Origin: an uncultured virus (IMG/VR IMGVR_UViG_3300027668_000014)
Taxonomy: Duplodnaviria; Heunggongvirae; Uroviricota; Caudoviricetes; Crassvirales
Length of the DNA: 64,000 bases
Strand: one strand, 5' to 3'
IMG/VR virus record: IMGVR_UViG_3300027668_000014
The notes beneath the pieces are model-generated. The model was not told the origin of the DNA and searched no databases. It saw nothing but the letters and a program-made list of their open reading frames with translations. Shown one piece after another: positions 1 through 64,000 of the stretch (position 1 is the first letter of the stretch; each line of letters starts with the position of its first letter). The position numbers and the translations under genes are program-made.

Positions 1-187
1 ATTTTAATAAACCTATCTCGTGAGCTAACACCAACTGAAAGGATTGAAAGTATCTTATATGAAACTAAACTGAGAATTAAAGAACTAAAACAATAGATAT
101 GAATAAAAACATAGTTGTAATATGGCCGTAGAAAGAACCAGCAATGTCATTAAGTATAATAACAATTACAATACTAACAAGTTTACA

Positions 188-337
188 ATGAAAATAGATA
201 AGAAATTAATAGTATCAGTGTTAGAACTATACAAATTAGAAATAGTAAAGCGTGATATATCAGAGCATGATCAGACACTTGAAATACTAATTAAAGTAAA
301 CGAGCAAATAAAATTTATAAAAGAATGGAAGAAATAG
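188..337 (+). CDS. small hypothetical early protein
   Basis: ORF track 122..337; internal ATG at 188 (MKIDKK) is the more plausible start. Confidence 0.5.
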   Translation: MKIDKKLIVSVLELYKLEIVKRDISEHDQTLEILIKVNEQIKFIKEWKK

Positions 338-501
338 ATCAAAAGTTAGATCAGTGGATCTACAACAGTATAATCAGAGCAGAAGTACGTAAAGTAATAG
401 AAGACTATATAATAGATGAGAAGACAAATGCTTTTAAAGCAGGTTGGGTAAAAGGAGGTGGTTCGCTTGCGTATGATTTAGAAATAATAAATAATAAATA
501 G
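325..501 (+). CDS. small hypothetical early protein (58 aa, not in ORF track)
   Basis: Manual translation MEEIDQKLDQWIYNSIIRAEVRK...NNK*; tightly packed between neighbours. Confidence 0.55.
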   Translation: MEEIDQKLDQWIYNSIIRAEVRKVIEDYIIDEKTNAFKAGWVKGGGSLAYDLEIINNK

Positions 502-504
502 TAT

Positions 505-669
505 ATGAAAAAGAAATGGATCACCGTATTAGATTACGAAACAAGTAGGGTATATCAATACCAAGTATCAATAAATAAGCATGCTGAAGAGTTTATAACC
601 TTTAAAGGACATCGACTAAAAGATGTAGAGTGGATGGAACACAGCGACTCAAGACTAATTACAAACTAA
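505..669 (+). CDS. small hypothetical early protein (54 aa, not in ORF track)
   Basis: Manual translation MKKKWITVLDYETSRVYQY...RLITN*; the stop lies inside the repeated motif at 660. Confidence 0.55.
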   Translation: MKKKWITVLDYETSRVYQYQVSINKHAEEFITFKGHRLKDVEWMEHSDSRLITN

Positions 670-691
670 ATACGAATACCAACGGATAATA
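660..691 (+). promoter_or_regulatory. repeated motif TACAAACTAAATACGAAT-N6-GGATAATA, copy 1 (candidate early promoter)
   Basis: Identical 18-mer and 8-mer with a variable 6 nt spacer at 660, 2493 and 4159. Confidence 0.7.
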
Positions 692-696
692 TTAAC

Positions 697-882
697 ATGA
701 ATACAATAAAACATTTAAAAAACAACTACCTACAATTAGGAAACTTAATTTACCGCCCATACACAGTGTGTGAGCTACCTGCAAACTTCGGTTGCATCAA
801 CTTCAATGAAAAAGAAGGCATAAGCGAGTGGTTCAACTACAAAGGATTTACTTATCTCTTTGACAAAATGGCTAAGTCATGA
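697..882 (+). CDS. hypothetical early protein
   Basis: 61 aa ORF directly after motif copy 1. Confidence 0.6.
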   Translation: MNTIKHLKNNYLQLGNLIYRPYTVCELPANFGCINFNEKEGISEWFNYKGFTYLFDKMAKS

Positions 883-983
883 CTCCGTGGGACATGGTAG
901 CTGCGCTCGGTATATATACTGATCAGCAAATTGACGAGATGTCGTGGGCAGAGTGTGAAGAAATTATAAATCAAGAAGAATAA
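879..983 (+). CDS. small hypothetical protein (34 aa, not in ORF track)
   Basis: MTPWDMVAALGIYTDQQIDEMSWAECEEIINQEE*; ATGA overlap with the upstream stop. Confidence 0.5.
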   Translation: MTPWDMVAALGIYTDQQIDEMSWAECEEIINQEE

Positions 984-984
984 T

Positions 985-1197
985 ATGAAATTTAATATAC
1001 AAGATAGGATAGTGCTAGACGAAATGGTAGACACTTTCACGAGACAAATGAATGAAGATCATGACAAAATGACAGATGCTAGTCAGAGACCGATAATAAC
1101 TAGAGAATATTGGTTACAAATGATAGATGAAGTACAAAGTAAAATAGATAGCTTTACAACAGTCAAAGCTTTAACCCACAGTAGTAAATATAGATAA
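985..1197 (+). CDS. hypothetical early protein
   Basis: 70 aa ORF, operon-like packing. Confidence 0.6.
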   Translation: MKFNIQDRIVLDEMVDTFTRQMNEDHDKMTDASQRPIITREYWLQMIDEVQSKIDSFTTVKALTHSSKYR

Positions 1198-1198
1198 T

Positions 1199-1885
1199 AT
1201 GAATAAACACGAAAGATACGTAGAAGTATGTAAACAAATGGAATTACTAGGCATCAAAGATGTTAGTACACAAAGACAAAAGAATAATGATACGAGAGTA
1301 TGGCGATTACCGATCAAAAACAAGTGGAAAAGCGGTAGTTTCATTGAAGTAGCTAGTTTTAAAACAGGTTATGTACGTAACCAAAACAGTGGTTACAGTA
1401 ACTATCAACTAAACAAAAGGTGTGATGGCGAAGCCGAATATTACAATATAAATCCACCTAATAAAGAACCACTATACAGAAAGTTTACCACTAGATCTTG
1501 TGTGCTAATACCTAAGGAAGTAGATAGACTAGAATACTTAATAGCCTATTGTCTTAAAAACTATTACATCAAGCATGCTAACTTTGTAGCTGAAGGTAGT
1601 TATGTATCTAAGTGGGAGCATGAGTATGAGTTAGAACGAACAGTTAAAAAATACGAAGACAATACTGAGTTAGGTTTTTATAGCCAACACGATAAAGTAA
1701 AAGAATTAGAAGATAGAGTATACGAGTTAGAATCACAAGTTGACGTTGCAGATAAAAAGATAGCGCAAGACTGTGGTCACTATGATAGAATCAAAGAGTT
1801 AGAAAGCGATGTACATAACTTAGAGAATAAACTAGCAACAATAGAAAGAATAGCGAGCGATAGAAATAAATGGGAAAAGGAATAA
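1199..1885 (+). CDS. hypothetical protein with C-terminal coiled coil
   Basis: 228 aa; heptad-like repeats KVKELEDRVYELESQV / RIKELESDVHNLENKL. Confidence 0.7.
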   Translation: MNKHERYVEVCKQMELLGIKDVSTQRQKNNDTRVWRLPIKNKWKSGSFIEVASFKTGYVRNQNSGYSNYQLNKRCDGEAEYYNINPPNKEPLYRKFTTRSCVLIPKEVDRLEYLIAYCLKNYYIKHANFVAEGSYVSKWEHEYELERTVKKYEDNTELGFYSQHDKVKELEDRVYELESQVDVADKKIAQDCGHYDRIKELESDVHNLENKLATIERIASDRNKWEKE

Positions 1886-2178
1886 TGGGTAAACAAAACG
1901 AAAAATTATTAGGAAATATGAAAGAATTAGATAAACAAAAGCTACCTAAATGGTTCACTGGTGAATGCTATACAGACGGTGCTGAGGTTACTAACAGGTT
2001 CGGTGGTGACAGTTGCCACTTAAACAATGTAGAGTTAAGCATGTATGACTTTATAATGGGCGCTGTGATGGTTTCCGAGACCCAAGGAGCAAGTAAAACT
2101 CTAATCAACGATCTTAGAAAAGGTCTTGATTGGTTCAGACAAAATAATAGTAATGCCTATATGGTTTTGCTAGATTAA
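1870..2178 (+). CDS. hypothetical protein
   Basis: 102 aa ORF; the true start may be a downstream ATG. Confidence 0.65.
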   Translation: MGKGIMGKQNEKLLGNMKELDKQKLPKWFTGECYTDGAEVTNRFGGDSCHLNNVELSMYDFIMGAVMVSETQGASKTLINDLRKGLDWFRQNNSNAYMVLLD

Positions 2179-2181
2179 GAT

Positions 2182-2355
2182 ACGAGGTGAGTGGTAACGC
2201 AAGAGGTTTTGTAGGTAAAACCGGTAGGGCGAGGGATTAGTATTGCATTAAGGTGGAGAAAATCACGGTCAACTTGTTAAAGTCAGGATAAAGCAGAATA
2301 GACGGAACCTTAAATGGCTAACAGATGTCTATGGAACCACACCTGCACACCTCGT
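2182..2355 (+). ncRNA. putative structured ncRNA with two pseudoknots
   Basis: Closing helix ACGAGGTG (2182-89)/CACCTCGT (2348-55); GTGGT/ACCAC; hairpin GGTTTT/AAAACC whose loop GTAGGT pairs with ACCTGC (2341-46); TTAAGGT/ACCTTAA crossing ATAGAC/GTCTAT. Confidence 0.6.
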
Positions 2356-2392
2356 TTTAACATGAGTGCGAGCTTTAAATTAGCCGCTCAGG

Positions 2393-2496
2393 AAACTAGA
2401 TATAGGAGTATAGCTTGAATCAGTAAACGTTTTAACGAGCTGGTTAGCTAGAAGATATTACCGACGGGTATGAGGTTCGATTCCTCACTAGTTACA
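2393..2496 (+). ncRNA. tRNA-like RNA (acceptor stem + canonical T-arm, no D-stem or standard anticodon arm)
   Basis: AACTAG (2394-99)/CTAGTT (2488-93); T-arm TGAGG-TTCGATT-CCTCA (2471-87); long interrupted central helix 2411-2450; small hairpin TACC-GACG-GGTA. Confidence 0.6.
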
Positions 2497-2524
2497 AACT
2501 AAATACGAATGTGTTTGGATAATA
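2493..2524 (+). promoter_or_regulatory. repeated motif, copy 2 (candidate early promoter)
   Basis: TACAAACTAAATACGAAT-GTGTTT-GGATAATA, 25 nt upstream of ORF 2549. Confidence 0.7.
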
Positions 2525-2548
2525 TAATTACAAATCAAATAAAATAAT

Positions 2549-2908
2549 ATGAAAACAAAAGAAGAGCTTGAACAAGCAATCGTAATGCACGAAGAAGCAT
2601 TAGAATCCAGTAGACACAGTGTTATAGTAGATACACAAGATCTAGAACAAGCTAAAAAAGAATTAAAGCAACTCAACAAACCAGTGCTAACAGGTTTACA
2701 ACTAGATGATATCAATGAAGCTATTGAATCAGCTGTCGGTAACTTCGACTTTGATGATGCTGAAAACTACCACACTGAGTTTGAACTTGACTATGATGCT
2801 AAAGTTACAATTTCATCATTTGAATTTCAAAGTGCACAAGATTTAGTAGAAGCTGTAGTAGAAAAAGTACACGCATTATTTATAGAAAAAAGCGAAGACA
2901 ATGCCTAA
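2549..2908 (+). CDS. acidic hypothetical protein
   Basis: 119 aa, very D/E-rich. Confidence 0.7.
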   Translation: MKTKEELEQAIVMHEEALESSRHSVIVDTQDLEQAKKELKQLNKPVLTGLQLDDINEAIESAVGNFDFDDAENYHTEFELDYDAKVTISSFEFQSAQDLVEAVVEKVHALFIEKSEDNA

Positions 2909-3146
2909 GTTAATAGATAAGATCAAGCCAGAAGTGCTCAGAGCATTAGACAGACATTGTAAGCAAGAATATCCAACTAGTCATAGAATGATTATAGCTA
3001 GCCTTCAAGATCTATATAACTATAGAGAATTAACGATAGAACAACTATCGCAACTTAAAACGTTTTTACCAAAAGAATTTGAACCAGTAACTAGTTTAGA
3101 TTGGATGTATGGTGATCACATATTACAAAAAAAATACCAATTATGA
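2901..3146 (+). CDS. hypothetical protein
   Basis: 81 aa, overlapping start/stop packing. Confidence 0.65.
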   Translation: MPKLIDKIKPEVLRALDRHCKQEYPTSHRMIIASLQDLYNYRELTIEQLSQLKTFLPKEFEPVTSLDWMYGDHILQKKYQL

Positions 3147-3520
3147 TTAAAATAACAATGTACGCTAGCGAAACCTGTCCTTATTGTAAAACAATAAAAG
3201 AAAAACTAGATGAGGCCGATGTAGGTTATGCGGAAAAAAGTATTAAAGATCACGACAACGAGTGGCGTGGTATCATTAGCTTAACAGGCATACCAACTGT
3301 TCCAACTATCAAGATAAACGATAGCTATCTTGTTCCAGGTAGAGATTTTAGCAACCCAGAGCACTTAGTCGGTATTATAAACAACTATATAGACTCACCT
3401 TTTAGTACTGAGACTATGATTTATGAAAGAATCAAGACATTAACTTACAATATGCACAACGCTTTCAGCCAAGTTGATGTGATTTTAAGGAAATTAGAAA
3501 CCAAAGATATTAAGAAATGA
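3143..3520 (+). CDS. glutaredoxin/NrdH-like redoxin
   Basis: CPYC active site and TVP cis-Pro motif (GIPTVPTIKIN). Confidence 0.85.
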   Translation: MIKITMYASETCPYCKTIKEKLDEADVGYAEKSIKDHDNEWRGIISLTGIPTVPTIKINDSYLVPGRDFSNPEHLVGIINNYIDSPFSTETMIYERIKTLTYNMHNAFSQVDVILRKLETKDIKK

Positions 3521-3777
3521 CAGGAAAACAAGTAAAAGGTTATATAGAATTTACCTTACAAATGAAACCAAGACACGATGTAGATGCTTTGGCTAGCGCT
3601 GTAACTGATATGGCAGAAGAACTAGAGTATGATGCGTTTGAATTACTACAACTATTACTAGAGAATAGACCAATCGATGCTATACACACGCACAGCTACG
3701 GCTTCCACACTGAAAACGGCAGATACATTATAGAAAAAATTAAAGAAAAATATTATGAGTACGAGAGCGCAAGTTAG
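3517..3777 (+). CDS. hypothetical protein
   Basis: 86 aa ORF, ATGA overlap. Confidence 0.65.
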   Translation: MTGKQVKGYIEFTLQMKPRHDVDALASAVTDMAEELEYDAFELLQLLLENRPIDAIHTHSYGFHTENGRYIIEKIKEKYYEYESAS

Positions 3778-4168
3778 ATTTGCAACAAGAGAAGATGGTG
3801 TATCATTTAGTGAACACCCAGATAAAATACACGCACAATTTTACGTGCATAGTGATGGTTATCCAGAAGGTTTAGGAATAGATATAGCCCAATCATACAC
3901 GTGTAATGGCAACGACCTTATAGGTTGGGAAATAGAACACGTACAAACTCAGCACGGTGATTTAGAATATATATACTATATATGGTCAGATTATGATAAA
4001 GACACGTGGATAAGTATATTTGAAGTAAAATTCAAAGACATCTGTCATGAGTGTGGTAGCACGCTTGGCTCATACGAGCTTGGAGTAGATAAATGTATCT
4101 TTGTAGGTAAGCCAGATGCACTGATAAAGAAATACGAAAATAATAGTCACATGACTGATACAAACTAA
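3755..4168 (+). CDS. hypothetical phage protein (MSTR...YVHSDGYP type)
   Basis: 137 aa; MSTRA start, HSDGYPEGLG motif and a CHEC knuckle. Confidence 0.7.
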   Translation: MSTRAQVRFATREDGVSFSEHPDKIHAQFYVHSDGYPEGLGIDIAQSYTCNGNDLIGWEIEHVQTQHGDLEYIYYIWSDYDKDTWISIFEVKFKDICHECGSTLGSYELGVDKCIFVGKPDALIKKYENNSHMTDTN

Positions 4169-4190
4169 ATACGAATGAAGATGGATAATA
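4159..4190 (+). promoter_or_regulatory. repeated motif, copy 3 (candidate early promoter)
   Basis: TACAAACTAAATACGAAT-GAAGAT-GGATAATA, overlapping the stop of ORF 3755..4168. Confidence 0.7.
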
Positions 4191-4522
4191 AACGTGTAAC
4201 AAACAAACAAATATTACAGAAGATAGATGACCTCAAGGTTGGCGATGAAGGTCTTAATGCACTGGCTATGAAGATAGTAAGCAGAATGGTTAAACTTAAG
4301 TCTATGGAGGATTGGTTTCAACACGTTAGTAAGTCAGAGGCTAGCTGGTCTCAATCTTATGCTGAACTTGAATTGACCGAAGAAGAAGCTGCTATCGGCG
4401 AAGCCGCAAAGCTAATGACGCTGATGGAATTATTCAAAGGTGAAGAAGAATACGAGAAGTGTGCTATCATCCGTAACAGAATGGATGAAGTAAATAAAAT
4501 ATTAAAAAGAGGAAACAAATGA
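4175..4522 (+). CDS. hypothetical protein with C-terminal UVR (UvrB/UvrC)-like motif
   Basis: EEEYEKCAIIRNRM resembles the E-x-[FY]-E-x-A-A-x-x-R-D UVR consensus; the start is uncertain because it overlaps the motif. Confidence 0.6.
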   Translation: MKMDNKRVTNKQILQKIDDLKVGDEGLNALAMKIVSRMVKLKSMEDWFQHVSKSEASWSQSYAELELTEEEAAIGEAAKLMTLMELFKGEEEYEKCAIIRNRMDEVNKILKRGNK

Positions 4523-5385
4523 TGAGAAACAAACCAATGCTAGCATATCCTGTTAGCGATAAACCAATAGATTACAGCGATAAAATATCTATGCAGCCAA
4601 AACTTGATGGCGTTCGCTGTGTAATACAGTATGAACAAGTCGATCATTTCAGTAGACCTATTAAGTATGAAGTAAAAGCATACTCACGTACAGGTAAACC
4701 GTGGCTAAACATAGAACATATCTTGTTTAATCTTAAGCCTTGGTTTGCTCTTAACCCTTATACTGTGCTCGATGGTGAACTGTATAATCATGATCTAAGA
4801 GATGATTTCAATAAGATCATATCATTAGTCAGAAAATCTAAACCAACTGATCAGGATCGTCTAAATGCTGCTGAGTTGACACAATTTCATTGTTATGATA
4901 TCATAGATGAGACCATGACATTCGAAGAGCGTAATAGATTCATTGTACAAAATGTACCTCGTAATCACTGCGTCCACCACGTTCCAACAAGAGCTGTGGC
5001 TACCGAATCTTTAGCTAAAATGATTCACGATCAAAACCTAGCTGAAGGTTACGAGGGTTCTATATTACGTACAAATGATAAGTATGCGTGCAAACGTTCT
5101 CATAACCTTAGAAAGTTTAAAGACTTTCACGATGCTGAAGCTACTTTAACCGGTTGGGTTGAAGGCAAAGGCAAACGTATCGGTACTATCGGCAAGTTTA
5201 CAGCCGTCGACAGTGAAGGTAATGAGTTCGGTATGCCTGTTATGGATAAATTCAAGATACTACAAGCTAATTTCGAGACTATGAAAGACTGGGTTGGCCA
5301 AGAAGCTACATTCACGTACTTCGAGCGTACTAAAGCAAACAGCTATAGACACCCATTATTTAAAGCATTAAGAAATTATGAATAG
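4519..5385 (+). CDS. lig: ATP-dependent DNA ligase
   Basis: KPMLA, motif I QPKLDGVR, motif III LDGELY, motif IV EGSILR, motif V KFK, C-terminal RHP OB-fold. Confidence 0.92.
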   Translation: MMRNKPMLAYPVSDKPIDYSDKISMQPKLDGVRCVIQYEQVDHFSRPIKYEVKAYSRTGKPWLNIEHILFNLKPWFALNPYTVLDGELYNHDLRDDFNKIISLVRKSKPTDQDRLNAAELTQFHCYDIIDETMTFEERNRFIVQNVPRNHCVHHVPTRAVATESLAKMIHDQNLAEGYEGSILRTNDKYACKRSHNLRKFKDFHDAEATLTGWVEGKGKRIGTIGKFTAVDSEGNEFGMPVMDKFKILQANFETMKDWVGQEATFTYFERTKANSYRHPLFKALRNYE

Positions 5386-5482
5386 ATATGAGCAGGAAAA
5401 AGCTAATGACTTAAAACGTATAGCTGTAGCCTTGGAAAAACTAACAAAGTTATTAACAAAATTAATGAAAGACAACGCATGA
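5378..5482 (+). CDS. small hypothetical protein (34 aa, not in ORF track)
   Basis: MNRYEQEKANDLKRIAVALEKLTKLLTKLMKDNA*. Confidence 0.45.
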   Translation: MNRYEQEKANDLKRIAVALEKLTKLLTKLMKDNA

Positions 5483-5610
5483 CAGATGAATTAAGAGATA
5501 GAATAAACCAATTTAATGAAATTAAATATGGTTCCGAAGACAATGAAACAAGAATTGTATTTGCAACCCTAAAACCTGTGGAAACTGTGACAACAGCCTC
5601 CAAAGTATAA
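5479..5610 (+). CDS. small hypothetical protein (43 aa, not in ORF track)
   Basis: MTDELRDRINQFNEIKYG...TASKV*; ATGA overlap. Confidence 0.45.
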   Translation: MTDELRDRINQFNEIKYGSEDNETRIVFATLKPVETVTTASKV

Positions 5611-5623
5611 GAGTAGTAGGCTA

Positions 5624-6244
5624 ATGTCACACGAGAGAAACTTAAATATACTAAATCATAGACGAATAGTCTACAGAAGAGGTCCTATTGACGATATACC
5701 TACTATTGATACCAAACAATATCAGTTTTTTGAAGAAGGTACATATCAATGCTATACATTGTTCGCAAGTAAGGGCAAGATCACAACCTACAAGTCTCTT
5801 AAATGGCACTTGTTAGTCTTGTGGTACCTCAATCCTGATCTTGATCCCGAAGAGTTCATGGAAGTAGCTGAGATTATATCCATTAAAGAATATGGTTTCA
5901 CTTCGTTCACGATACACATCGACCTACTAAGGAAGATGGTCTATGAGGTTAACATGCTTGATTTAGATGAACCACCAAAGAACAAACTGCGTAAGGTAAT
6001 ATTCAAACAATCATCCGGCCTAACCAAAGAAGAGAAACTAAGCATCGTAGGAGAACTAATAGGTAGAGCTAAGAAGTTTAGCAAAACTGATATCTACGAT
6101 ATCATGTTAACTCTACATCATGGTGGTTGGAAGATCACAATGCAGAAGTTAGCCAATGGATTAGACTGCACGACAAGAACAATACATAGAAATATGTGTA
6201 ATGAACTAAAGAAAGAAAAAGATTACTTAAACAAACAATTATGA
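5624..6244 (+). CDS. DNA-binding protein with C-terminal helix-turn-helix
   Basis: KITMQKLANGLDCTTRTIHRNM is an HTH pattern. Confidence 0.7.
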   Translation: MSHERNLNILNHRRIVYRRGPIDDIPTIDTKQYQFFEEGTYQCYTLFASKGKITTYKSLKWHLLVLWYLNPDLDPEEFMEVAEIISIKEYGFTSFTIHIDLLRKMVYEVNMLDLDEPPKNKLRKVIFKQSSGLTKEEKLSIVGELIGRAKKFSKTDIYDIMLTLHHGGWKITMQKLANGLDCTTRTIHRNMCNELKKEKDYLNKQL

Positions 6245-6351
6245 GACGACTAATATACGATATGTACTATAACAATGAGATCAGCGTTGAGATTGCAGAG
6301 AAACTGCTTGACAAATTAACCCAGATAAGAGATAAAAAAAGATCATACTAA
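6241..6351 (+). CDS. small hypothetical protein (36 aa, not in ORF track)
   Basis: MRRLIYDMYYNNEISVEIAEKLLDKLTQIRDKKRSY*; fills the gap exactly with ATGA and TAATG overlaps. Confidence 0.55.
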   Translation: MRRLIYDMYYNNEISVEIAEKLLDKLTQIRDKKRSY

Positions 6352-7136
6352 TGAAACACTATAATATACAAAACTATATAAGATATAAAGAAGATCTTAA
6401 ATCAACCTTGGCTAGATTAGACAGCAAAATGGCCGAGGCTTGGATTTCAGGTGATACTTGGAATGAATACACTAGAGACGAGCTGATCATTAAGTTTATG
6501 CCTCTTGTGGAAAACTTAGCCCGTAAGTTTGCTACATCACAGCAAGCCTCAGGTGTTATGGCTATAACAGATATGATACAAGAAGGCCATGTAAACTTAA
6601 TTAAAGCGGTTGATCGCATTGATTGGGAAAGAATAAACGAATCTGAAGATCAAGAGAAAACTTTAAAGTCTTTCTTAGCTAAACGGATTAAAGGCGGTAT
6701 ACGTAGGGAAATAGATAAAAACAGAGGCCAGATGAGATTACCGGAGCACGTAACAAATAGTATACGCAAGAACTTTGGTAAAGATAAAAAAGCCGTAGCA
6801 ATGTTTTTTAACTCTATATTTTTAAGTATTGATGCTGGCAGTAGAGATGATGATGATTTGTTCTTGCAAATAGAGGACAAGTCAGAGCCTTACAACCAAG
6901 ATTTTTTAAATATTTATTTGATGGGGCTTTTAAAAAGCCATTTAAATAAAAAAGAAATAGATGTGTTGAGGCTAAGCTATGGTCTTAACTGTGATAAGCA
7001 CTCGGCAAAAGAAATTGCTAGAGAACTAGACATTGAAGGTAGCGGCGCTTACGTTAGAGTATCGCAGTTAAAAAAACAAGCGGTAGATAAGCTCATAGAA
7101 AATGTAGATCACTCACAAGTGCTTGACTATCTATAA
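6351..7136 (+). CDS. phage sigma70-family RNA polymerase sigma factor
   Basis: Region 2 (LVENLARKF, DMIQEGHVNLIKAVDR, RLPEH) and region 4 (EIDVLRLSYGL...KEIARELDI...RVSQLKKQAVDKL). Confidence 0.88.
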   Translation: MKHYNIQNYIRYKEDLKSTLARLDSKMAEAWISGDTWNEYTRDELIIKFMPLVENLARKFATSQQASGVMAITDMIQEGHVNLIKAVDRIDWERINESEDQEKTLKSFLAKRIKGGIRREIDKNRGQMRLPEHVTNSIRKNFGKDKKAVAMFFNSIFLSIDAGSRDDDDLFLQIEDKSEPYNQDFLNIYLMGLLKSHLNKKEIDVLRLSYGLNCDKHSAKEIARELDIEGSGAYVRVSQLKKQAVDKLIENVDHSQVLDYL

Positions 7137-7170
7137 GTTAAGTGAATAAAATGATTAAATTAATAAATTA

Positions 7171-7183
7171 ACGTGTGATTATA
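7171..7183 (+). promoter_or_regulatory. candidate phage-sigma promoter element ACGTGTGATTATA
   Basis: Intergenic; matches TGTRAYTATA also found in intergenic gaps at 37380 and 61476 on the - strand. Confidence 0.5.
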
Positions 7184-7205
7184 GATATACACCAAAAGAC
7201 CAAAT

Positions 7206-7796
7206 ATGAAAGAATTAACCCAAAAACTAGCAGTCATACAGACTAAGCTAAAAGCGAAAAAGTCTTCGTACAATTCGTTCGGCAAGTATCACTTCCGAAA
7301 ATCAGAAGACATCCTAGAGGCTATAAAGCCTTTCTTAATCGAACACGGCGTTGCAGTTACGATAAATGAATCAATCATAACTAATGACCCTGTTCCAACA
7401 ATACAGTCCACAGCTACAATATCAGATGGCGAAAATGCTATACACGCCACGGCTCTAGTCGGTGTAGACCTTAATCAAAAAGGTATGCAAACGGCTCAGC
7501 AATTCGGTGCAGCTTCTACGTACGGCAAGAAATATGCCTTAGGTAATCTATTGCTTATTGATGATACTGAAGACGCTGACGCAGGCGCTAAACCATCAGG
7601 CGCAATTGATAAGATCAAAGCAGCGGCTAAACCAGCAATCACGACAGATCAAATGAAGAAGGCTGAAGAATACGTAAGTGCTGGAGGAGAAATAAAAGCA
7701 ATAGCAAGTAAGTACAAATTAACAGCAGTTCAAGAAAATAAATTAGTAAAACTAAAAATAAAAGATGAACAAAAAGGAGATACTACAAAGGCTTAA
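7206..7796 (+). CDS. Erf-family single-strand annealing recombinase
   Basis: KSSYNSFGKYHFRKSEDILEAIKP and QQFGAASTYGKKYALGNLLLIDDTEDAD. Confidence 0.88.
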   Translation: MKELTQKLAVIQTKLKAKKSSYNSFGKYHFRKSEDILEAIKPFLIEHGVAVTINESIITNDPVPTIQSTATISDGENAIHATALVGVDLNQKGMQTAQQFGAASTYGKKYALGNLLLIDDTEDADAGAKPSGAIDKIKAAAKPAITTDQMKKAEEYVSAGGEIKAIASKYKLTAVQENKLVKLKIKDEQKGDTTKA

Positions 7797-8496
7797 GATA
7801 GACGAAGACTACTACGGGGATTTCGGCAACCAATTTTTATCCAACTCACACGTTGGAAAGTTGCTGAATGACCCTTTAAACATCTTCAAGCCAAGCAAGC
7901 CATCGCCAGCTTTTCTAATAGGTGGGTATTTTCACACCTGCATATTAGAGCCAGATAAGATCAAGAAGTATAAGGTTGTTAAAGCAACAACCCGTAACTC
8001 TAAAGCTTACAAGGATATAGCAGGTGGAGAATTATGTATGCTTGAAAAAGATGTAGATATGGTCGAACTACTCAGAGATAAAGTAATGGACAATGATATA
8101 TGCAGAGACCTTATACAACTAGGCAATGTAGAATATGAAGTTCCAATGATCAAAGAGATGTTCGGTCAAACCTGGAAAGGCAAGGCTGATATAGTTAATC
8201 ATGATGAGAAACTAATTATCGATCTTAAAACAACCGCTGACATATCTAAGTTTCAATACTCAGCAAACAAATATAACTATGATTCACAAGCTTACATATA
8301 CAGCAAGCTATTCGGGTATGAATTCTTGTTTATAGTTATAGATAAAACCACACATCAAATAGGTATGTTTGATTGTTCACCGAAGTTCTACGAACGAGGC
8401 GAAGATAAGGTACGTAAAGCAGCAGAAGCTTATGATCTGTTTTACAAGACCGAGGAATTTGATCCTAAACAGTATTTCATAAGCAAAACCCTATAA
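7765..8496 (+). CDS. PD-(D/E)xK exonuclease (RecE/exonuclease VIII-like)
   Basis: LSNS..., GGYFHTCILEP, KGKADIV...IIDLKTT, YDSQAYIY; adjacent to Erf. Confidence 0.85.
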   Translation: MNKKEILQRLKIDEDYYGDFGNQFLSNSHVGKLLNDPLNIFKPSKPSPAFLIGGYFHTCILEPDKIKKYKVVKATTRNSKAYKDIAGGELCMLEKDVDMVELLRDKVMDNDICRDLIQLGNVEYEVPMIKEMFGQTWKGKADIVNHDEKLIIDLKTTADISKFQYSANKYNYDSQAYIYSKLFGYEFLFIVIDKTTHQIGMFDCSPKFYERGEDKVRKAAEAYDLFYKTEEFDPKQYFISKTL

Positions 8497-8506
8497 AAAT
8501 ATAATC

Positions 8507-8698
8507 ATGGGAAGAACAAAATCAAAGGTCTGTACAATTTCAGGCAACAAGTATCCGGCTAACAGCAAGAACTTTTATGTTAATCACAATGCAGCGGACA
8601 GTCTACATCCTTATCATAAAGGCTTTGACAACTTTAGAAGAGCTACAAATGCAAGTGTAGAGCAAGTAAGAAAATTAGTTAGCTTAATAAATAATTAA
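8507..8698 (+). CDS. small hypothetical protein
   Basis: 63 aa ORF. Confidence 0.6.
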   Translation: MGRTKSKVCTISGNKYPANSKNFYVNHNAADSLHPYHKGFDNFRRATNASVEQVRKLVSLINN

Positions 8699-8760
8699 TA
8701 TGGACGAGCTATCAGAAAGATACTTTAAACAAATAATGAAAATAATTAAAAATAAATAAT

Positions 8761-9066
8761 ATGGCAAGTATAATTAAAGCAAGTCTAAATCTAGACGCAA
8801 TACCTAAGGATAAAATCTATGTAGGTAAAAAAGGTAAGTATTTGCCTATCACAATTACAATCAACGATGAGGTTGACCAATTCGGTAACCAAGGTCCAGT
8901 TGTTGTAGAACAATCTAAAGAAGAGAGAGACAGTAAAACACCAAAGACTTACTTAGGTAATGTTAAGGTTGTATGGTCTAACGGTACAAATGTTGAAGCT
9001 GCACCACGTGAAGGTCAAGCTCCTCCTGCTCAAACAGCTCCTCAGGTAGACGATCTACCATTTTAA
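8761..9066 (+). CDS. putative single-stranded DNA-binding protein
   Basis: beta-rich core, Pro/Ala/Gln linker and acidic tail DDLPF; lies before the primase-helicase. Confidence 0.7.
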   Translation: MASIIKASLNLDAIPKDKIYVGKKGKYLPITITINDEVDQFGNQGPVVVEQSKEERDSKTPKTYLGNVKVVWSNGTNVEAAPREGQAPPAQTAPQVDDLPF

Positions 9067-9067
9067 G

Positions 9068-10780
9068 ATGAGTAAAGAAGAGATCAATGGATTTCTGGTT
9101 GACAAGTTCAATCAGCATGGCCTAAAAGACGGTGCTTCGCAAGGGATATGTCCCTTGTGTTCACCTGATAGGAAACCTAAAAATACTAAAGCACAATGTG
9201 CTTCGTATGATTGGGAACGTGGTCTCGGTACCTGTCACAATTGCGATACAACATTTCAACTACATACTTATCAGCGTAAGGGCGCAAGTGAGAAAGTCTA
9301 TATACGACCAATTACTCCTGAGCAGTTCGACGATGTAAGTACTAATGTAGAGACTTGGTTCGGTACAAGAGCAATTTCAAAGCAAACACTTCAGGATCTT
9401 CAAGTAACCGAAGGTCCTGAATTTATGCCACAGACAGGTAAGACTGAGAATGCTATCAAGTTTAATTATTTCATGGGTGATCAGTTGATCAACATTAAAT
9501 ATAGAGACGGTAGAAAAAACTTTAAGCTATTCAAAGGTGCAGAAAAAGTATTCTATAATATTAACAGTGTTGTAGGTTATGATTGGTGTGTTGTTGTTGA
9601 GGGCGAGATGGATGTACTAGCTTTACACGAAGCTGGTATCAAAAATGCAATATCAGTTCCTAACGGTGCTACGCTGAACACAAACAACCTAGACTACCTA
9701 GATAATTGCATAGACTACTTAGACGATAAGACTAAGATAATATTAGCTGTTGATGCTGATGCTGCTGGTCAAGCCCTAAGAGCTGAGTTTATACGTAGGC
9801 TCGGTGCTGAGGTTTGTTATCTAGTAGATTTTCACGGCTGGAAAGATGCTAATGAATTTTTAATAGAAAATGGTGCTGAAAACCTGAGAAATGCTATACA
9901 CGACTCAAAACAAGTACCCTTAGAAGGTGTAACCACATTATATGATATACATGACGAAGTTAAAGAGTTTGTTACAAACGGTTTTAAACCAGGCTTTCAA
10001 GTCGGACTTAGCAATTTCGATAAGATCTTTAGTACTTACACTGGGCAGTTTATTACTGTTACTGGTATCCCTAGTTCTGGTAAGTCTGACTTTGTTGATC
10101 AAATGGTCGTTGGTTATAATAATATGTATGGTTGGAAGACTGCGTTTGCAAGTCCAGAAAATCAACCGACTTATCTCCACGCTCACAAACTAATGCGTAA
10201 GACTTGGCAAGATATGCCAACTCAAGCAGACATTGGCAGTGACAAATGGTTAGAAGTTACACAGAGGGTTAATGATAACTATTTCTTCATAGATATGGAG
10301 AGGTACACATTAGAGTCTGTATTAAAGAAAGGTGCCGAGCTTGTTAAACGAAAAGGTATTAAATGTCTAGTGATTGACCCTTACAATAAAGTAAGAGATA
10401 CAAACGCTGTGTCAGATGATGTTAATCGTTACACGATGGATTACCTAGCAAAGATCGAAACCTTTGCTAAAAAATATGATGTGTTAGTATTTATAGTGGC
10501 TCATCCAACTAAAATGTATAAAGGAAATGATGGTAAGATTGAAGAACCTACGATGTATAACATCAAAGGTGGTGGAGAATGGTACGACGCATCATACCAT
10601 GGACTTCTTGTTCACAGGAACTATGAGGAGAAGACTACTAAGGTTAAGGTGCTCAAGGTCAAGTTTCAAAACCTGGGCGAGAACGGAGCTGAAAGCCACT
10701 TTACTTGGGAACCACGTTCTGGCTCTTTCATTCCAAACGAACCAATAAAAGAAGAAGTCGGTGGCTTACCCTGGGAATAA
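9068..10780 (+). CDS. T7 gp4/Twinkle-like primase-helicase
   Basis: Zn finger CPLC...CHNC; TOPRIM VEGEMD and DADAAG; Walker A GIPSSGKS; VIDPY; VAHP. Confidence 0.93.
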   Translation: MSKEEINGFLVDKFNQHGLKDGASQGICPLCSPDRKPKNTKAQCASYDWERGLGTCHNCDTTFQLHTYQRKGASEKVYIRPITPEQFDDVSTNVETWFGTRAISKQTLQDLQVTEGPEFMPQTGKTENAIKFNYFMGDQLINIKYRDGRKNFKLFKGAEKVFYNINSVVGYDWCVVVEGEMDVLALHEAGIKNAISVPNGATLNTNNLDYLDNCIDYLDDKTKIILAVDADAAGQALRAEFIRRLGAEVCYLVDFHGWKDANEFLIENGAENLRNAIHDSKQVPLEGVTTLYDIHDEVKEFVTNGFKPGFQVGLSNFDKIFSTYTGQFITVTGIPSSGKSDFVDQMVVGYNNMYGWKTAFASPENQPTYLHAHKLMRKTWQDMPTQADIGSDKWLEVTQRVNDNYFFIDMERYTLESVLKKGAELVKRKGIKCLVIDPYNKVRDTNAVSDDVNRYTMDYLAKIETFAKKYDVLVFIVAHPTKMYKGNDGKIEEPTMYNIKGGGEWYDASYHGLLVHRNYEEKTTKVKVLKVKFQNLGENGAESHFTWEPRSGSFIPNEPIKEEVGGLPWE

Positions 10781-11024
10781 AAAGCCTAAGGCTAAACAAG
10801 CCATATACCCGTACTCTAGGCTTGATATGAAAAGAGTTCAGTGGTGTCATGACAAAAAGATCTTCGTGTCTTGTGCTCAAAAGGGAAAAGGTAGTTATTA
10901 CCTTTCAATAAGACTAGACGGCGGAGACTGGAAAGATGACCCGGCTGTATATGACTTCGAAACTGGACATCAAAAATTATACGAATACTACAAATACTAT
11001 TATGATAAATACAATAAACAATAA
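10761..11024 (+). CDS. hypothetical protein
   Basis: 87 aa ORF with GTG start overlapping the helicase end. Confidence 0.55.
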   Translation: MAYPGNKKPKAKQAIYPYSRLDMKRVQWCHDKKIFVSCAQKGKGSYYLSIRLDGGDWKDDPAVYDFETGHQKLYEYYKYYYDKYNKQ

Positions 11025-11658
11025 AGTCTTTAGAAATGCTAACGAGGCATACGAATACTTACACGATCAGATACTACAGCGCGGTGTAACGTTCGGAGAT
11101 ACTAAAGCTCTGTTCAACGTAGGTTTCTACATAACAGATCCTAAAGATAGGAAAATAATAAACAAAGAACGTAAGTGGAATGAAGAATATGCCGAAGCTG
11201 AATGGGATTGGTATTTAACTGGTGATCCTAAAGTTTCTACATTAGGTGAAATATATGGTAAAGTACCTGAGATATGGAAACGTATGGCTGATGAAAAAGG
11301 TCAGGTTAATTCTAACTACGGTTATCAATGGGAACGCAACAGACAATTAGATAATGTAGTTGAGATGCTTAGCGAAAACCCAAACACAAGACAAGCTTGT
11401 ATATCTATATATGATGGTAAAGAAATAGACAGACAAGCTTTTGATACGCCATGCACTTATGCTATACAGTTTACAATCGTTAATAACAGGCTAGATATGT
11501 GCATTACGATGCGTTCTAACGACCTTTGGTATGGTTTTTGTAATGATCAATATCAATTCTCTAAACTGCAAGAGATGGTCTCTGAGAGGCTAGAGATTGA
11601 GACTGGTGTATACTACCATTTTGCGCATAACATGCACTTATACAATAATAAAATATGA
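11002..11658 (+). CDS. thymidylate synthase / dCMP hydroxymethylase family protein
   Basis: NYG, TRQA, catalytic PC (DTPCT), MRSNDLWYGFCND, HNMHLY; ATG at 11002 preferred over 10936. Confidence 0.88.
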   Translation: MINTINNKVFRNANEAYEYLHDQILQRGVTFGDTKALFNVGFYITDPKDRKIINKERKWNEEYAEAEWDWYLTGDPKVSTLGEIYGKVPEIWKRMADEKGQVNSNYGYQWERNRQLDNVVEMLSENPNTRQACISIYDGKEIDRQAFDTPCTYAIQFTIVNNRLDMCITMRSNDLWYGFCNDQYQFSKLQEMVSERLEIETGVYYHFAHNMHLYNNKI

Positions 11659-12545
11659 TATACTATATCTACCACATCCCTGGTAAAAAAATAGGGGTTA
11701 CAACCAACCTGAATAGCAGAGTTGAAGATCAACAAGGATATGAACCTGGAGAATACGAGGTACTAGGTAGATACACTGATATAGGAAGAGCTTCAGAGCG
11801 AGAACTGTACTACCAACGTCTATACGGATATCCAGTGGACATAGTTCCTTATGATAAGTTAAATTGTAATAAAAATAAATTAAATATGAAAGTAAACGTA
11901 ACAGAACAAACAACAACATTTCCTTGCCCAGTTAACAAGCTGAAAGGAAGACTTATGGACAACAAAGGTTTAACATGGGACACAGAACACGGTGTATTCT
12001 TTATAAACGAATCGTCTATCAGCTGGATAATGGCTAACATAAAAACATCTATGTTTAACGATCAGAGATCATACGTGTACAACAAAGCATTTGCTAGGTT
12101 CTATGATAACCACGAACAAGCCTTTACAAGAGATAAAGTTGAAACGTTAACAGGTGGTTTATCACCAACAGGCGTACAAGAAAGATACTATGAATGCTGT
12201 GATGAGGAACACCCTTGTAACTGTGAGCCTCAGTTCTCTAGAAGACCTAAGCAAAAATCTCAGTTTGATTTAATTAGAGACTGGGCTGATGAAAGAGGTC
12301 TATATGAAAATGGTGATCCTAAAACTCAGGCCTTGAAATTAGTTGAAGAGGTTGGCGAGACTTGTCGAGCTATACTCAAGAATGACTTTGAAGAAGTTGT
12401 TGACGGTATTGGTGATTGCGTAGTTGTTTTAGTCAATCTAGCTGAGTTAATGAATGTGCCAATCGAAACGTGTATTGCGGCTGCTTACGAAGAGATCAAA
12501 GATAGAAAGGGTAAAATGGTTAATGGAACTTATAAAAAAGATTAA
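11655..12545 (+). CDS. multi-domain protein: GIY-YIG-like N-terminus and C-terminal MazG-like NTP pyrophosphatase
   Basis: N-terminal YYIYHIPGKKIGVTTNLNSR; C-terminal QALKLVEEVGE...DGIGDCVVVL...AYEEIKDRKGKMVNG. Confidence 0.8.
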   Translation: MIYYIYHIPGKKIGVTTNLNSRVEDQQGYEPGEYEVLGRYTDIGRASERELYYQRLYGYPVDIVPYDKLNCNKNKLNMKVNVTEQTTTFPCPVNKLKGRLMDNKGLTWDTEHGVFFINESSISWIMANIKTSMFNDQRSYVYNKAFARFYDNHEQAFTRDKVETLTGGLSPTGVQERYYECCDEEHPCNCEPQFSRRPKQKSQFDLIRDWADERGLYENGDPKTQALKLVEEVGETCRAILKNDFEEVVDGIGDCVVVLVNLAELMNVPIETCIAAAYEEIKDRKGKMVNGTYKKD

Positions 12546-12546
12546 T

Positions 12547-12840
12547 ATGTCAAGTAGAGAAATATCAGATGCACGAAGTGGCATCTCAAGAAAGACTATA
12601 GCCTTTAGAGATCCTGTGGTTGAAAACGTTGTTGACAAGTTTGTTAAACGTTCTGATGTTGGCTATGAAAAGTATGGCAGAACATTAGACAACGAACGTA
12701 GAGGTAAACATAAAGACTTAGCTGGATATCTTAATGATATACAGGAAGAGTTAATGGATGCTGTGCTATACATACAAGCTGCACGCGAAGAGCTAGGTGA
12801 TATTAAATCATTCGGTGGTTATTATGAAAAAAAAGTATAG
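12547..12840 (+). CDS. second all-alpha NTP pyrophosphatase-like protein
   Basis: RSDVGYEKYG and IQEELMDAVLY (EExxD); ATG at 12547 preferred. Confidence 0.65.
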   Translation: MSSREISDARSGISRKTIAFRDPVVENVVDKFVKRSDVGYEKYGRTLDNERRGKHKDLAGYLNDIQEELMDAVLYIQAAREELGDIKSFGGYYEKKV

Positions 12841-13267
12841 TAGAAAGAAAGGTCCTGTCAGAGCTAAGAAAGTTAGCTTTGATGGGATTAACTTCGCCTC
12901 TGGTCTAGAGAAGTATATGTACGTGGCTTTACAACAAGCCAAGATTAAGTCCGAGTACGAAGGGCAAACATATGTACTTCAAGAAGCATTTACATTTGAC
13001 ACAGACTCTTACGAGAGGCAAGGTAACGGTAAGGGTGATATGATTAATCGAGGTCGTAAAAAGATCTTGAATATAAAATATACACCCGATTTTGTAAGTG
13101 ACACATTTATCATAGAGTGCAAGGGAAGAGCTAATGAAAGTTTCCCTTTACGCTGGAAAATGTTCAAGAAACATGTAAAAGAGCACATTCCGCATGTAAC
13201 TTTATATAAACCACAGAATCAGAAGGAATGCGATAGAGTAGTTGAATTAATAAATAAAAGAAAATAA
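12824..13267 (+). CDS. T7 endonuclease I-like / PD-(D/E)xK nuclease (candidate resolvase)
   Basis: FASGLE, YTPDF, IIECKG motifs. Confidence 0.82.
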   Translation: MKKKYSRKKGPVRAKKVSFDGINFASGLEKYMYVALQQAKIKSEYEGQTYVLQEAFTFDTDSYERQGNGKGDMINRGRKKILNIKYTPDFVSDTFIIECKGRANESFPLRWKMFKKHVKEHIPHVTLYKPQNQKECDRVVELINKRK

Positions 13268-13268
13268 T

Positions 13269-13409
13269 ATGAAAGATTGGGATTTAAGCTTTGGGTTTTA
13301 CCCGGGTATATTAATAGGTTTTAGAACCTACAAAGAAAAGAAAAAAAGTAATCACGTTGCATACGTGCCTTTTGTGGATGTTTGCTTAACAGTCTACAAT
13401 GCAAAGTGA
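13269..13409 (+). CDS. small hypothetical protein (46 aa, not in ORF track)
   Basis: MKDWDLSFGFYPGILIGFRTY...YNAK*. Confidence 0.55.
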   Translation: MKDWDLSFGFYPGILIGFRTYKEKKKSNHVAYVPFVDVCLTVYNAK

Positions 13410-15267
13410 TCTAAATAAAAAAATACTTTCGGACATTACAGTCCACATGAAGTATGCTAAGTATGTGCCAGAGTTAAACAGAAGAGAGACGTGGAACGAA
13501 CTAGTTACAAGAAACAAAGAGATGCACCAGAAGAGGTATCCAGAATTAGTGGATGAAATACAATTAAATTACCAATATGTTTATGAAAAGAAAGTTCTAC
13601 CAAGTATGCGAAGTCTTCAGTTCAGCGGCAAGCCGATTGAGATCTCGCCGAATAGATTATACAATTGTAGCTACTTACCTATCGATCATGTTGATAGCTT
13701 TAGTGAGTGTATGTTCCTTTTGTTATCTGGTTGCGGTGTTGGCTACAGCGTTCAACAACATCATACAAACTTACTCCCTGGCGTAACAAAGCCATTTGAC
13801 GCTAGAACACGTAGGTTTGTTATTGGTGATTCAATAGAAGGTTGGTCAGATGCAATCAAAGTCTTAGTTAAGTCTTATTTAGGCTCTAAGAGATCATCTA
13901 AGGTAAAGTTTGATTATTCTGATATTAGACCAAAGGGAGCAAGACTTGTGACCTCAGGAGGTAAAGCACCAGGGCCACAGCCTTTGAAAGAGTGCTTAGT
14001 AAAAATTAAAGGAATACTAGATGCGAAACAAGAAGGAAGTAAACTTACCACACTCGAGGTACATGATATTGTGTGCCATATTGCTGATGCCGTTTTGGCC
14101 GGTGGTATCCGCCGTGCTGCTCTCATATCTTTATTTTCAGCTTATGATGAAGAGATGATATCGTGTAAGTCTGGTAATTGGTGGGAAACAGATCCACAAC
14201 GCGGAAGAGCTAACAACTCAGCCGTGCTTATCAGACATAAAATAACTAAAGAGTTTTTCTTAGATTTGTGGAAACGTATTGAATTATCCGGAGCTGGTGA
14301 GCCTGGTATATACTTTAATCATGACAAGGATTGGGGTACTAATCCGTGTTGTGAGATTGCGTTAAGGCCATATCAGTTCTGTAATCTGTGCGAAGTTAAT
14401 GTAAGTGACGTCACGACCCAGGAAGATCTTAACGAACGTGTTAAGGCCGCATCTTTCATTGGTACACTTCAAGCGGGTTATACGGAATTCCACTATCTAA
14501 GAGAAGTATGGCAAGAGACTACGGAAAAAGACGCTTTGATAGGTATATCAATGACGGGTATAGCATCAAAAGCTGTGTTGTCAATGGATATGCCAAAAGC
14601 AGCAGATATAGTTAAGCGTGAAAATTCTAGAGTTGCAAAGCTTATAGGGATAAACAAGGCCGCGCGTACAACGTGTGTGAAGCCTGCAGGGACAACATCT
14701 CTTGTACTTGGAACATCATCTGGTATTCATGCATGGCACAATGAATTCTACATCCGTAGACTACGTGTAGGGAAAAATGAGCCTATATATAAGTATTTAA
14801 AGGAACACAACCATGACTTAGTTGTTGATGAATATTTTAGGCCTCATGATACCGCTGTAATTGAAATACCACAATCAGCACCTAAAGGATCTATAATGAG
14901 AACTGAATCTGCTTTTGATTGTCTTGAAAGAGTTAAACAAGTTGCTACTGAATGGGTTAAACCTGGTCACAGGAAAGGCTCTAACACACATAATGTGTCT
15001 GCAACAATAAGTCTAAGAAAAGATGAGTGGGATAAAGCTGGTGAGTGGATGTGGAGCAACCGAGACTGCTATAATGGTCTAGCTGTTCTGCCTTATGATG
15101 GTGGTTCATATACTCAAGCTCCATTTGAGGATATAACCGAAGCTGAGTTCAATAAGAGAGTCAAACTCTTAAACGATGTAGATTTATCTATGATTGTTGA
15201 ATCAACTGACGAAACAGATCTATCAGGCGAATTGGCTTGCGCTGGTGGATCTTGCGAAGTAATATAA
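13399..15267 (+). CDS. nrdJ: class II (adenosylcobalamin-dependent) ribonucleotide reductase
   Basis: LYNCS, GCGVG, SGGKAPGP, RRAALISL, TNPCCEI, CNLCE, KPAGT, C-terminal CAGGSC; no beta-subunit gene nearby. Confidence 0.9.
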   Translation: MQSDLNKKILSDITVHMKYAKYVPELNRRETWNELVTRNKEMHQKRYPELVDEIQLNYQYVYEKKVLPSMRSLQFSGKPIEISPNRLYNCSYLPIDHVDSFSECMFLLLSGCGVGYSVQQHHTNLLPGVTKPFDARTRRFVIGDSIEGWSDAIKVLVKSYLGSKRSSKVKFDYSDIRPKGARLVTSGGKAPGPQPLKECLVKIKGILDAKQEGSKLTTLEVHDIVCHIADAVLAGGIRRAALISLFSAYDEEMISCKSGNWWETDPQRGRANNSAVLIRHKITKEFFLDLWKRIELSGAGEPGIYFNHDKDWGTNPCCEIALRPYQFCNLCEVNVSDVTTQEDLNERVKAASFIGTLQAGYTEFHYLREVWQETTEKDALIGISMTGIASKAVLSMDMPKAADIVKRENSRVAKLIGINKAARTTCVKPAGTTSLVLGTSSGIHAWHNEFYIRRLRVGKNEPIYKYLKEHNHDLVVDEYFRPHDTAVIEIPQSAPKGSIMRTESAFDCLERVKQVATEWVKPGHRKGSNTHNVSATISLRKDEWDKAGEWMWSNRDCYNGLAVLPYDGGSYTQAPFEDITEAEFNKRVKLLNDVDLSMIVESTDETDLSGELACAGGSCEVI

Positions 15268-15289
15268 GCCATTAATTAAATTAAATCAA

Positions 15290-15478
15290 ATGAATAAATT
15301 AAGTAACGAGTTCGACGAATTACAAAATGTAATTAACGATTGTCAAGGTGATGTAACTAAATTTGTAGAGGGTAATAACTCTGCGGGTACAAGAGTTAGA
15401 AAAGCTATGCAAACAATAAAAGGTATGGCTCAAACCATTAGGGTAGAAGTACAGGAGCAGAAGAACAAACAGTTTTAA
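15290..15478 (+). CDS. Hc1-like (histone H1-like) small protein
   Basis: KFVEGNNSAGTRVRKAMQTIK resembles the Bacteroidota Hc1-like GNxxAGTRxRK pattern. Confidence 0.7.
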   Translation: MNKLSNEFDELQNVINDCQGDVTKFVEGNNSAGTRVRKAMQTIKGMAQTIRVEVQEQKNKQF

Positions 15479-15484
15479 ATTAAT

Positions 15485-15512
15485 AAAGGGAGCTTAACGG
15501 CTCCCTTTTTTT
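15485..15512. terminator. bidirectional rho-independent terminator between the convergent gene blocks
   Basis: AAAGGGAGC-TTAACG-GCTCCCTTT followed by a T run. Confidence 0.85.
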
Positions 15513-15647
15513 ATATCTAATTGAATATAGTCTCAATGATTTTAGTCAAATTATATTCATTTGAATATAGTTATATGTTGTTGCTAGCTTCGTGTAGAGC
15601 TATAAATTCTAGCACTAATTCGTCACTCTCTAGGTTTATATCGTATA

Positions 15648-16103
15648 TCATATTACTTTGTATTTAGTTTTACCCTCCTCCTTATATGCCTGTAAGCATC
15701 TGTTTCTATTTTGAACGCTATTAACATAGCTTATGTGAACCCAATTAGGATTACCATCGTCACCAAATTCCCATATCATTTGATCAAACTTTAGGTTATC
15801 TTTAATCCAATGATACATTTCAGCATTAGTCTTCTTACAACCTCCATCATCTATATCCATTGCTTGACCCTTACAGTGTTGAGATGTAGTTGATCCCCCA
15901 ATAGCTTTGTTCAAGGCTTTACCTCTATAAAAACTATTGATTCTAATAGGTCCTCCAACCCACTCTCTTAACGGCTCAAACACTTCTTCAGCCAACTGCC
16001 TCATGTTTTCTAAATCAAATTGGTTTGGTGTGTTGTCTAAACCTCGGCGCGTAGCCGTGGTGCTATACACTCCTTCTTTATCGCTTATGTGTTTACTTAT
16101 CAT
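15648..16103 (-). CDS. peptidase M15A family endolysin
   Basis: INSFYR...LNKAIGGSTTSQHCKGQAMD...WVHIS (SxH, D, H Zn ligands). Confidence 0.88.
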   Translation of the reverse strand: MISKHISDKEGVYSTTATRRGLDNTPNQFDLENMRQLAEEVFEPLREWVGGPIRINSFYRGKALNKAIGGSTTSQHCKGQAMDIDDGGCKKTNAEMYHWIKDNLKFDQMIWEFGDDGNPNWVHISYVNSVQNRNRCLQAYKEEGKTKYKVI

Positions 16104-16104
16104 A

Positions 16105-17799
16105 TTATCTTAGTGTTAAGGTTCCTGTTTTAGTAACTGGTGTTTTTCCTGTTGAGTCGACCATTGTAAATATTAGTGCGTAAGCACCTCTGCTATTAGC
16201 TACAGAAACCGAAACAGTGTGGCCTTCGGTTGCCGTTGGCATTGTAGTTACAAAACCAACCTTAGCAGTGTTAGCTGTGATTGCACTTGCCTGTCCAGAT
16301 GTTATAGTGGTTTCAGACGTTGTTGCTGAATTACCGTTTATACTACCAACAATAGTGTTGCTGAAAGTCTTGGTTCCAGAAAAAGTTTGTGTTGTAGATA
16401 AATGTGCCGTGTCAGCGTCTAATTTGTTTGATGCAATAACATCGCCTGCCCACATAGCACTAGTTATATTTCCTGATATATCTGCGTTACCATCTATATC
16501 TAAAGTATCAGCTTGTAACTCACCAGTAATCTCAACACCCGCCGCAACTGTTGTTAGTTTCGAAGCATTGTTATGATAAAGAGTAACAGCTCCATTTTCT
16601 GAAGCGCTTAACATGTTTTCGCTATTCGCAGCGTTCATGACATTCAATGCACTAGTCCTGATCTTTAAATTACCAGAGCCAGATTCTTCTATATAACTAT
16701 TACTACCGTCGTGGTATAGTTTTAAATCATCGCTATTTCCAAATGTTGCTACGCCATTATCTGGTAAGCCAAGATCTTTAAATAAATCTAGTTTACCATT
16801 TTGATCGTATGAGTGGACTGTTCTTCTACCTGAGGGGTAACCACCCCATATTTGCATTCCGTATATAGCAATGGTTCTATCAGAGTAATCAGCTCCAGAA
16901 CCGCTATATGGCTTCCATGTTGGAGTAAACTCTATTCTTATTTTGTTATAATGACCAGTGGAGCTAGTATTTGTTTCATGCCAAGGTATAGTGCCAAAAG
17001 GCAAATATAAGTGTCCAGGCCAAGAGCTAACTGTTACATCTGATGATGTATGTTGGATCCAAGCATTATCACTACATCTTCTTTTATATACTTGTACTTT
17101 AGATTTATGACTTTGTGACGACCAATAAGCAATCATTGCATTAGCATATTGGTAATAACGAGCGACAAACTCTATCCTAAACGAGTTGTGCCCATTAGGA
17201 ATATAACACGCAGAGTTGTTTGTTCTTAAAAATTTACGCTTCTGATCATCAGTTTTATCTACCTCAGCGTAATCACTCTCACTTGTACCGCTTGCTCTAG
17301 TAAAAAATGTAAGATCAGCTAAATCATCATACGCGTTAGCTAAAGTTGTTTGAGGTTTAAATTGATGTTCAAACAAAGCCATTTCAGTTACTGTTGGAGA
17401 TCCTAAGTTATTCGTTGGAACACCCGTTGCGTTCTGAATGTATCTATTAGCATATAGGTTACTCGTCACATTAGCGTTACCCGTGAATGTTTTACCACCA
17501 CTGATAGTTTGCGAGCCTGAAAGGTAAACACCGTTAGTAACCGAACCAGCATTACCTGATACAGAAGTTTGAACTACGTTAGTATTTTTAGCTGTATTAG
17601 CCGCTATAGCCGATGTCTGCTTGTCTGTACCGTGGTTAGCATCATTGTACTGTATGTCATCAATTGTAGCCCTAAGAGTTTGCAGCGCACTTACAATTGG
17701 GTCATCAGACAAGTCAGTATCATCTAATATATCTTTACCTTCTGATCTACCTGATTCTGCCATTTTATTGGCCATTGTTTTAATTACTTTTCTTGCCAT
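16105..17799 (-). CDS. tail fibre / receptor-binding protein
   Basis: QTISGGKTF, FGNSDDLKLYHDGSNSYI, GAVTLYHNN fibre-type repeats. Confidence 0.7.
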   Translation of the reverse strand: MARKVIKTMANKMAESGRSEGKDILDDTDLSDDPIVSALQTLRATIDDIQYNDANHGTDKQTSAIAANTAKNTNVVQTSVSGNAGSVTNGVYLSGSQTISGGKTFTGNANVTSNLYANRYIQNATGVPTNNLGSPTVTEMALFEHQFKPQTTLANAYDDLADLTFFTRASGTSESDYAEVDKTDDQKRKFLRTNNSACYIPNGHNSFRIEFVARYYQYANAMIAYWSSQSHKSKVQVYKRRCSDNAWIQHTSSDVTVSSWPGHLYLPFGTIPWHETNTSSTGHYNKIRIEFTPTWKPYSGSGADYSDRTIAIYGMQIWGGYPSGRRTVHSYDQNGKLDLFKDLGLPDNGVATFGNSDDLKLYHDGSNSYIEESGSGNLKIRTSALNVMNAANSENMLSASENGAVTLYHNNASKLTTVAAGVEITGELQADTLDIDGNADISGNITSAMWAGDVIASNKLDADTAHLSTTQTFSGTKTFSNTIVGSINGNSATTSETTITSGQASAITANTAKVGFVTTMPTATEGHTVSVSVANSRGAYALIFTMVDSTGKTPVTKTGTLTLR

Positions 17800-17800
17800 A

Positions 17801-18355
17801 TTACGCTGTTGTTCCTGTTAATACAAAATTAAATCTAGGCTTCTGCCCATTACCACCGTCTGTTTTACCAAATCCTACTACTATTAAATCTCCTGCGTCA
17901 ACACTTGTACTACTGTCAATGTCTAACGTCATAAACCTACCGTTCGTAGTGTTTATAGTGCGAGCACCTAATTGGGTTAAGGTTAGATTAGAAGTGTTAA
18001 CACCATTTGCTCTATTCATCTTGTATATCCTACATTGCATTTGACCGTTTGCAGCGTTCATTCTAACTTGAGCCTTGATTGACGCTCCTGATAAAGCCAC
18101 TGGACATATTATGCCACAGTACTGGTCATTTTGATTTAGCACCGGTGCGTCTACATCAACAAATTGTGTTGCCCAATCTCGAGCATCATTCCAACCGTAG
18201 TTGTTACTCCCGATGTATACCTTATCGGTACCATCGGAGGCAAACTGAGCAGCTGTTCTATTTATCATACCGGAACTAGACCCTAGCACTATAGTCTGAC
18301 CTATAATTCTTGATCCACCTTCCAGCTCCACATTACACTGTGTTTTTATAGACAT
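17801..18355 (-). CDS. tail-associated beta-rich protein
   Basis: 184 aa, located between two fibre genes. Confidence 0.55.
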   Translation of the reverse strand: MSIKTQCNVELEGGSRIIGQTIVLGSSSGMINRTAAQFASDGTDKVYIGSNNYGWNDARDWATQFVDVDAPVLNQNDQYCGIICPVALSGASIKAQVRMNAANGQMQCRIYKMNRANGVNTSNLTLTQLGARTINTTNGRFMTLDIDSSTSVDAGDLIVVGFGKTDGGNGQKPRFNFVLTGTTA

Positions 18356-18358
18356 TTA

Positions 18359-20437
18359 TTAAATTTTCTGCACCAACGCGGAATAATCACCTGCTGTAGG
18401 GGCTGTATTAAAGTTTATCACAATAGTCGTTGTTGTTCTGGTTACACAAGTTTGAACCGTTTCTCCAGATCCATTAGCAACTCTTATCACCTGAACCATA
18501 TAATTAAGGCTTTCACCCATAGCATGTGTTATGGTATAAGTTTTGTTTGAATTACTAACAGCGACTCTAGCAGTTGAGTTATTAAGAACAAACGCAGCTC
18601 TACCAGCTGCTGATGCGACTTTAGCGTCTACGTAAGTTTTATTAGCAGCATCAGTACCCGAACTTACCGTGTCAACACCAGTTATCCTACCAGTACCAGT
18701 TAAAGCAACTGTACCTGTAAACGTTTTAGCACCCGTGAATGTTTGTGTTTCACCTAAATGCGCCGTGTCAGCATCTAATCTAGCGGATACAACAGTTCCC
18801 GATGTAATATCATTACCATTCCACACGTGAGCATCTACATAGGTTTTGCTTGCCGCGTCAGTTGCCGCTGAGACTGTATCGATACCAGTTATTCTACCTG
18901 TTCCAGTTAAAGCAACCGTGTTAGTAAATGTCTTAGCTCCAGTAAATGTTTGAGTAGTTGTCAAGTGGGCTGTATCCGCGTCTAAGTTTGCGTTCGCAAG
19001 AACAGTACCAGAGAAGTTGGCATTATTTATCTTTACATCAGTTGGCAAAGTACCAGCTGCAATCTTAGCAACAGCAATAGCGTTGTCAGGTATCGTAAGT
19101 GCAGCAGCATGCAAAGTATCAACCTTTAAATCTTCATAGTTAGAACCAAGTTTCATTTCAAACTTAGGCCCTGTTGTGTTATATGTAAACGTAGCATCAG
19201 AACCATTTCCACCTTCTATAGTGAAACCCGCGCCATCAACAACGGCTCCTGTACTGTTGTTACTATCAAGTATAATGTTATGGTCTTCAAGGTTTAAGTT
19301 TGTTGAATTTACAGTGGTAGTATCTCCTTGTACTACTAAATTACCAGCTATAGTAACCTGAACATCGGTAGCATCACCAATTGTTACATTCTCCGTAAGC
19401 TCACTTAGCCTAGTTGTTAGCGTTGCAATACTAACATTTGCATCTGTATTTGTTACCTTAGCGGTGTTTGCCGCTACAGCATCAAATATTCCAGTTGACA
19501 TAAGACCTGATACAGAGGTTGTTGCTACAGGGAACGTAGCATTATCACCATCAGAAGAGCTTAAAACCCTTGCTCCAGTTCCACTAGCTAAGGATAAGTC
19601 TGTAGAAACGTTTGTTATAGCTCCAGAAGCAGCTCCTAAATAACCCCATTGCGCGGCTGATATTGTAGTCGACCCAATATTTTCTAGTTGTGCTCCTTCC
19701 CCAGCGGTTATATTAGATATTTCAGTTACTTGAGAAGCTGCAATAGTTTTATTGCTTAAAGTTTGTGAACCAGATAATGTAGCGACAGTTGAATCAATGT
19801 TAACTGTAACCGTATCAGTATTACCAACCACCGTGTCTATTCCTGTACCACCTGCAACATCTAAAGTGTTACTATGCGCGATAGTTTGGTTGGTACCAGA
19901 GTCTCCTGTTAAAGTGAAAGTAGTTAATTGATTTGTGTTTGTGTCTGTAATAGCGCCGCTTGCAGCACCTAAGTAACCCCACTGTGCAGCGGATATTGTC
20001 GTGCTACCAATGTTCTCTAGCTGTGCACCTTCACCTGCTGTCAACGCTGATATTTCAGTTACCTGAGATGCAGCTATTGTTTTGTTTGTTAACGTTTGTG
20101 AACCAGAAAGTGTTGCAACAGTGGAATCAATTGCGATGTTATCAGCGTTAGCTGTTATACCGGTTGAACCAACAACATTTAAGGTTACAGCACCAGAACT
20201 AGCCGTGCCAGTCAGACCATTACCAGCGGTTACGCTAGTTATATCACCAGCCTGCATGTTCACCCAAGTGGGTGAATTTACATTAGTAGACGTATTAACG
20301 TATACCACGTTATCACCCGTGTCGTAGTAAACTTGACCTTCTTTTGCTGTAGATGGCCCTGTGCTAAGTGGGTGTATAACAGCTTTTATCAATGCATTAC
20401 CGTTTAGGTCTAAGTCACATAAATTATTTATTGCCAT
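18359..20437 (-). CDS. tail fibre protein with internal repeats
   Basis: EGQVYYDT, GDITSVTAGNGLTG, QTLTNKT, DAANKTYVD; T/A/G/S-rich. Confidence 0.78.
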   Translation of the reverse strand: MAINNLCDLDLNGNALIKAVIHPLSTGPSTAKEGQVYYDTGDNVVYVNTSTNVNSPTWVNMQAGDITSVTAGNGLTGTASSGAVTLNVVGSTGITANADNIAIDSTVATLSGSQTLTNKTIAASQVTEISALTAGEGAQLENIGSTTISAAQWGYLGAASGAITDTNTNQLTTFTLTGDSGTNQTIAHSNTLDVAGGTGIDTVVGNTDTVTVNIDSTVATLSGSQTLSNKTIAASQVTEISNITAGEGAQLENIGSTTISAAQWGYLGAASGAITNVSTDLSLASGTGARVLSSSDGDNATFPVATTSVSGLMSTGIFDAVAANTAKVTNTDANVSIATLTTRLSELTENVTIGDATDVQVTIAGNLVVQGDTTTVNSTNLNLEDHNIILDSNNSTGAVVDGAGFTIEGGNGSDATFTYNTTGPKFEMKLGSNYEDLKVDTLHAAALTIPDNAIAVAKIAAGTLPTDVKINNANFSGTVLANANLDADTAHLTTTQTFTGAKTFTNTVALTGTGRITGIDTVSAATDAASKTYVDAHVWNGNDITSGTVVSARLDADTAHLGETQTFTGAKTFTGTVALTGTGRITGVDTVSSGTDAANKTYVDAKVASAAGRAAFVLNNSTARVAVSNSNKTYTITHAMGESLNYMVQVIRVANGSGETVQTCVTRTTTTIVINFNTAPTAGDYSALVQKI
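19613..20128 (-). repeat. 61 aa intragenic duplication (19613-19795 and 19946-20128)
   Basis: DSTVATLSGSQTLxNKTIAASQVTEISxxTAGEGAQLENIGSTTISAAQWGYLGAASGAIT occurs twice with synonymous divergence. Confidence 0.9.
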
Positions 20438-20446
20438 TTTATTATT

Positions 20447-20701
20447 TTAGTTTAAATATGCTTTGCCAGAAAAAGCACTTGCTTGTCCTCCGGCAAAAAA
20501 AGTTATTGTTATTTTGTTTGTTGTGTTGTAAACCACGCTACCTATTACTATGCTGTCCCCCGAGTCTACTACTGTTACTGAAGGAAACCTACCTAAGTTA
20601 TGGTCTATAACCCAAGTATTACTTGCCCCGTTTTGAGTGTAAATATATGTTATGCTACCTATAATAGGCTGCGTCATGACCTCTCTACCTATCCATTTCA
20701 T
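20447..20701 (-). CDS. small tail-associated protein
   Basis: WVIDHNLGRFPSVTVVD...FSGKAYLN pattern typical of fibre-associated domains. Confidence 0.65.
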   Translation of the reverse strand: MKWIGREVMTQPIIGSITYIYTQNGASNTWVIDHNLGRFPSVTVVDSGDSIVIGSVVYNTTNKITITFFAGGQASAFSGKAYLN

Positions 20702-20702
20702 A

Positions 20703-21218
20703 TTAATTTATTATTACATCTACTAAAGCGGTTGGGTTACATTGAACAGTGGAGTCAGCGCTGCCACTAGAGAACACTGTACTCATTGTTACAGCCGTGT
20801 CGCTAACCAAAGCTGATATGGTTTTTGTTTCGGAATTAACAACTAGCTCATCACCAATAGACAGTTCTGATAAAAACACGGTGCTAGTTCCATCTGCTGG
20901 ATTAGCACCATCTGGGTTTATGGAACCAGTAATGTCGAAACTATCCCCGTCTGTTAACTTAATAAACAAACCATACTCATTTACTTGACTTTTAAATTTC
21001 ATACAATCATATATCAAGGTAGCGCCAATAGGTAATTCTACTCCTTTTAAGAGATAAAACTTACCCTCAAGCAACTTTTCAATATACAAGTCAACCTTGC
21101 ACTTGCTAACCTTTTGCACATTAGTAAAGGATATGTTAGTTATTGCTTGAGACTTGTTACCCGTTGGATATACTAATTGCTTAACTAATTCACCAGAAAT
21201 GTTATGATAACCGTACAT
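20703..21218 (-). CDS. putative structural protein
   Basis: 171 aa, in the tail cluster. Confidence 0.6.
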   Translation of the reverse strand: MYGYHNISGELVKQLVYPTGNKSQAITNISFTNVQKVSKCKVDLYIEKLLEGKFYLLKGVELPIGATLIYDCMKFKSQVNEYGLFIKLTDGDSFDITGSINPDGANPADGTSTVFLSELSIGDELVVNSETKTISALVSDTAVTMSTVFSSGSADSTVQCNPTALVDVIIN

Positions 21219-21221
21219 TTA

Positions 21222-21938
21222 CTATTCGTAAATTGCCATATATTCAATAACTGTCTCAGTTTGATCATTCATTGTCACCGTAATGTCATCTTGTACATCT
21301 GTACCTTGAGTTGTTACACTAACCGCTAAAGCTCCACTAGCATTTTCAGCCCAATCACCCGCTACGTTAGTTTGTACGCCAGGGTATTTAGCAGTGAATA
21401 TACTTATAGCGGCGTTAGACCCGTGAGCAGTTACAACCCAGTTTCTATATTTTGTAGCCTGTATAACAGTCGCTATACCAGCTGCTGTCTGCGTGCTACC
21501 AACTGTAGCTGTTACGCCGTCAAAAATAGCTGTGTTGTTAGTAGCCCAACTACCAGAAGCTGTTAGTTCAAAAACCTCCTTTGCTCCGCGCACTGCGTTC
21601 CATGGAATAAACATCCAATCACCTCCATATAATCTACCTAATTTAATCTCAACGTCATTATCACCACTAGTTATACCTACTGTACCGTACTTCGCTGTAG
21701 AGGTTCCAGTGTTTTTAATGTAAACCTTGTTTGCTTTTAAAGCTGTAGCCTCTGTTTCGTCTACTAACAGTAGGTTCTGCTTAACATTAGATGCTATTCT
21801 TTTTTGTCTTAAACTCGTAGTGTCTGGAAGACCAGTAGCTGTTCCGGCTTTAGTAAGAGTTGCTGTGTTTGATATAGATAACGAGTTGTCCATTATGTCT
21901 GAGCTCGATAACGTTATACTTGCTGTTGTTGTTGCCAT
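21222..21938 (-). CDS. putative structural protein, paralogue A
   Basis: MATTTASITLSSSD start; GRLYGGDWMFIPW. Confidence 0.7.
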   Translation of the reverse strand: MATTTASITLSSSDIMDNSLSISNTATLTKAGTATGLPDTTSLRQKRIASNVKQNLLLVDETEATALKANKVYIKNTGTSTAKYGTVGITSGDNDVEIKLGRLYGGDWMFIPWNAVRGAKEVFELTASGSWATNNTAIFDGVTATVGSTQTAAGIATVIQATKYRNWVVTAHGSNAAISIFTAKYPGVQTNVAGDWAENASGALAVSVTTQGTDVQDDITVTMNDQTETVIEYMAIYE

Positions 21939-21961
21939 GTTTTTTTATTTATTTAATGTTA

Positions 21962-22387
21962 TTACGATGCTGCATTCAATGTTTCTCCCTCGTGGAAAAC
22001 CACCCATTCTATCACTTGTGCTGCTACAAAAGCTTGAACTTCTATATCTTGAGTATCTGCCGCTGCTTCCCAAGGCATGTACATCCAGTCACCTGCATAT
22101 AACCTACCTATTACTTGTGCTCCTATTGTAACAACCACATAGTGATCGTCATTAGTAGCTTTGTTAGCGATATAAAATTTATTAGCTTTGTTTGCGTGAG
22201 CCGCCGTAGCGTCAAGAAGGTCAAAGTTTGTTGGAGAACCTAAAGGTATTTCATTTCTACCCATCTTCACCTGTGTTACACCTGTAGTTGTACCAGCATC
22301 ATAAAGAGTTGCTGTTGATGACAACGATATAGGAGTGGATACTAAGTCAGGGCTAGATAGCGTGAATGTTGCTGTTGTTGTTGCCAT
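21962..22387 (-). CDS. putative structural protein, paralogue B
   Basis: MATTTATFTLSSPD start; GRLYAGDWMYMPW. Confidence 0.7.
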   Translation of the reverse strand: MATTTATFTLSSPDLVSTPISLSSTATLYDAGTTTGVTQVKMGRNEIPLGSPTNFDLLDATAAHANKANKFYIANKATNDDHYVVVTIGAQVIGRLYAGDWMYMPWEAAADTQDIEVQAFVAAQVIEWVVFHEGETLNAAS

Positions 22388-22403
22388 GTTTTTACTTTTT
22401 TAA

Positions 22404-24758
22404 TTAATTGTTTAGTTTTATTTTCTTTTCAACCGTTCCATCATCATATATGTAGAACAGTAGCTTGTTATTACCTTCTTTAGAAGGTCTACCTAGTAAG
22501 TCTGTTATTGCCACTAGTTTTTTGGTAGCAGCTCTTCTAGCTGGTATATCTCCGATGTATGTTCCATCGCAGTAGTTGTAGGTTAATTGACATACTTCAT
22601 CCCACTCGTTATCGCAGCAATAGCTATCAACGCTAATAACCCAAGCGTAGCAAGGATCATTTAACCAATAAGGGATGCCAGGGCCAGTAGCACAGCCAGA
22701 AGCGTAAAGACAGTTATTGTCACTAACGTTGGCCTCAAGAAGATAGTTATAGGCATTAAGATCCATGCAACCCTCAATGATAGCGATACACGATTCGTTA
22801 TCCGTGTTAGCCAACGAGTCATAGTTGAGAGCCAAGACCTCCATACAGCCGTATAAAAATTCAATGCAAGTAAAATCCTCTGTGTTCGACAAGGGATTGT
22901 AATTAAGCATAGAAGGGTCCGTACAACCGAATACATAAGGAGTACAGCTATTATTGTCAGCATTTGCTAGTGGATTATAGTTAAACATTGTAGAGTCAGT
23001 ACACCCGTAAATATATGGTATGCAGGTTCCATCATTTGTGTTGGCTAGTGGGTTATAGTTGAATTGCGACGGGTTTATACATCCATATATAAACGGTATA
23101 CAGCTATTGTCCCCCGTGTTAGCCATGGGATCATAATTAAAAGCCGAGGTATCAATACATCCATATATAATTCCAATGCAGCTACCATCATCTATGTTAG
23201 CTAGAGAATCATAGTTTATAGCTATTGAGCTCATGCATCCGTATATAACTGCTATACACGTGTCTGAAACATTAGCGTTAGGGTTGTAGTTGAAGGCTAA
23301 AGCCTGCATACACCCTTCGACTATCGCTATACAAGAGTTAGGAAGTTCCGTGTTCGCTGTGTCAACATAATTAAACGCCGTAGAATCCATACACCCTAAA
23401 ACAACCAAGGTACTGCAGGAGCCATCGTCATAATCGTAGTTCGAGTTATACTCTAAGTATACTGGATTAGTACATCCTGGAGTATAATAACAACTAACAT
23501 CATCCGTGTTAGCTAATGGGTCATAATTAATTGCATTAGGGAATGTACATCCATAAACCATCTCTATACATTCATTACCACAGTTTGTTATTACAGGATA
23601 AGTTAAACTTGGTGTAATGAAAGGAGGCATTACACTAATCAGAGTATCTCCATCTGGATTAATTAAAGTAAACCCACATTCTATAGTTGTTGCTTGTGCT
23701 AAAGGATCTATGTTAAATACAAAACCAATAGGATCAGGTGCAGTTATACCTACTTGATAAATATCAGTAAACCCACCAGTGTGAGTAAAAGTATACGTTG
23801 TATCAGGAGTAAATAATTCCAAAGTAGATCCAACCCAACCGTTACCCATAAGATCATGTAACACAAGAGTGAACTCACAAGTGTCTACTAAATCCATTGT
23901 GTTAGCTAAAGCATCAAAATTATACATAGTAACATCGGTACACCCATATACTTTTAACGTAACACAACTACCATCATCTACGTCAGCGTAGTAATCATAT
24001 TCTAAATAGTCATAGTCTGTACAGCCTAATATAGGGGGACATGAGTCAGAAACAAAAGAATGTATAGTGTCAAAACCAAAAGCTGGATCCGTACCATACA
24101 CCAACGTATCATTACATTGTTTTACAAAATAAGAACCATCAGAGCCTTGCCATGCAGAACCTTGTAAACCATCACCGTATACGTCGTACATATTAAAGAA
24201 CAAAGATCCTTTAGGTATCTCTACTATTACATCTACCACGGAGTAAGGAGCAAGTGTGCCGTATCCTGATCCAGAAGCATGTATAACACCGTTTGAATCT
24301 TGTATGTCCCAAGAAGTCTCAGGTGTAAATTGATCTAAGTTAATTATAACGTTAGTGGGTACACCAGATTCTGGTGGTGCTGGCGGAGCACAAGGCCATA
24401 TGTTAACCAATGTATCTAATGTAAAGAATGCCATTGTTAATGGGTCATAGTTCAGTATAGGACCTTGACAGTCATTCTGCATTTTAAACGAAGATGGGTT
24501 AGTTGACACCCATCCATCTCCATAAGTATCGTTAAGCGATAATAAATAAGAGCCACTATTAATGGCTATAGTCGTGTCTAAATATTCATAAGACACTGTA
24601 GGTTGAAAGAACATAGCTGTATCACCAGAGGCGTCTGAAACCATGAAAAAGTTAGATTCTGAAGGGCCGTAAAAATCAAACTGTACCTTAAAGTTAACCC
24701 ATGAGTCTTGAGCGGATATACTTAGCGGTAATAATAATAGTATTAGTAGTTTTTTCAT
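22404..24758 (-). CDS. secreted Cys/Asp-rich repeat protein with T9SS-CTD-like tail
   Basis: Signal peptide MKKLLILLLLPLSISA|Q from ATG 24758; many GCxD...NYxPxANxDDxSC repeats; C-terminal KLVAITDLLGR...LLFYIYDDGTVEKKI. Confidence 0.8.
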   Translation of the reverse strand: MKKLLILLLLPLSISAQDSWVNFKVQFDFYGPSESNFFMVSDASGDTAMFFQPTVSYEYLDTTIAINSGSYLLSLNDTYGDGWVSTNPSSFKMQNDCQGPILNYDPLTMAFFTLDTLVNIWPCAPPAPPESGVPTNVIINLDQFTPETSWDIQDSNGVIHASGSGYGTLAPYSVVDVIVEIPKGSLFFNMYDVYGDGLQGSAWQGSDGSYFVKQCNDTLVYGTDPAFGFDTIHSFVSDSCPPILGCTDYDYLEYDYYADVDDGSCVTLKVYGCTDVTMYNFDALANTMDLVDTCEFTLVLHDLMGNGWVGSTLELFTPDTTYTFTHTGGFTDIYQVGITAPDPIGFVFNIDPLAQATTIECGFTLINPDGDTLISVMPPFITPSLTYPVITNCGNECIEMVYGCTFPNAINYDPLANTDDVSCYYTPGCTNPVYLEYNSNYDYDDGSCSTLVVLGCMDSTAFNYVDTANTELPNSCIAIVEGCMQALAFNYNPNANVSDTCIAVIYGCMSSIAINYDSLANIDDGSCIGIIYGCIDTSAFNYDPMANTGDNSCIPFIYGCINPSQFNYNPLANTNDGTCIPYIYGCTDSTMFNYNPLANADNNSCTPYVFGCTDPSMLNYNPLSNTEDFTCIEFLYGCMEVLALNYDSLANTDNESCIAIIEGCMDLNAYNYLLEANVSDNNCLYASGCATGPGIPYWLNDPCYAWVISVDSYCCDNEWDEVCQLTYNYCDGTYIGDIPARRAATKKLVAITDLLGRPSKEGNNKLLFYIYDDGTVEKKIKLNN

Positions 24759-24762
24759 GTAT

Positions 24763-25047
24763 TTAATTTGGTACGCATTTGTCTTTCCCATTTTCAGTAC
24801 CAGCATAGCTGTAGCCTTCCCAGCAAGCTTTACCATCAGCACCTTGTTCTTTACCAGCTTTATTTTTCTTAGTCATCGGTGATTGGCCAGGGTAAGAATA
24901 CCCACTCATTTTAAATGGACCACCTGGTTTGTGAGACACAACCTTGCTAGTCCCACTGTGCTCTGCGCCTGTGTGAACTTTACCGTCCATTTTGTGTGTT
25001 TTACCCTTGTACTCACCGTCTTCCGTATAATGCTTTACTCCTTTCAT
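24763..25047 (-). CDS. small basic His/Gly/Lys-rich protein
   Basis: MKGVKHYTEDG...; ACWEGY...KCVP. Confidence 0.6.
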   Translation of the reverse strand: MKGVKHYTEDGEYKGKTHKMDGKVHTGAEHSGTSKVVSHKPGGPFKMSGYSYPGQSPMTKKNKAGKEQGADGKACWEGYSYAGTENGKDKCVPN

Positions 25048-25048
25048 A

Positions 25049-25330
25049 TTATGATTTTTTATGTTTTCTACAAAAAGAATTAGCCGCCGCAACACTACCA
25101 AAACCCCATTTTTTCAAAGCCAAAGCCTTACTAGTTGGCTCACCGTTCTTTTCTTTCATCGGGCCTTTCATACCACCAAACCTACAAGCAAAACTAACTC
25201 TTCTAGGGCTAGTGCCACTAGTTAGTTTACTGCCCATGGTTGGGTTTTCCTTTCTCATCTTAACGTTATTCTTGTTGTATGTTGATTCCTTTATTTTTAA
25301 CGGACCAACTGACCTGTTGTCGTATGCCAT
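25049..25330 (-). CDS. small basic phage protein
   Basis: RRVSFACRFGGMKG...ALALKKWG. Confidence 0.65.
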   Translation of the reverse strand: MAYDNRSVGPLKIKESTYNKNNVKMRKENPTMGSKLTSGTSPRRVSFACRFGGMKGPMKEKNGEPTSKALALKKWGFGSVAAANSFCRKHKKS

Positions 25331-25331
25331 T

Positions 25332-25694
25332 TTAAAAGTCGCTCATTAATAATTCATCTATAAAGTTCTGCATTTCTTTTCTTGTAGCCTTCATACTAAA
25401 CGATATGTCAGCTTGATATCTTTTCATTTCCTCGCCATCTTTGTATATAACAACTGTTGGTACAACAACTATTTCATGCTTAGCTTGTAATTTAGGTGCG
25501 GCTGCTATGTCCACGTACACAATGTCGCAGTCTGTTAGCTTACCTATGTAGCTTACTTTGTTAGGATCATTCCAAGCCGCATTGAAGTGTGTAACCACTA
25601 TTTGCGCAGACGCTTTTTGAGCGACACACACTAGGAATAAAACTAATATATATACGCCCAGTATCTTCCATGAAATATCTATATTCTTCATCAC
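25332..25694 (-). CDS. exported thioredoxin-fold protein lacking CxxC
   Basis: Signal ...QKASA|Q; HFNAAWNDPN in place of FxAxWCxxC; VVPTVVIYKDGEEMKR. Confidence 0.75.
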   Translation of the reverse strand: MMKNIDISWKILGVYILVLFLVCVAQKASAQIVVTHFNAAWNDPNKVSYIGKLTDCDIVYVDIAAAPKLQAKHEIVVVPTVVIYKDGEEMKRYQADISFSMKATRKEMQNFIDELLMSDF

Positions 25695-25975
25695 CTTAAT
25701 TTATCAATTTTATCCTCCATGCGCCTGAGGTTAATCTTCATTTCATCTACAGCTTTCTCCGTGTTCTCTATAGATAGTCTAATGTTTCTATCTTTCATAT
25801 CAAACTCCATGCGCGACACATCTTGCGGTGGTGGGACTGGTAGGGTTTTTGCTTCAGCTATATCTGCTTGTAACATAAACCACATGCTAATAACTGTTGC
25901 CATAGCGGCTCCAATACCTACTAGCGTCTTTATACTTACCTGAAAACCACTGTTCTCGTTTAATTCTTTAGCCAT
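25691..25975 (-). CDS. membrane-anchored coiled-coil protein
   Basis: One N-terminal hydrophobic helix, Pro linker, C-terminal heptads. Confidence 0.7.
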   Translation of the reverse strand: MAKELNENSGFQVSIKTLVGIGAAMATVISMWFMLQADIAEAKTLPVPPPQDVSRMEFDMKDRNIRLSIENTEKAVDEMKINLRRMEDKIDKLR

Positions 25976-25976
25976 G

Positions 25977-27026
25977 TTAAAATATTACGTAGTTTACACC
26001 AAATTTAAAGTCGTACCATTCTCTGTTCCAGTACTTGTTGTATTTTCCTTCTGCAAACGCCCCTAGGTGCTTGTTGATTTTAACGCCAAGAATTACTCCA
26101 CCTGAATAATCTAACCATTGTTTGCCTGCAAAATTATGATAATTGTATTTGCCTCCATCATCATAGTGATACGGCATTAGGTTACCCCAACCGTGACACC
26201 AGTAGTTTTTGCTATAGTGATAGAAGTCAAAACCCACCACAAACGATTGTAGCGTGCTGCTTTCCATTTCGTTTCTTTTTCTCTCTGAGTAATCGGCTAG
26301 CACTTGTGGTATTACAATAGCCTCCCAAACCTCTGCACTGTTAGCCACTATGTTACCCGCTGGATCGTAGTACATTTGATGCCACACATCAACATTGTAA
26401 CCTTCTTCCAAAGCTAGGTAAGTGTAGTGTATATCTCCATTACTTAACAGCCAGTCGTCTAACGGGTTGTAACCGTAGGGTTCTGAGCGTCTTTGAACGG
26501 CTCCAGCGTTAACAGAGAACTTCCTGTTAAACTTATATCTATATCTTTCCGATGCTTCAAAGTACTTTATATCAGCAAAACCATCCTCTAAATACTCTCC
26601 TTTGATGGTATAGTGATCGCTAACGTACCTTATAAAATGGTGTTGATCAAGATACTCGTTGCCCTCCTGTCTCTTGAAATCCATTTCAAATAAGTATTCA
26701 ACTCCTCTTAGCTTACCCACAGTGGCCGCGTCACTGTAATTCGTCTCGGTTCCGTCATAAAATGTATTTGCTTTATTTTCGTAACCGAATCTAGCTATTT
26801 TACGTAGTCCCATGGTGAGATTATAATCATAGGGAGTTGAAATTGTTTGTGTTGATAACCCGTTGTCTACAGAGAAAACCTCTACGTTTGACAAGGAGGT
26901 TCCACCGTTCACGGCAGCATAGAATGTAGAGAACTTAAATAGCTTCTTAACATCCTCTCTACCAAACGTTTGTGCTGTTACTATGTTAGACACTAGTAGC
27001 AGTAGTATTATTAATCTTTTCACCAT
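25977..27026 (-). CDS. putative outer-membrane beta-barrel protein
   Basis: Signal MVKRLIILLLLVSNIVTA|Q; alternating aromatic strands; C-terminal YDFKFGVNYVIF resembling a BAM beta-signal. Confidence 0.75.
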   Translation of the reverse strand: MVKRLIILLLLVSNIVTAQTFGREDVKKLFKFSTFYAAVNGGTSLSNVEVFSVDNGLSTQTISTPYDYNLTMGLRKIARFGYENKANTFYDGTETNYSDAATVGKLRGVEYLFEMDFKRQEGNEYLDQHHFIRYVSDHYTIKGEYLEDGFADIKYFEASERYRYKFNRKFSVNAGAVQRRSEPYGYNPLDDWLLSNGDIHYTYLALEEGYNVDVWHQMYYDPAGNIVANSAEVWEAIVIPQVLADYSERKRNEMESSTLQSFVVGFDFYHYSKNYWCHGWGNLMPYHYDDGGKYNYHNFAGKQWLDYSGGVILGVKINKHLGAFAEGKYNKYWNREWYDFKFGVNYVIF

Positions 27027-27060
27027 ACTTTTATTATCACTTATTTTGTGTATTTTTTAC

Positions 27061-30000
27061 TTAATCGTGGTAGTAACAATAACCACTTGCAGCCGACGTT
27101 TTCATACCGCATCTTTTTCCATTGCTCTTTCTCTTTTTGCACTGGACTTTATCACCACTTTTACTTTGCTTAACCTTAACGTGAATAGTGCAATATGAAC
27201 TACCTGGTTCTATCTTCGTTTTACATCTGTTACCGCTTTTACTTACAGCGGCACACAAAACTTTTTTCCCATCTTTTTTCTCCTGCTTTTGCTTTTGCTT
27301 ATTAATAACCTCTTGATTAGCTTCTTTTTTAGACTTTTTTTCTTTCTTTTTATTTTTTTTAAGGTATTCTTTTGTAGCTTCAATGTCTGGATCTCTAATG
27401 CCAAGGTCCCAAGTGCTCCAACCTAATAATAAAGCAGTTCTTTCCCAAAAAGAATTACTATCGTCTAAAGCGTTATCTATGTTAAGCATTTTATTAGCCA
27501 GTCTTCCTAAGGGTATATTTGTCACACCTTCTACAACGTTACCAATACCAGACCAAATAGGGTTATCTAAAGTTAAGCCTCGCTCTGTAAACACGCCTTT
27601 GTTAAACTGCTCTGTTTGTATTGACGAATATATTTTACGTAACTTAGATCCTATTGGTGGTGAAAAACTAAGTAGTGATAATATAGTGTATGTGTGATCA
27701 GCATTCCAACCTTTGTCTTTTTGTTTGATGTATTCTCTTATAGCGTTTTTTGTAGTACTAATAGCTTTACCACCATAACCAATACCAGATAAGACAGAAT
27801 CAATCATACCGTTCAGTATTCTATATTTCTTTTTATCAAATTCTTCCTCTTCGTCCTCACCAGTAGAAGCTAATAGTGCTGATTGTAGCGCTCCAAACAA
27901 TATACTTTGAGCCACACCATAGTAAGCTATTTTTGACAAATGTGTTTTAGTGTCACCTCTACCATTGGCTAAATCTCTAGCAGCTTTATTCATTATACGA
28001 GCGTACTGCATAGGTGTATTCTGGAATGATAGTATCAATCTCCCAAGCGGAGAGGCTTGTTGTTGTGATATCATATCAGGTCTCGCTGACTGCTGAGACA
28101 CCTCTGTTGTTTCTTGAAAATCTAAAAACGCTTGAGCCTCAGCCTGCTCTTGAGTCATACCTTCTTTTACTAAAGCTTTAACTTTGTTCCTGTAAAAAGT
28201 AGCACCACCAGAAGCAATGGCAAAACTATCCGCTAGTTGTGTCGGTAAAAAACCTTTCTTAAGCAACCAAGCTATAGCCGCTTTTGCTTTGTTTTCCGTA
28301 CCGGCAACCGCAGCTGACAACTCAGCTTCATTAATACCTCTTTGATTACCAGATCTTCTTTGCTTTAAGTACGCAGAGTTAAAAATCATTGTAAAATCTC
28401 TCCAATATTGCGGTTGGTTAGCAAACGCTAGAGCTGCTTTAGCTGGATTATTAAAACTCCAGTTAATGTAATTCGTAGCAGATATAGTTTGAAGTATTGC
28501 AGATCGCATGTTAAAGAACATGATAGCACCAACTGAATTATTAACCCAGTTCATGTAGGTATTCATTATTCTACCTCCACCAGCAGGCCTATTTCTACCA
28601 GTCCTCATTCTATACAAAGAATCCTCTAGTGCCTCTCTAAAGTTAGCTCCATATATAGATTCTATTTTGTTCAAGTTCTCTTTTGAGAATATAATGTCAA
28701 CATTTTCCTGCCACTCAGCAAGTAGATCAGCTCTAGCGTCTCCAATCGCACCATCGCTAAGCAAATCAGAAGTTATATTTTCAGCCAACCAATAATCTCC
28801 AGGAGCAGAATAACCTTGATCTTTTCTAGATATCAAACCAACCCCATCCGCGTAGTTTTTTAACTCAGGATTACCTTCAACATGCTCTATTAGAGTTTTT
28901 AAATCTTTTTTAGATAAACCAGGAACATCAAAACCAGCTTTGCTCCAAAGATAAACTCTAGCAGCTTGGTCATTCGTGAATGCTGATCCTTCTATTTTTT
29001 TGTTTATTATTTTTTTAACCTCAGGATATGCTTTTTGTAAATTTTTGTAATCGTTAGAAGCATTTTGTCTCGATGTGTTTAATTGATCTATGCCTCTAGC
29101 AAATGGATCTACTAATGCTTTTTTAAAGAAGGCAATATCAGCATCACCCTTTTTACCTTTGCCCACAAAATTGTATATCAATCCCATGAAATCTTGTGCT
29201 GACGGTGGTATTATGCCTTTGTACCTAGCTTTAGCACCTCTTATTTTAGCTTGAGCATCAGAGAACACTTTTTCCGACTTAACATCAGTTGTAACCTGTA
29301 GTATATCATTAAAAGTCTTGCTCATTCCCTTGCTAAACTTAACTTTAGCTTGTTGTACCTTACGTTTAACGTCAAACTGTTCTAATATGTTGTCAACAGC
29401 TTGAACATTTTGCAAGGCATCATCCGCGAAGTAAAAGTCATTATAGCCTTCACTAACCTTTTCAACCATCCAGAGCGCCTTAGCGTTAGCGGTTGAGTTA
29501 GCTAGTCCAGTGATATTTTTTAAAGGTATGTTCAAACCATTAGCTTGTAAGAAAGCAAATATAGCCGGAGCAGCCTCTGCTGGTCTAGCCGTTAACACAA
29601 ACATATTCTCAGGACCAAACTTACCTTGCAATTTCATTGCCTTGTTAAATAGTGGTGCTGTTTTACCGTCTACAACTTTGTTAAACTCTGAGAAGTCCCA
29701 TTCATAACCTAGCTCAGTCAACTCCTCATAAGTGCTAGCGTATTGCTCTGCGTTTAAAGTACCCTTAGTTCCATCAGGCTTTGTGTATCTAATTAATGAA
29801 TTACTTGTTGCTAGTGTATCGTCAAAATCCAACACAGTGATACCTTTGCTACCTTTAACAGAAGACTTGCCATTTTTACCAGCCTTAGCCAAGATCTGTT
29901 GTTGTTTACTGTCTCTCATCATCTTTAAATGAGTAGAGCTATCAATAAGCTTTTGTAAACCAGCAACAGTACCAATGCTGTGTGGTGAGCTCATGTCGTC

Positions 30001-33000
30001 TAGCGTTGTGTTTGGTATTAAAGGTATTGCCCTCCAAGCGTATCTCTTGACGTCTCTTTTCACCTGCCACTTAGCACCACTCACGCCGTTCTTAAATATA
30101 CTTCCGTTTTTAATCTCTGGAGCCTTGTTTCTTTTATCAGCGTCAGTAGCCGCAGACTTCTTTGTTGTTGACCCGACTCTCAAGCCTATAGTTCCATCGC
30201 CTTTGAATTCAGGTAAATTAAGAATGTTTTTGGTATCGTTAAAACCACCCATGTAAAACAAACCCCTACCCATCATCTGCATTACATTAACAGGGTAGCC
30301 TTTTTTCTTATTGTATATCTCTGATATAACATCTAGCTTTATAGGTATCTCAGCGTGCATGTGTCTGAAATACGTTTTGGTTTTGCCATTAAAAGTAACC
30401 TGGTTGTTTTTGTCGGTAAGTAATCTATGCGCCCATCCAGGTAGTTCCGATATATCGTCCCAAACGTAGCCTACCTTGCCGGTGTCAGGATTTTCTACTG
30501 TTAAAAGATAGTCTTTAGCAAGTTGTATACCGGGTTGAACGCCCTCTCCTAGTTCCTTTAGTATTTTATTACCAAACGTGTAGTCTTTTTTAATAATAAA
30601 ATCTCCATTAGCATCTATAGCAAATGTGACGCTACTATACTGAGCGTTGCTCATTTTGGCTTCAATGTTGAATACCTCTCCGTATAGAGCTATAATAGCA
30701 TCTGGTTTACCACCAACCTCTGTTGGCGCTCTCAACACGGCTTGAACAACATCTTTACCTAATCTTTTTTCCAGCTGAATAGTCATGTCTATTAAGCCTT
30801 TTTCATAAGCAGTGCCTCGCTCTCCTTCTTTGAATAATTTATGATAAGCTTTTTGAACGTAAAGTATATCGCCGATTCCCTCTAGTTTTTTACCACGCAA
30901 ACTCCATATAAGATCTGCCGCCTTCGTTTCTTTTTTTAGTTCTAGTTGATCTACATACTTAGGTAACAACTTGCCGTCGCTAGAAAACACATTGCTAATA
31001 TCTGTTTTAGTAACTAATTCAAGTATGAAATCAGCATCAGCCTTTGCTTTAGCCGAGTATTTGATTTGATCTTTGTAGTTGCCCTCAACTTCTTTTTTCT
31101 GTCTATTTAAAGTATTTGCAAAATTATCAAGCTCAGCCTTTATAACGGCATTCATATCCTTAGAGTTGTCAATGACAACATCATTTGCAACATCTACCGC
31201 GTATGCTTCTCCTATAAGTATTGCTAGCTTCTCTTGCCTTCCCCTCAACTTAGTGTTGTGTGACCTTGGATCTGCATCACTAGTGGTGTCAGTAAAAAAT
31301 TTAGTAAACTTAGCTTTGTTTGTTACTAGCTCGTATATATTTTTCCTGAAGTTACTATCTTTTTTTAAAGCCTTATTGTCTGACTTCTTATTCTTTTTAT
31401 CTTCCTTGCCTATAACGTTTAACTCAAACAGTGTGTTGTAGTTATTTTTTATAGTAGCCACATCTAAACTTTGAACAATGTGGGTGTAGTTGTCAGCTAT
31501 AAACTTCTTATATTGATCACTTATAACTATAACCCCACCCTTAAAGCTAATGGTACCCATTTGAGCTTGTATAGCCAAACGTATATCTCCTTTAATTAAC
31601 TTTTGAATTGCCTGCGTTAAGTTCTTCGGGTTACTTTCAATCAAAGCATCGACTTGAGCTCTAATATTTCCGTCTATAACACCAGGGTTATCGATGTTAA
31701 TATCTGCTAGATTCTTTAGAACTCTAGCTTTTTGAACTCTAATGTTATCGTTTTTGTTAGTTTGATCGTTTTCAGTACCTTCATCAACCATTTTGTCAAA
31801 CAGTGTTTTACCATCTTCCGTTACAGCATCACCACGTACTTCTTGTTTTCTCTTCTCTCCTTCCTTGTATAGTTTTTCCTTAGCAACTAAAGCAGCATAA
31901 CCAATGTTACCTTTTTTACCACTACCACCATACATCCACTTAGAAAGCTCAGGTGTTTTAGCTGGGTCGTAGTTTATTAATCGTGTACCTAGGTTTTCTC
32001 TTTGTATTTGTTTTTGCTCGTTGGATATACCCTCTGCAAACACTCTATCAAAGCCGCCTTGTAATATACCCGTGTATATGGTTGAGAAAGGTGATCGCAT
32101 ACCGCCTTCTTGTAGTTCTGCTATACTCTTTGCACCGTTAGTGTAAGAATCTATGCGCTCGCTGATATCCATGCCTTCAAACTTAGGATCATCCAGGTTT
32201 ACAGCTCTTGATGCCTTCACTAGATCACCAGCAAGATTACTTGTTTTGACTTTAGTAGCGCCTGTTGATAGAACAGCATTTTTAGATATAGTATTAGCTT
32301 TTATAGCTTTTATATCCGCAGCGTTAATTGTTCCTGCTTTTATTTTCTTAGCTATACCTATTAAAAATTTTATAGAATCGGTTTCACCTTTTAAATCGAC
32401 AGGTTTACCACCTACCTCTTCAATACCCTTGTTCATTAACGTGGCAAAAAATCCAGCTTTTCCTGACTTTTTAATGTCAACCTTACCAGAAGCAACTTCT
32501 TCTAAAAACAACATAACAATTTCATCCGCATCAGTCTGTCTACCGTTTCTAAAGGAAACCCTTTTAAACGCGCTAGGGTTGTTTGTTTTTAAATGTTGCA
32601 GTATTTGCTCGGCTAATCCTTCAAATGCCTTAGGATCGCTAGAAATAGCTTTTATAAACACGGAGTGTCCAACCTCATGTGTTCTTGTCTCTAGCCTATC
32701 GTCAGCAGCCATAGTTTCAACAACTTGCATTGGTATCAGTACGGTGTTACCATCAGCATCCTTATCCGTCGTTGGTATGTTAGCGCCGTGTGAACCGTCC
32801 TTGATATTTTTTATTGCTTTTTTTCTATTGGCCTCGGTTATGTTTGTAAGCCCTTCAACATACTCAATGGCGTCTTCTTCTGTTTGCACGTTAACAACAT
32901 CTGTTAAACCCGCTTTAGAATTTGCCTTGTGGTCAGCGTTGATTTTATCAACGTTATATAAAAACTTAGCTTTATCGTTTATTTGAATAGCTGTAGGATC

Positions 33001-35658
33001 TTTCTTGCCTTCGTTAAACAACTCGCTTTTAGCCTTTTTATTTAACTCGGTAACCCTGTCTGCGTTCCCTTCAATTCCTTTAAAAGCGGTCCACTCATCT
33101 CCAAATGCTTTTTTATCTTTAAAAGCCTCCATCTGACGACCAGTAGCATCAAACCTTGCTTGCACTGCTTTTAATTGGTCTCTTTTTTGTTTTTTTGTTA
33201 AGGTTTTGTTATTATCAATTTCTTGGGCTTCAAGCTTCAACGCTTCTTGCTGTTGTTCTAGATTAAAGTATATCTTAGTCACGTCAGAGCTAAGTCCTTG
33301 CACTTCCGTTTCAAGCTCCTTCATTTCAGCTACATTCTGGTCATACAGTTGAGCTATTATTTTCTCGTTGCTTTTTTTATCTTTGTTTAGATCTTTAATT
33401 GCTTTTTCCCTACCGTCCATACCGTACTCCTTCAGCTCAGCTATTTTACTGTCAATCTCTTGGTTTGTAAGGCCTAGTTTTTTCATTTTATTAACACGCT
33501 TTCTTACTTCAGCTTTTGAAGCGTGGTCGTTATACTTGTTTAAGTACGCACCTTTTATAAACGGAGCCGCAGATAAAGTGGTACCAAACATCAGCCCAGA
33601 GAACATAGCGTGTCCTAATCCTTGCGTCATGGGTTTTCCATCAATCCAATTCTGTGTTAACTGGGTCATTCCCTCACCTATAGGCTCGGACAAAGCACCA
33701 TAAACAAATTTACCAGTGTTCTTTTTAAAATACTCTTTAGTGGTTCTGAACAATAATTGCTTTGCACCCGGAGTGTTTGCAAAACCTTTTCTTGCAGCCC
33801 TAAGCAAAGGTATTGTTGTTAGGCGTTCAAAAACTAATTCAGACGCACCAAATCCAACAGAGCTCCACCAAATGTCAGCGTTAGATTTTTGCCTTCCACC
33901 GGGACTGTCCCGCTCCATGTTTAAGTTAACGTAGTGATCACCAAAAGCTGACACACCAATTATACTAGTACCGACATATGGTATTGCCAGCGCGGCAAAT
34001 ATAGGTATTTGATTAGACACCTCTTGTGCGGCAAACTCACCAAAGTTACCAATAGAGCTAAACGCATCTTCAAACTCAACATCTTTACTATAGGAATCTC
34101 TAGTTTCTTGTAGCTTCCCTTTTATAGCGTGCGACTTTTGTATAAGTCTTTTTGTCGCAGCGTTCTCCCCTGTGATAAGCAAGGGTATACCAGTCTTAAC
34201 ATTAAGACCAATCTCAAATGCGCCCATGCTTGTTTCGACTAAAAACTCTTCCCAAGCATTGTAGTTTCTCCTGGATATATCTATAGCAGCAACATTATCG
34301 CTATAGCCAGCGGCTTGCTCTTGAATACTCTCTGAAAGCTCATTTATAGACGATATCTTAGCTGTCACACCTGGCTGTAGAGCTTGGTATTCTTTAATAA
34401 TTTTTTCAGGAACTTTCTTTCCATTCTCTAACTCAGCGTAGCTCTCACCCTCTTGAAGTTCATATTCAAAGTTGGCATCGCTAAACTGCGAGTTAATTTC
34501 CTTATACCTAGCCATGTCAGCACCAGACTCCAGGTCTTCTCTTTTAAGATCATAAAGAGCCATGTCTTTCCTGAAATCAATGTCGAGTTCTCTAGCGGCT
34601 AAATTGTATTGTTCTTGAACTCCCTCTTTTTTGTTGACGTTCAGCATGTCATTTCTCTGAACAAAGTCATTGTAGTTCATTACACTTGTCAGCTTTTCTG
34701 CTTTGATTTCTTCAATGAGAAAACTTTTAGCTAGCGCTTGTACTTGATCTTTAGTTGGCTTGCTACCATCTTCTGACAACTGCTTTTGAGCTCGTTTTAA
34801 TTCTTTTTCAAAAGCTATATCTTCGTATGTACCAGCATCTTTAAAGTCATTACCAAAGCTAAATATCTTTTTAGTTTCTTGAGTGAAAAGCTCCCCGCTC
34901 TCGAATTTTTCCTCTACCTCAGCTATATCCTCAGCCGCCAACTCATCTCTCTCAAGATTCATCTCGGTCAAAAGCTTTTTTCTACTAGCTTTTTTAGTAG
35001 CTTGGGAGTTTAATCCTTCTTGGGTAGTGTTTTCATTAATAAAGTTTGTTAGTATATCATAAGAGTGATTCCTAGCATCTTCTTTTGACATCATCAATTC
35101 ACCAAGTTTCTTACGCATGCCTACCTCGTAATCTTTTTCCCCGTAAAGATTAGGTGCCATTAAACTACCACCTATATTCATATCAAAAGAAGCGGATTTT
35201 TTACCATCTTTAGTACTAACCGTTATGGCATCAAAACCACCACCACCATAACCACTAGCATCTGTGTCTACTTGAAATAGTTTTTCTTCAAATACAAAAT
35301 CATCACCATACAACTCTCTTAATGTCTCAACGCCTTTTTCCTCTGTCTTGTTAAAAAAGTTTAAGTTGTTAGCACCTAACACATCACTTGGGGTTGATCC
35401 CGAGCCAGATAAGGCTGATCTTGGGTTTGGTTTAGTAGGTTTTACCTCCTCAACCTCTACCTCTTTAACTTCTTCAACTTTAGGTTTTTCAGCTACCACC
35501 TTTGCTTCTTTTATTTTATTAGCCTCTCGCTTTTTAATCTCAGCAAGCTGTTCTTTCGTGAACTGACCAGAGTCTATATGGCCTTGCATAATTCTATCTA
35601 ATTCAGATTTAACTATAGTAGATTTCGCTTCTCTTATTCCAAATGAATTATCGTTCAT
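27061..35658 (-). CDS. giant putative internal virion/ejected polyvalent protein
   Basis: 2865 aa, largely helical; hydrophobic G/A-rich segment; HEVGH, PD...EAK, DFDDT HAD motifs; C-terminal CCCH repeats. Confidence 0.75.
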   Translation of the reverse strand: MNDNSFGIREAKSTIVKSELDRIMQGHIDSGQFTKEQLAEIKKREANKIKEAKVVAEKPKVEEVKEVEVEEVKPTKPNPRSALSGSGSTPSDVLGANNLNFFNKTEEKGVETLRELYGDDFVFEEKLFQVDTDASGYGGGGFDAITVSTKDGKKSASFDMNIGGSLMAPNLYGEKDYEVGMRKKLGELMMSKEDARNHSYDILTNFINENTTQEGLNSQATKKASRKKLLTEMNLERDELAAEDIAEVEEKFESGELFTQETKKIFSFGNDFKDAGTYEDIAFEKELKRAQKQLSEDGSKPTKDQVQALAKSFLIEEIKAEKLTSVMNYNDFVQRNDMLNVNKKEGVQEQYNLAARELDIDFRKDMALYDLKREDLESGADMARYKEINSQFSDANFEYELQEGESYAELENGKKVPEKIIKEYQALQPGVTAKISSINELSESIQEQAAGYSDNVAAIDISRRNYNAWEEFLVETSMGAFEIGLNVKTGIPLLITGENAATKRLIQKSHAIKGKLQETRDSYSKDVEFEDAFSSIGNFGEFAAQEVSNQIPIFAALAIPYVGTSIIGVSAFGDHYVNLNMERDSPGGRQKSNADIWWSSVGFGASELVFERLTTIPLLRAARKGFANTPGAKQLLFRTTKEYFKKNTGKFVYGALSEPIGEGMTQLTQNWIDGKPMTQGLGHAMFSGLMFGTTLSAAPFIKGAYLNKYNDHASKAEVRKRVNKMKKLGLTNQEIDSKIAELKEYGMDGREKAIKDLNKDKKSNEKIIAQLYDQNVAEMKELETEVQGLSSDVTKIYFNLEQQQEALKLEAQEIDNNKTLTKKQKRDQLKAVQARFDATGRQMEAFKDKKAFGDEWTAFKGIEGNADRVTELNKKAKSELFNEGKKDPTAIQINDKAKFLYNVDKINADHKANSKAGLTDVVNVQTEEDAIEYVEGLTNITEANRKKAIKNIKDGSHGANIPTTDKDADGNTVLIPMQVVETMAADDRLETRTHEVGHSVFIKAISSDPKAFEGLAEQILQHLKTNNPSAFKRVSFRNGRQTDADEIVMLFLEEVASGKVDIKKSGKAGFFATLMNKGIEEVGGKPVDLKGETDSIKFLIGIAKKIKAGTINAADIKAIKANTISKNAVLSTGATKVKTSNLAGDLVKASRAVNLDDPKFEGMDISERIDSYTNGAKSIAELQEGGMRSPFSTIYTGILQGGFDRVFAEGISNEQKQIQRENLGTRLINYDPAKTPELSKWMYGGSGKKGNIGYAALVAKEKLYKEGEKRKQEVRGDAVTEDGKTLFDKMVDEGTENDQTNKNDNIRVQKARVLKNLADINIDNPGVIDGNIRAQVDALIESNPKNLTQAIQKLIKGDIRLAIQAQMGTISFKGGVIVISDQYKKFIADNYTHIVQSLDVATIKNNYNTLFELNVIGKEDKKNKKSDNKALKKDSNFRKNIYELVTNKAKFTKFFTDTTSDADPRSHNTKLRGRQEKLAILIGEAYAVDVANDVVIDNSKDMNAVIKAELDNFANTLNRQKKEVEGNYKDQIKYSAKAKADADFILELVTKTDISNVFSSDGKLLPKYVDQLELKKETKAADLIWSLRGKKLEGIGDILYVQKAYHKLFKEGERGTAYEKGLIDMTIQLEKRLGKDVVQAVLRAPTEVGGKPDAIIALYGEVFNIEAKMSNAQYSSVTFAIDANGDFIIKKDYTFGNKILKELGEGVQPGIQLAKDYLLTVENPDTGKVGYVWDDISELPGWAHRLLTDKNNQVTFNGKTKTYFRHMHAEIPIKLDVISEIYNKKKGYPVNVMQMMGRGLFYMGGFNDTKNILNLPEFKGDGTIGLRVGSTTKKSAATDADKRNKAPEIKNGSIFKNGVSGAKWQVKRDVKRYAWRAIPLIPNTTLDDMSSPHSIGTVAGLQKLIDSSTHLKMMRDSKQQQILAKAGKNGKSSVKGSKGITVLDFDDTLATSNSLIRYTKPDGTKGTLNAEQYASTYEELTELGYEWDFSEFNKVVDGKTAPLFNKAMKLQGKFGPENMFVLTARPAEAAPAIFAFLQANGLNIPLKNITGLANSTANAKALWMVEKVSEGYNDFYFADDALQNVQAVDNILEQFDVKRKVQQAKVKFSKGMSKTFNDILQVTTDVKSEKVFSDAQAKIRGAKARYKGIIPPSAQDFMGLIYNFVGKGKKGDADIAFFKKALVDPFARGIDQLNTSRQNASNDYKNLQKAYPEVKKIINKKIEGSAFTNDQAARVYLWSKAGFDVPGLSKKDLKTLIEHVEGNPELKNYADGVGLISRKDQGYSAPGDYWLAENITSDLLSDGAIGDARADLLAEWQENVDIIFSKENLNKIESIYGANFREALEDSLYRMRTGRNRPAGGGRIMNTYMNWVNNSVGAIMFFNMRSAILQTISATNYINWSFNNPAKAALAFANQPQYWRDFTMIFNSAYLKQRRSGNQRGINEAELSAAVAGTENKAKAAIAWLLKKGFLPTQLADSFAIASGGATFYRNKVKALVKEGMTQEQAEAQAFLDFQETTEVSQQSARPDMISQQQASPLGRLILSFQNTPMQYARIMNKAARDLANGRGDTKTHLSKIAYYGVAQSILFGALQSALLASTGEDEEEEFDKKKYRILNGMIDSVLSGIGYGGKAISTTKNAIREYIKQKDKGWNADHTYTILSLLSFSPPIGSKLRKIYSSIQTEQFNKGVFTERGLTLDNPIWSGIGNVVEGVTNIPLGRLANKMLNIDNALDDSNSFWERTALLLGWSTWDLGIRDPDIEATKEYLKKNKKKEKKSKKEANQEVINKQKQKQEKKDGKKVLCAAVSKSGNRCKTKIEPGSSYCTIHVKVKQSKSGDKVQCKKRKSNGKRCGMKTSAASGYCYYHD

Positions 35659-35661
35659 ATA

Positions 35662-36498
35662 TTAAGCTTGATTGTTTTCCTTGTTGTTTTTAGCTATTAA
35701 CCCGTCTGCTTTCCTAGCTTCAGATTCTGTCTGAAAGTCTGGATCAAAAGACTTTTTTAACCGATTAGCGTAGTGGCTGTGTAGTCTGTTGTCAAAGGCT
35801 GGGTTAAACGAATCCGGATGCAACATGTCATCAGTGATTTGTCCGGACTGTATAGCTTCGGCGTTCTCCTCAACGTAATCATTGAGAAAATACCTACCAC
35901 CAATCTTGTCTGAAACAAAAGACTTCCAAGCGTCCTCATTTGATAGCATGGTATCCGTGTGCCAATCAACATCAAAATCTAGTGGTTGATCGCTAGAGTT
36001 GCTTTGTTTTTGAGCGTCCTGCTGCATCTTCATGAAGTTAGCTTCTTCAGTACCTTTTACCACCCAGTCCTGAGTAACATCTTCTATACGCTTGGCTACA
36101 ACTTCACCACCTTCACCCACGATTGATAATACTGGGTTCAAGTCTTTGTCGAAACCTATATCCCCTTGTTCTGTAAAAAAAGCTCTGCTAAAACTCAAGT
36201 CAGTGTAGTTAGAAAATAATTTCTTACCACCAACTCCCCCGCCGTAGTTAACAGCAAACTCTTCTTTTATATTCTTAAGGTTGTCAAGCTGACTAGACAT
36301 TTTCTTAATAGCGTCTTTAAAGTGACCAGCCATCTGCTTGTCTTTGTTTAACACTGCTTCGTCGTACTTCCTGACCAAACTGGAAACAAACTTATTAATA
36401 ACCACTTGATTGTGCTTACCATGTATCTCAGAAGATTTAGAGTCATTACCATAAGGTATGTTTTCAAAATATTTTTTAACGTGCTTGTCTTCAGCCAT
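35662..36498 (-). CDS. putative internal virion protein
   Basis: 278 aa, between two ejection-like genes. Confidence 0.6.
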   Translation of the reverse strand: MAEDKHVKKYFENIPYGNDSKSSEIHGKHNQVVINKFVSSLVRKYDEAVLNKDKQMAGHFKDAIKKMSSQLDNLKNIKEEFAVNYGGGVGGKKLFSNYTDLSFSRAFFTEQGDIGFDKDLNPVLSIVGEGGEVVAKRIEDVTQDWVVKGTEEANFMKMQQDAQKQSNSSDQPLDFDVDWHTDTMLSNEDAWKSFVSDKIGGRYFLNDYVEENAEAIQSGQITDDMLHPDSFNPAFDNRLHSHYANRLKKSFDPDFQTESEARKADGLIAKNNKENNQA

Positions 36499-36499
36499 A

Positions 36500-37354
36500 T
36501 TATTTATTTTTTTCTACCATATCAACATCAAGCATACTATAGTAAACGCCATAGTAACCACTACTAGTAGTTGTCACCGCGTCACCTCTACCCATGCTTA
36601 ACAAGTCTTGAGCCATTGTTCCCGACCAAACCTGATCGTCACCTCTGTAGTTGAATGTGTATATTGGTATTCCAGACTTTGAAATTCCAGTTTTGTTTAT
36701 GTTTTCTTTTAATCGAATATCGGACATTGCGGCTCCTAAACCACTGGTAACAGCACCTGTAACGAACTGATCCATCTGCGCGTTCGCATTGTCTATTGCT
36801 TGGTCAGAGGCCATTTTTCTTTGCTGAGAGATATCTAGCATTTTACTCTGCTTGTCTAAATCAAACTGCTCTGTCATCCTATCACCTTCTCGTACTAGCA
36901 TGTCTCTTTTTTGCTCTCCTTCTCTATCCATAGTTTGCAATCTACTAGATTCACCCATAGCTCTAGCTTGGTTGGCTTTTTCCTGCCTACCTATATCCGC
37001 CGCGGCTCCCTTTGCTTGTTGTGCTCCTTGGTTTGCTAGCACTTGAGCTAGACCAGCTACACCACTACCACCAGCAGCACCTTTTAAGTTTTGCATTATA
37101 TTAGCAGCACTTTGTTGTGATTGTTCTTTAGCAAACTCTGCCGCCTTTAGATCTACAGTTTGGTCTTCATACACGTTCTCCATGTTGGCATAAGGATTTT
37201 TTACTCCAGCATAAGGGTTTTTCATTTTAGTGTCTTCCCAAGCGTCCATTTGGTTACCGAAGTCTTCGTTGGCCGCTCTTTGCTCTCTTCTTCTACCAGC
37301 ACCGCCAAAAAGAGCGCTAAGAAACTTAGCTGGAGATGAATTTTTATTTGCCAT
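36500..37354 (-). CDS. putative ejection/pilot protein with C-terminal S74-like autoproteolytic chaperone domain
   Basis: A/Q/G-rich helical body; SDIRLKENI...GIPIYTFNY...GTMAQDL...V.Y. Confidence 0.72.
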   Translation of the reverse strand: MANKNSSPAKFLSALFGGAGRRREQRAANEDFGNQMDAWEDTKMKNPYAGVKNPYANMENVYEDQTVDLKAAEFAKEQSQQSAANIMQNLKGAAGGSGVAGLAQVLANQGAQQAKGAAADIGRQEKANQARAMGESSRLQTMDREGEQKRDMLVREGDRMTEQFDLDKQSKMLDISQQRKMASDQAIDNANAQMDQFVTGAVTSGLGAAMSDIRLKENINKTGISKSGIPIYTFNYRGDDQVWSGTMAQDLLSMGRGDAVTTTSSGYYGVYYSMLDVDMVEKNK

Positions 37355-37379
37355 AATTTAAGTTTTTGTTTTATATTAA

Positions 37380-37389
37380 TATAGTCACA
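37380..37389 (-). promoter_or_regulatory. candidate phage-sigma promoter element TGTGACTATA
   Basis: Intergenic, 26 nt upstream of the ATG at 37354. Confidence 0.5.
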
Positions 37390-37408
37390 GTTTCAGCTAC
37401 TCTTTTAC

Positions 37409-39934
37409 TTACGCGCTAGTTAAGAATCTTTCTACGTCAAGATATATGATCTTACTAGTAGACAAATCGCCCTTCACAAAGTAGGAACCTGTTATTGTGA
37501 TAACTTTTGCAGCGCCAACAAAATGTACCGTAGAACCTTGTTGAATTGCTCTTGGCTCTGCCAACCCCAACGTACCGCTACCAGAAGCTCCTGATTTTGA
37601 AGTAACCAAAACCTTACCGCCTTGAACTCCGGCTATCATAACACTAGTACCAGGTATTATTCCATCCATCTCGCTAACAATAACCTCATCATTTTTGACC
37701 TTACTGGTATCGCTAGTGACTGTTGTTGAAATTAAATTTCCAGGTAGTATTTCAGCTCGAACATCTTTAAAGAAAGCTAAAAATCCAGCTCCAAGGGAAG
37801 TTATAGCTTCCTCGCCATAACCATAAATAGGAACACTAGAATCATCCTTAAAAGCTTCGACCTGTTGGTTGTTAAACGTAACGATTCCAGCTTGTGCTAT
37901 TATAGAACCAGCTTGGTTTAGTGTTGGTGGTCCGGTTGTTTCCACCGCTGGGATATATTGTTTTTTGTATTTTATTGTTTTTCTAACCTTTCCCCTTTGA
38001 CTCGACACAGCGTCTACCTCCTTAACGTCGTACTGTCCCTCTACTATGTAATCCTTTATCTCGCTATTAGCAGTGACGTTGCTGCCTAAAGGATCTAGTA
38101 TCATTCCCTGTGAAAGCCCAGCTACATTATTAATTGGCCACCTGTGGTATTTAGGCGCATCCACGTTAAGATCCTCACCGGGTATAACTACTGGTGATGA
38201 CCCAATGGTAACTTCTTTTATAATAGCGAAGTCCCCAATCGCTGGTTGACGATTTATAGCTATAGACTTCCCAGTCCCAGCTTGTATGGTTATTTCGAAA
38301 GGTGAACCACCTTCGTAACTACCTATGTTAATAGACGTAATACTAGCTCCCGTTGTAGTGCCAGGTCTTGGTAATAAATTCTGCCACACGCCTCCAGAGC
38401 CACTTAACGATGGGGCTACGCAAGACAGCGTGAGTTGTTTTGTAACGTTTTGAAATATTATCTTTTCAACCATACGGTGGTTTAGTGCTCCACTAAGGTT
38501 TACGTTTAAAGAACCGTCTTTATTTCTAACCTCTTTACCAAGTCTTAACTTTGTACCATCTTCAGCAAATAATCTAACCGTAAACGTGTGTAGCTTAGTT
38601 GCTACTCCAGAGAAATCAATATAACCAATATAACCGTTTGGACCAACGTTTAATCTTTCTGATCTACTGCTTCTTGCAACCCAACTATCGCTGTAAAAGT
38701 CATAATGATTTCCATCAGCATCACTAACCTCTACGGTGAAATATGCTTCGCTATTACCACTTACAACGTAACCTCTTCTAGCACCACCTGAGGGTATGTC
38801 AGACGTGTCTATAGATAACCCCTGTATAAGAAATTCTTTGTCTTGTTTTTTATCAAGTGTTTTCTTAGTCTCGTTTTTATACATGTCAGCGTTAGACATC
38901 AGTGAGCCGTCGGGCATAAAGTGAAAACCACGTGGAGCAACTTTAGTTCCATCACCACCAACTCTTGGAGAACCTAGAAGAATATCCCAATCACAGCAAT
39001 CAGTATTGTTTGGGTCAGGAAAACCTGTTCCAACGTCGCAGCCTGGATAACCTTGAGAGTAATTCATAGCATACCAACCGTAGTATGGTAAATTGGGATT
39101 ACTTTGATATTCTTGAGCGCAACCATAAGCCCATTTTATAGGCTTTTCGTCCGCTTGCAAAGGGGCATTGTAACCTGGACCAAGTTTAGCTGTAACACCA
39201 CCAGTTGCACCGGTACCAGTAGGCGTGTCACACTCACAACAATCTATGTTGTTAATTTGTGGGAAACCAAAAGCGTTTGGGCAACCATCATTTGTAACGT
39301 GGTAGAACAGTGGGTTGTTATATGGAAAAGCAGTTAAACCATAGAAAGGTTTGTGGTAACAACCGTAGTCCGATGAGTTAATGTCATTGCAAGTTTCCTG
39401 AGCACAACCTATTTTTTTAGGTGAGTTAACGTATGGTAAGATTGGCTCGCGTATTTCTTTTTTAGTTGTATACCCTGGCCCAACTTTACCCATGCCGCCT
39501 GTTATGATATCCCACATACAACAGTCTGTGTTATTGAGGCTCGGTTGCCCGTTACCACCATCGCACCCATCTGCTAGTGGATCGTAGTTGTAAGCATACC
39601 ACCCAAAATAAGGCAGGCTGGCGTCGCCTTGATACTCCTGGGCACATCCAAATCTTGTTTTACCTAATGGCTGATCAGCTGGGGCTAGCGGTCTTTGCAT
39701 TCCAGGCCCTAATTTAGGTAGGCCAACCACAGTGTCCCAATTACAACAACTTGTATTTGTTACCATAGCCACTCCACTACCGTTGTTACAACCAGGGTTT
39801 GAAGCTAGGTAATTAGTTGCTGTCCAACCAAAGTAAACTTGATTAGGGTCAGTTTGATACTGACGAGCACAACCAAACTCATTTTTTGATTTTGGTCTTG
39901 AAATACGTTTTCCTCCTGGAGATCTATAAGCCAT
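37409..39934 (-). CDS. structural protein with N-terminal Cys-rich repeats
   Basis: Four GCAxxY...GW.A.NY...GC...CCxWD units; HFMPDGSLM motif; beta-rich C-terminal half. Confidence 0.7.
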   Translation of the reverse strand: MAYRSPGGKRISRPKSKNEFGCARQYQTDPNQVYFGWTATNYLASNPGCNNGSGVAMVTNTSCCNWDTVVGLPKLGPGMQRPLAPADQPLGKTRFGCAQEYQGDASLPYFGWYAYNYDPLADGCDGGNGQPSLNNTDCCMWDIITGGMGKVGPGYTTKKEIREPILPYVNSPKKIGCAQETCNDINSSDYGCYHKPFYGLTAFPYNNPLFYHVTNDGCPNAFGFPQINNIDCCECDTPTGTGATGGVTAKLGPGYNAPLQADEKPIKWAYGCAQEYQSNPNLPYYGWYAMNYSQGYPGCDVGTGFPDPNNTDCCDWDILLGSPRVGGDGTKVAPRGFHFMPDGSLMSNADMYKNETKKTLDKKQDKEFLIQGLSIDTSDIPSGGARRGYVVSGNSEAYFTVEVSDADGNHYDFYSDSWVARSSRSERLNVGPNGYIGYIDFSGVATKLHTFTVRLFAEDGTKLRLGKEVRNKDGSLNVNLSGALNHRMVEKIIFQNVTKQLTLSCVAPSLSGSGGVWQNLLPRPGTTTGASITSINIGSYEGGSPFEITIQAGTGKSIAINRQPAIGDFAIIKEVTIGSSPVVIPGEDLNVDAPKYHRWPINNVAGLSQGMILDPLGSNVTANSEIKDYIVEGQYDVKEVDAVSSQRGKVRKTIKYKKQYIPAVETTGPPTLNQAGSIIAQAGIVTFNNQQVEAFKDDSSVPIYGYGEEAITSLGAGFLAFFKDVRAEILPGNLISTTVTSDTSKVKNDEVIVSEMDGIIPGTSVMIAGVQGGKVLVTSKSGASGSGTLGLAEPRAIQQGSTVHFVGAAKVITITGSYFVKGDLSTSKIIYLDVERFLTSA

Positions 39935-39945
39935 TTATTTTATTT

Positions 39946-40302
39946 TTATTTACTACTTTCTGAAACCTCTGAGCCAACTGAGTATAATTCTACCGGTCCT
40001 TTTGAACTGTTCACAAAGTTTGCGCTCAAGTAGTAACCTTTTAAACCAGATTTATTCACAACTTGATCTTTCGCAAACATTATATAGTCACCAGGAAGGG
40101 GTGGATCATACACGTTGTTTATATCGTCATACTCAACTGTAATGGTGTTACCGTCAATTTCAACAACAGCACCAAATAATCGCTTTGGCGCATTGGAAAA
40201 ATCAAACCCACCAGCAGTGCTGTAAATGGGGATATAGAATATCAAGTCCCCAACTTGAACAGAAATATTTATGTTAGTAAAGCTTATATCTAAGTGCTGC
40301 AT
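39946..40302 (-). CDS. putative tail protein
   Basis: 118 aa; NKSGLKGYY...ELYSVGSEVSESSK; follows the giant tail gene. Confidence 0.6.
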   Translation of the reverse strand: MQHLDISFTNINISVQVGDLIFYIPIYSTAGGFDFSNAPKRLFGAVVEIDGNTITVEYDDINNVYDPPLPGDYIMFAKDQVVNKSGLKGYYLSANFVNSSKGPVELYSVGSEVSESSK

Positions 40303-40320
40303 TTTTCTAGGTTTTAGTTT

Positions 40321-43300
40321 TTAATAAGTAAACGGTCCTTGCCATAAGTTATCTGCCATACCAACACTGTAATTTGAGCCGTTTGGATTATTTACGGTGC
40401 AAATAACTCCGAACTGAAATTCATAAGCAACGCCTTGTTTTATTGCAGGGTTGAAAATTTGCATTCCAGTGTTGTTCCACGCTGAATAAGTCTTTGTGAA
40501 TGCTTGGCCAGTTGCAGGTGGGTTAGATAGGTCTATTTGAAGGTAAGGAACGTCAAATCCACCAACTCCTACCTCTTTAACTTTTAGGTGAATTTCATAC
40601 CAATTTAGTCCAGTAGCTTGATTAACAACACTAAAGTCAAAACCTGAAGGGAAACTTGTTGTAATACTTATACCGAGGTATGTAACGCCGTTCACAACTC
40701 TTGTGCCTCCAGTTGTTGAGATGTTTACTCCTAAACCAATCAGTGGATCAGTGGTTATTGGAGATGGAAGCAAAGAACAATACTCACAAGTAGCAAGGCA
40801 GTTGGTGTTAGTGAAACCAGACCAGTTAAGAGCAAGATTGTCACCACATCCACCACAACAATTTCCACCAGTACCATTGGTTACTCCATTATCATCGACA
40901 CAAGGAATATTGTAGTTGGCATCGTAGTTGCAATCACTAGCAGTCATACAGCCTGTGTATTCACAAGAGCCGTCATCGCTATTAGCAGCTGGATCCCAAT
41001 TTTCCGCAGCAAATCCATTGAATGGACTGTTAGAAGTTTGATAAAGAGAGTTGTAGCAAGGGTGGTAGCTCGAGTAAGTTATACTACCATCAGTACAATA
41101 ACCATCATCAGTACAACCAGTCACAGCAGTAACACACGAACCATCATCTGTGTTCACTATCAATCCATTAGCTGGATCTATTCCACCAACTATAGGTCCA
41201 TTGACACCAGTACATGGTACTTGAGAGTTAGGGTTATTAGTTCCAGTGTTGTTCGGACCACACATGTAGTTGATCGCTAGTGGATCACTTAAACACCCAA
41301 CAACAGGTGTAGGTGGTGGTGTTAACGTTGTTATCTGTACTTGAGAAACCGTGTTTGAGTTTACAAAGTTGCTAGTAAGTATTGTGTTTGCCGGAACAGC
41401 GTCTACAGGATTGTTAGAGCAGAAAGTATCAACTGCAACACTGTATTCTGTATTTGGTGCTATTCCCGGCGCTCCCAATAGTATTCCATCAGCAAACTGA
41501 CCTAATGAAACAGTTATAGTAAAAGTACCATCACCATTGTCCGTTATAGCTGGATAGTTAGCATTGCTAACATTAAAGTCATATGGATTGTACGAAAAGC
41601 TTCCACCACCAGGGTTTGTTTGTAGCCCTATAGTATAAGGTGGTACCTCACTTGATTTACCCCATTGGATTTGAATATTATTTATACCACTATCACCTGG
41701 GCTCAATGGTCCTGGAGGTAGTATGTTTATACCAGCGGGTATTGACCAAGTTATGTCGAAAGAATCTAACTGAGGATTGTCAACGACCAACGTGCTTTGT
41801 AAGTCAGGGCAGTATAAACACGCGTCAAAGCTTCCGAGCGGGTCCTGCAAGTCAGCATAGTCATAGTTAAACGCCGTTGTATCTCCACAGTAAACACAAT
41901 TTGCTAGCGACTGAACTGTAGCGGTAGGATCGTAATTAATCGCAGGATAAGGCGGATATATACTATTATTTAATTGACCATCATCCATACAACCATCATA
42001 ACTACAAGTGCCATTATCCACAGTAGGACAAGGCGGTACGTATGTAATAGGTGTAAGAGACTGTGATCCAAGCCAAGAATTTATATCGTCTAGGTAACTG
42101 TTACTTGCACTTGGCCCAGGGTAAGGCTGCACTAAAGTAACGCTAAATGGATAGTTGTTATAAGGAGTGTAATTTGCCCAACAAGCCGTACTTGTGCGTA
42201 GCAGAGGGTCTCCGTTTGTTGTTAAAGCCAATAAACCTGCTGGTAGAGGAGCTCCAGCGTTATCAGCTCCTGACGACTCCGGGCAACCAGTGTAGTCACA
42301 TGATCCATCATCTATATTAGCTGAAGAGTTATAGTTTTGCACGTTTCCATTGTAAGTGTCCATGCACCCAGGTATAAACGGTATGCAATTGCCATCATCA
42401 CAAGTAGCCGATGCGTCATAGTTAAACATTGTAGAATCTGTACAACCATATATACAGTAAATACAAGAACCATCATCTGTATTGGCGATAGAATCAAAGT
42501 TCATAGCCCCAGTACACCCAAGTCCACAACCGTTTAATGTCATTAAGCCAGAGGTTGGGCCATCCGTACATCCCATCCAGATACAAGAACCATCATCTGT
42601 ATTCACGTTTGCGTTATAATTAAACGCGCCAGGAGTTGTACAACCATATACGAATGGAGCACAGTCGTCTGGATCGTTTGGAAAATCAGCCAAAGAATTA
42701 TAATTAAAGGCAAGTGGATCCATACAGCCAAATATAGCTGATTGAATAGGTGCCGCTAAACTGAAACCAATACCTTGATGAGCAAAATCACCACTATCAT
42801 AGTTTTCAGCAAGATACGAGGTTACATTTAGTTGTTCGCCTTGCATGTAGTTAAACCACTTTCCTTCTTTATTTATAAATTCAGCCATACTACCAGTATC
42901 TTGATCTGTTGTTATGTTATCAACAAACCAGCCATCTGAACTCGCGAGGTTGTGAAACACACCATCGTTTAGTAAACCACCTACATTAGGGTCAAATACT
43001 TGAGACACTTTAGATTGAGTACCTTCGTAATTTAATGTTTTAAACGATTTTATAGCCGCCGGAAACTCGTTGAAAATAACCTCAAAAGAAGATTTTTCAA
43101 ATACGTTATAGAAAGTGTTGTGCGAGATCGTGAGAGGATCCGCGTGGTGATGCCAAGCTAAACCGTTATTTATAGTGTAATACTCATTAGCGCAACTCAG
43201 AGCGTTTTCTGGCGTAAATGACTTAAAACTAACCCACCCTTTTGTGTCCTCCCTGTATGAAACCGTAGTTTGTGAAATTTGATTTTCAGCTACAACCGTA

Positions 43301-46300
43301 CCAGGGAACTGAAGAGTTACATTGTATTCTTCTTTTTTATCATCATAACTACCGTATATAGAGCTAGTCTTGCTTAGGTGGTCTCTAAACCAATCTTTCA
43401 TACCATAGGATGAAATTGGTGTTAACCCATCTTTAGACAACCTCATAACTGCTCCCCTAACTTTATCTGTGAAATACACTCGGTAAGACTCAGACGCGAA
43501 TGACTCTGGGTTTTTAGATATGCCATAGTCACCAGCGTAAGGTATAGCCTGCCCTAGTACCTTGTTAGAAGCTGTTAGGTTAGCGTTTCCGTCAGCATTG
43601 AACACAGCGTCTTTATCTGCTAGTATTTTTAAAATTCTATCTTCACAAAGCGTGATCAAATCACCATCAGCCGAAGATCTTGAGTGTAACTTTTGTATGC
43701 TACCGTATATAGGGTTTACATCTTTAGTGATCTTTTCCGCAGCAATAAATTGATTAGTATCGTTAATACCACTAACAGAGTTGTATATTCCAGAATATAT
43801 TAATCCATATTTTTTACGTTCCTCGTCATACTCTTCTAATGTTGTAGAAACAACAACACCGTTACTTATATACGGTTGGTTGTAATTGTCTCTAATCCTG
43901 TTAGATTCAACACCGTTACCCCAGGAGTAACAGTTGTGCCAATTTAATCTAACATTAGAAGTAAGTATGTTAGTGCTAAGAATCAAATGATCAGCAATTG
44001 GATAAGAGCTATTTTCGTACAAAAAGCCTTCAATTCCATAACCCATAATAGTGCCGTCAGGCATTGTAGCTTGCAACACGTCCCCAACCATCATACCTAC
44101 AGATGAACTTGAGGCGTCTGTCATGAAGGGATCTGAAACCTCAACAACGTTATCATAATTGTTCACCACGGATTGGTCGCTTGTAAACCAAGCTCCTTGA
44201 GCTGAAAGAAGGGTTCCAATAGGCAAAGCGGTGCGTATAGTAGTGTCGTTTAGAGCGACTGGTATAGGCGAACTTGCTGCGTAGTAAATATCTATATCAA
44301 CATCATCTTTTGGCTCCGTCTCCCACACCGCTGGGTCTGGTGGTAAGAACTCGCCCTCAACAAACTCTAGTGGCTCTTGAAATTTAAAAGTATAACCTAC
44401 AGCTCCAATGTGCTTCCCATACACGTTGGGCGTAGAATTTATTGAGTCAGCAGCATCTTGAGACATGCCATTCATACAGGCTTGTTGTAATTCAAGAGCG
44501 TCACCAACGTTAAAAGACGTTGGGAAATCAGAAGGTGCTAGCATCGAGTGGTAGCCAGTTATATAAGCTCTATTTCCATCGATATTTCTTATTAACAAAT
44601 TGCTATTAGTAATAGAAACATTTCCAACTTTTGTTATGATAAAATGCTGATGAGTTATATCGTAAGGTACAGCGTTATTAACACAGTAACCCCTAGTGTT
44701 GTCTATGTTAACCCAAGCATCAGAATAACCATTCCAAGTGCTTAAGAAGTTACTAGACCCACTATCTATTTTTATTTTCAATCCAGCCAAGTAAGTGACC
44801 GGATTATCAGTTGTACCCATATTGACACCACCTGGTATAGGCCCGTGATTTGTCTGGTCTGATAATGCGGTTGGATTCCAAGCGATAGCTTGACTTCCCG
44901 TGTCGTCAATAGTATTAAACCTAAAGGTTTTAGAGAAATTAGCTGGTCGTAATTCGTTTTCTGCAGTATTATAGTTGCTATCATTTACCGTACCATAACC
45001 TCCCCAACCAGCGTCGGAGTCACTGGTAGACCAAGTCCTAGTGCTAGTGCCATGCGCAGGGTTTCGTGTTCTTCGGAATGGATCAATGTCACCCACTATC
45101 TCTGTTATTATATTAGTAGGGTCTTCAGCCCATCTAAACCTCTTACCTTGAAATATCAAATCAGCAAACGCGTGTTGATTGTCATGATAGTCATTTGGCG
45201 CTGAACCACTCGTGATACCAGGAAGACTTTGTATATTAAAAAAACCGGGTACAGTATGCTCGGGTACAGAGCCACTAGCACCACCCAAAGAGTTATCGTA
45301 CCATTTTTGCATCTCAAATGTTAACGTGCCATTATTGCTAAAGATTGGCTCACCTTCCCAAGTTGTAGCGTATTTTACTCCATCCGCGCTTCTAGTTGCG
45401 TTAGGGTTGTCGTGTTGCCAACTCATTTGTGGGGACTGTGGGGACCAAACACCAGTAGCCGAAGGATGTGCTATTATACCACCCATTGCCAACTCATATC
45501 TACCGTAATTAGTAATACCTCCACCGTGACTACCAGCTGGTTTAACCGTCCAACCAGCTCCCGATGGTGATTGGTAAAAATCGTCATTGGATCTATTAGC
45601 ATAAAACTGTGAACCGTCTATATACCAAGTGCCATTAACGTCCCATTTATAACCGCCCATGCAATTACCGCTTAATGCTAAACCGGAGCCTATGCAATCA
45701 GTACCTGTATAATGATAGCCTGCCAACTTGTTTAATGTGTAAAAATTATTCCCAACCCATGAACCTGATGAATTGTACCAACCCCCACCAGTTGAGGTAT
45801 CAACGTAGTTTCCAGACCAAGGGTTACCATCAGGAACTTCTTGAGTAGTAGATGGGTGACCTTGTATAGGACCAACTGACGAGTATAAAGCTGTGTGTGC
45901 TGCGTTTCGCATGAGCATTGGCTGAAAGTAAGCCATGTATCTAGCCAATCTAGTTTCATCACCAGTTTCAGGGTGATTATACGAGTTAAAACTATATCCA
46001 CCCCACATAGATCTTAAAGGAGCCATTTTAGCCATGTAAGCAGCATTTGTGCCTAAATAAAAAACGTCTCTCACTTGAGTGTCTATATATTCAACGTTTC
46101 CGTCTTGTACTATCTTTATAGCCGCGTCAAAAACGTGGTCAATTAGTATTTTAACAAAAAACCTACCGTCAAATTGAGGTTTGTTTTCTACTTGGTATTT
46201 ATAAATCCTAACTTGTATGTTATCTATAATATTATCTGCGGCAGTTGGATTACTAGGAGTATTACATGTGAAGTTTATATCAGTGCCAAATCCTTTATCA

Positions 46301-49300
46301 GCTATTTTAACAAAAAAGTTATCTGCTTCATCTTGTGCTGAATCCCAATCAGCAGTTAGCTCTGCTATTCTATACCTTGAAGATGTTTCGCCAGTTTGGC
46401 TATTGTGAAAATCAACATATAGTTCAGCAGGACCATTAGCCTTATCCAAGACCTTGTCTAAGTTTCTACCAGTGCTTCCTGAAAACACATTCCAATTCAT
46501 AGTAAAGGTATTACTACCTTGAGCAGGGGAACCTTCCATTGTGGTTAATGAAAACAGCGGTTCGGTATTTGTTATCAGTGTTCCACTTCCATCATCCATT
46601 TTTTCCTTGTGTTTAGCGTCGGATATTAAAATCTTAGCGGTCTTTATGAAGTCTGGAGCCTCGTTTTCAATAGCCAATACTTTATACCTAGCCTTGTCCT
46701 TAACTAAAACCGATGAGCTAACGCCTTTTTTTAATATTAAAAAAGTGTCTATATCTATCTTATTCCTATCAGAAGAAGCGAATGCCAACCAAACGTTACC
46801 GTCCTCAGCATCGTAATACCTGTCCATAGCCATGTTATAGTACTCATTAGAAGTTTGTTTTATGTAAAACTTAAAATGAGTCATGTGTTGCGGTACTTTT
46901 GTCACGCCTCGTAAACCAACTTTTAACCTACTGTTATTCACGGAGCTCGACTTAGGAACTTTAAAAGAACCATTAGGATTTGTTAATACGGGTGTTTCTC
47001 TACCAAATTTATCTAAAAAAGTAACACCTAGTTGGTATTCTCTTAGTGTTTTTATGGATCTAATATCGTTAAGCTCATGAGAAACTAATGAGTGTTTAAA
47101 GCTAGGGGTAGCATTAACTTTATCCTTAGTGTTAGTATACAAGCTGTAATTTTGCAGGTAGTTACCATAGATAATCCTGTTGCCACTAACCTCTTGAGCT
47201 AGGGCTTTTCTAGGGACGTTATCCCAAGATCTTAACAGTTGATTTGACGGAAGTGCTGCTGATATGTTTTCCTCTGTAATAGTGTACTTGTTTTGGTCCC
47301 AGCTGCTAACGTAGTCAAGTATCGCTGAGTCCCATATAGTCTTGTCATCTTTAGGCCTAACTGATTCTATTAAGTACACTGTTGGTGAAGAATCATCTTT
47401 ATATAGTAAGTCAATTCTAGTTACATCTAAAGGGATGTCTTGTGTTATGAAGTTTTGTATATCTATAGACGCTGCTGCGTTTGTCATACCTAGGTTGTAG
47501 CCTTGGTTAGGCTCAAACGTATAACCGCCGGGTGAAAACCCAATTTCTGAAAAAGGTGAAAAAGTAGAGAGTTCACCATCTTCATATTGATAACGATACG
47601 CAAACCTAGGGAACTTAAACTCAAATATTTTTTCGCTTTTATCAAAGAGATCAATAACGTAGTTCAACGTACCACCATTTACAGCCGAGTCAGCCACAAG
47701 CGGTGTTGATTGAATTGCCACTATTTCTAACTTCATACCTATTACCCCACCAATATCCGACGTAGTAGGCGTGGTTATTCCAAAATTATTTCTTGACCAA
47801 GGTATTATTTTTGCTTTTATAACCCAGTTAACACCTAGCGGAAGTGATGGTTGTGTTGTTCCGTCAATATCACTACAATGCTTTATCACGACATCATAGT
47901 TAATATTATCATTCCATTCAAGTGGATAACCAGATCCACTCAAGGTATTGTTAAAACCATAACTCGATGGGTTGTTGAAAGGATACAAACCATCTACTCT
48001 TTCTTCTAACTTAATCCTGAAAGTATCTCCAACACCTAGTCCTGAAAAGTTATCTCTTGTGGATTGAGTTCCATTGTTATTAAGAAACGAACTATCAAGT
48101 GCAGATCCTGGCTCTTGGGTGTAAAAAATACCACTGTAGTTGAGGTCAGGCTCTCTACCGCTTTTAACCGTTATTGTAGGTGGAGACGTTGGCGCCTTTT
48201 TTATAACAGTAACGTGCTCTTCTCTAATGTCGATACCCGAAGAAAAAGTGATGTCTTCTGCTTTGTTTATAAGTCTAGTGTGATTATGTGCTGATGGAAT
48301 CGTTCCTTCTATTGATCTTGGTATGTTTATTTTTTTTGGCTCTGAAGAATTGTCTGTCCAAAATAACATGTCATCAACTATGTTTATACCTGTTATAAGG
48401 TTTTCGTCAGAGAACTTTAAAACACTATGGTCAAAATGTAAGTGTGTTACCAGGCTACTTGCTGGCAAACCGTCGCTAGGTGAAAAAGCAATATCGTCAA
48501 TAACTTGTCCAGTTACAGCATTGTACCAAGCAACTCCAACAGGCCTGTTACAGGTTATAACATGATGCTCTTTGGCTTCTCCACTGTGGTTCACCCAGTT
48601 AGTTATTAGGGTTTTACTTGTCACGTAGGTGTCTTCCTTAAAGAAATTTTGATATGGCTCATAGCCAAGGTATTCCGACCAAGGGTTAAACCCTATACCC
48701 TGAACACTGTCGCCAACTTTAACGTCAGCAGCATCATAGATATTTAGTTGAAACTTAGTGTTTACACCGGGATTAGGTCCACTCCAACTACCGTATCCCA
48801 TTCCATTGTTTCTAAAACCATACATCGCGTAACCACCTAAAACAGTATTACTAAAAGCATTACAAGCGGCGCTTGGGGTGCAAGTAGCTGTATTACCCAC
48901 TGAGTCCGTACCAGAAGCAAGTAAACTCTCGGCAGTTTCAGATTGAGAATCACCACCCGGCCTCCATATATTTACTATTAAACCAGCATCGTCTAAAAAA
49001 ACAGTTTCTATCTTGTAGTCGTATTCTTCATCAGGATTATGTAGCTCTGTAAGCCTATGTATTGTGTTTGTTCTTTTGACAGTGTACTCTTCAGAATCAA
49101 AAAACAAACTAGATTCGCCATTAAGACCATCTAGTGGGGGTGACCAGTAACTAGCGCTCCAAGGATTTCCTTGGCCTTGCTGGTTAACACCTCCCATAAC
49201 AGTCGTGCTTAATCCAATCGCCGAATCAGATCCAGTTGCTTCAAAGGCTGTTTTAAAAGAACCCTCTGTAGTGAACCAGTAAAAACAATCATTTTTTTCG

Positions 49301-49521
49301 TCCGCTATAGAGCCTATACACACGGACCCGGATGGTATATAATCCTGGCCAATGTCAGGATGTTCATTCCCAAGCACATTTTGTATAGTTCCAACATCAG
49401 ATCCTTCTGAAGTTGAAACCTGTATGTTCATCGCATTCCTATAATCGCCGTTCGGAATAAGCCTCTCATCGAGGTCTTTATTCATTTTACCACCGGTAAA
49501 TTTATGCTTAATTTCTGGCAT
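40321..49521 (-). CDS. giant tail (stabilisation/nozzle-like) protein with C-terminal GCxD repeats
   Basis: N-terminal GKMNKDLDERLIPNGDYRNAMNI, LFWTDN..EPKKINI, FAYRY, YGIS.NPESFA, GWVSF; follows the head-tail adaptors. Confidence 0.75.
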   Translation of the reverse strand: MPEIKHKFTGGKMNKDLDERLIPNGDYRNAMNIQVSTSEGSDVGTIQNVLGNEHPDIGQDYIPSGSVCIGSIADEKNDCFYWFTTEGSFKTAFEATGSDSAIGLSTTVMGGVNQQGQGNPWSASYWSPPLDGLNGESSLFFDSEEYTVKRTNTIHRLTELHNPDEEYDYKIETVFLDDAGLIVNIWRPGGDSQSETAESLLASGTDSVGNTATCTPSAACNAFSNTVLGGYAMYGFRNNGMGYGSWSGPNPGVNTKFQLNIYDAADVKVGDSVQGIGFNPWSEYLGYEPYQNFFKEDTYVTSKTLITNWVNHSGEAKEHHVITCNRPVGVAWYNAVTGQVIDDIAFSPSDGLPASSLVTHLHFDHSVLKFSDENLITGINIVDDMLFWTDNSSEPKKINIPRSIEGTIPSAHNHTRLINKAEDITFSSGIDIREEHVTVIKKAPTSPPTITVKSGREPDLNYSGIFYTQEPGSALDSSFLNNNGTQSTRDNFSGLGVGDTFRIKLEERVDGLYPFNNPSSYGFNNTLSGSGYPLEWNDNINYDVVIKHCSDIDGTTQPSLPLGVNWVIKAKIIPWSRNNFGITTPTTSDIGGVIGMKLEIVAIQSTPLVADSAVNGGTLNYVIDLFDKSEKIFEFKFPRFAYRYQYEDGELSTFSPFSEIGFSPGGYTFEPNQGYNLGMTNAAASIDIQNFITQDIPLDVTRIDLLYKDDSSPTVYLIESVRPKDDKTIWDSAILDYVSSWDQNKYTITEENISAALPSNQLLRSWDNVPRKALAQEVSGNRIIYGNYLQNYSLYTNTKDKVNATPSFKHSLVSHELNDIRSIKTLREYQLGVTFLDKFGRETPVLTNPNGSFKVPKSSSVNNSRLKVGLRGVTKVPQHMTHFKFYIKQTSNEYYNMAMDRYYDAEDGNVWLAFASSDRNKIDIDTFLILKKGVSSSVLVKDKARYKVLAIENEAPDFIKTAKILISDAKHKEKMDDGSGTLITNTEPLFSLTTMEGSPAQGSNTFTMNWNVFSGSTGRNLDKVLDKANGPAELYVDFHNSQTGETSSRYRIAELTADWDSAQDEADNFFVKIADKGFGTDINFTCNTPSNPTAADNIIDNIQVRIYKYQVENKPQFDGRFFVKILIDHVFDAAIKIVQDGNVEYIDTQVRDVFYLGTNAAYMAKMAPLRSMWGGYSFNSYNHPETGDETRLARYMAYFQPMLMRNAAHTALYSSVGPIQGHPSTTQEVPDGNPWSGNYVDTSTGGGWYNSSGSWVGNNFYTLNKLAGYHYTGTDCIGSGLALSGNCMGGYKWDVNGTWYIDGSQFYANRSNDDFYQSPSGAGWTVKPAGSHGGGITNYGRYELAMGGIIAHPSATGVWSPQSPQMSWQHDNPNATRSADGVKYATTWEGEPIFSNNGTLTFEMQKWYDNSLGGASGSVPEHTVPGFFNIQSLPGITSGSAPNDYHDNQHAFADLIFQGKRFRWAEDPTNIITEIVGDIDPFRRTRNPAHGTSTRTWSTSDSDAGWGGYGTVNDSNYNTAENELRPANFSKTFRFNTIDDTGSQAIAWNPTALSDQTNHGPIPGGVNMGTTDNPVTYLAGLKIKIDSGSSNFLSTWNGYSDAWVNIDNTRGYCVNNAVPYDITHQHFIITKVGNVSITNSNLLIRNIDGNRAYITGYHSMLAPSDFPTSFNVGDALELQQACMNGMSQDAADSINSTPNVYGKHIGAVGYTFKFQEPLEFVEGEFLPPDPAVWETEPKDDVDIDIYYAASSPIPVALNDTTIRTALPIGTLLSAQGAWFTSDQSVVNNYDNVVEVSDPFMTDASSSSVGMMVGDVLQATMPDGTIMGYGIEGFLYENSSYPIADHLILSTNILTSNVRLNWHNCYSWGNGVESNRIRDNYNQPYISNGVVVSTTLEEYDEERKKYGLIYSGIYNSVSGINDTNQFIAAEKITKDVNPIYGSIQKLHSRSSADGDLITLCEDRILKILADKDAVFNADGNANLTASNKVLGQAIPYAGDYGISKNPESFASESYRVYFTDKVRGAVMRLSKDGLTPISSYGMKDWFRDHLSKTSSIYGSYDDKKEEYNVTLQFPGTVVAENQISQTTVSYREDTKGWVSFKSFTPENALSCANEYYTINNGLAWHHHADPLTISHNTFYNVFEKSSFEVIFNEFPAAIKSFKTLNYEGTQSKVSQVFDPNVGGLLNDGVFHNLASSDGWFVDNITTDQDTGSMAEFINKEGKWFNYMQGEQLNVTSYLAENYDSGDFAHQGIGFSLAAPIQSAIFGCMDPLAFNYNSLADFPNDPDDCAPFVYGCTTPGAFNYNANVNTDDGSCIWMGCTDGPTSGLMTLNGCGLGCTGAMNFDSIANTDDGSCIYCIYGCTDSTMFNYDASATCDDGNCIPFIPGCMDTYNGNVQNYNSSANIDDGSCDYTGCPESSGADNAGAPLPAGLLALTTNGDPLLRTSTACWANYTPYNNYPFSVTLVQPYPGPSASNSYLDDINSWLGSQSLTPITYVPPCPTVDNGTCSYDGCMDDGQLNNSIYPPYPAINYDPTATVQSLANCVYCGDTTAFNYDYADLQDPLGSFDACLYCPDLQSTLVVDNPQLDSFDITWSIPAGINILPPGPLSPGDSGINNIQIQWGKSSEVPPYTIGLQTNPGGGSFSYNPYDFNVSNANYPAITDNGDGTFTITVSLGQFADGILLGAPGIAPNTEYSVAVDTFCSNNPVDAVPANTILTSNFVNSNTVSQVQITTLTPPPTPVVGCLSDPLAINYMCGPNNTGTNNPNSQVPCTGVNGPIVGGIDPANGLIVNTDDGSCVTAVTGCTDDGYCTDGSITYSSYHPCYNSLYQTSNSPFNGFAAENWDPAANSDDGSCEYTGCMTASDCNYDANYNIPCVDDNGVTNGTGGNCCGGCGDNLALNWSGFTNTNCLATCEYCSLLPSPITTDPLIGLGVNISTTGGTRVVNGVTYLGISITTSFPSGFDFSVVNQATGLNWYEIHLKVKEVGVGGFDVPYLQIDLSNPPATGQAFTKTYSAWNNTGMQIFNPAIKQGVAYEFQFGVICTVNNPNGSNYSVGMADNLWQGPFTY

Positions 49522-49524
49522 GGA

Positions 49525-50916
49525 CTAGTGTTTTATTTGTTTCGATTTACCTCTTAAGATTTGAGTAATTTCCTCTAGTTTAATGTTAGAAAGCCTTAAC
49601 TTAGCATTTCTTATTGCTGCAAACCTTTCTTTTTTAAACCTATTAACTTGATACTCTGGCACGTTAGCCCTGCCTGATAAAACGGCGTGTGATATCCACT
49701 TGTACATTGCTTCTTCAGCAAACTTATGAACTTGCATCTCACCGTCAGTACCAAGACTATCGCTTATGTAATCTAAGATCACAGTTTTACCGATAATATT
49801 AGAGCTAAAATGGATTTTTCCAGAAACACAGTCTATATAAAAAGATCCGTTAACCTGGGCGTGCTGAGGGTCCAACCCATATCTACTACCATCCATTGGC
49901 CAGTAAGCTTCGTCTTGATTATTGTTTTTGTTCTCAGGTGGTGTTCCTGATCTGAACTTTTTCCAAGTTGTGGAAAGAGTACTTTCTTCTGAAGGCGTGG
50001 AAAGAGTAAGTGTGTTTGAACTAGTTGCCACTGAACCCGTGAAACTACTAGACAGCCACACTATTGAAACATCATTACCAATATATCCATTGTTTGTTGT
50101 TGGCGCTGGATTAACCCCAATGACAGTGGTTCCAGGTGGGAAACCAGCTATATTAGCTAGCATACCAATTTTAATTTTATCTACGTTTAAAGCTGGGCCA
50201 GGAAAATCATCAATATGATTATCACCTATATGTGTTCTCCAATGAGGGCCGGTTGAAAACTCTTCGACAAGTGGAACTATAGCAGAGTCATCATCATTTG
50301 TAAAGGTGTAAGCTTGTCCACCCGAAAAAGTATGCGTAGCGGCAATACTCATAGTTATTTCAGTAAAACCCGTTACGGCATCATAGTCAATCGCTGAAAC
50401 AGTCGCGGCAGAATCAATACCAACCATACCACTTATCAACATACCAACTTTAATATTGCTGTAAACAGCATCCATTGACAATAATGTCGAACCGTTAACT
50501 TGAGAGCCAACAGTTATTATTTCCCAAGTAAATTCTCCATCTGAATCTACGGGTAGCGAGGGCGAGGGATTTGAAGTTTTACTCGTTGGGTATAACAAAT
50601 GTTTTATGCCAACGGAATCCACCCAACTAACTTTTGTATAATTAACGTAGTCTTGTGGGAGTATCATTTGAAGCGACGGTGTTACTACTACTTCTTGAGC
50701 CTTACAAGACTTAAATACGTCAAAAGATAATTCTTGCATAGCTCTTTGAGCATGAAAAGCCACGTCAACTCTTTTTACTTTCGCTATAATCTTATCCTCA
50801 CCAACGTAAACGGTCATAAATTGGTTTATTATATCTTTTAAAGACGTAAATTGGTATCCACCATAATCGCTGCTATTATAATACTCTTGCTGTGTAGTGC
50901 CGTCTAATAATCCCAT
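49525..50916 (-). CDS. putative tail adaptor/tubular protein
   Basis: LPQDYVNYTKVSWVD; gene order after the capsid. Confidence 0.6.
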   Translation of the reverse strand: MGLLDGTTQQEYYNSSDYGGYQFTSLKDIINQFMTVYVGEDKIIAKVKRVDVAFHAQRAMQELSFDVFKSCKAQEVVVTPSLQMILPQDYVNYTKVSWVDSVGIKHLLYPTSKTSNPSPSLPVDSDGEFTWEIITVGSQVNGSTLLSMDAVYSNIKVGMLISGMVGIDSAATVSAIDYDAVTGFTEITMSIAATHTFSGGQAYTFTNDDDSAIVPLVEEFSTGPHWRTHIGDNHIDDFPGPALNVDKIKIGMLANIAGFPPGTTVIGVNPAPTTNNGYIGNDVSIVWLSSSFTGSVATSSNTLTLSTPSEESTLSTTWKKFRSGTPPENKNNNQDEAYWPMDGSRYGLDPQHAQVNGSFYIDCVSGKIHFSSNIIGKTVILDYISDSLGTDGEMQVHKFAEEAMYKWISHAVLSGRANVPEYQVNRFKKERFAAIRNAKLRLSNIKLEEITQILRGKSKQIKH

Positions 50917-50919
50917 TTA

Positions 50920-51621
50920 TTATATTTTTTCTTGTTCAACTTGTGTTTTTTCTAAACCTGCACCAGCTTGTGAGATATCATCTCTCTTCATAGCTACTCC
51001 AGCATATTTTAATATCTTATAAACCAGTTCAGTTTCTTCTGATGCATGTAGGGCAAAGTGTGTTGTTCTTAATGGATTGTCATTAAATAATGCTTTACCG
51101 TCTATAACAACGTATCCCCATGATGGCAAGGGTGGTATTCTAGTATATGATATGTCTATTCTTGTTGGGCGTGGGTATATGTTAAGCCCGTCTATTCTAT
51201 TAACGTAAACACCTCTTTCTAATGAAGGCTTAGTTAGTGGACTCCCTTGCATACTATGAAACTCATTGTTATTTACTTGCTCTATCTCTTGGTTATTGTC
51301 ACTATTGACAACAGTACCTACCTTGTAAAGATCAGGTATCAGTGTTCTATAGTCATACCTACCGTGACCTGGAACGAATCGACTTAAAACTCTCACTTCT
51401 AACTCACTCAACTTCTCTTGTATAATGCTAAGCATGTCCGAGTACTCCGTGTCATTACCCGAAACCCTGCCAAACTGATTTATATCGTAAAAATACTGAT
51501 TTAATATTTCAGTCTGAGCTTGATTGGCAAATAAGTTATACTCCTGTGGTGTTATGTACCCTCTCTGCTCTTTGTTAGCAAAGACTAAAACTTTTTGATA
51601 TACCGTGTCTATATTTACCAT
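50920..51621 (-). CDS. putative head-tail connector/tail tubular protein
   Basis: NKEQRGYITPQEYNLFANQAQ...IYP...ISYTRIP. Confidence 0.65.
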   Translation of the reverse strand: MVNIDTVYQKVLVFANKEQRGYITPQEYNLFANQAQTEILNQYFYDINQFGRVSGNDTEYSDMLSIIQEKLSELEVRVLSRFVPGHGRYDYRTLIPDLYKVGTVVNSDNNQEIEQVNNNEFHSMQGSPLTKPSLERGVYVNRIDGLNIYPRPTRIDISYTRIPPLPSWGYVVIDGKALFNDNPLRTTHFALHASEETELVYKILKYAGVAMKRDDISQAGAGLEKTQVEQEKI

Positions 51622-51630
51622 TTTTATTAT

Positions 51631-51792
51631 TTATTTGTTATACGGAAACAATCTATTTAACGTGTCTTTTCTTGCCCCGCATCCACAGTCTTTTTTAACA
51701 GCCTTGCTAACCGTGTCTACAACTTTCTTAATCCCAGTTGCCTTTGTTATTTTCTCTATAGTGTCGCCTAAACCTTTTGATTTTTCTTTCAT
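51631..51792 (-). CDS. small phage protein (53 aa, not in ORF track)
   Basis: MKEKSKGLGDTIEKITKATGIKKVV...DCGCGARKDTLNRLFPYNK*. Confidence 0.7.
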   Translation of the reverse strand: MKEKSKGLGDTIEKITKATGIKKVVDTVSKAVKKDCGCGARKDTLNRLFPYNK

Positions 51793-51811
51793 ATAATTGA
51801 ATTTAGTAGTG

Positions 51812-51837
51812 TACGATCGCCCCGTAGAGCGACCGCA
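51812..51837 (-). promoter_or_regulatory. stable 11 bp hairpin with cUACGg tetraloop and no U-tract
   Basis: - strand TGCGGTCGCTC-TACG-GGGCGATCGTA, intergenic. Confidence 0.6.
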
Positions 51838-51849
51838 TCTACAGTTAGA

Positions 51850-52707
51850 TTATTCGTTTAATCTTTTTTCAATGTTAGTGTAAATCTCCATACCCTCGTC
51901 AGTTTTAAACCAGTGTGCTAGAGCAGTGTAAGGATGCTCATCAAACGGTATAACCATTAACTTTCTTCCGTTACTACCCCACAAAAAGTTTCTCTGATCA
52001 ATAGATAATCTTAGTATTCCATTTTCAACAGCTTTGATACCAAAGTTTCTCAGCATTACATTCTCGTCATCCGCTAGTTCTAAGAAGAGCTTAGGATTGT
52101 TTCGAGCAAATACTAATAAATCTCTTTTAAGTTCCTTAGAACTCAACTGAGACACCTCAGATCCTTTCTCTACACGCATGATAGCTTCAGCCATATCTAT
52201 ATCTATATTTCTAGCCGCTATCAAAGCGTCAACTTGAATATTTAATACGTCAATTTCATCAGCAGCGATTGCAGCTGGTTTGTACTCCTCGTAAACAGTA
52301 TCTCTATCCGGGTGGTATAATGATAATAATTTTTGTAAGACTGTTTGTTCTTTTGCCACGAATAAACTGCCAGATCTAAAAATAATATGTTCTAATCTTT
52401 GATCTCCTTTCATTTCATCAACAAATGATGTTTTTTGATTTTGGCAATATTTCAACTCTCTTTCATAGCCTAAGTCTTTGTCAAAATAATATATACCAGC
52501 AGCTTTAATAGATCTTGATAACGGTGTTTGCCCTTTTTTCAAGTAATAAACCCTGTCTTTTATTTCCCACTCATTAGCTGGTTTTAATCTTTCTCTTGTT
52601 TTTGGTTCTGCAACTACAGTTTCTTCAATAAATTCTGTAACTACTTCTTCCATTGTTTCGATTTGAGGTTCTACCTCAACTTTCTTTGTGTTAGCTTTTT
52701 TAGCCAT
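51850..52707 (-). CDS. hypothetical protein downstream of the capsid gene
   Basis: 285 aa ORF. Confidence 0.7.
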   Translation of the reverse strand: MAKKANTKKVEVEPQIETMEEVVTEFIEETVVAEPKTRERLKPANEWEIKDRVYYLKKGQTPLSRSIKAAGIYYFDKDLGYERELKYCQNQKTSFVDEMKGDQRLEHIIFRSGSLFVAKEQTVLQKLLSLYHPDRDTVYEEYKPAAIAADEIDVLNIQVDALIAARNIDIDMAEAIMRVEKGSEVSQLSSKELKRDLLVFARNNPKLFLELADDENVMLRNFGIKAVENGILRLSIDQRNFLWGSNGRKLMVIPFDEHPYTALAHWFKTDEGMEIYTNIEKRLNE

Positions 52708-52736
52708 AATATAATATAATATAAATTAATAAAATA

Positions 52737-52766
52737 AAAGGACCGAGGCCGAAGCCCCGGTTCTTT
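52737..52766 (-). terminator. rho-independent terminator after the major capsid gene
   Basis: - strand AAAGAACCGGGGC-TTCG-GCCTCGGTCC-TTTTATTTT (cUUCGg loop). Confidence 0.85.
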
Positions 52767-52778
52767 AATAAATTGTGC

Positions 52779-54281
52779 TTATTTCAATAACATGAAATTG
52801 TTAGCACCTTGTGTAATTAAACATCTTTCAGTTAACATATGTAACTGCATTGCATCTAAAGCAGACGTAGCAGCACCAACCGAACCAGTAACCCATGATT
52901 TCATTTTTCTATCATCAGTTTGAGAAGCTCTGTAACGAACGTGTAAAAATGGACGTTTTAAGTTTTTCCCTAACATTTGGTCATAAACAGTTGATGTTCC
53001 AGCAGGTACCATGATACCTCTGATAGCGTTAGCTCCAGCAGTAGCATTAATACCACCTCTTGTAGCTTTGTCATTTAAGTATCTCATATCAGACTTGTAG
53101 AAGTCGTAAGAACCTCTTCTGAAACCAGAGAAACCTAAGTTCAATGCCATATCTTCAGAATTGTCAAATACTCCGTAAGAAGTACCACCAGCTCCGTAAG
53201 AATTCATAGAAGCTAACATGTCATCCATCGCTAACGAAGTAGCTCTGTTTACAAACATCATGTTTTCTTCAATAGCACCTTGAGAATCAAATTCTGCTAA
53301 GATAGCGTCAAATTCAGCTAAATCAGTTGCAGCATTCACGCCAGTGATACCAGAAGTAATATTACCTCTTGACTCAATAGCAGCGAACAAACCTTCAGTA
53401 CCAACACCGTCTCCAGCAGCAGTTCCATTTAACCAAGCAGATCCATCTAAATCAGAAGTTGAATCATTTTTCTCAGCCTCTAACATTGCCATTTCAATAT
53501 AGTCATTAAAACGAGCTCTTGTATCAGACTCAGCTTTTAAGTACCACATGTATCCAGCAGCACCTTCCTCAGAAGTAATCTCAACCCATCCAATTTTAGA
53601 AACATCAGATCCAGATACTTCGTAGTAATCTTTCATGATGATTGGTTTATTTGAGAATGTATGGAAATCTGGCTCATTAGCTCCTTTAGTACTAACCTCA
53701 GTACCAGTATTGCTTCTGTAGCTATCAGCTTTTCCAAATTCAGAACCATAAACTAACACTGTTGATCCTGCAGTAGGTCCAACTAATAGCGCAGCGGCAC
53801 CGTTAGCGTAAGGAGATACATCTATAGTTGTTGCCGCAACAGCACCAACTAAACACTTAACCACACCATTAGCAGAATCAGATACAATTACTGTATCATT
53901 AACTCTTATAGAGTGACCTTTAGCATTTAATGCTCTACCATCGATATCAGTATTAAGCGTGATTCTTGAAGATGCAGCACCACCAGCTCCAATAGCTACT
54001 CCACTACCAGCAGCGACAGTCGCTTTGTAAGATAAATGTAAACGACCTTGCTCAGACCAAATAACTTGGTCAGCAGTCATCGCTTCTTCAGCTCCTACTT
54101 GTGAAAGAAATCCTGAAATAGTTCTCGGTCCGAAAACTTCAGCTTCTTTTTCCATAAGATCTGGTACGTATTGTTGTCCCCATCCGGCTGCGCCGTTAAG
54201 GTCTAAGTAGTTTGTTGCTAATGTCTGCTTAAAAGGAGCAGGTACACTGTTTAACAAACCACCGGGATTTGATATTGCCAT
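52779..54281 (-). CDS. major capsid protein (putative)
   Basis: 500 aa; follows portal and scaffold; GTEGLFAAIESRGN; strong terminator downstream. Confidence 0.8.
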   Translation of the reverse strand: MAISNPGGLLNSVPAPFKQTLATNYLDLNGAAGWGQQYVPDLMEKEAEVFGPRTISGFLSQVGAEEAMTADQVIWSEQGRLHLSYKATVAAGSGVAIGAGGAASSRITLNTDIDGRALNAKGHSIRVNDTVIVSDSANGVVKCLVGAVAATTIDVSPYANGAAALLVGPTAGSTVLVYGSEFGKADSYRSNTGTEVSTKGANEPDFHTFSNKPIIMKDYYEVSGSDVSKIGWVEITSEEGAAGYMWYLKAESDTRARFNDYIEMAMLEAEKNDSTSDLDGSAWLNGTAAGDGVGTEGLFAAIESRGNITSGITGVNAATDLAEFDAILAEFDSQGAIEENMMFVNRATSLAMDDMLASMNSYGAGGTSYGVFDNSEDMALNLGFSGFRRGSYDFYKSDMRYLNDKATRGGINATAGANAIRGIMVPAGTSTVYDQMLGKNLKRPFLHVRYRASQTDDRKMKSWVTGSVGAATSALDAMQLHMLTERCLITQGANNFMLLK

Positions 54282-54301
54282 AATTTTGTTTTTTTAAATT
54301 T

Positions 54302-55504
54302 TTATTTATTTTTGTTTTTAATTTTAAATTGGAAATCTTCCGAATCGTTACTTAGAGTACGCACGGTAAACCCGTTGTTGGTAATAGCACCTTCGTGCAC
54401 TTGCCTAGGATCCATGCTAACATTCTTGGACTTAGCAATGCTGTTTTTTAAAGCGTCAGCCTTACCTTGCTCGTAGAAATGATTTGCAATTTGATCAGGG
54501 TTCATTGCTGTAAAAAGTCCTTTGTGGTATCCACTCGCGTCGTCTATTGTATTATCTTCGGTCAAAAACTTTTTGATGAAGTTGTTAATATCTCCTTGAG
54601 TTTCTTTTAACTTAGCTGTATCCTTGACATTAAACCTAAATTTCTTTTCTCCGACGTTATATTCAAAACCTTTGAATTTATCGTTAAAAACTTGATTAGT
54701 TTTGTTTTCAAAAATAGATGCTTGCTTTTTACTTAGCTCGTACTTTTCTTCTGATTCCAGGTTGTATCTATTAAAAAAATCAATTGCCTCTTGTTGATCT
54801 GTCGTGAGTTTCGATCCAGCTTTGATTTCTTCATAGTACTTGGACTTTACACCGTCCAGGTGTTGCCTTGCTTGAGCAACTTGCTCCTTCATGGCTAGTT
54901 TTTTTCTTTTTATATCTCTATCATCATCTTCGTCTTCGTCGTAAGCAAAGGTATCTTCCATTACGAAGTCAACTTCGTCACTGGTTAGATGAGGTTTTGT
55001 AGACTTATAATATTCTTTTAGTAAGGTGTGATTGTCTAGTTCTGAGTAATCCTGATTAAGAGTTACATAATCTGTTAGGTCACCACCTGTTTCTTTCATA
55101 AAGTTTACTAACTTTAATAGGTCATCAGACAAAGGTTCTTGACCTACGGTCTTTTGTTCGATGTTTTTCTCAACCTCAACAGGAGCTTCAATTACCTCCT
55201 CTGTTTCCTGTTCTGTAGTAACCTCTTCTAAAACAGGTACTTCCTCTTGCTCCACAACTTTTTCTTTAACAGTTAACACTTCTTCTACGGCTTCAGGCTC
55301 GCTTACAACTTCCTCATCAGGTTGCTTCATGTTAACCTTGGTAATTGTTTCCTCAGTGATTTGAGCTGGTTTTTTCATTTTAGCCTCAACCTTAGTAACA
55401 TCTCCTTCTGTTTTATTGTTGTCTGGTTGTTTTGTTGTTTTTTCTTTTACTTTAATTTTGCCAGTATCGTCATTTGCGATTGGCTCTTCTTTTTTCTTTG
55501 CCAT
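54302..55504 (-). CDS. capsid scaffolding protein (putative)
   Basis: Very acidic E/V/P-rich N-terminal half, helical; between portal and capsid genes. Confidence 0.7.
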   Translation of the reverse strand: MAKKKEEPIANDDTGKIKVKEKTTKQPDNNKTEGDVTKVEAKMKKPAQITEETITKVNMKQPDEEVVSEPEAVEEVLTVKEKVVEQEEVPVLEEVTTEQETEEVIEAPVEVEKNIEQKTVGQEPLSDDLLKLVNFMKETGGDLTDYVTLNQDYSELDNHTLLKEYYKSTKPHLTSDEVDFVMEDTFAYDEDEDDDRDIKRKKLAMKEQVAQARQHLDGVKSKYYEEIKAGSKLTTDQQEAIDFFNRYNLESEEKYELSKKQASIFENKTNQVFNDKFKGFEYNVGEKKFRFNVKDTAKLKETQGDINNFIKKFLTEDNTIDDASGYHKGLFTAMNPDQIANHFYEQGKADALKNSIAKSKNVSMDPRQVHEGAITNNGFTVRTLSNDSEDFQFKIKNKNK

Positions 55505-55531
55505 AATATAATATAATAATAGTTAATAAAT

Positions 55532-57928
55532 TTATCTAGGTCCAAAGCTTGACATATCCCCAAGACCTCCTAAAGTGTCGTTACCAGAAGATTCAAAATC
55601 TTTAGGTGGTTTATTGTTGTTTCTTTGGTCAATCATCTCACTTTGTTGGGATGCTTGGATTTTTGTTCTGTTATCTTTTCTGTCTTCTTTTTCTTTTTCA
55701 GCCTTATCTTTACCTTGACCCTCGCCCATTTTTAATTGCATGTTATAGTCAAACTCAAGTTGCATTAACTGTTTTTTAATCTCAGCTTCTTGTATTAACT
55801 TTTCCATTTCAAAACCAGACTTTGCTTGTTCTATAGATATAGCTGTTTGCGCTACTGCTTTGTTTTTCTCTATTTCTAGTTTAGCAGAAGACTCTTGTTG
55901 TTGTATGTTGGCCTCGGCTTGAGCCTGCATGTTTTCTTGTTGTAGCTTTTGATCTTTTTGAACCTTCTTTTTTCTTCTGATTTTAAGAAGCTGATTAGCT
56001 AGTTTTATGTTTCGTATTTCCCTAAGGTCAATCGCATCCTCCAACTCGATGTTCTGTTGTCCTAGAGCTACTTGAATGTTGTTTTCTAAAATTGCTTTTT
56101 CTTCTTCGTCTGGAGATAGCTCTATAAATATACCAAAATCATATAAATGCAGTTCACTCATTTCAGTCAACGTTGCTACGTTGTGAGCTCCTATAGCTTG
56201 TATAAAAGCTTCTCTTGTTGGCGAGTATTCTATGATATCAGATATTCTAAGCGATAAACACTCGGTAACGTTTTTGGTTATAAATAAACCACCTTGTAAT
56301 ATGTGCCTCGTGGCTGTATTAGAGTTTGCTGCAGCTAGCTTTTGAACCCCAACCAAAGCCTTTGGATCTGGATTAGCAGCGTCTCTAGCTTCGTTAAGAC
56401 CCGTAACATCCCTTATCATTTGCAGGTAATAGTTGTAGTTCCCTATAAGTGATTGAAGCTTTTGTCCGCCCGCTCCACTTGTTATTTCTTGAATAGGTAT
56501 TTTACCTGGATTCATATCGCCATCCTGAGTGAAAGATCTACCAATAACAGATCCTGTCTGAAAAAACATGTTTAAAGCTTCTTGTGGATTGTAGTTTGTT
56601 CCATTACCTAAATCTATTTCAGCTAAGCCGTCAGCATCTAAATAAACACCGTCCGGTGTCATCCTAGACATAACTTGTTGTATTTTCAAGTGCGTAAGCT
56701 GGATCATATCTGCAAAGCCAGTAATTCTTTTAACTAACGAATCAATTCTACCCTCATACATTCTAGGAGCGCACATAGAGTAGTTCATCTTAACCTTAGT
56801 AAAATCACTCTTAGGACGCATCATGTTCTTAGCCATCTCCCACTTTAAAAGCTTTTTAGTACCTAAAACTAAAGCGCCATCGTAAAGTACCTCCATTTTC
56901 CTAGATTCTTTAGTGAAGTTTTCTGTATCAACAGCTTCAAACGAATCGTCTTTTGGTATAGCTTTGTCTCCTCCGCTAGCGCTCTCCTTTAACTTATAAA
57001 CCTCGCTCATGTAGGTTTTGTAATTAAAGTACAACACGCTAATATTATTTTTATCAGAATCGTTGTTTGTACGTTTTGACATGTTATACCTGTCTCTTAC
57101 CACGTTGTTCTTAGTGATCTCCTCTAAATCCGCAGTTGTTAAGTGTGGAAACTGTTTTATGAGTTCGTTTACAGGGATCTGCTTAACTTCTCCAACATAG
57201 TATATGTCATCAAAATAAGGCGAGTCAGAGTGAGAGTAAACTAGGTTTGCTGGGTCAACGTAGTCTACCGTTACACCTTCAGATGTGTTGAAGCAAGTTT
57301 TAACAGCACCCATGCCTAACACCGTTAAGTCGTAGTAAAATCTTTTTTTAGTTAACTCATAATCATTACCTTCCAGCAAAGTATTTATAGCTTGTTCTTC
57401 AGCTATTTCTACAGCTTGCTTGTAATTAAGCTGCATGTGTAAGTCTAGTTCTTCTTGAGAATCTGGAAGTAAACTGGGTTCGTTAATATAAAGATCTAAA
57501 TTAAACTTGTCTTTCACGAAATCCTTAACCTCTTTACTTCTCATGTCCTCCATGATAGAATTCATGTACTCAGTTCTTTTGCTAACTCCAAAAGGATCTT
57601 GAGAATAAGCTTTTATGTCGTAAGTTCTATTAGCCATACCGTTAGTAACTATGTCTACAAACTTAGATATTATTGGTACAGGCTTCCAATCTAAATTAAG
57701 ATAGGACAAATCACCGTTGATCGATAACTCATCCTTATACTTTTGAACTGACTGCTCGCCTCTAGCGTACAACCTTAAATTACGAAAACTATTACTGCTA
57801 CTAGCATACCTCGTAGTTTGATTGTTTTCATCAAACCACTCACCTTCAATAGCCTGTGCTACCTTGAGCCCATACTCATAGCTTATTTTTTCTACATCGC
57901 TAACTATTTGATTTGGAAAATTCCTCAT
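55532..57928 (-). CDS. portal protein
   Basis: 798 aa directly after the terminase; PIISKFVDIV, IRDVTGLNEARD, Q/E-rich C-terminal coiled coil. Confidence 0.82.
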   Translation of the reverse strand: MRNFPNQIVSDVEKISYEYGLKVAQAIEGEWFDENNQTTRYASSSNSFRNLRLYARGEQSVQKYKDELSINGDLSYLNLDWKPVPIISKFVDIVTNGMANRTYDIKAYSQDPFGVSKRTEYMNSIMEDMRSKEVKDFVKDKFNLDLYINEPSLLPDSQEELDLHMQLNYKQAVEIAEEQAINTLLEGNDYELTKKRFYYDLTVLGMGAVKTCFNTSEGVTVDYVDPANLVYSHSDSPYFDDIYYVGEVKQIPVNELIKQFPHLTTADLEEITKNNVVRDRYNMSKRTNNDSDKNNISVLYFNYKTYMSEVYKLKESASGGDKAIPKDDSFEAVDTENFTKESRKMEVLYDGALVLGTKKLLKWEMAKNMMRPKSDFTKVKMNYSMCAPRMYEGRIDSLVKRITGFADMIQLTHLKIQQVMSRMTPDGVYLDADGLAEIDLGNGTNYNPQEALNMFFQTGSVIGRSFTQDGDMNPGKIPIQEITSGAGGQKLQSLIGNYNYYLQMIRDVTGLNEARDAANPDPKALVGVQKLAAANSNTATRHILQGGLFITKNVTECLSLRISDIIEYSPTREAFIQAIGAHNVATLTEMSELHLYDFGIFIELSPDEEEKAILENNIQVALGQQNIELEDAIDLREIRNIKLANQLLKIRRKKKVQKDQKLQQENMQAQAEANIQQQESSAKLEIEKNKAVAQTAISIEQAKSGFEMEKLIQEAEIKKQLMQLEFDYNMQLKMGEGQGKDKAEKEKEDRKDNRTKIQASQQSEMIDQRNNNKPPKDFESSGNDTLGGLGDMSSFGPR

Positions 57929-57929
57929 A

Positions 57930-60149
57930 TTAATCTTTTATTATCTTAGAAGCGATGCCTTTGTTAGAGTATCTGGCTACACTTATGTTTAATTTTGGTT
58001 TTTCTACCTTTGCATTTGGCCTGTATAAATGCCTATTATTTGCCATAATAGCTAAACCAGAACTTATGGACGCATCATGCTTTGTTCTTTTGTTTATGTC
58101 AAACTTACACCAGTCATTTAATAGTTCATTGAAATAACAATCACCGTGCGTTCCATCTTGTTTAATACCTACGTGATCTTGAATGTACATCTCAATAGCA
58201 GCTGCGTGAGCTTGTTTTATGTCCTCACTTGAATTCGGTATACCACCAACTTCTTTTTCCGCTACAGACAGCTTGTTCCATAACTTATCAGGTCTATTCA
58301 TACTAAACCCTCTGTACCCTCTTCTTCTTAAATAATACAAAAGCCGTGGTTTATTGTTCTCTGCTAATATTGGCATCCCGTAAAATACTAAAGCCATTAG
58401 AACGTCTTCAAAGAACATCTCAGCTGTTGGAGGTCTTGATAAGTATTCTAGGAAAAAGTTGTTAGCCGGAGCGTCTTCCATACTAAATTTAGTTAAACCG
58501 TGTAAAGCTCCCTTTGACCCTACTCCATCTACTGTTCCTGATATATCGTATGAATCACAACCAAAAGAACCCATGTGTTCATTTCCTGGGTACCTAATAC
58601 CATTTTTAAGCACAACATTGTTTTGTATGCTAGAAGGTGGAACCCAGCTTAATTTAAACCTACCTTTTCTGTCTGGATAAAATATAACTTGAGAGTCTTT
58701 AACTCCATTAACCCACTGGAAATTACCTTGTGTAATACCTAGAGTACTTGACATCTCCTCGTTGTAATCTATTTGCTGGTACAACTTTACTAAGTTAAAT
58801 ATACTCCCTTTAGTCTCATCTCTAAACGCATGCTCTGTGGTTCTTGGAAACTGACGGTAAAATTCATTCAAACCATCTGAGTCATCTTTTAAACCGTCTA
58901 CTTCGTTTTGCCAGTTATCTATTACACCTACATCTATCAGTTCACCGCTTGGGTCGAACCTATCGACATCAGGAGTAGTGAAAACTGGAATTCCGAACTC
59001 ATCAATAAATCCTTCGTAGTTCCATTCCATTGGGATAAACAAAGAGTATAAACCAGACTTTGTCTGGCCATTTCTGTTTCTTTTTGTAACGTCTGAAGCA
59101 TTGTATAGTTTTTTAAAGTTCTCACCTCCTTTGTCTAAAGCATTTGATGTTGATCCCATCATACACTTACCGATGATTCTAGATCCTAATCTTAAACAAG
59201 TTTTTGTAACTCTCCAGTTATTAAGTATATTCTCAGGTCTCTCCCATTTACCAGCCTCGTCATGCACTAGTAGCGCTAGTTTCTCACCATCATAACTATT
59301 GTCTCCTGTGTTCTTCCAGTCAATTGTTGTATCTAATCCTTCTAAGTCTTCTATCTTTTCGTTTGCTGTTATCTTTTTTCTAGTGAACCTCGTGGACGGC
59401 ACTCTGTATGCTAGCTCTGTTTTCGGGCGATCCATACCATCTTGAATAGGTTTAAAAAAGAATGGATAGTTTATACTAATAGGAACTACTTTGTCGGTAA
59501 ACATTTTTTTAGCATCAGCACCTGTTTTAGATAAGATACCAAATCTACTATCACCTGCAAGAGTGGCTAAGTTAACGGTTTCAGCGGAAGACATAAAAGA
59601 AAAGCCAGATCGTCTGTTTTTAAGGTAGCACATTCCATAACATCTTTTATCTGCTTTACAGGCTTCCCAGAATATAAAGAATAATCTGTTTGCCTCTCTA
59701 AAGTCTGGTGCTCCAACATCAATCTTACTCCATTGTAAATACATGTAGTGAGTACCTGGCATCCAAGTTGCCTTGCCATTGTTAGTGAACCAAAACCCCT
59801 CTTCTCTTCTTTTGAACTCTTCGTCTATATAATCGTACCATTGTTCTTTTTGATCCTCCGGATAAGCACGCCAATCAAAGATGTTCTTTAAGCGCTCCAA
59901 TTCTTTCGGTTGAGTAAATCTAACCCATTTATCTTTAGCGTTGCTATACACATCCTTAGGCACCTTAGGTAGAGCGATAACTAGATCTTGTATTTGTATG
60001 ATTTCTCCTATCTGTCCATCACGCGATAGCACTATCAAATCTTGTTCTTTGTTGTAACCGTACTTCCACTTCCTACCCTTGTTCATTCTGGATATAGTGG
60101 TAAGCTTTATTGGCTCGACTGTTTTAACTAAGGTTTGCTCGTAGATCAT
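57930..60149 (-). CDS. terL: terminase large subunit
   Basis: LKNRRSGFS Walker A variant, LVHDEAGK Walker B, MGSTSN, nuclease domain GCDSY...ENN...HDASI. Confidence 0.88.
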   Translation of the reverse strand: MIYEQTLVKTVEPIKLTTISRMNKGRKWKYGYNKEQDLIVLSRDGQIGEIIQIQDLVIALPKVPKDVYSNAKDKWVRFTQPKELERLKNIFDWRAYPEDQKEQWYDYIDEEFKRREEGFWFTNNGKATWMPGTHYMYLQWSKIDVGAPDFREANRLFFIFWEACKADKRCYGMCYLKNRRSGFSFMSSAETVNLATLAGDSRFGILSKTGADAKKMFTDKVVPISINYPFFFKPIQDGMDRPKTELAYRVPSTRFTRKKITANEKIEDLEGLDTTIDWKNTGDNSYDGEKLALLVHDEAGKWERPENILNNWRVTKTCLRLGSRIIGKCMMGSTSNALDKGGENFKKLYNASDVTKRNRNGQTKSGLYSLFIPMEWNYEGFIDEFGIPVFTTPDVDRFDPSGELIDVGVIDNWQNEVDGLKDDSDGLNEFYRQFPRTTEHAFRDETKGSIFNLVKLYQQIDYNEEMSSTLGITQGNFQWVNGVKDSQVIFYPDRKGRFKLSWVPPSSIQNNVVLKNGIRYPGNEHMGSFGCDSYDISGTVDGVGSKGALHGLTKFSMEDAPANNFFLEYLSRPPTAEMFFEDVLMALVFYGMPILAENNKPRLLYYLRRRGYRGFSMNRPDKLWNKLSVAEKEVGGIPNSSEDIKQAHAAAIEMYIQDHVGIKQDGTHGDCYFNELLNDWCKFDINKRTKHDASISSGLAIMANNRHLYRPNAKVEKPKLNISVARYSNKGIASKIIKD

Positions 60150-60424
60150 TTAGATCTACCTTCAGCGAATCCTTTAAAGGTTTTATCCTTCACGTCTTCT
60201 ATTGCTTTTCCTTCCAATAAGTTCTCCTCCTCTTCAATCCTGCTAAGTATTTCAAACGCATCAAATATAGCTAGCTTCTTCGAAGCTGCTGCGTTCTTCA
60301 GCTTGTCAGCTGTTAAATCATCTTCAGAGTCAGTGACAATAGCTTCTTTAGCTACTTTTATTAACTCCTCCACTGCTTTGTGCCCAGCCTGGATTATATT
60401 CTTCTTCGTTTCCTTGACGTTCAT
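60146..60424 (-). CDS. putative terminase small subunit
   Basis: Helical 92 aa ORF (ATG 60424) immediately upstream of terL. Confidence 0.55.
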   Translation of the reverse strand: MNVKETKKNIIQAGHKAVEELIKVAKEAIVTDSEDDLTADKLKNAAASKKLAIFDAFEILSRIEEEENLLEGKAIEDVKDKTFKGFAEGRSK

Positions 60425-60959
60425 ATTTGATTGTAATAAAATTAGATAAAACTCGATATAGTCTCTCGCCATCAACGATAAACTCGTATTCACTACTTGG
60501 TCTAAAACCAACTAGATCGTTCACTTCGACTGTACCGTCTGAATATTTAACGATACCTTGTAAGGGTTTCTCAGCCTCAATATCAAACTGGTTTGTATTT
60601 TTTAAAGGCATTACAAAACAATATCCTTTAGGGCAAATCCAACCATCATCTCTTTTATATAAAAAGATTTGGTCTGGCGCTACAAGATATGTAGACTCAT
60701 TAAAAAAGCTTCTACTGTTTCTTTCTACGCCCTTAATGTCATGCCACCTTCTAAATACATTGTGGTGTACCAGTATAGTGTCACCTCGCATTATATCCGG
60801 GTGACCAACCATAGGAGTGGAAACCACCGTGGCTTCTCTATTAACAAACTGATGATTATAAATCTCAGTGTTTAATATTAGCTCACCACCGTCCACTTCT
60901 TTAGTGTTGTTATATCTACCTCCTTTTGGCGCTATAACAAAGTCATAAACGCTTGTCAT
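60348..60959 (-). CDS. GroES-like (tandem cpn10-type) protein
   Basis: GGELILNT...ATVVSTP...GDTILVHH and GIVKY...DLVGF...EYEFIVDGERLYRV. Confidence 0.6.
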   Translation of the reverse strand: MTSVYDFVIAPKGGRYNNTKEVDGGELILNTEIYNHQFVNREATVVSTPMVGHPDIMRGDTILVHHNVFRRWHDIKGVERNSRSFFNESTYLVAPDQIFLYKRDDGWICPKGYCFVMPLKNTNQFDIEAEKPLQGIVKYSDGTVEVNDLVGFRPSSEYEFIVDGERLYRVLSNFITIKYERQGNEEEYNPGWAQSSGGVNKSS

Positions 60960-61180
60960 TAGTACTGCAGATTATACTCTACTGATACCGCCATGTTTTT
61001 ATTAAAGTCTTTCCAAGGCAAAACATCTTTACCTTTTTTAATATAAACGGAGAACTTATCTTTCTCCTCTATGATATCGCAGATAGTATGACCACCATAC
61101 ACTTCTTGCCCCACGGCATAGTGCATAGCGTCATTCTTATAGTCTTTGCCAATACTAATCTTTCTTATCAGCTTCGCCAT
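60959..61180 (-). CDS. hypothetical protein
   Basis: 73 aa; IRKISIGKDYKNDAMHY. Confidence 0.7.
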   Translation of the reverse strand: MAKLIRKISIGKDYKNDAMHYAVGQEVYGGHTICDIIEEKDKFSVYIKKGKDVLPWKDFNKNMAVSVEYNLQY

Positions 61181-61445
61181 TTTCTATCGGATAATTTATA
61201 ACACCTGTTTGAATATCAATATCAAACGTTCCATACTCTAGTTCAAAGTCAGCCTGTAGTTTTTTCAATGTATCTCTTAGACCCGCTACGTTGTGCATTA
61301 TTTCGTGTTTCTTTATTTCCATGACACCAATCTCTACTTGACTGTTGTTGAGAGCATTTATTGTGTCTTGAACATCCTTCAACTGTTGCTGATTGATTTT
61401 TTCTGGTTTAGATTTAAAATCTATTATTTTTTCTTTTTTTGCCAT
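61155..61445 (-). CDS. hypothetical coiled-coil protein
   Basis: 96 aa; EYGTFDIDIQTG. Confidence 0.7.
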   Translation of the reverse strand: MAKKEKIIDFKSKPEKINQQQLKDVQDTINALNNSQVEIGVMEIKKHEIMHNVAGLRDTLKKLQADFELEYGTFDIDIQTGVINYPIENGEADKKD

Positions 61446-61475
61446 TTTATTTGATTTAAGTTAATTTATTAAGTA

Positions 61476-61488
61476 TATAGTTACACGT
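61476..61488 (-). promoter_or_regulatory. candidate phage-sigma promoter element ACGTGTAACTATA
   Basis: Intergenic, ~30 nt upstream of ATG 61445; 11/13 identical to the 7171 element. Confidence 0.5.
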
Positions 61489-61500
61489 ATATGCGAGTTA

Positions 61501-62322
61501 TTAGAACGGTACATTACCGGTTCCTGTTGTAACGTTACAACCACCGTTTTTTGTAAAATCATATCCTCCTCCTGAATGATCATCAGCACCATCAGTGTCG
61601 TCCATAGGTAACCAAACTAATAAAGCATTTGCTTGTGCTTGTGTGTAACTGCCAACACCCTGCTCACCCGCTGTCGTTGGGTTTCTCATTGCCGCACCAC
61701 CAGCGTATAGATATTTTGCGGCAGCAAGATCTAACTCAACACCTTTCCAAGCCATGAACTGACACATCTTACCAGATAAATCATTCAAACCACCTGCCCT
61801 TCCAATAAGAATAGCAGTGCCTGTATCAACCATCTCACCACCACTACCACCCGTATTATTAGTGTCGGTTTGTAGAACTCCATTTATATACAACTTCCAA
61901 CCTGTTAAGTTTCCATCGTGAGCCCAAACGTGATGCTCCCAATTAGTGTTAAATTGATTTTCAATAACTCTTCTTTTATAACTTTGATTTCCTTGGTAAG
62001 TATCTAAGAATAAACCACCATTTGCACTAGTGTGGTAAAAATGTCTATAAGAATTACCGCCACTACCGCCATATTTTGAAATTATACCATAAGGAGCATT
62101 TGCCACGTCTCTCTTCATCCAAAAAGAAAAACTATGTTTTTCGTTACTAGTGCTACTAGCGCTACCATCTGTAAATTCCCATTTATCATCTGAATCAGCA
62201 TCAGCAAGAGAAAGAAAATCACCACTCCCGTCAAAAATAAATGACTGAGTATTCGTGATGGTATTAGTGGGACCGCTACTTAGGTAATCTACGTGAGCGG
62301 CACTTAAACCCATGCCTAACAT
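61501..62322 (-). CDS. LamG/concanavalin A-like domain protein
   Basis: SFIFDGSGDF, SFSFWMK, WEHHVW, KLYINGVL, ILIGR. Confidence 0.75.
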   Translation of the reverse strand: MLGMGLSAAHVDYLSSGPTNTITNTQSFIFDGSGDFLSLADADSDDKWEFTDGSASSTSNEKHSFSFWMKRDVANAPYGIISKYGGSGGNSYRHFYHTSANGGLFLDTYQGNQSYKRRVIENQFNTNWEHHVWAHDGNLTGWKLYINGVLQTDTNNTGGSGGEMVDTGTAILIGRAGGLNDLSGKMCQFMAWKGVELDLAAAKYLYAGGAAMRNPTTAGEQGVGSYTQAQANALLVWLPMDDTDGADDHSGGGYDFTKNGGCNVTTGTGNVPF

Positions 62323-62975
62323 TATTTACCGAAGTAACAAATCACACCACTTGCAGAAGGTTGGAACGCTGTCCATCTTCCATAAATAGTAACTCCTTTT
62401 GGATATACTTGTGCAGCAGCAGTTATACCACCCGCACCTTGTTCAGGGCCTAAGAATATTAGGTGTTGATTTACAGCTGGTGTTATTTGTGCAGATAACT
62501 GAGGATCTCCGTTATCAGCTATGCCAGTAACAAATACACCTCGTTTATTTGGGCCAGAGTATATTGGCACAGGAGTTTCTGTGTCTATAGTTAAACCAGA
62601 TCCTTCGTGATCAGCGTCTAAAACCAATAATACAGCTTGCCCTACTTTTATCTTACCCGTAGTGGCTGATACCGAAACGTCAGCCCCAGCCGTGAAAGTA
62701 GCTGCTGTGTCACAGTTCGCTTGTGCAGAGCCTTGAAAGTTCATGTAGTCATCGGCCACGCCTACTACGTCGGTAGTCGTTCCACTAATTGAAACGTAAC
62801 CAGGACCTCTAGTGTCTAATTTTTCTGGCGTTAATACTGTCGGTGTGTTGTCTGATAAAAATTGAATAGCAACTATAACCATATCTTGTGGTGGTACTAT
62901 TAATTTTTCAAGATCTGTATAAGCACTACCTAGCTGACCAAAGCCATAAGCAACTTCTGTTGAATTTTGTCCCAT
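62322..62975 (-). CDS. putative structural protein
   Basis: 217 aa; FGQLGS...PKGVTIYGRWT. Confidence 0.6.
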   Translation of the reverse strand: MGQNSTEVAYGFGQLGSAYTDLEKLIVPPQDMVIVAIQFLSDNTPTVLTPEKLDTRGPGYVSISGTTTDVVGVADDYMNFQGSAQANCDTAATFTAGADVSVSATTGKIKVGQAVLLVLDADHEGSGLTIDTETPVPIYSGPNKRGVFVTGIADNGDPQLSAQITPAVNQHLIFLGPEQGAGGITAAAQVYPKGVTIYGRWTAFQPSASGVICYFGK

Positions 62976-62978
62976 AAT

Positions 62979-63371
62979 TTATTTTTTTACTTTTTCTAAT
63001 GATCGTCCACCGAAGTAGGCACCGATCACGGTTATTAATACTAGTTGTAATAAGTCTACCCACGAGGACTTAACCTCAAACTGAATGGTTCCAGCGTCTA
63101 TAAATATCATCAATACTGTTGATACTACTAGAAATATTAGAACTAGTGGTCTTATGTTTTTGCTAAGCCATGAATCGGATTGCATATCCATTTTCCATCG
63201 CTCAGTTACTTGTTTTTGCATTTCTGCTTCATAGCTCGCTACAAGCTCTTTAATCTTTAGTTCAGCCGCTAGCTTCTCGTCTTTAGATGTATGTAGGTTA
63301 TCTATAACACCACCTACGCTTTCTACAAGTTTAGCTGCTCCGCCAGATAGTAGTTTAGTTAAAATACTCAT
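62979..63371 (-). CDS. holin (3TM/GTA-holin-like)
   Basis: RWKMDMQSDSWLSKNIRPL, two TM helices, GAYFGGRSLEK. Confidence 0.75.
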   Translation of the reverse strand: MSILTKLLSGGAAKLVESVGGVIDNLHTSKDEKLAAELKIKELVASYEAEMQKQVTERWKMDMQSDSWLSKNIRPLVLIFLVVSTVLMIFIDAGTIQFEVKSSWVDLLQLVLITVIGAYFGGRSLEKVKK

Positions 63372-63643
63372 TAATCGTTTTTTTGCCTACCAATACTAAA
63401 CACGCCTTCGTCTCTCATTTTGTCTTCAAGATTACCCATATCGTGATCAGATGAGTCATCCAAAGTTGATTTACTTTTAATAGCTTTAGTTGTTGGATTA
63501 GGTGTTATAGTTAAATAATCTGTAGATTTAACCTCTGGCTCATATCCAGGTTTTCCTGGAGTACCCGGTGCATCTGGATCTACTTTTCCACCTTTCTTTT
63601 GCTTTATACCTGGCAGCGTGTGCCCATTCATTTTGTATGCCAT
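63371..63643 (-). CDS. small low-complexity protein
   Basis: MAYKMNGHTLPGIKQK... Confidence 0.6.
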   Translation of the reverse strand: MAYKMNGHTLPGIKQKKGGKVDPDAPGTPGKPGYEPEVKSTDYLTITPNPTTKAIKSKSTLDDSSDHDMGNLEDKMRDEGVFSIGRQKND

Positions 63644-63663
63644 AATTTTTGTTTATTAATTTG

Positions 63664-63999
63664 TTATTCCCAAGGCATTTTTTCCCAAGGAAAATCCTTA
63701 CTGCCTTCTGGTAACCATTGTTTATCAAAGTATATCTTGCCTTCTTTTCTAGGGAAAATTTCTCCCTGCCATCTAATAGCCTCATCGCTGTAAGCTAACT
63801 TACCAACCTTCATGTCAGTCATATGTATCATCTCATGCATTAGTACATGTTTTTCCATATCACTACCTGGTTTTAACTTCTCATGTATAAATATAGAACC
63901 ATCGTTATTGGCTTCTCCTAAAACGCCTCCCTCTAAGGATTTGCGTAAAACTGGGGTTCCTGGAATAGAAGTATCGGTATCCTTAAAAGAAAGCTTTGA
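63664..63999 (-). CDS. HExxH zinc metallopeptidase-like protein, 5'-truncated by the window edge
   Basis: The frame stays open from the edge (SKLSFKD...GVLGEANNDGSIFI...VLMHEMIH...FPWE). Confidence 0.7.
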   Translation of the reverse strand, partial: SKLSFKDTDTSIPGTPVLRKSLEGGVLGEANNDGSIFIHEKLKPGSDMEKHVLMHEMIHMTDMKVGKLAYSDEAIRWQGEIFPRKEGKIYFDKQWLPEGSKDFPWEKMPWE

Positions 64000-64000
64000 T

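Follow-up and report, generated by a model that had tools for sequence, protein, structure and literature searches.

A late, phage-restricted trio of envelope proteins linked to a clade-specific exported repeat protein: a possible outer-membrane lysis system in a marine crassvirus and its relatives

The interval 22404..27026 of the 64,000-nucleotide stretch analysed here (the window), from an uncultured marine phage of the Crassvirales with flavobacteria-like hosts (IMG/VR IMGVR_UViG_3300027668_000014), would on our tentative reading (probability about 0.4) hold two linked things, namely a late trio serving the outer-membrane step of lysis and a clade-specific surface add-on. The core unit is the trio, comprising a membrane protein, a redox-dead thioredoxin fold and an outer-membrane β-barrel, and it is restricted to phage contigs. 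The proteins appear adapted to leave the cytoplasm for the inner membrane, the periplasm, the outer membrane and probably the cell surface, with signal peptides assigned by eye and hydropathy only.

The sequence-only reading described four co-oriented genes; all four are present on the minus strand, in an interval that holds six tightly packed minus-strand genes in the ORF list. The additional two code for small basic proteins and are variable passengers: a DUF6321 protein (25049..25330, 93 aa; Pfam PF19846, E=2.7e-9), whose gene lies between the thioredoxin-like gene and that of the exported repeat protein ('cargo') and is present in just 4 of 80 related loci, and a Gly/Lys-rich protein (24763..25047, 94 aa from the ATG, in an ORF opening at TTG 25101), found in 2 of 80 such loci and without a match in family searches. 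The module is flanked by the gene for a 2865-aa presumed internal protein and by tail-fibre-like genes. Its location inside the late operon, with gaps of 1–34 nt or overlaps, and its promoter-like (20 versus 17.3 ± 4.0) and terminator-like (4 versus 3.2 ± 1.6) sites, neither above shuffles, indicate, as had been supposed, that it is not a moron; there is likewise no integrase among the window proteins scanned.

The barrel protein (25977..27026, minus strand, 349 aa) begins with MVKRLIILLLLVSNIVTA, an SPI-type signal peptide with a predicted cut after residue 18 (VTA, followed by QT), and ends in GVNYVIF. Its AlphaFold2 model, built from a 34-row alignment and of middling confidence (pLDDT 72.1, pTM 0.68), has about 14 strands and a helical insert (182–256), and its strong structural matches in Foldseek and VIA are exclusively outer-membrane β-barrels (Foldseek: NanC, E=2.2e-5; VIA: Omp33, Z 10.8, EstA translocator, 10.7, TamA, 10.5), in keeping with the signal-peptide barrel with a terminal Phe originally recognized. 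No Pfam OMP model matched it, Phage_OMP (PF24653) included. The 73 full-length orthologues carry lipobox-type (32; e.g., LVAC AAPKKCCSQ), SPI-like (39) or, by pattern, unclassified (2) signals, and terminate in F (52), R (18), L (2), or I (1). Homologues number 3681, and the barrel is present on 411 viral contigs, absent from the 50,697 GenBank phage records searched, and found among 185,579 species genomes on three MAG contigs, all with phage synteny. Its profile matches one of 401 sampled Bacteroidota genomes, a MAG holding one such contig.

The bitopic membrane protein (25691..25975, minus strand, 94 aa) combines an N-terminal TM helix, a PVPPP linker and a C-terminal heptad-repeat helix, with about 55 residues of periplasmic helix. 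Hydropathy gives a single hydrophobic stretch, within residues 13–31, the helix being Gly/Ala-rich and weakly hydrophobic (mean 1.65), and 9 of the 12 a/d heptad positions in residues 53–94 are hydrophobic, a count reached by 13 of 5000 shuffles, which upholds its description as a single-TM coiled-coil protein. The core MWF.LQADI.EAK..P is invariant in both phage lineages considered below (alignment A2). The thioredoxin-like protein (25332..25694, minus strand, 120 aa) has a signal ending in QKASA before QI, with a predicted cut after residue 30. A 36-member profile finds thioredoxins of known structure (2vim, E=8.7e-10), though the CGPC loop has no counterpart in it; in the family (alignment A3) W41 and N42 do not vary and the CxxC position never holds Cys. 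The Pfam Thioredoxin model falls just short of its cut-off (23.1 versus 23.5 bits); the exported thioredoxin fold with WNDPN for WCxxC is retained. The F-plasmid TraF, a structural part of an envelope machine, is also a periplasmic thioredoxin fold without the redox motif, CxxC, in a different context.

The cargo (22404..24758, minus strand) is 784 aa long counted from MKKLL, in an ORF starting at GTG 24842, and contains 39 Cys. Its signal peptide (residues 1–16, PLSISA before QD) is followed by three β-sandwich domains (17–400), 14 Cys-bounded mini-repeats of about 26 aa each (type GC(T/M)D..A.NY.P.AN.DDGSC), a Cys-rich knot (about 689–730), and a short tail. The N-terminal model (pLDDT 84.5) yields weak CBM/PLAT/C2/adhesin-like fold matches, and the tip is variable among relatives. 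By eye and hydropathy, all three signal peptides end in A before Q (VTA in the barrel, ASA in the thioredoxin-like protein, ISA in the cargo), as first read. A protein of Synechococcus phage S-CAM3, annotated 'virion structural protein' and lacking a signal peptide, shares this type of Cys mini-repeat.

The cargo tail (ending in KKLVAITDLLGRPSKEGNNKLLFYIYDDGTVEKKIKLNN; 22407..22556, minus strand) is a candidate reduced sorting signal. In 13 orthologues it is replaced by a canonical CTD, and all 8 long-tailed orthologues tested match Pfam Por_Secre_tail at E≤0.01, 6 of them above the 27-bit cut-off. The window's own tail matches neither PF18962 nor TIGR04183, which counts against a T9SS reading, and its profile aligns weakly with canonical tails (hhalign probability 15.8%). 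The same short tail terminates a chromosomal Bacteroidota GH16+CBM48 enzyme with a signal peptide, as well as metagenomic M43 peptidase, Omp28-family and BNR proteins, and was found in just one of 401 sampled Bacteroidota genomes. Hence, of the proposed Cys-repeat protein with a CTD-like tail, the 14 repeats and the T9SS tails of orthologues stand, and the window's own tail is recognized by no T9SS model. The published 'Cryophage' encodes T9SS type A cargo (Bellas et al., 2020, PMC7468147) and resembles the window's phage in being a phage with a Bacteroidota-type host whose cargo has a Sec signal, a T9SS sorting tail, and a part that varies among relatives. However, its flexible islands encode enzymes and a PA14 protein as cargoes (PMC7468147), whereas the window's cargo is a non-enzymatic repeat protein fixed beside the conserved trio, with a short tail that T9SS models do not recognize.

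These export features bear on whether the products might instead be virion parts or assembly factors with N-terminal hydrophobic stretches that are not export signals, as their genes' position between the 2865-aa presumed internal protein and the tail-fibre-like genes and the signal-less S-CAM3 protein could suggest. That is most improbable, given that export signals are kept in all orthologues, with the barrel's switching between SPI and lipoprotein types, that every fold match of the barrel is an integral protein of the outer membrane, and that cargo orthologues carry secretion tails.

Of 79 related viral loci, a good number of which end at a contig edge, 57 contain all four genes, in two gene orders that are both contiguous save for small inserts, which agrees with the co-occurrence expected at the outset; within the window's lineage, linkage of cargo and trio is constant. 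All 80 loci around barrel relatives, many cut at contig ends, have the barrel, 71 have the membrane protein and 69 the thioredoxin-like protein, and co-occurrence of the module proteins spans hundreds of phage contigs. A second lineage, of a different phage type (portal phrog_156; barrel 26% identical), has the membrane protein, thioredoxin-like and barrel genes directly adjacent, complete in 67 of 67 loci with upstream room, and neither cargo nor CTD was detected within the available flanks of its 80 loci.

The absence of cargo from these flanks weighs against the private anchoring route initially proposed, in which a PorV/PorP-like barrel and a thioredoxin-fold chaperone would serve a disulfide-rich T9SS cargo displayed on the infected cell. 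The four-gene linkage, the Cys-rich cargo and the T9SS tails of its orthologues fit this, and the barrel resembles PorV and PorP/SprF in its length of about 350 aa, predicted 14 strands, Bacteroidota-type setting and, in the window's lineage, adjacent T9SS-type cargo. However, PorV (6h3i_F) is placed no higher than 26th among the generic barrels matched (Z 8.0, rmsd 5.6, 174 aligned), below many unrelated ones, no PorP/SprF or PorV HMM matches the 34 barrel members or the window protein, and the thioredoxin fold has no cysteines with which to act on disulfides. We accordingly regard this route as quite unlikely; the trio without cargo, together with a holin-family neighbour, speaks against it and towards an envelope role at the end of infection. 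The broader idea of a dedicated envelope-remodelling system keeps its export signals, folds and linkage, minus this route, and had not considered the holin neighbour.

That neighbour ('holin' being a family label here) is found in 58 of the 71 second-lineage loci with at least 2 kb downstream (phrog_3427; PF11351, E=2.7e-15), starting 4–1130 nt past the barrel in 57, while the queries used found none in 13; DUF6321 family members can also lie between the two. In the window's lineage the phrog_3427 family occurs downstream of the module in 10 loci of close relatives and in a MAG contig (L085); it is immediately next to the barrel in L042 and in L067, the latter with the order barrel-holin-endolysin, and next to the cargo in L030. 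Of the 32 relatives whose DNA extends at least 3 kb past the module, 14 have an M15 endolysin in that stretch. In the window itself, the holin-family gene (62979..63371, minus strand; phrog_3427, E=3.2e-31; PF11351, 25.6 bits versus a cut-off of 24.8) is 36 kb from the module and the endolysin gene (Peptidase_M15_3; 15648..16103, minus strand; phrog_894, E=1.2e-32; PF08291, E=1.9e-14) is 6.3 kb downstream of the cargo. Of the late-strand ORFs flagged by a hydropathy scan, only the trio and the holin are taken to be genes; six others were judged internal or overlapping frames or stretches inside large proteins, and the cargo was missed because its ORF opens at the upstream GTG. The scan revealed no small lipoprotein/TM pair among the window's late-strand ORFs, and the module proteins match no spanin models or families.

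The proximity of the holin family in two lineages would also suit a control of lysis timing, for which T4 RI offers an antiholin-type precedent: the small membrane protein, with its weakly hydrophobic Gly/Ala-rich helix and periplasmic helix, and its periplasmic partners would form a sensor that delays or triggers the holin. We consider this very unlikely, as the antiholin families searched show no similarity, such a circuit would not be expected to include an outer-membrane barrel of 330 aa, and the window's holin is distant.

A more probable comparison is with spanins, which pair an N-in/C-out protein of the inner membrane, helical in its periplasmic domain, with a lipoprotein of the outer membrane (Kongari et al., 2018, PMC6139136). 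That survey leaves 91 phages without an identifiable spanin and hypothesizes other routes, and annotated spanins are noted in few flavobacterial phage isolates (PMC8776804). Like two-component spanins (lambda Rz/Rz1), the trio has an inner-membrane part with an N-terminal TM and a helical periplasmic domain, an outer-membrane part, and adjacent genes that in relatives lie beside holin/endolysin genes, and in 32 of the 73 barrel orthologues two further Cys come after a lipobox-type Cys. The trio departs from spanins in that its outer part is a 14-strand barrel of about 330 aa where theirs is a short, proline-rich lipoprotein, in its constant third member, a soluble thioredoxin fold, and in the shortness of its periplasmic helix; the sequences are unrelated.

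Phage-encoded outer-membrane barrels are common, and lambda Lom reportedly binds LamB and prevents superinfection (bioRxiv 10.64898/2026.10.24.761521), a precedent for superinfection exclusion or receptor masking, in which the barrel and its two partners would block or alter the phage receptor such that infected cells and debris stop adsorbing phages. Like Lom and the huge-phage OMPs (Yuan and Chen, 2026 preprint), the barrel is a phage-made signal-peptide protein for the host outer membrane; unlike them, it belongs to a different family, is obligately linked to two envelope proteins and lysis genes, and comes from a phage that, judged from relatives, is not huge. Interplay at the level of the receptor would be consistent with the barrel's large, conserved, predicted extracellular insert (182–256) and with an adhesin-like surface cargo whose tip varies. 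A mask should nevertheless vary in step with receptor-binding proteins, but the barrel has a median identity of 67%, against 51% for the neighbouring giant protein and 34–44% for tail-fibre genes, uniformly across strands and loops (the low-confidence segment 77–107 included), and is common to two unrelated phage types. Expression early in infection or in lysogens is usual for exclusion genes, whereas those of the module sit in the late operon without their own promoter signal. As the inner-membrane and periplasmic partners and the holin neighbourhood are also left unexplained, we deem exclusion unlikely.

We instead propose that the trio, being phage-only, made late, and with parts in all three envelope layers, acts on the envelope at the end of infection and most likely performs the outer-membrane lysis step done elsewhere by Rz/Rz1-type spanins. 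The barrel would be the outer anchor and the thioredoxin fold the periplasmic connector, contacting the inner-membrane protein with its periplasmic heptad helix. The clade-specific, Sec-exported cargo would be adhesin-like, with a β-sandwich tip on a Cys mini-repeat stalk, probably placed on or outside the cell by the host type IX secretion system, for which the window's short tail may suffice. Against a lysis role, the window's module touches neither holin nor endolysin, the outer part is a 330-aa barrel rather than a small lipoprotein, with no lipobox in the window copy, and pure lysis leaves the constant cargo-trio linkage in the window's lineage unexplained. Typical i-spanin ectodomains are also longer than the ~55-residue periplasmic helix of the membrane protein. 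The contention that no such phage system had been described holds for the trio, of which we found no description in the literature, and not for its components, as phage T9SS cargo (PMC7468147) and phage outer-membrane barrels (bioRxiv 10.64898/2026.10.24.761521) have been published. Its presence in two phage lineages, usually beside lysis genes, suggests that the trio may open the outer membrane by a mechanism not described before.

The early genes of this genome run along the plus strand to about 15.3 kb of the window and code for a glutaredoxin, an ATP-dependent ligase, a sigma-like protein, an ERF recombinase, a PDDEXK nuclease, a primase-helicase, a thymidylate synthase, MazG and a ribonucleotide reductase, with no integrase found in this early region. 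The minus strand carries a long late operon encoding a holin-family protein, a GroES-like protein, terminase, portal, capsid protein and a 3066-aa protein, followed by a 2865-aa protein, the interval under study, tail-fibre-like genes and an M15 endolysin. The capsid protein shares 40-46% identity with the capsids of Maribacter phage Panino and the Flavobacterium 'elemo' phages, and 15 of its 85 matching records are Cellulophaga phage records; from these matches we infer that the host is probably a marine flavobacterium. The 3066-aa virion protein (40321-49521) bears a C-terminal Crassvirus muzzle domain (PF25729, E 2e-6), a sequence match that connects crAss-like tails with the flavobacterial group of podophages. 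An early-region protein (6351-7136) weakly matches regions 2 and 4 of sigma-70 (24.2 and 22.7 bits, reaching the cut-offs or falling slightly short of them) and may be a phage sigma factor for the late genes.

The interval (22404-27026, minus strand) comprises six genes with gaps or overlaps of 1-34 nt and a uniform G+C over the region (0.37-0.39). From upstream to downstream these encode an outer-membrane barrel (25977-27026; 349 aa), a bitopic membrane protein (25691-25975; 94 aa), an exported thioredoxin fold without CxxC (25332-25694; 120 aa), a small basic DUF6321 protein (25049-25330; 93 aa), a small basic Gly/Lys-rich protein ending in ...CWEGY..GK.KCVPN (24763-25047; 94 aa), and an exported repeat protein, hereafter the cargo (22404-24758; 784 aa); we refer to the first three as the trio. 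The sequence-only reading had described export signals, a barrel, a membrane protein with heptads, a CxxC-less thioredoxin and a repeat-bearing cargo, all of which were borne out, and the two small basic genes extend its list. Promoter-like and terminator-like sites are no more frequent in the interval than in shuffled sequence, as judged with a sigma-70 consensus that excludes Bacteroidota promoters. Metatranscriptome contigs from four runs of four studies match the module and its neighbours with 95-100% likeness at low depth, which is no proof of transcription because RNA libraries can contain phage DNA. One metatranscriptome contig (run X3, depth 2, with 21 letters on its short side), a thin support, omits 97 nt of the membrane-protein gene at 25692-25790.

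The two proteins between the thioredoxin fold and the cargo are very basic; within the interval, the DNA of their genes alone gives blastn matches to isolates (69-83% identity), namely Pelagibacter phage HTVC200P, Methylophilales phages and Synechococcus phages. The 2865-aa protein immediately upstream (27061-35658) has no Pfam or PHROG match, is conserved in relatives solely over its last third (about residues 1900-2865; median 51% identity), and ends in a Lys-rich tail with Cys. Immediately after the module lies a paralogous gene pair (21962-22387 and 21222-21938), whose products both start MATTTA(T/S)(F/I)TLSS...; relatives have 1-3 copies in varying order at this place, and these may be fibre or decoration proteins.

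The window barrel has an SPI-type signal (VTA/Q) rather than a lipobox, and a model from a 34-row alignment (A1) shows a fold of about 14 strands into which a helical segment is inserted at 182-256 (pLDDT 72.1, pTM 0.68). The protein combines the generic hallmarks of outer-membrane barrels, viz., a signal peptide, an even-stranded closed barrel and an aromatic C-terminal residue. Both Foldseek and a Foldseek-independent search retrieved outer-membrane barrels exclusively, with no single outstanding family (NanC, E 2.2e-5; Omp33, Z 10.8, rmsd 4.2 over 164 aligned residues; EstA, Z 10.7; TamA, Z 10.5), and its neighbours in a language-model atlas are likewise barrel families exclusively. PorV (6h3i_F) ranks 26th at Z 8.0, against 10.5-10.8 for the top matches Omp33, EstA and TamA. 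The barrel, the membrane protein and the cargo have no family match in Pfam, PHROGs, NCBIfam or PADLOC, nor did a Pfam scan of 34 barrel members give one; the PorP/SprF and PorV models and the cyanophage OMP-like Pfam family PF24653 (Phage_OMP) found no match at E <= 0.1 in the window barrel or the 34 A1 members, PF24653 being seen solely as a language-model neighbour (score 0.93). Among 73 full-length orthologues, 39 have SPI-like and 32 lipobox-type signals, and this switching between SPI and lipoprotein signals argues that export itself is under selection. Conservation (median 67% identity) is even along the protein, including the predicted periplasmic segment 77-107, and at the sequence level the barrel is under strong purifying selection. 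The window protein ends in F, as do 52/73 orthologues; in 18/73 the last codon (25977-25979 in the window) gives Arg (...NYIIR), which is unusual for a BAM beta-signal. A possible Ser-His-Asp site (S261, H278, D306, each at least 90% conserved) was rejected, since the modelled strand registers place these residues far apart.

The membrane protein has a single hydrophobic stretch (residues 13-31 by hydropathy) followed by heptads at 53-94, with hydrophobic residues at 9 of 12 a/d positions, a count equalled in 13 of 5000 shuffles. It thus has the i-spanin-type architecture of an N-terminal TM segment with a helical or coiled-coil, putatively periplasmic domain; its profile has no PDB match below E 0.15. 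The thioredoxin-like protein is preceded by a signal peptide (ASA/Q), and its profile (A3) recovers 212 thioredoxin-type sequences from the PDB at E <= 1 (best 8.7e-10), establishing the fold, with the single sequence reaching 23.1 bits against Pfam PF00085 (cut-off 23.5). The CxxC active site is absent: the window has WNDPN, none of the 36 aligned sequences has Cys at the site, and the CGPC loop of solved thioredoxins aligns to a gap in the profile. Across the same 36 members W41 and N42 are invariant and the pattern WN..N is kept.

At E <= 0.001 we count 3681 homologues of the barrel, and relatives were found on 411 viral contigs. At the best 80 barrel loci the membrane protein is present in 71, the thioredoxin fold in 69 and the cargo in 62, the missing partners being mostly accounted for by contig ends, and the complete four-gene set occurs in 57 of 79 loci. 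The module is thus conserved and exported, and is more than a chance association. Its genes occur in two orders: giant protein, barrel, membrane protein, thioredoxin, variable inserts and cargo, or giant protein, membrane protein, thioredoxin, cargo and barrel. An exhaustive search of the barrel family yielded 338 cluster representatives, including a full-length branch (P0173; 26% identity) on 130 viral contigs that represent another phage type with different portal and capsid families. In this second lineage the genes for the membrane protein, thioredoxin fold and barrel are immediately adjacent; the barrel is present in all 80 of its loci, accompanied by the thioredoxin in 69 and by the membrane protein in 67, and the absentees are explained by cut-off upstream DNA. 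None of these 80 loci matches the profiles of the cargo C-terminus, the canonical tail or the short tail within the available flanks, from which it follows that, within those flanks, the trio works without the cargo. This, along with the lack of a PorP/SprF/PorV match, speaks against the earlier proposal of a PorV/PorP-like barrel and thioredoxin chaperone handling a disulfide-rich T9SS cargo. No viral contigs were found for the barrel lineages P0139, P0228 and P0125, and the barrel does not occur in 50,697 GenBank phage records. A pattern scan of 185,579 species genomes placed it on three MAG contigs, all with phage synteny, and its profile matched 1 of 401 sampled Bacteroidota genomes, a MAG with such a contig; the barrel family is thus restricted to phage contigs.

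The gene neighborhoods repeatedly associate the trio with lysis genes. Of the 71 second-lineage loci whose downstream sequence extends for 2 kb or more, 58 contain a holin-family gene (phrog_3427; PF11351, E 2.7e-15), which starts 4-1130 nt past the barrel in 57 of these 58. In the window's own lineage a holin of the same family comes after the module in 10 loci, adjoining the barrel in two (L042 and L067, the latter with the order barrel, holin, endolysin) and the cargo in another (L030), and it also follows the module on a MAG-binned phage contig. In 14 of the 32 loci that have enough sequence, the M15 endolysin is found no more than 3 kb past the module. In the window itself the holin is 36 kb upstream of the module and the endolysin 6.3 kb downstream, with the barrel and membrane-protein genes 1 nt apart. 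A hydropathy scan of the late strand of the window revealed no classical spanin pair; beyond the trio and the holin, it returned solely ORFs judged to be overlapping frames or internal to large proteins, the cargo being absent from its output because its ORF opens upstream.

The second-lineage loci offer further observations. DUF6321-type genes also occur there, positioned between barrel and holin (40 ORF hits). One phage (L152) has a second small TM/heptad protein between thioredoxin and barrel (7681-7956) and a 2x[4Fe-4S] ferredoxin-like ORF (9023-9331; Fer4, E 1.4e-10) that overlaps the barrel end before the holin. A 230-aa protein after the holin in locus L111 was considered as a lytic transglycosylase and set aside, having no Pfam match, no PDB match below E 0.6 and the PHROG annotation 'unknown function'.

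Given the placement of its products in three layers, i.e., the inner membrane, periplasm and outer membrane where they would respectively reside, its holin/endolysin neighborhood and the strong purifying selection, the trio is best read as a late-acting envelope device. We propose, with a probability of roughly 0.4, that it performs the outer-membrane step of lysis. A complex prediction with alignments for barrel 19-349, membrane protein 36-94 and thioredoxin 31-120 scored 0.00 in a run without controls, a value that speaks neither for nor against contacts among them. Spanins are described as an N-in/C-out inner-membrane protein with a helical ectodomain partnered with an outer-membrane lipoprotein, in a survey that lists 91 phages without identifiable spanins and hypothesizes alternative routes for them (PMC6139136), and an annotated spanin is noted for few flavobacterial phage isolates (PMC8776804). 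Whereas the o-spanin is a small lipobox lipoprotein, the window protein is a 349-aa barrel with an SPI-type signal, although the orthologues with a lipobox-type Cys number 32 of 73. By membership the trio falls outside the spanins: a barrel takes the outer position, there is a third component and no model matches. A 2026 preprint takes up both the outer-membrane barrels encoded by huge phages and the exclusion mediated by Lom (bioRxiv 10.64898/2026.10.24.761521). Full-text literature searches yielded no description of the trio or of a barrel-based lysis device; the supplements of the preprint could list related barrels.

The cargo begins with a Sec signal peptide, MKKLLILLLLPLSISA followed by QD (cut at ISA/Q, judged by inspection), and similar N-termini are found in the listed full-length orthologues. 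A model of residues 17-400 has three beta-sandwich domains (pLDDT 84.5), with weak fold matches (Z <= 7.0) to calcium-dependent carbohydrate-binding modules, PLAT/C2 domains and adhesins; beyond these come 14 units bounded by Cys, each about 26 aa long, then a knot rich in Cys and a tail of 45-50 aa. In the language-model atlas it falls exclusively among unnamed viral clusters. Like a T9SS type A cargo it has a signal peptide, but its C-terminal domain in the window lacks a family match, with no hit of the tail to the T9SS models (PF18962/TIGR04183) at Pfam E <= 0.1 or NCBIfam E <= 1. A canonical tail occupies this position in 13 orthologues; all eight long-tail orthologues tested match Pfam Por_Secre_tail (six above the 27-bit cut-off), against none of three with short tails. 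One locus (L051) matches the profiles of both the short and the canonical tail. Other exported proteins also end in the short tail, among them an M43 peptidase, members of the Omp28 family, a BNR protein and a GH16+CBM48 enzyme that has a signal peptide and is encoded on a Bacteroidota chromosome; its occurrence on this enzyme is no more than suggestive of T9SS dependence of cargo secretion. Counting against such a role, the short tail aligns weakly to the canonical one (hhalign probability 15.8%) and was present in only 1 of 401 sampled Bacteroidota genomes. We read the cargo as a putative adhesin-like protein that is secreted in the T9SS manner and varies at its tip. A phage-encoded T9SS cargo has been reported for 'Cryophage' (PMC7468147). 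The Cys mini-repeat, GC(T/K)D..A.NYNP.AN....C, recurs in metagenomic secreted enzymes bearing the short C-terminal tail (P0319, P0320, P0325) and, without a signal peptide, in a Synechococcus phage S-CAM3 protein annotated 'virion structural protein' (L166, 2572-4122), and would seem to be a small, mobile building block of marine proteins.

The best account is a lysis-linked trio with a T9SS-type add-on, the probability offered here applying to the lysis role. A more speculative proposition, which we hold to be less likely than not, sets the trio alongside spanins and disruptin-type peptides as an outer-membrane lysis device of a third kind: the BAM-inserted barrel, the dead thioredoxin and the inner-membrane coiled coil would together bridge the periplasm, and would break or fuse the outer membrane after the wall is cut. 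In this view, one lineage would also use the host T9SS to display an adhesin-like protein on dying cells. The passage of the outer membrane by Bacteroidota phages and many marine phages is poorly understood. Being abundant (3681 homologues; 411 and 130 viral contigs), conserved, phage-restricted and located beside a holin in two phage types, the trio presents a concrete, testable candidate for this missing step. The linked cargo would represent a lytic phage using host type IX secretion late in infection, and its secretion would bear on how, in ocean blooms, cell surfaces change, cells aggregate and phages adsorb.
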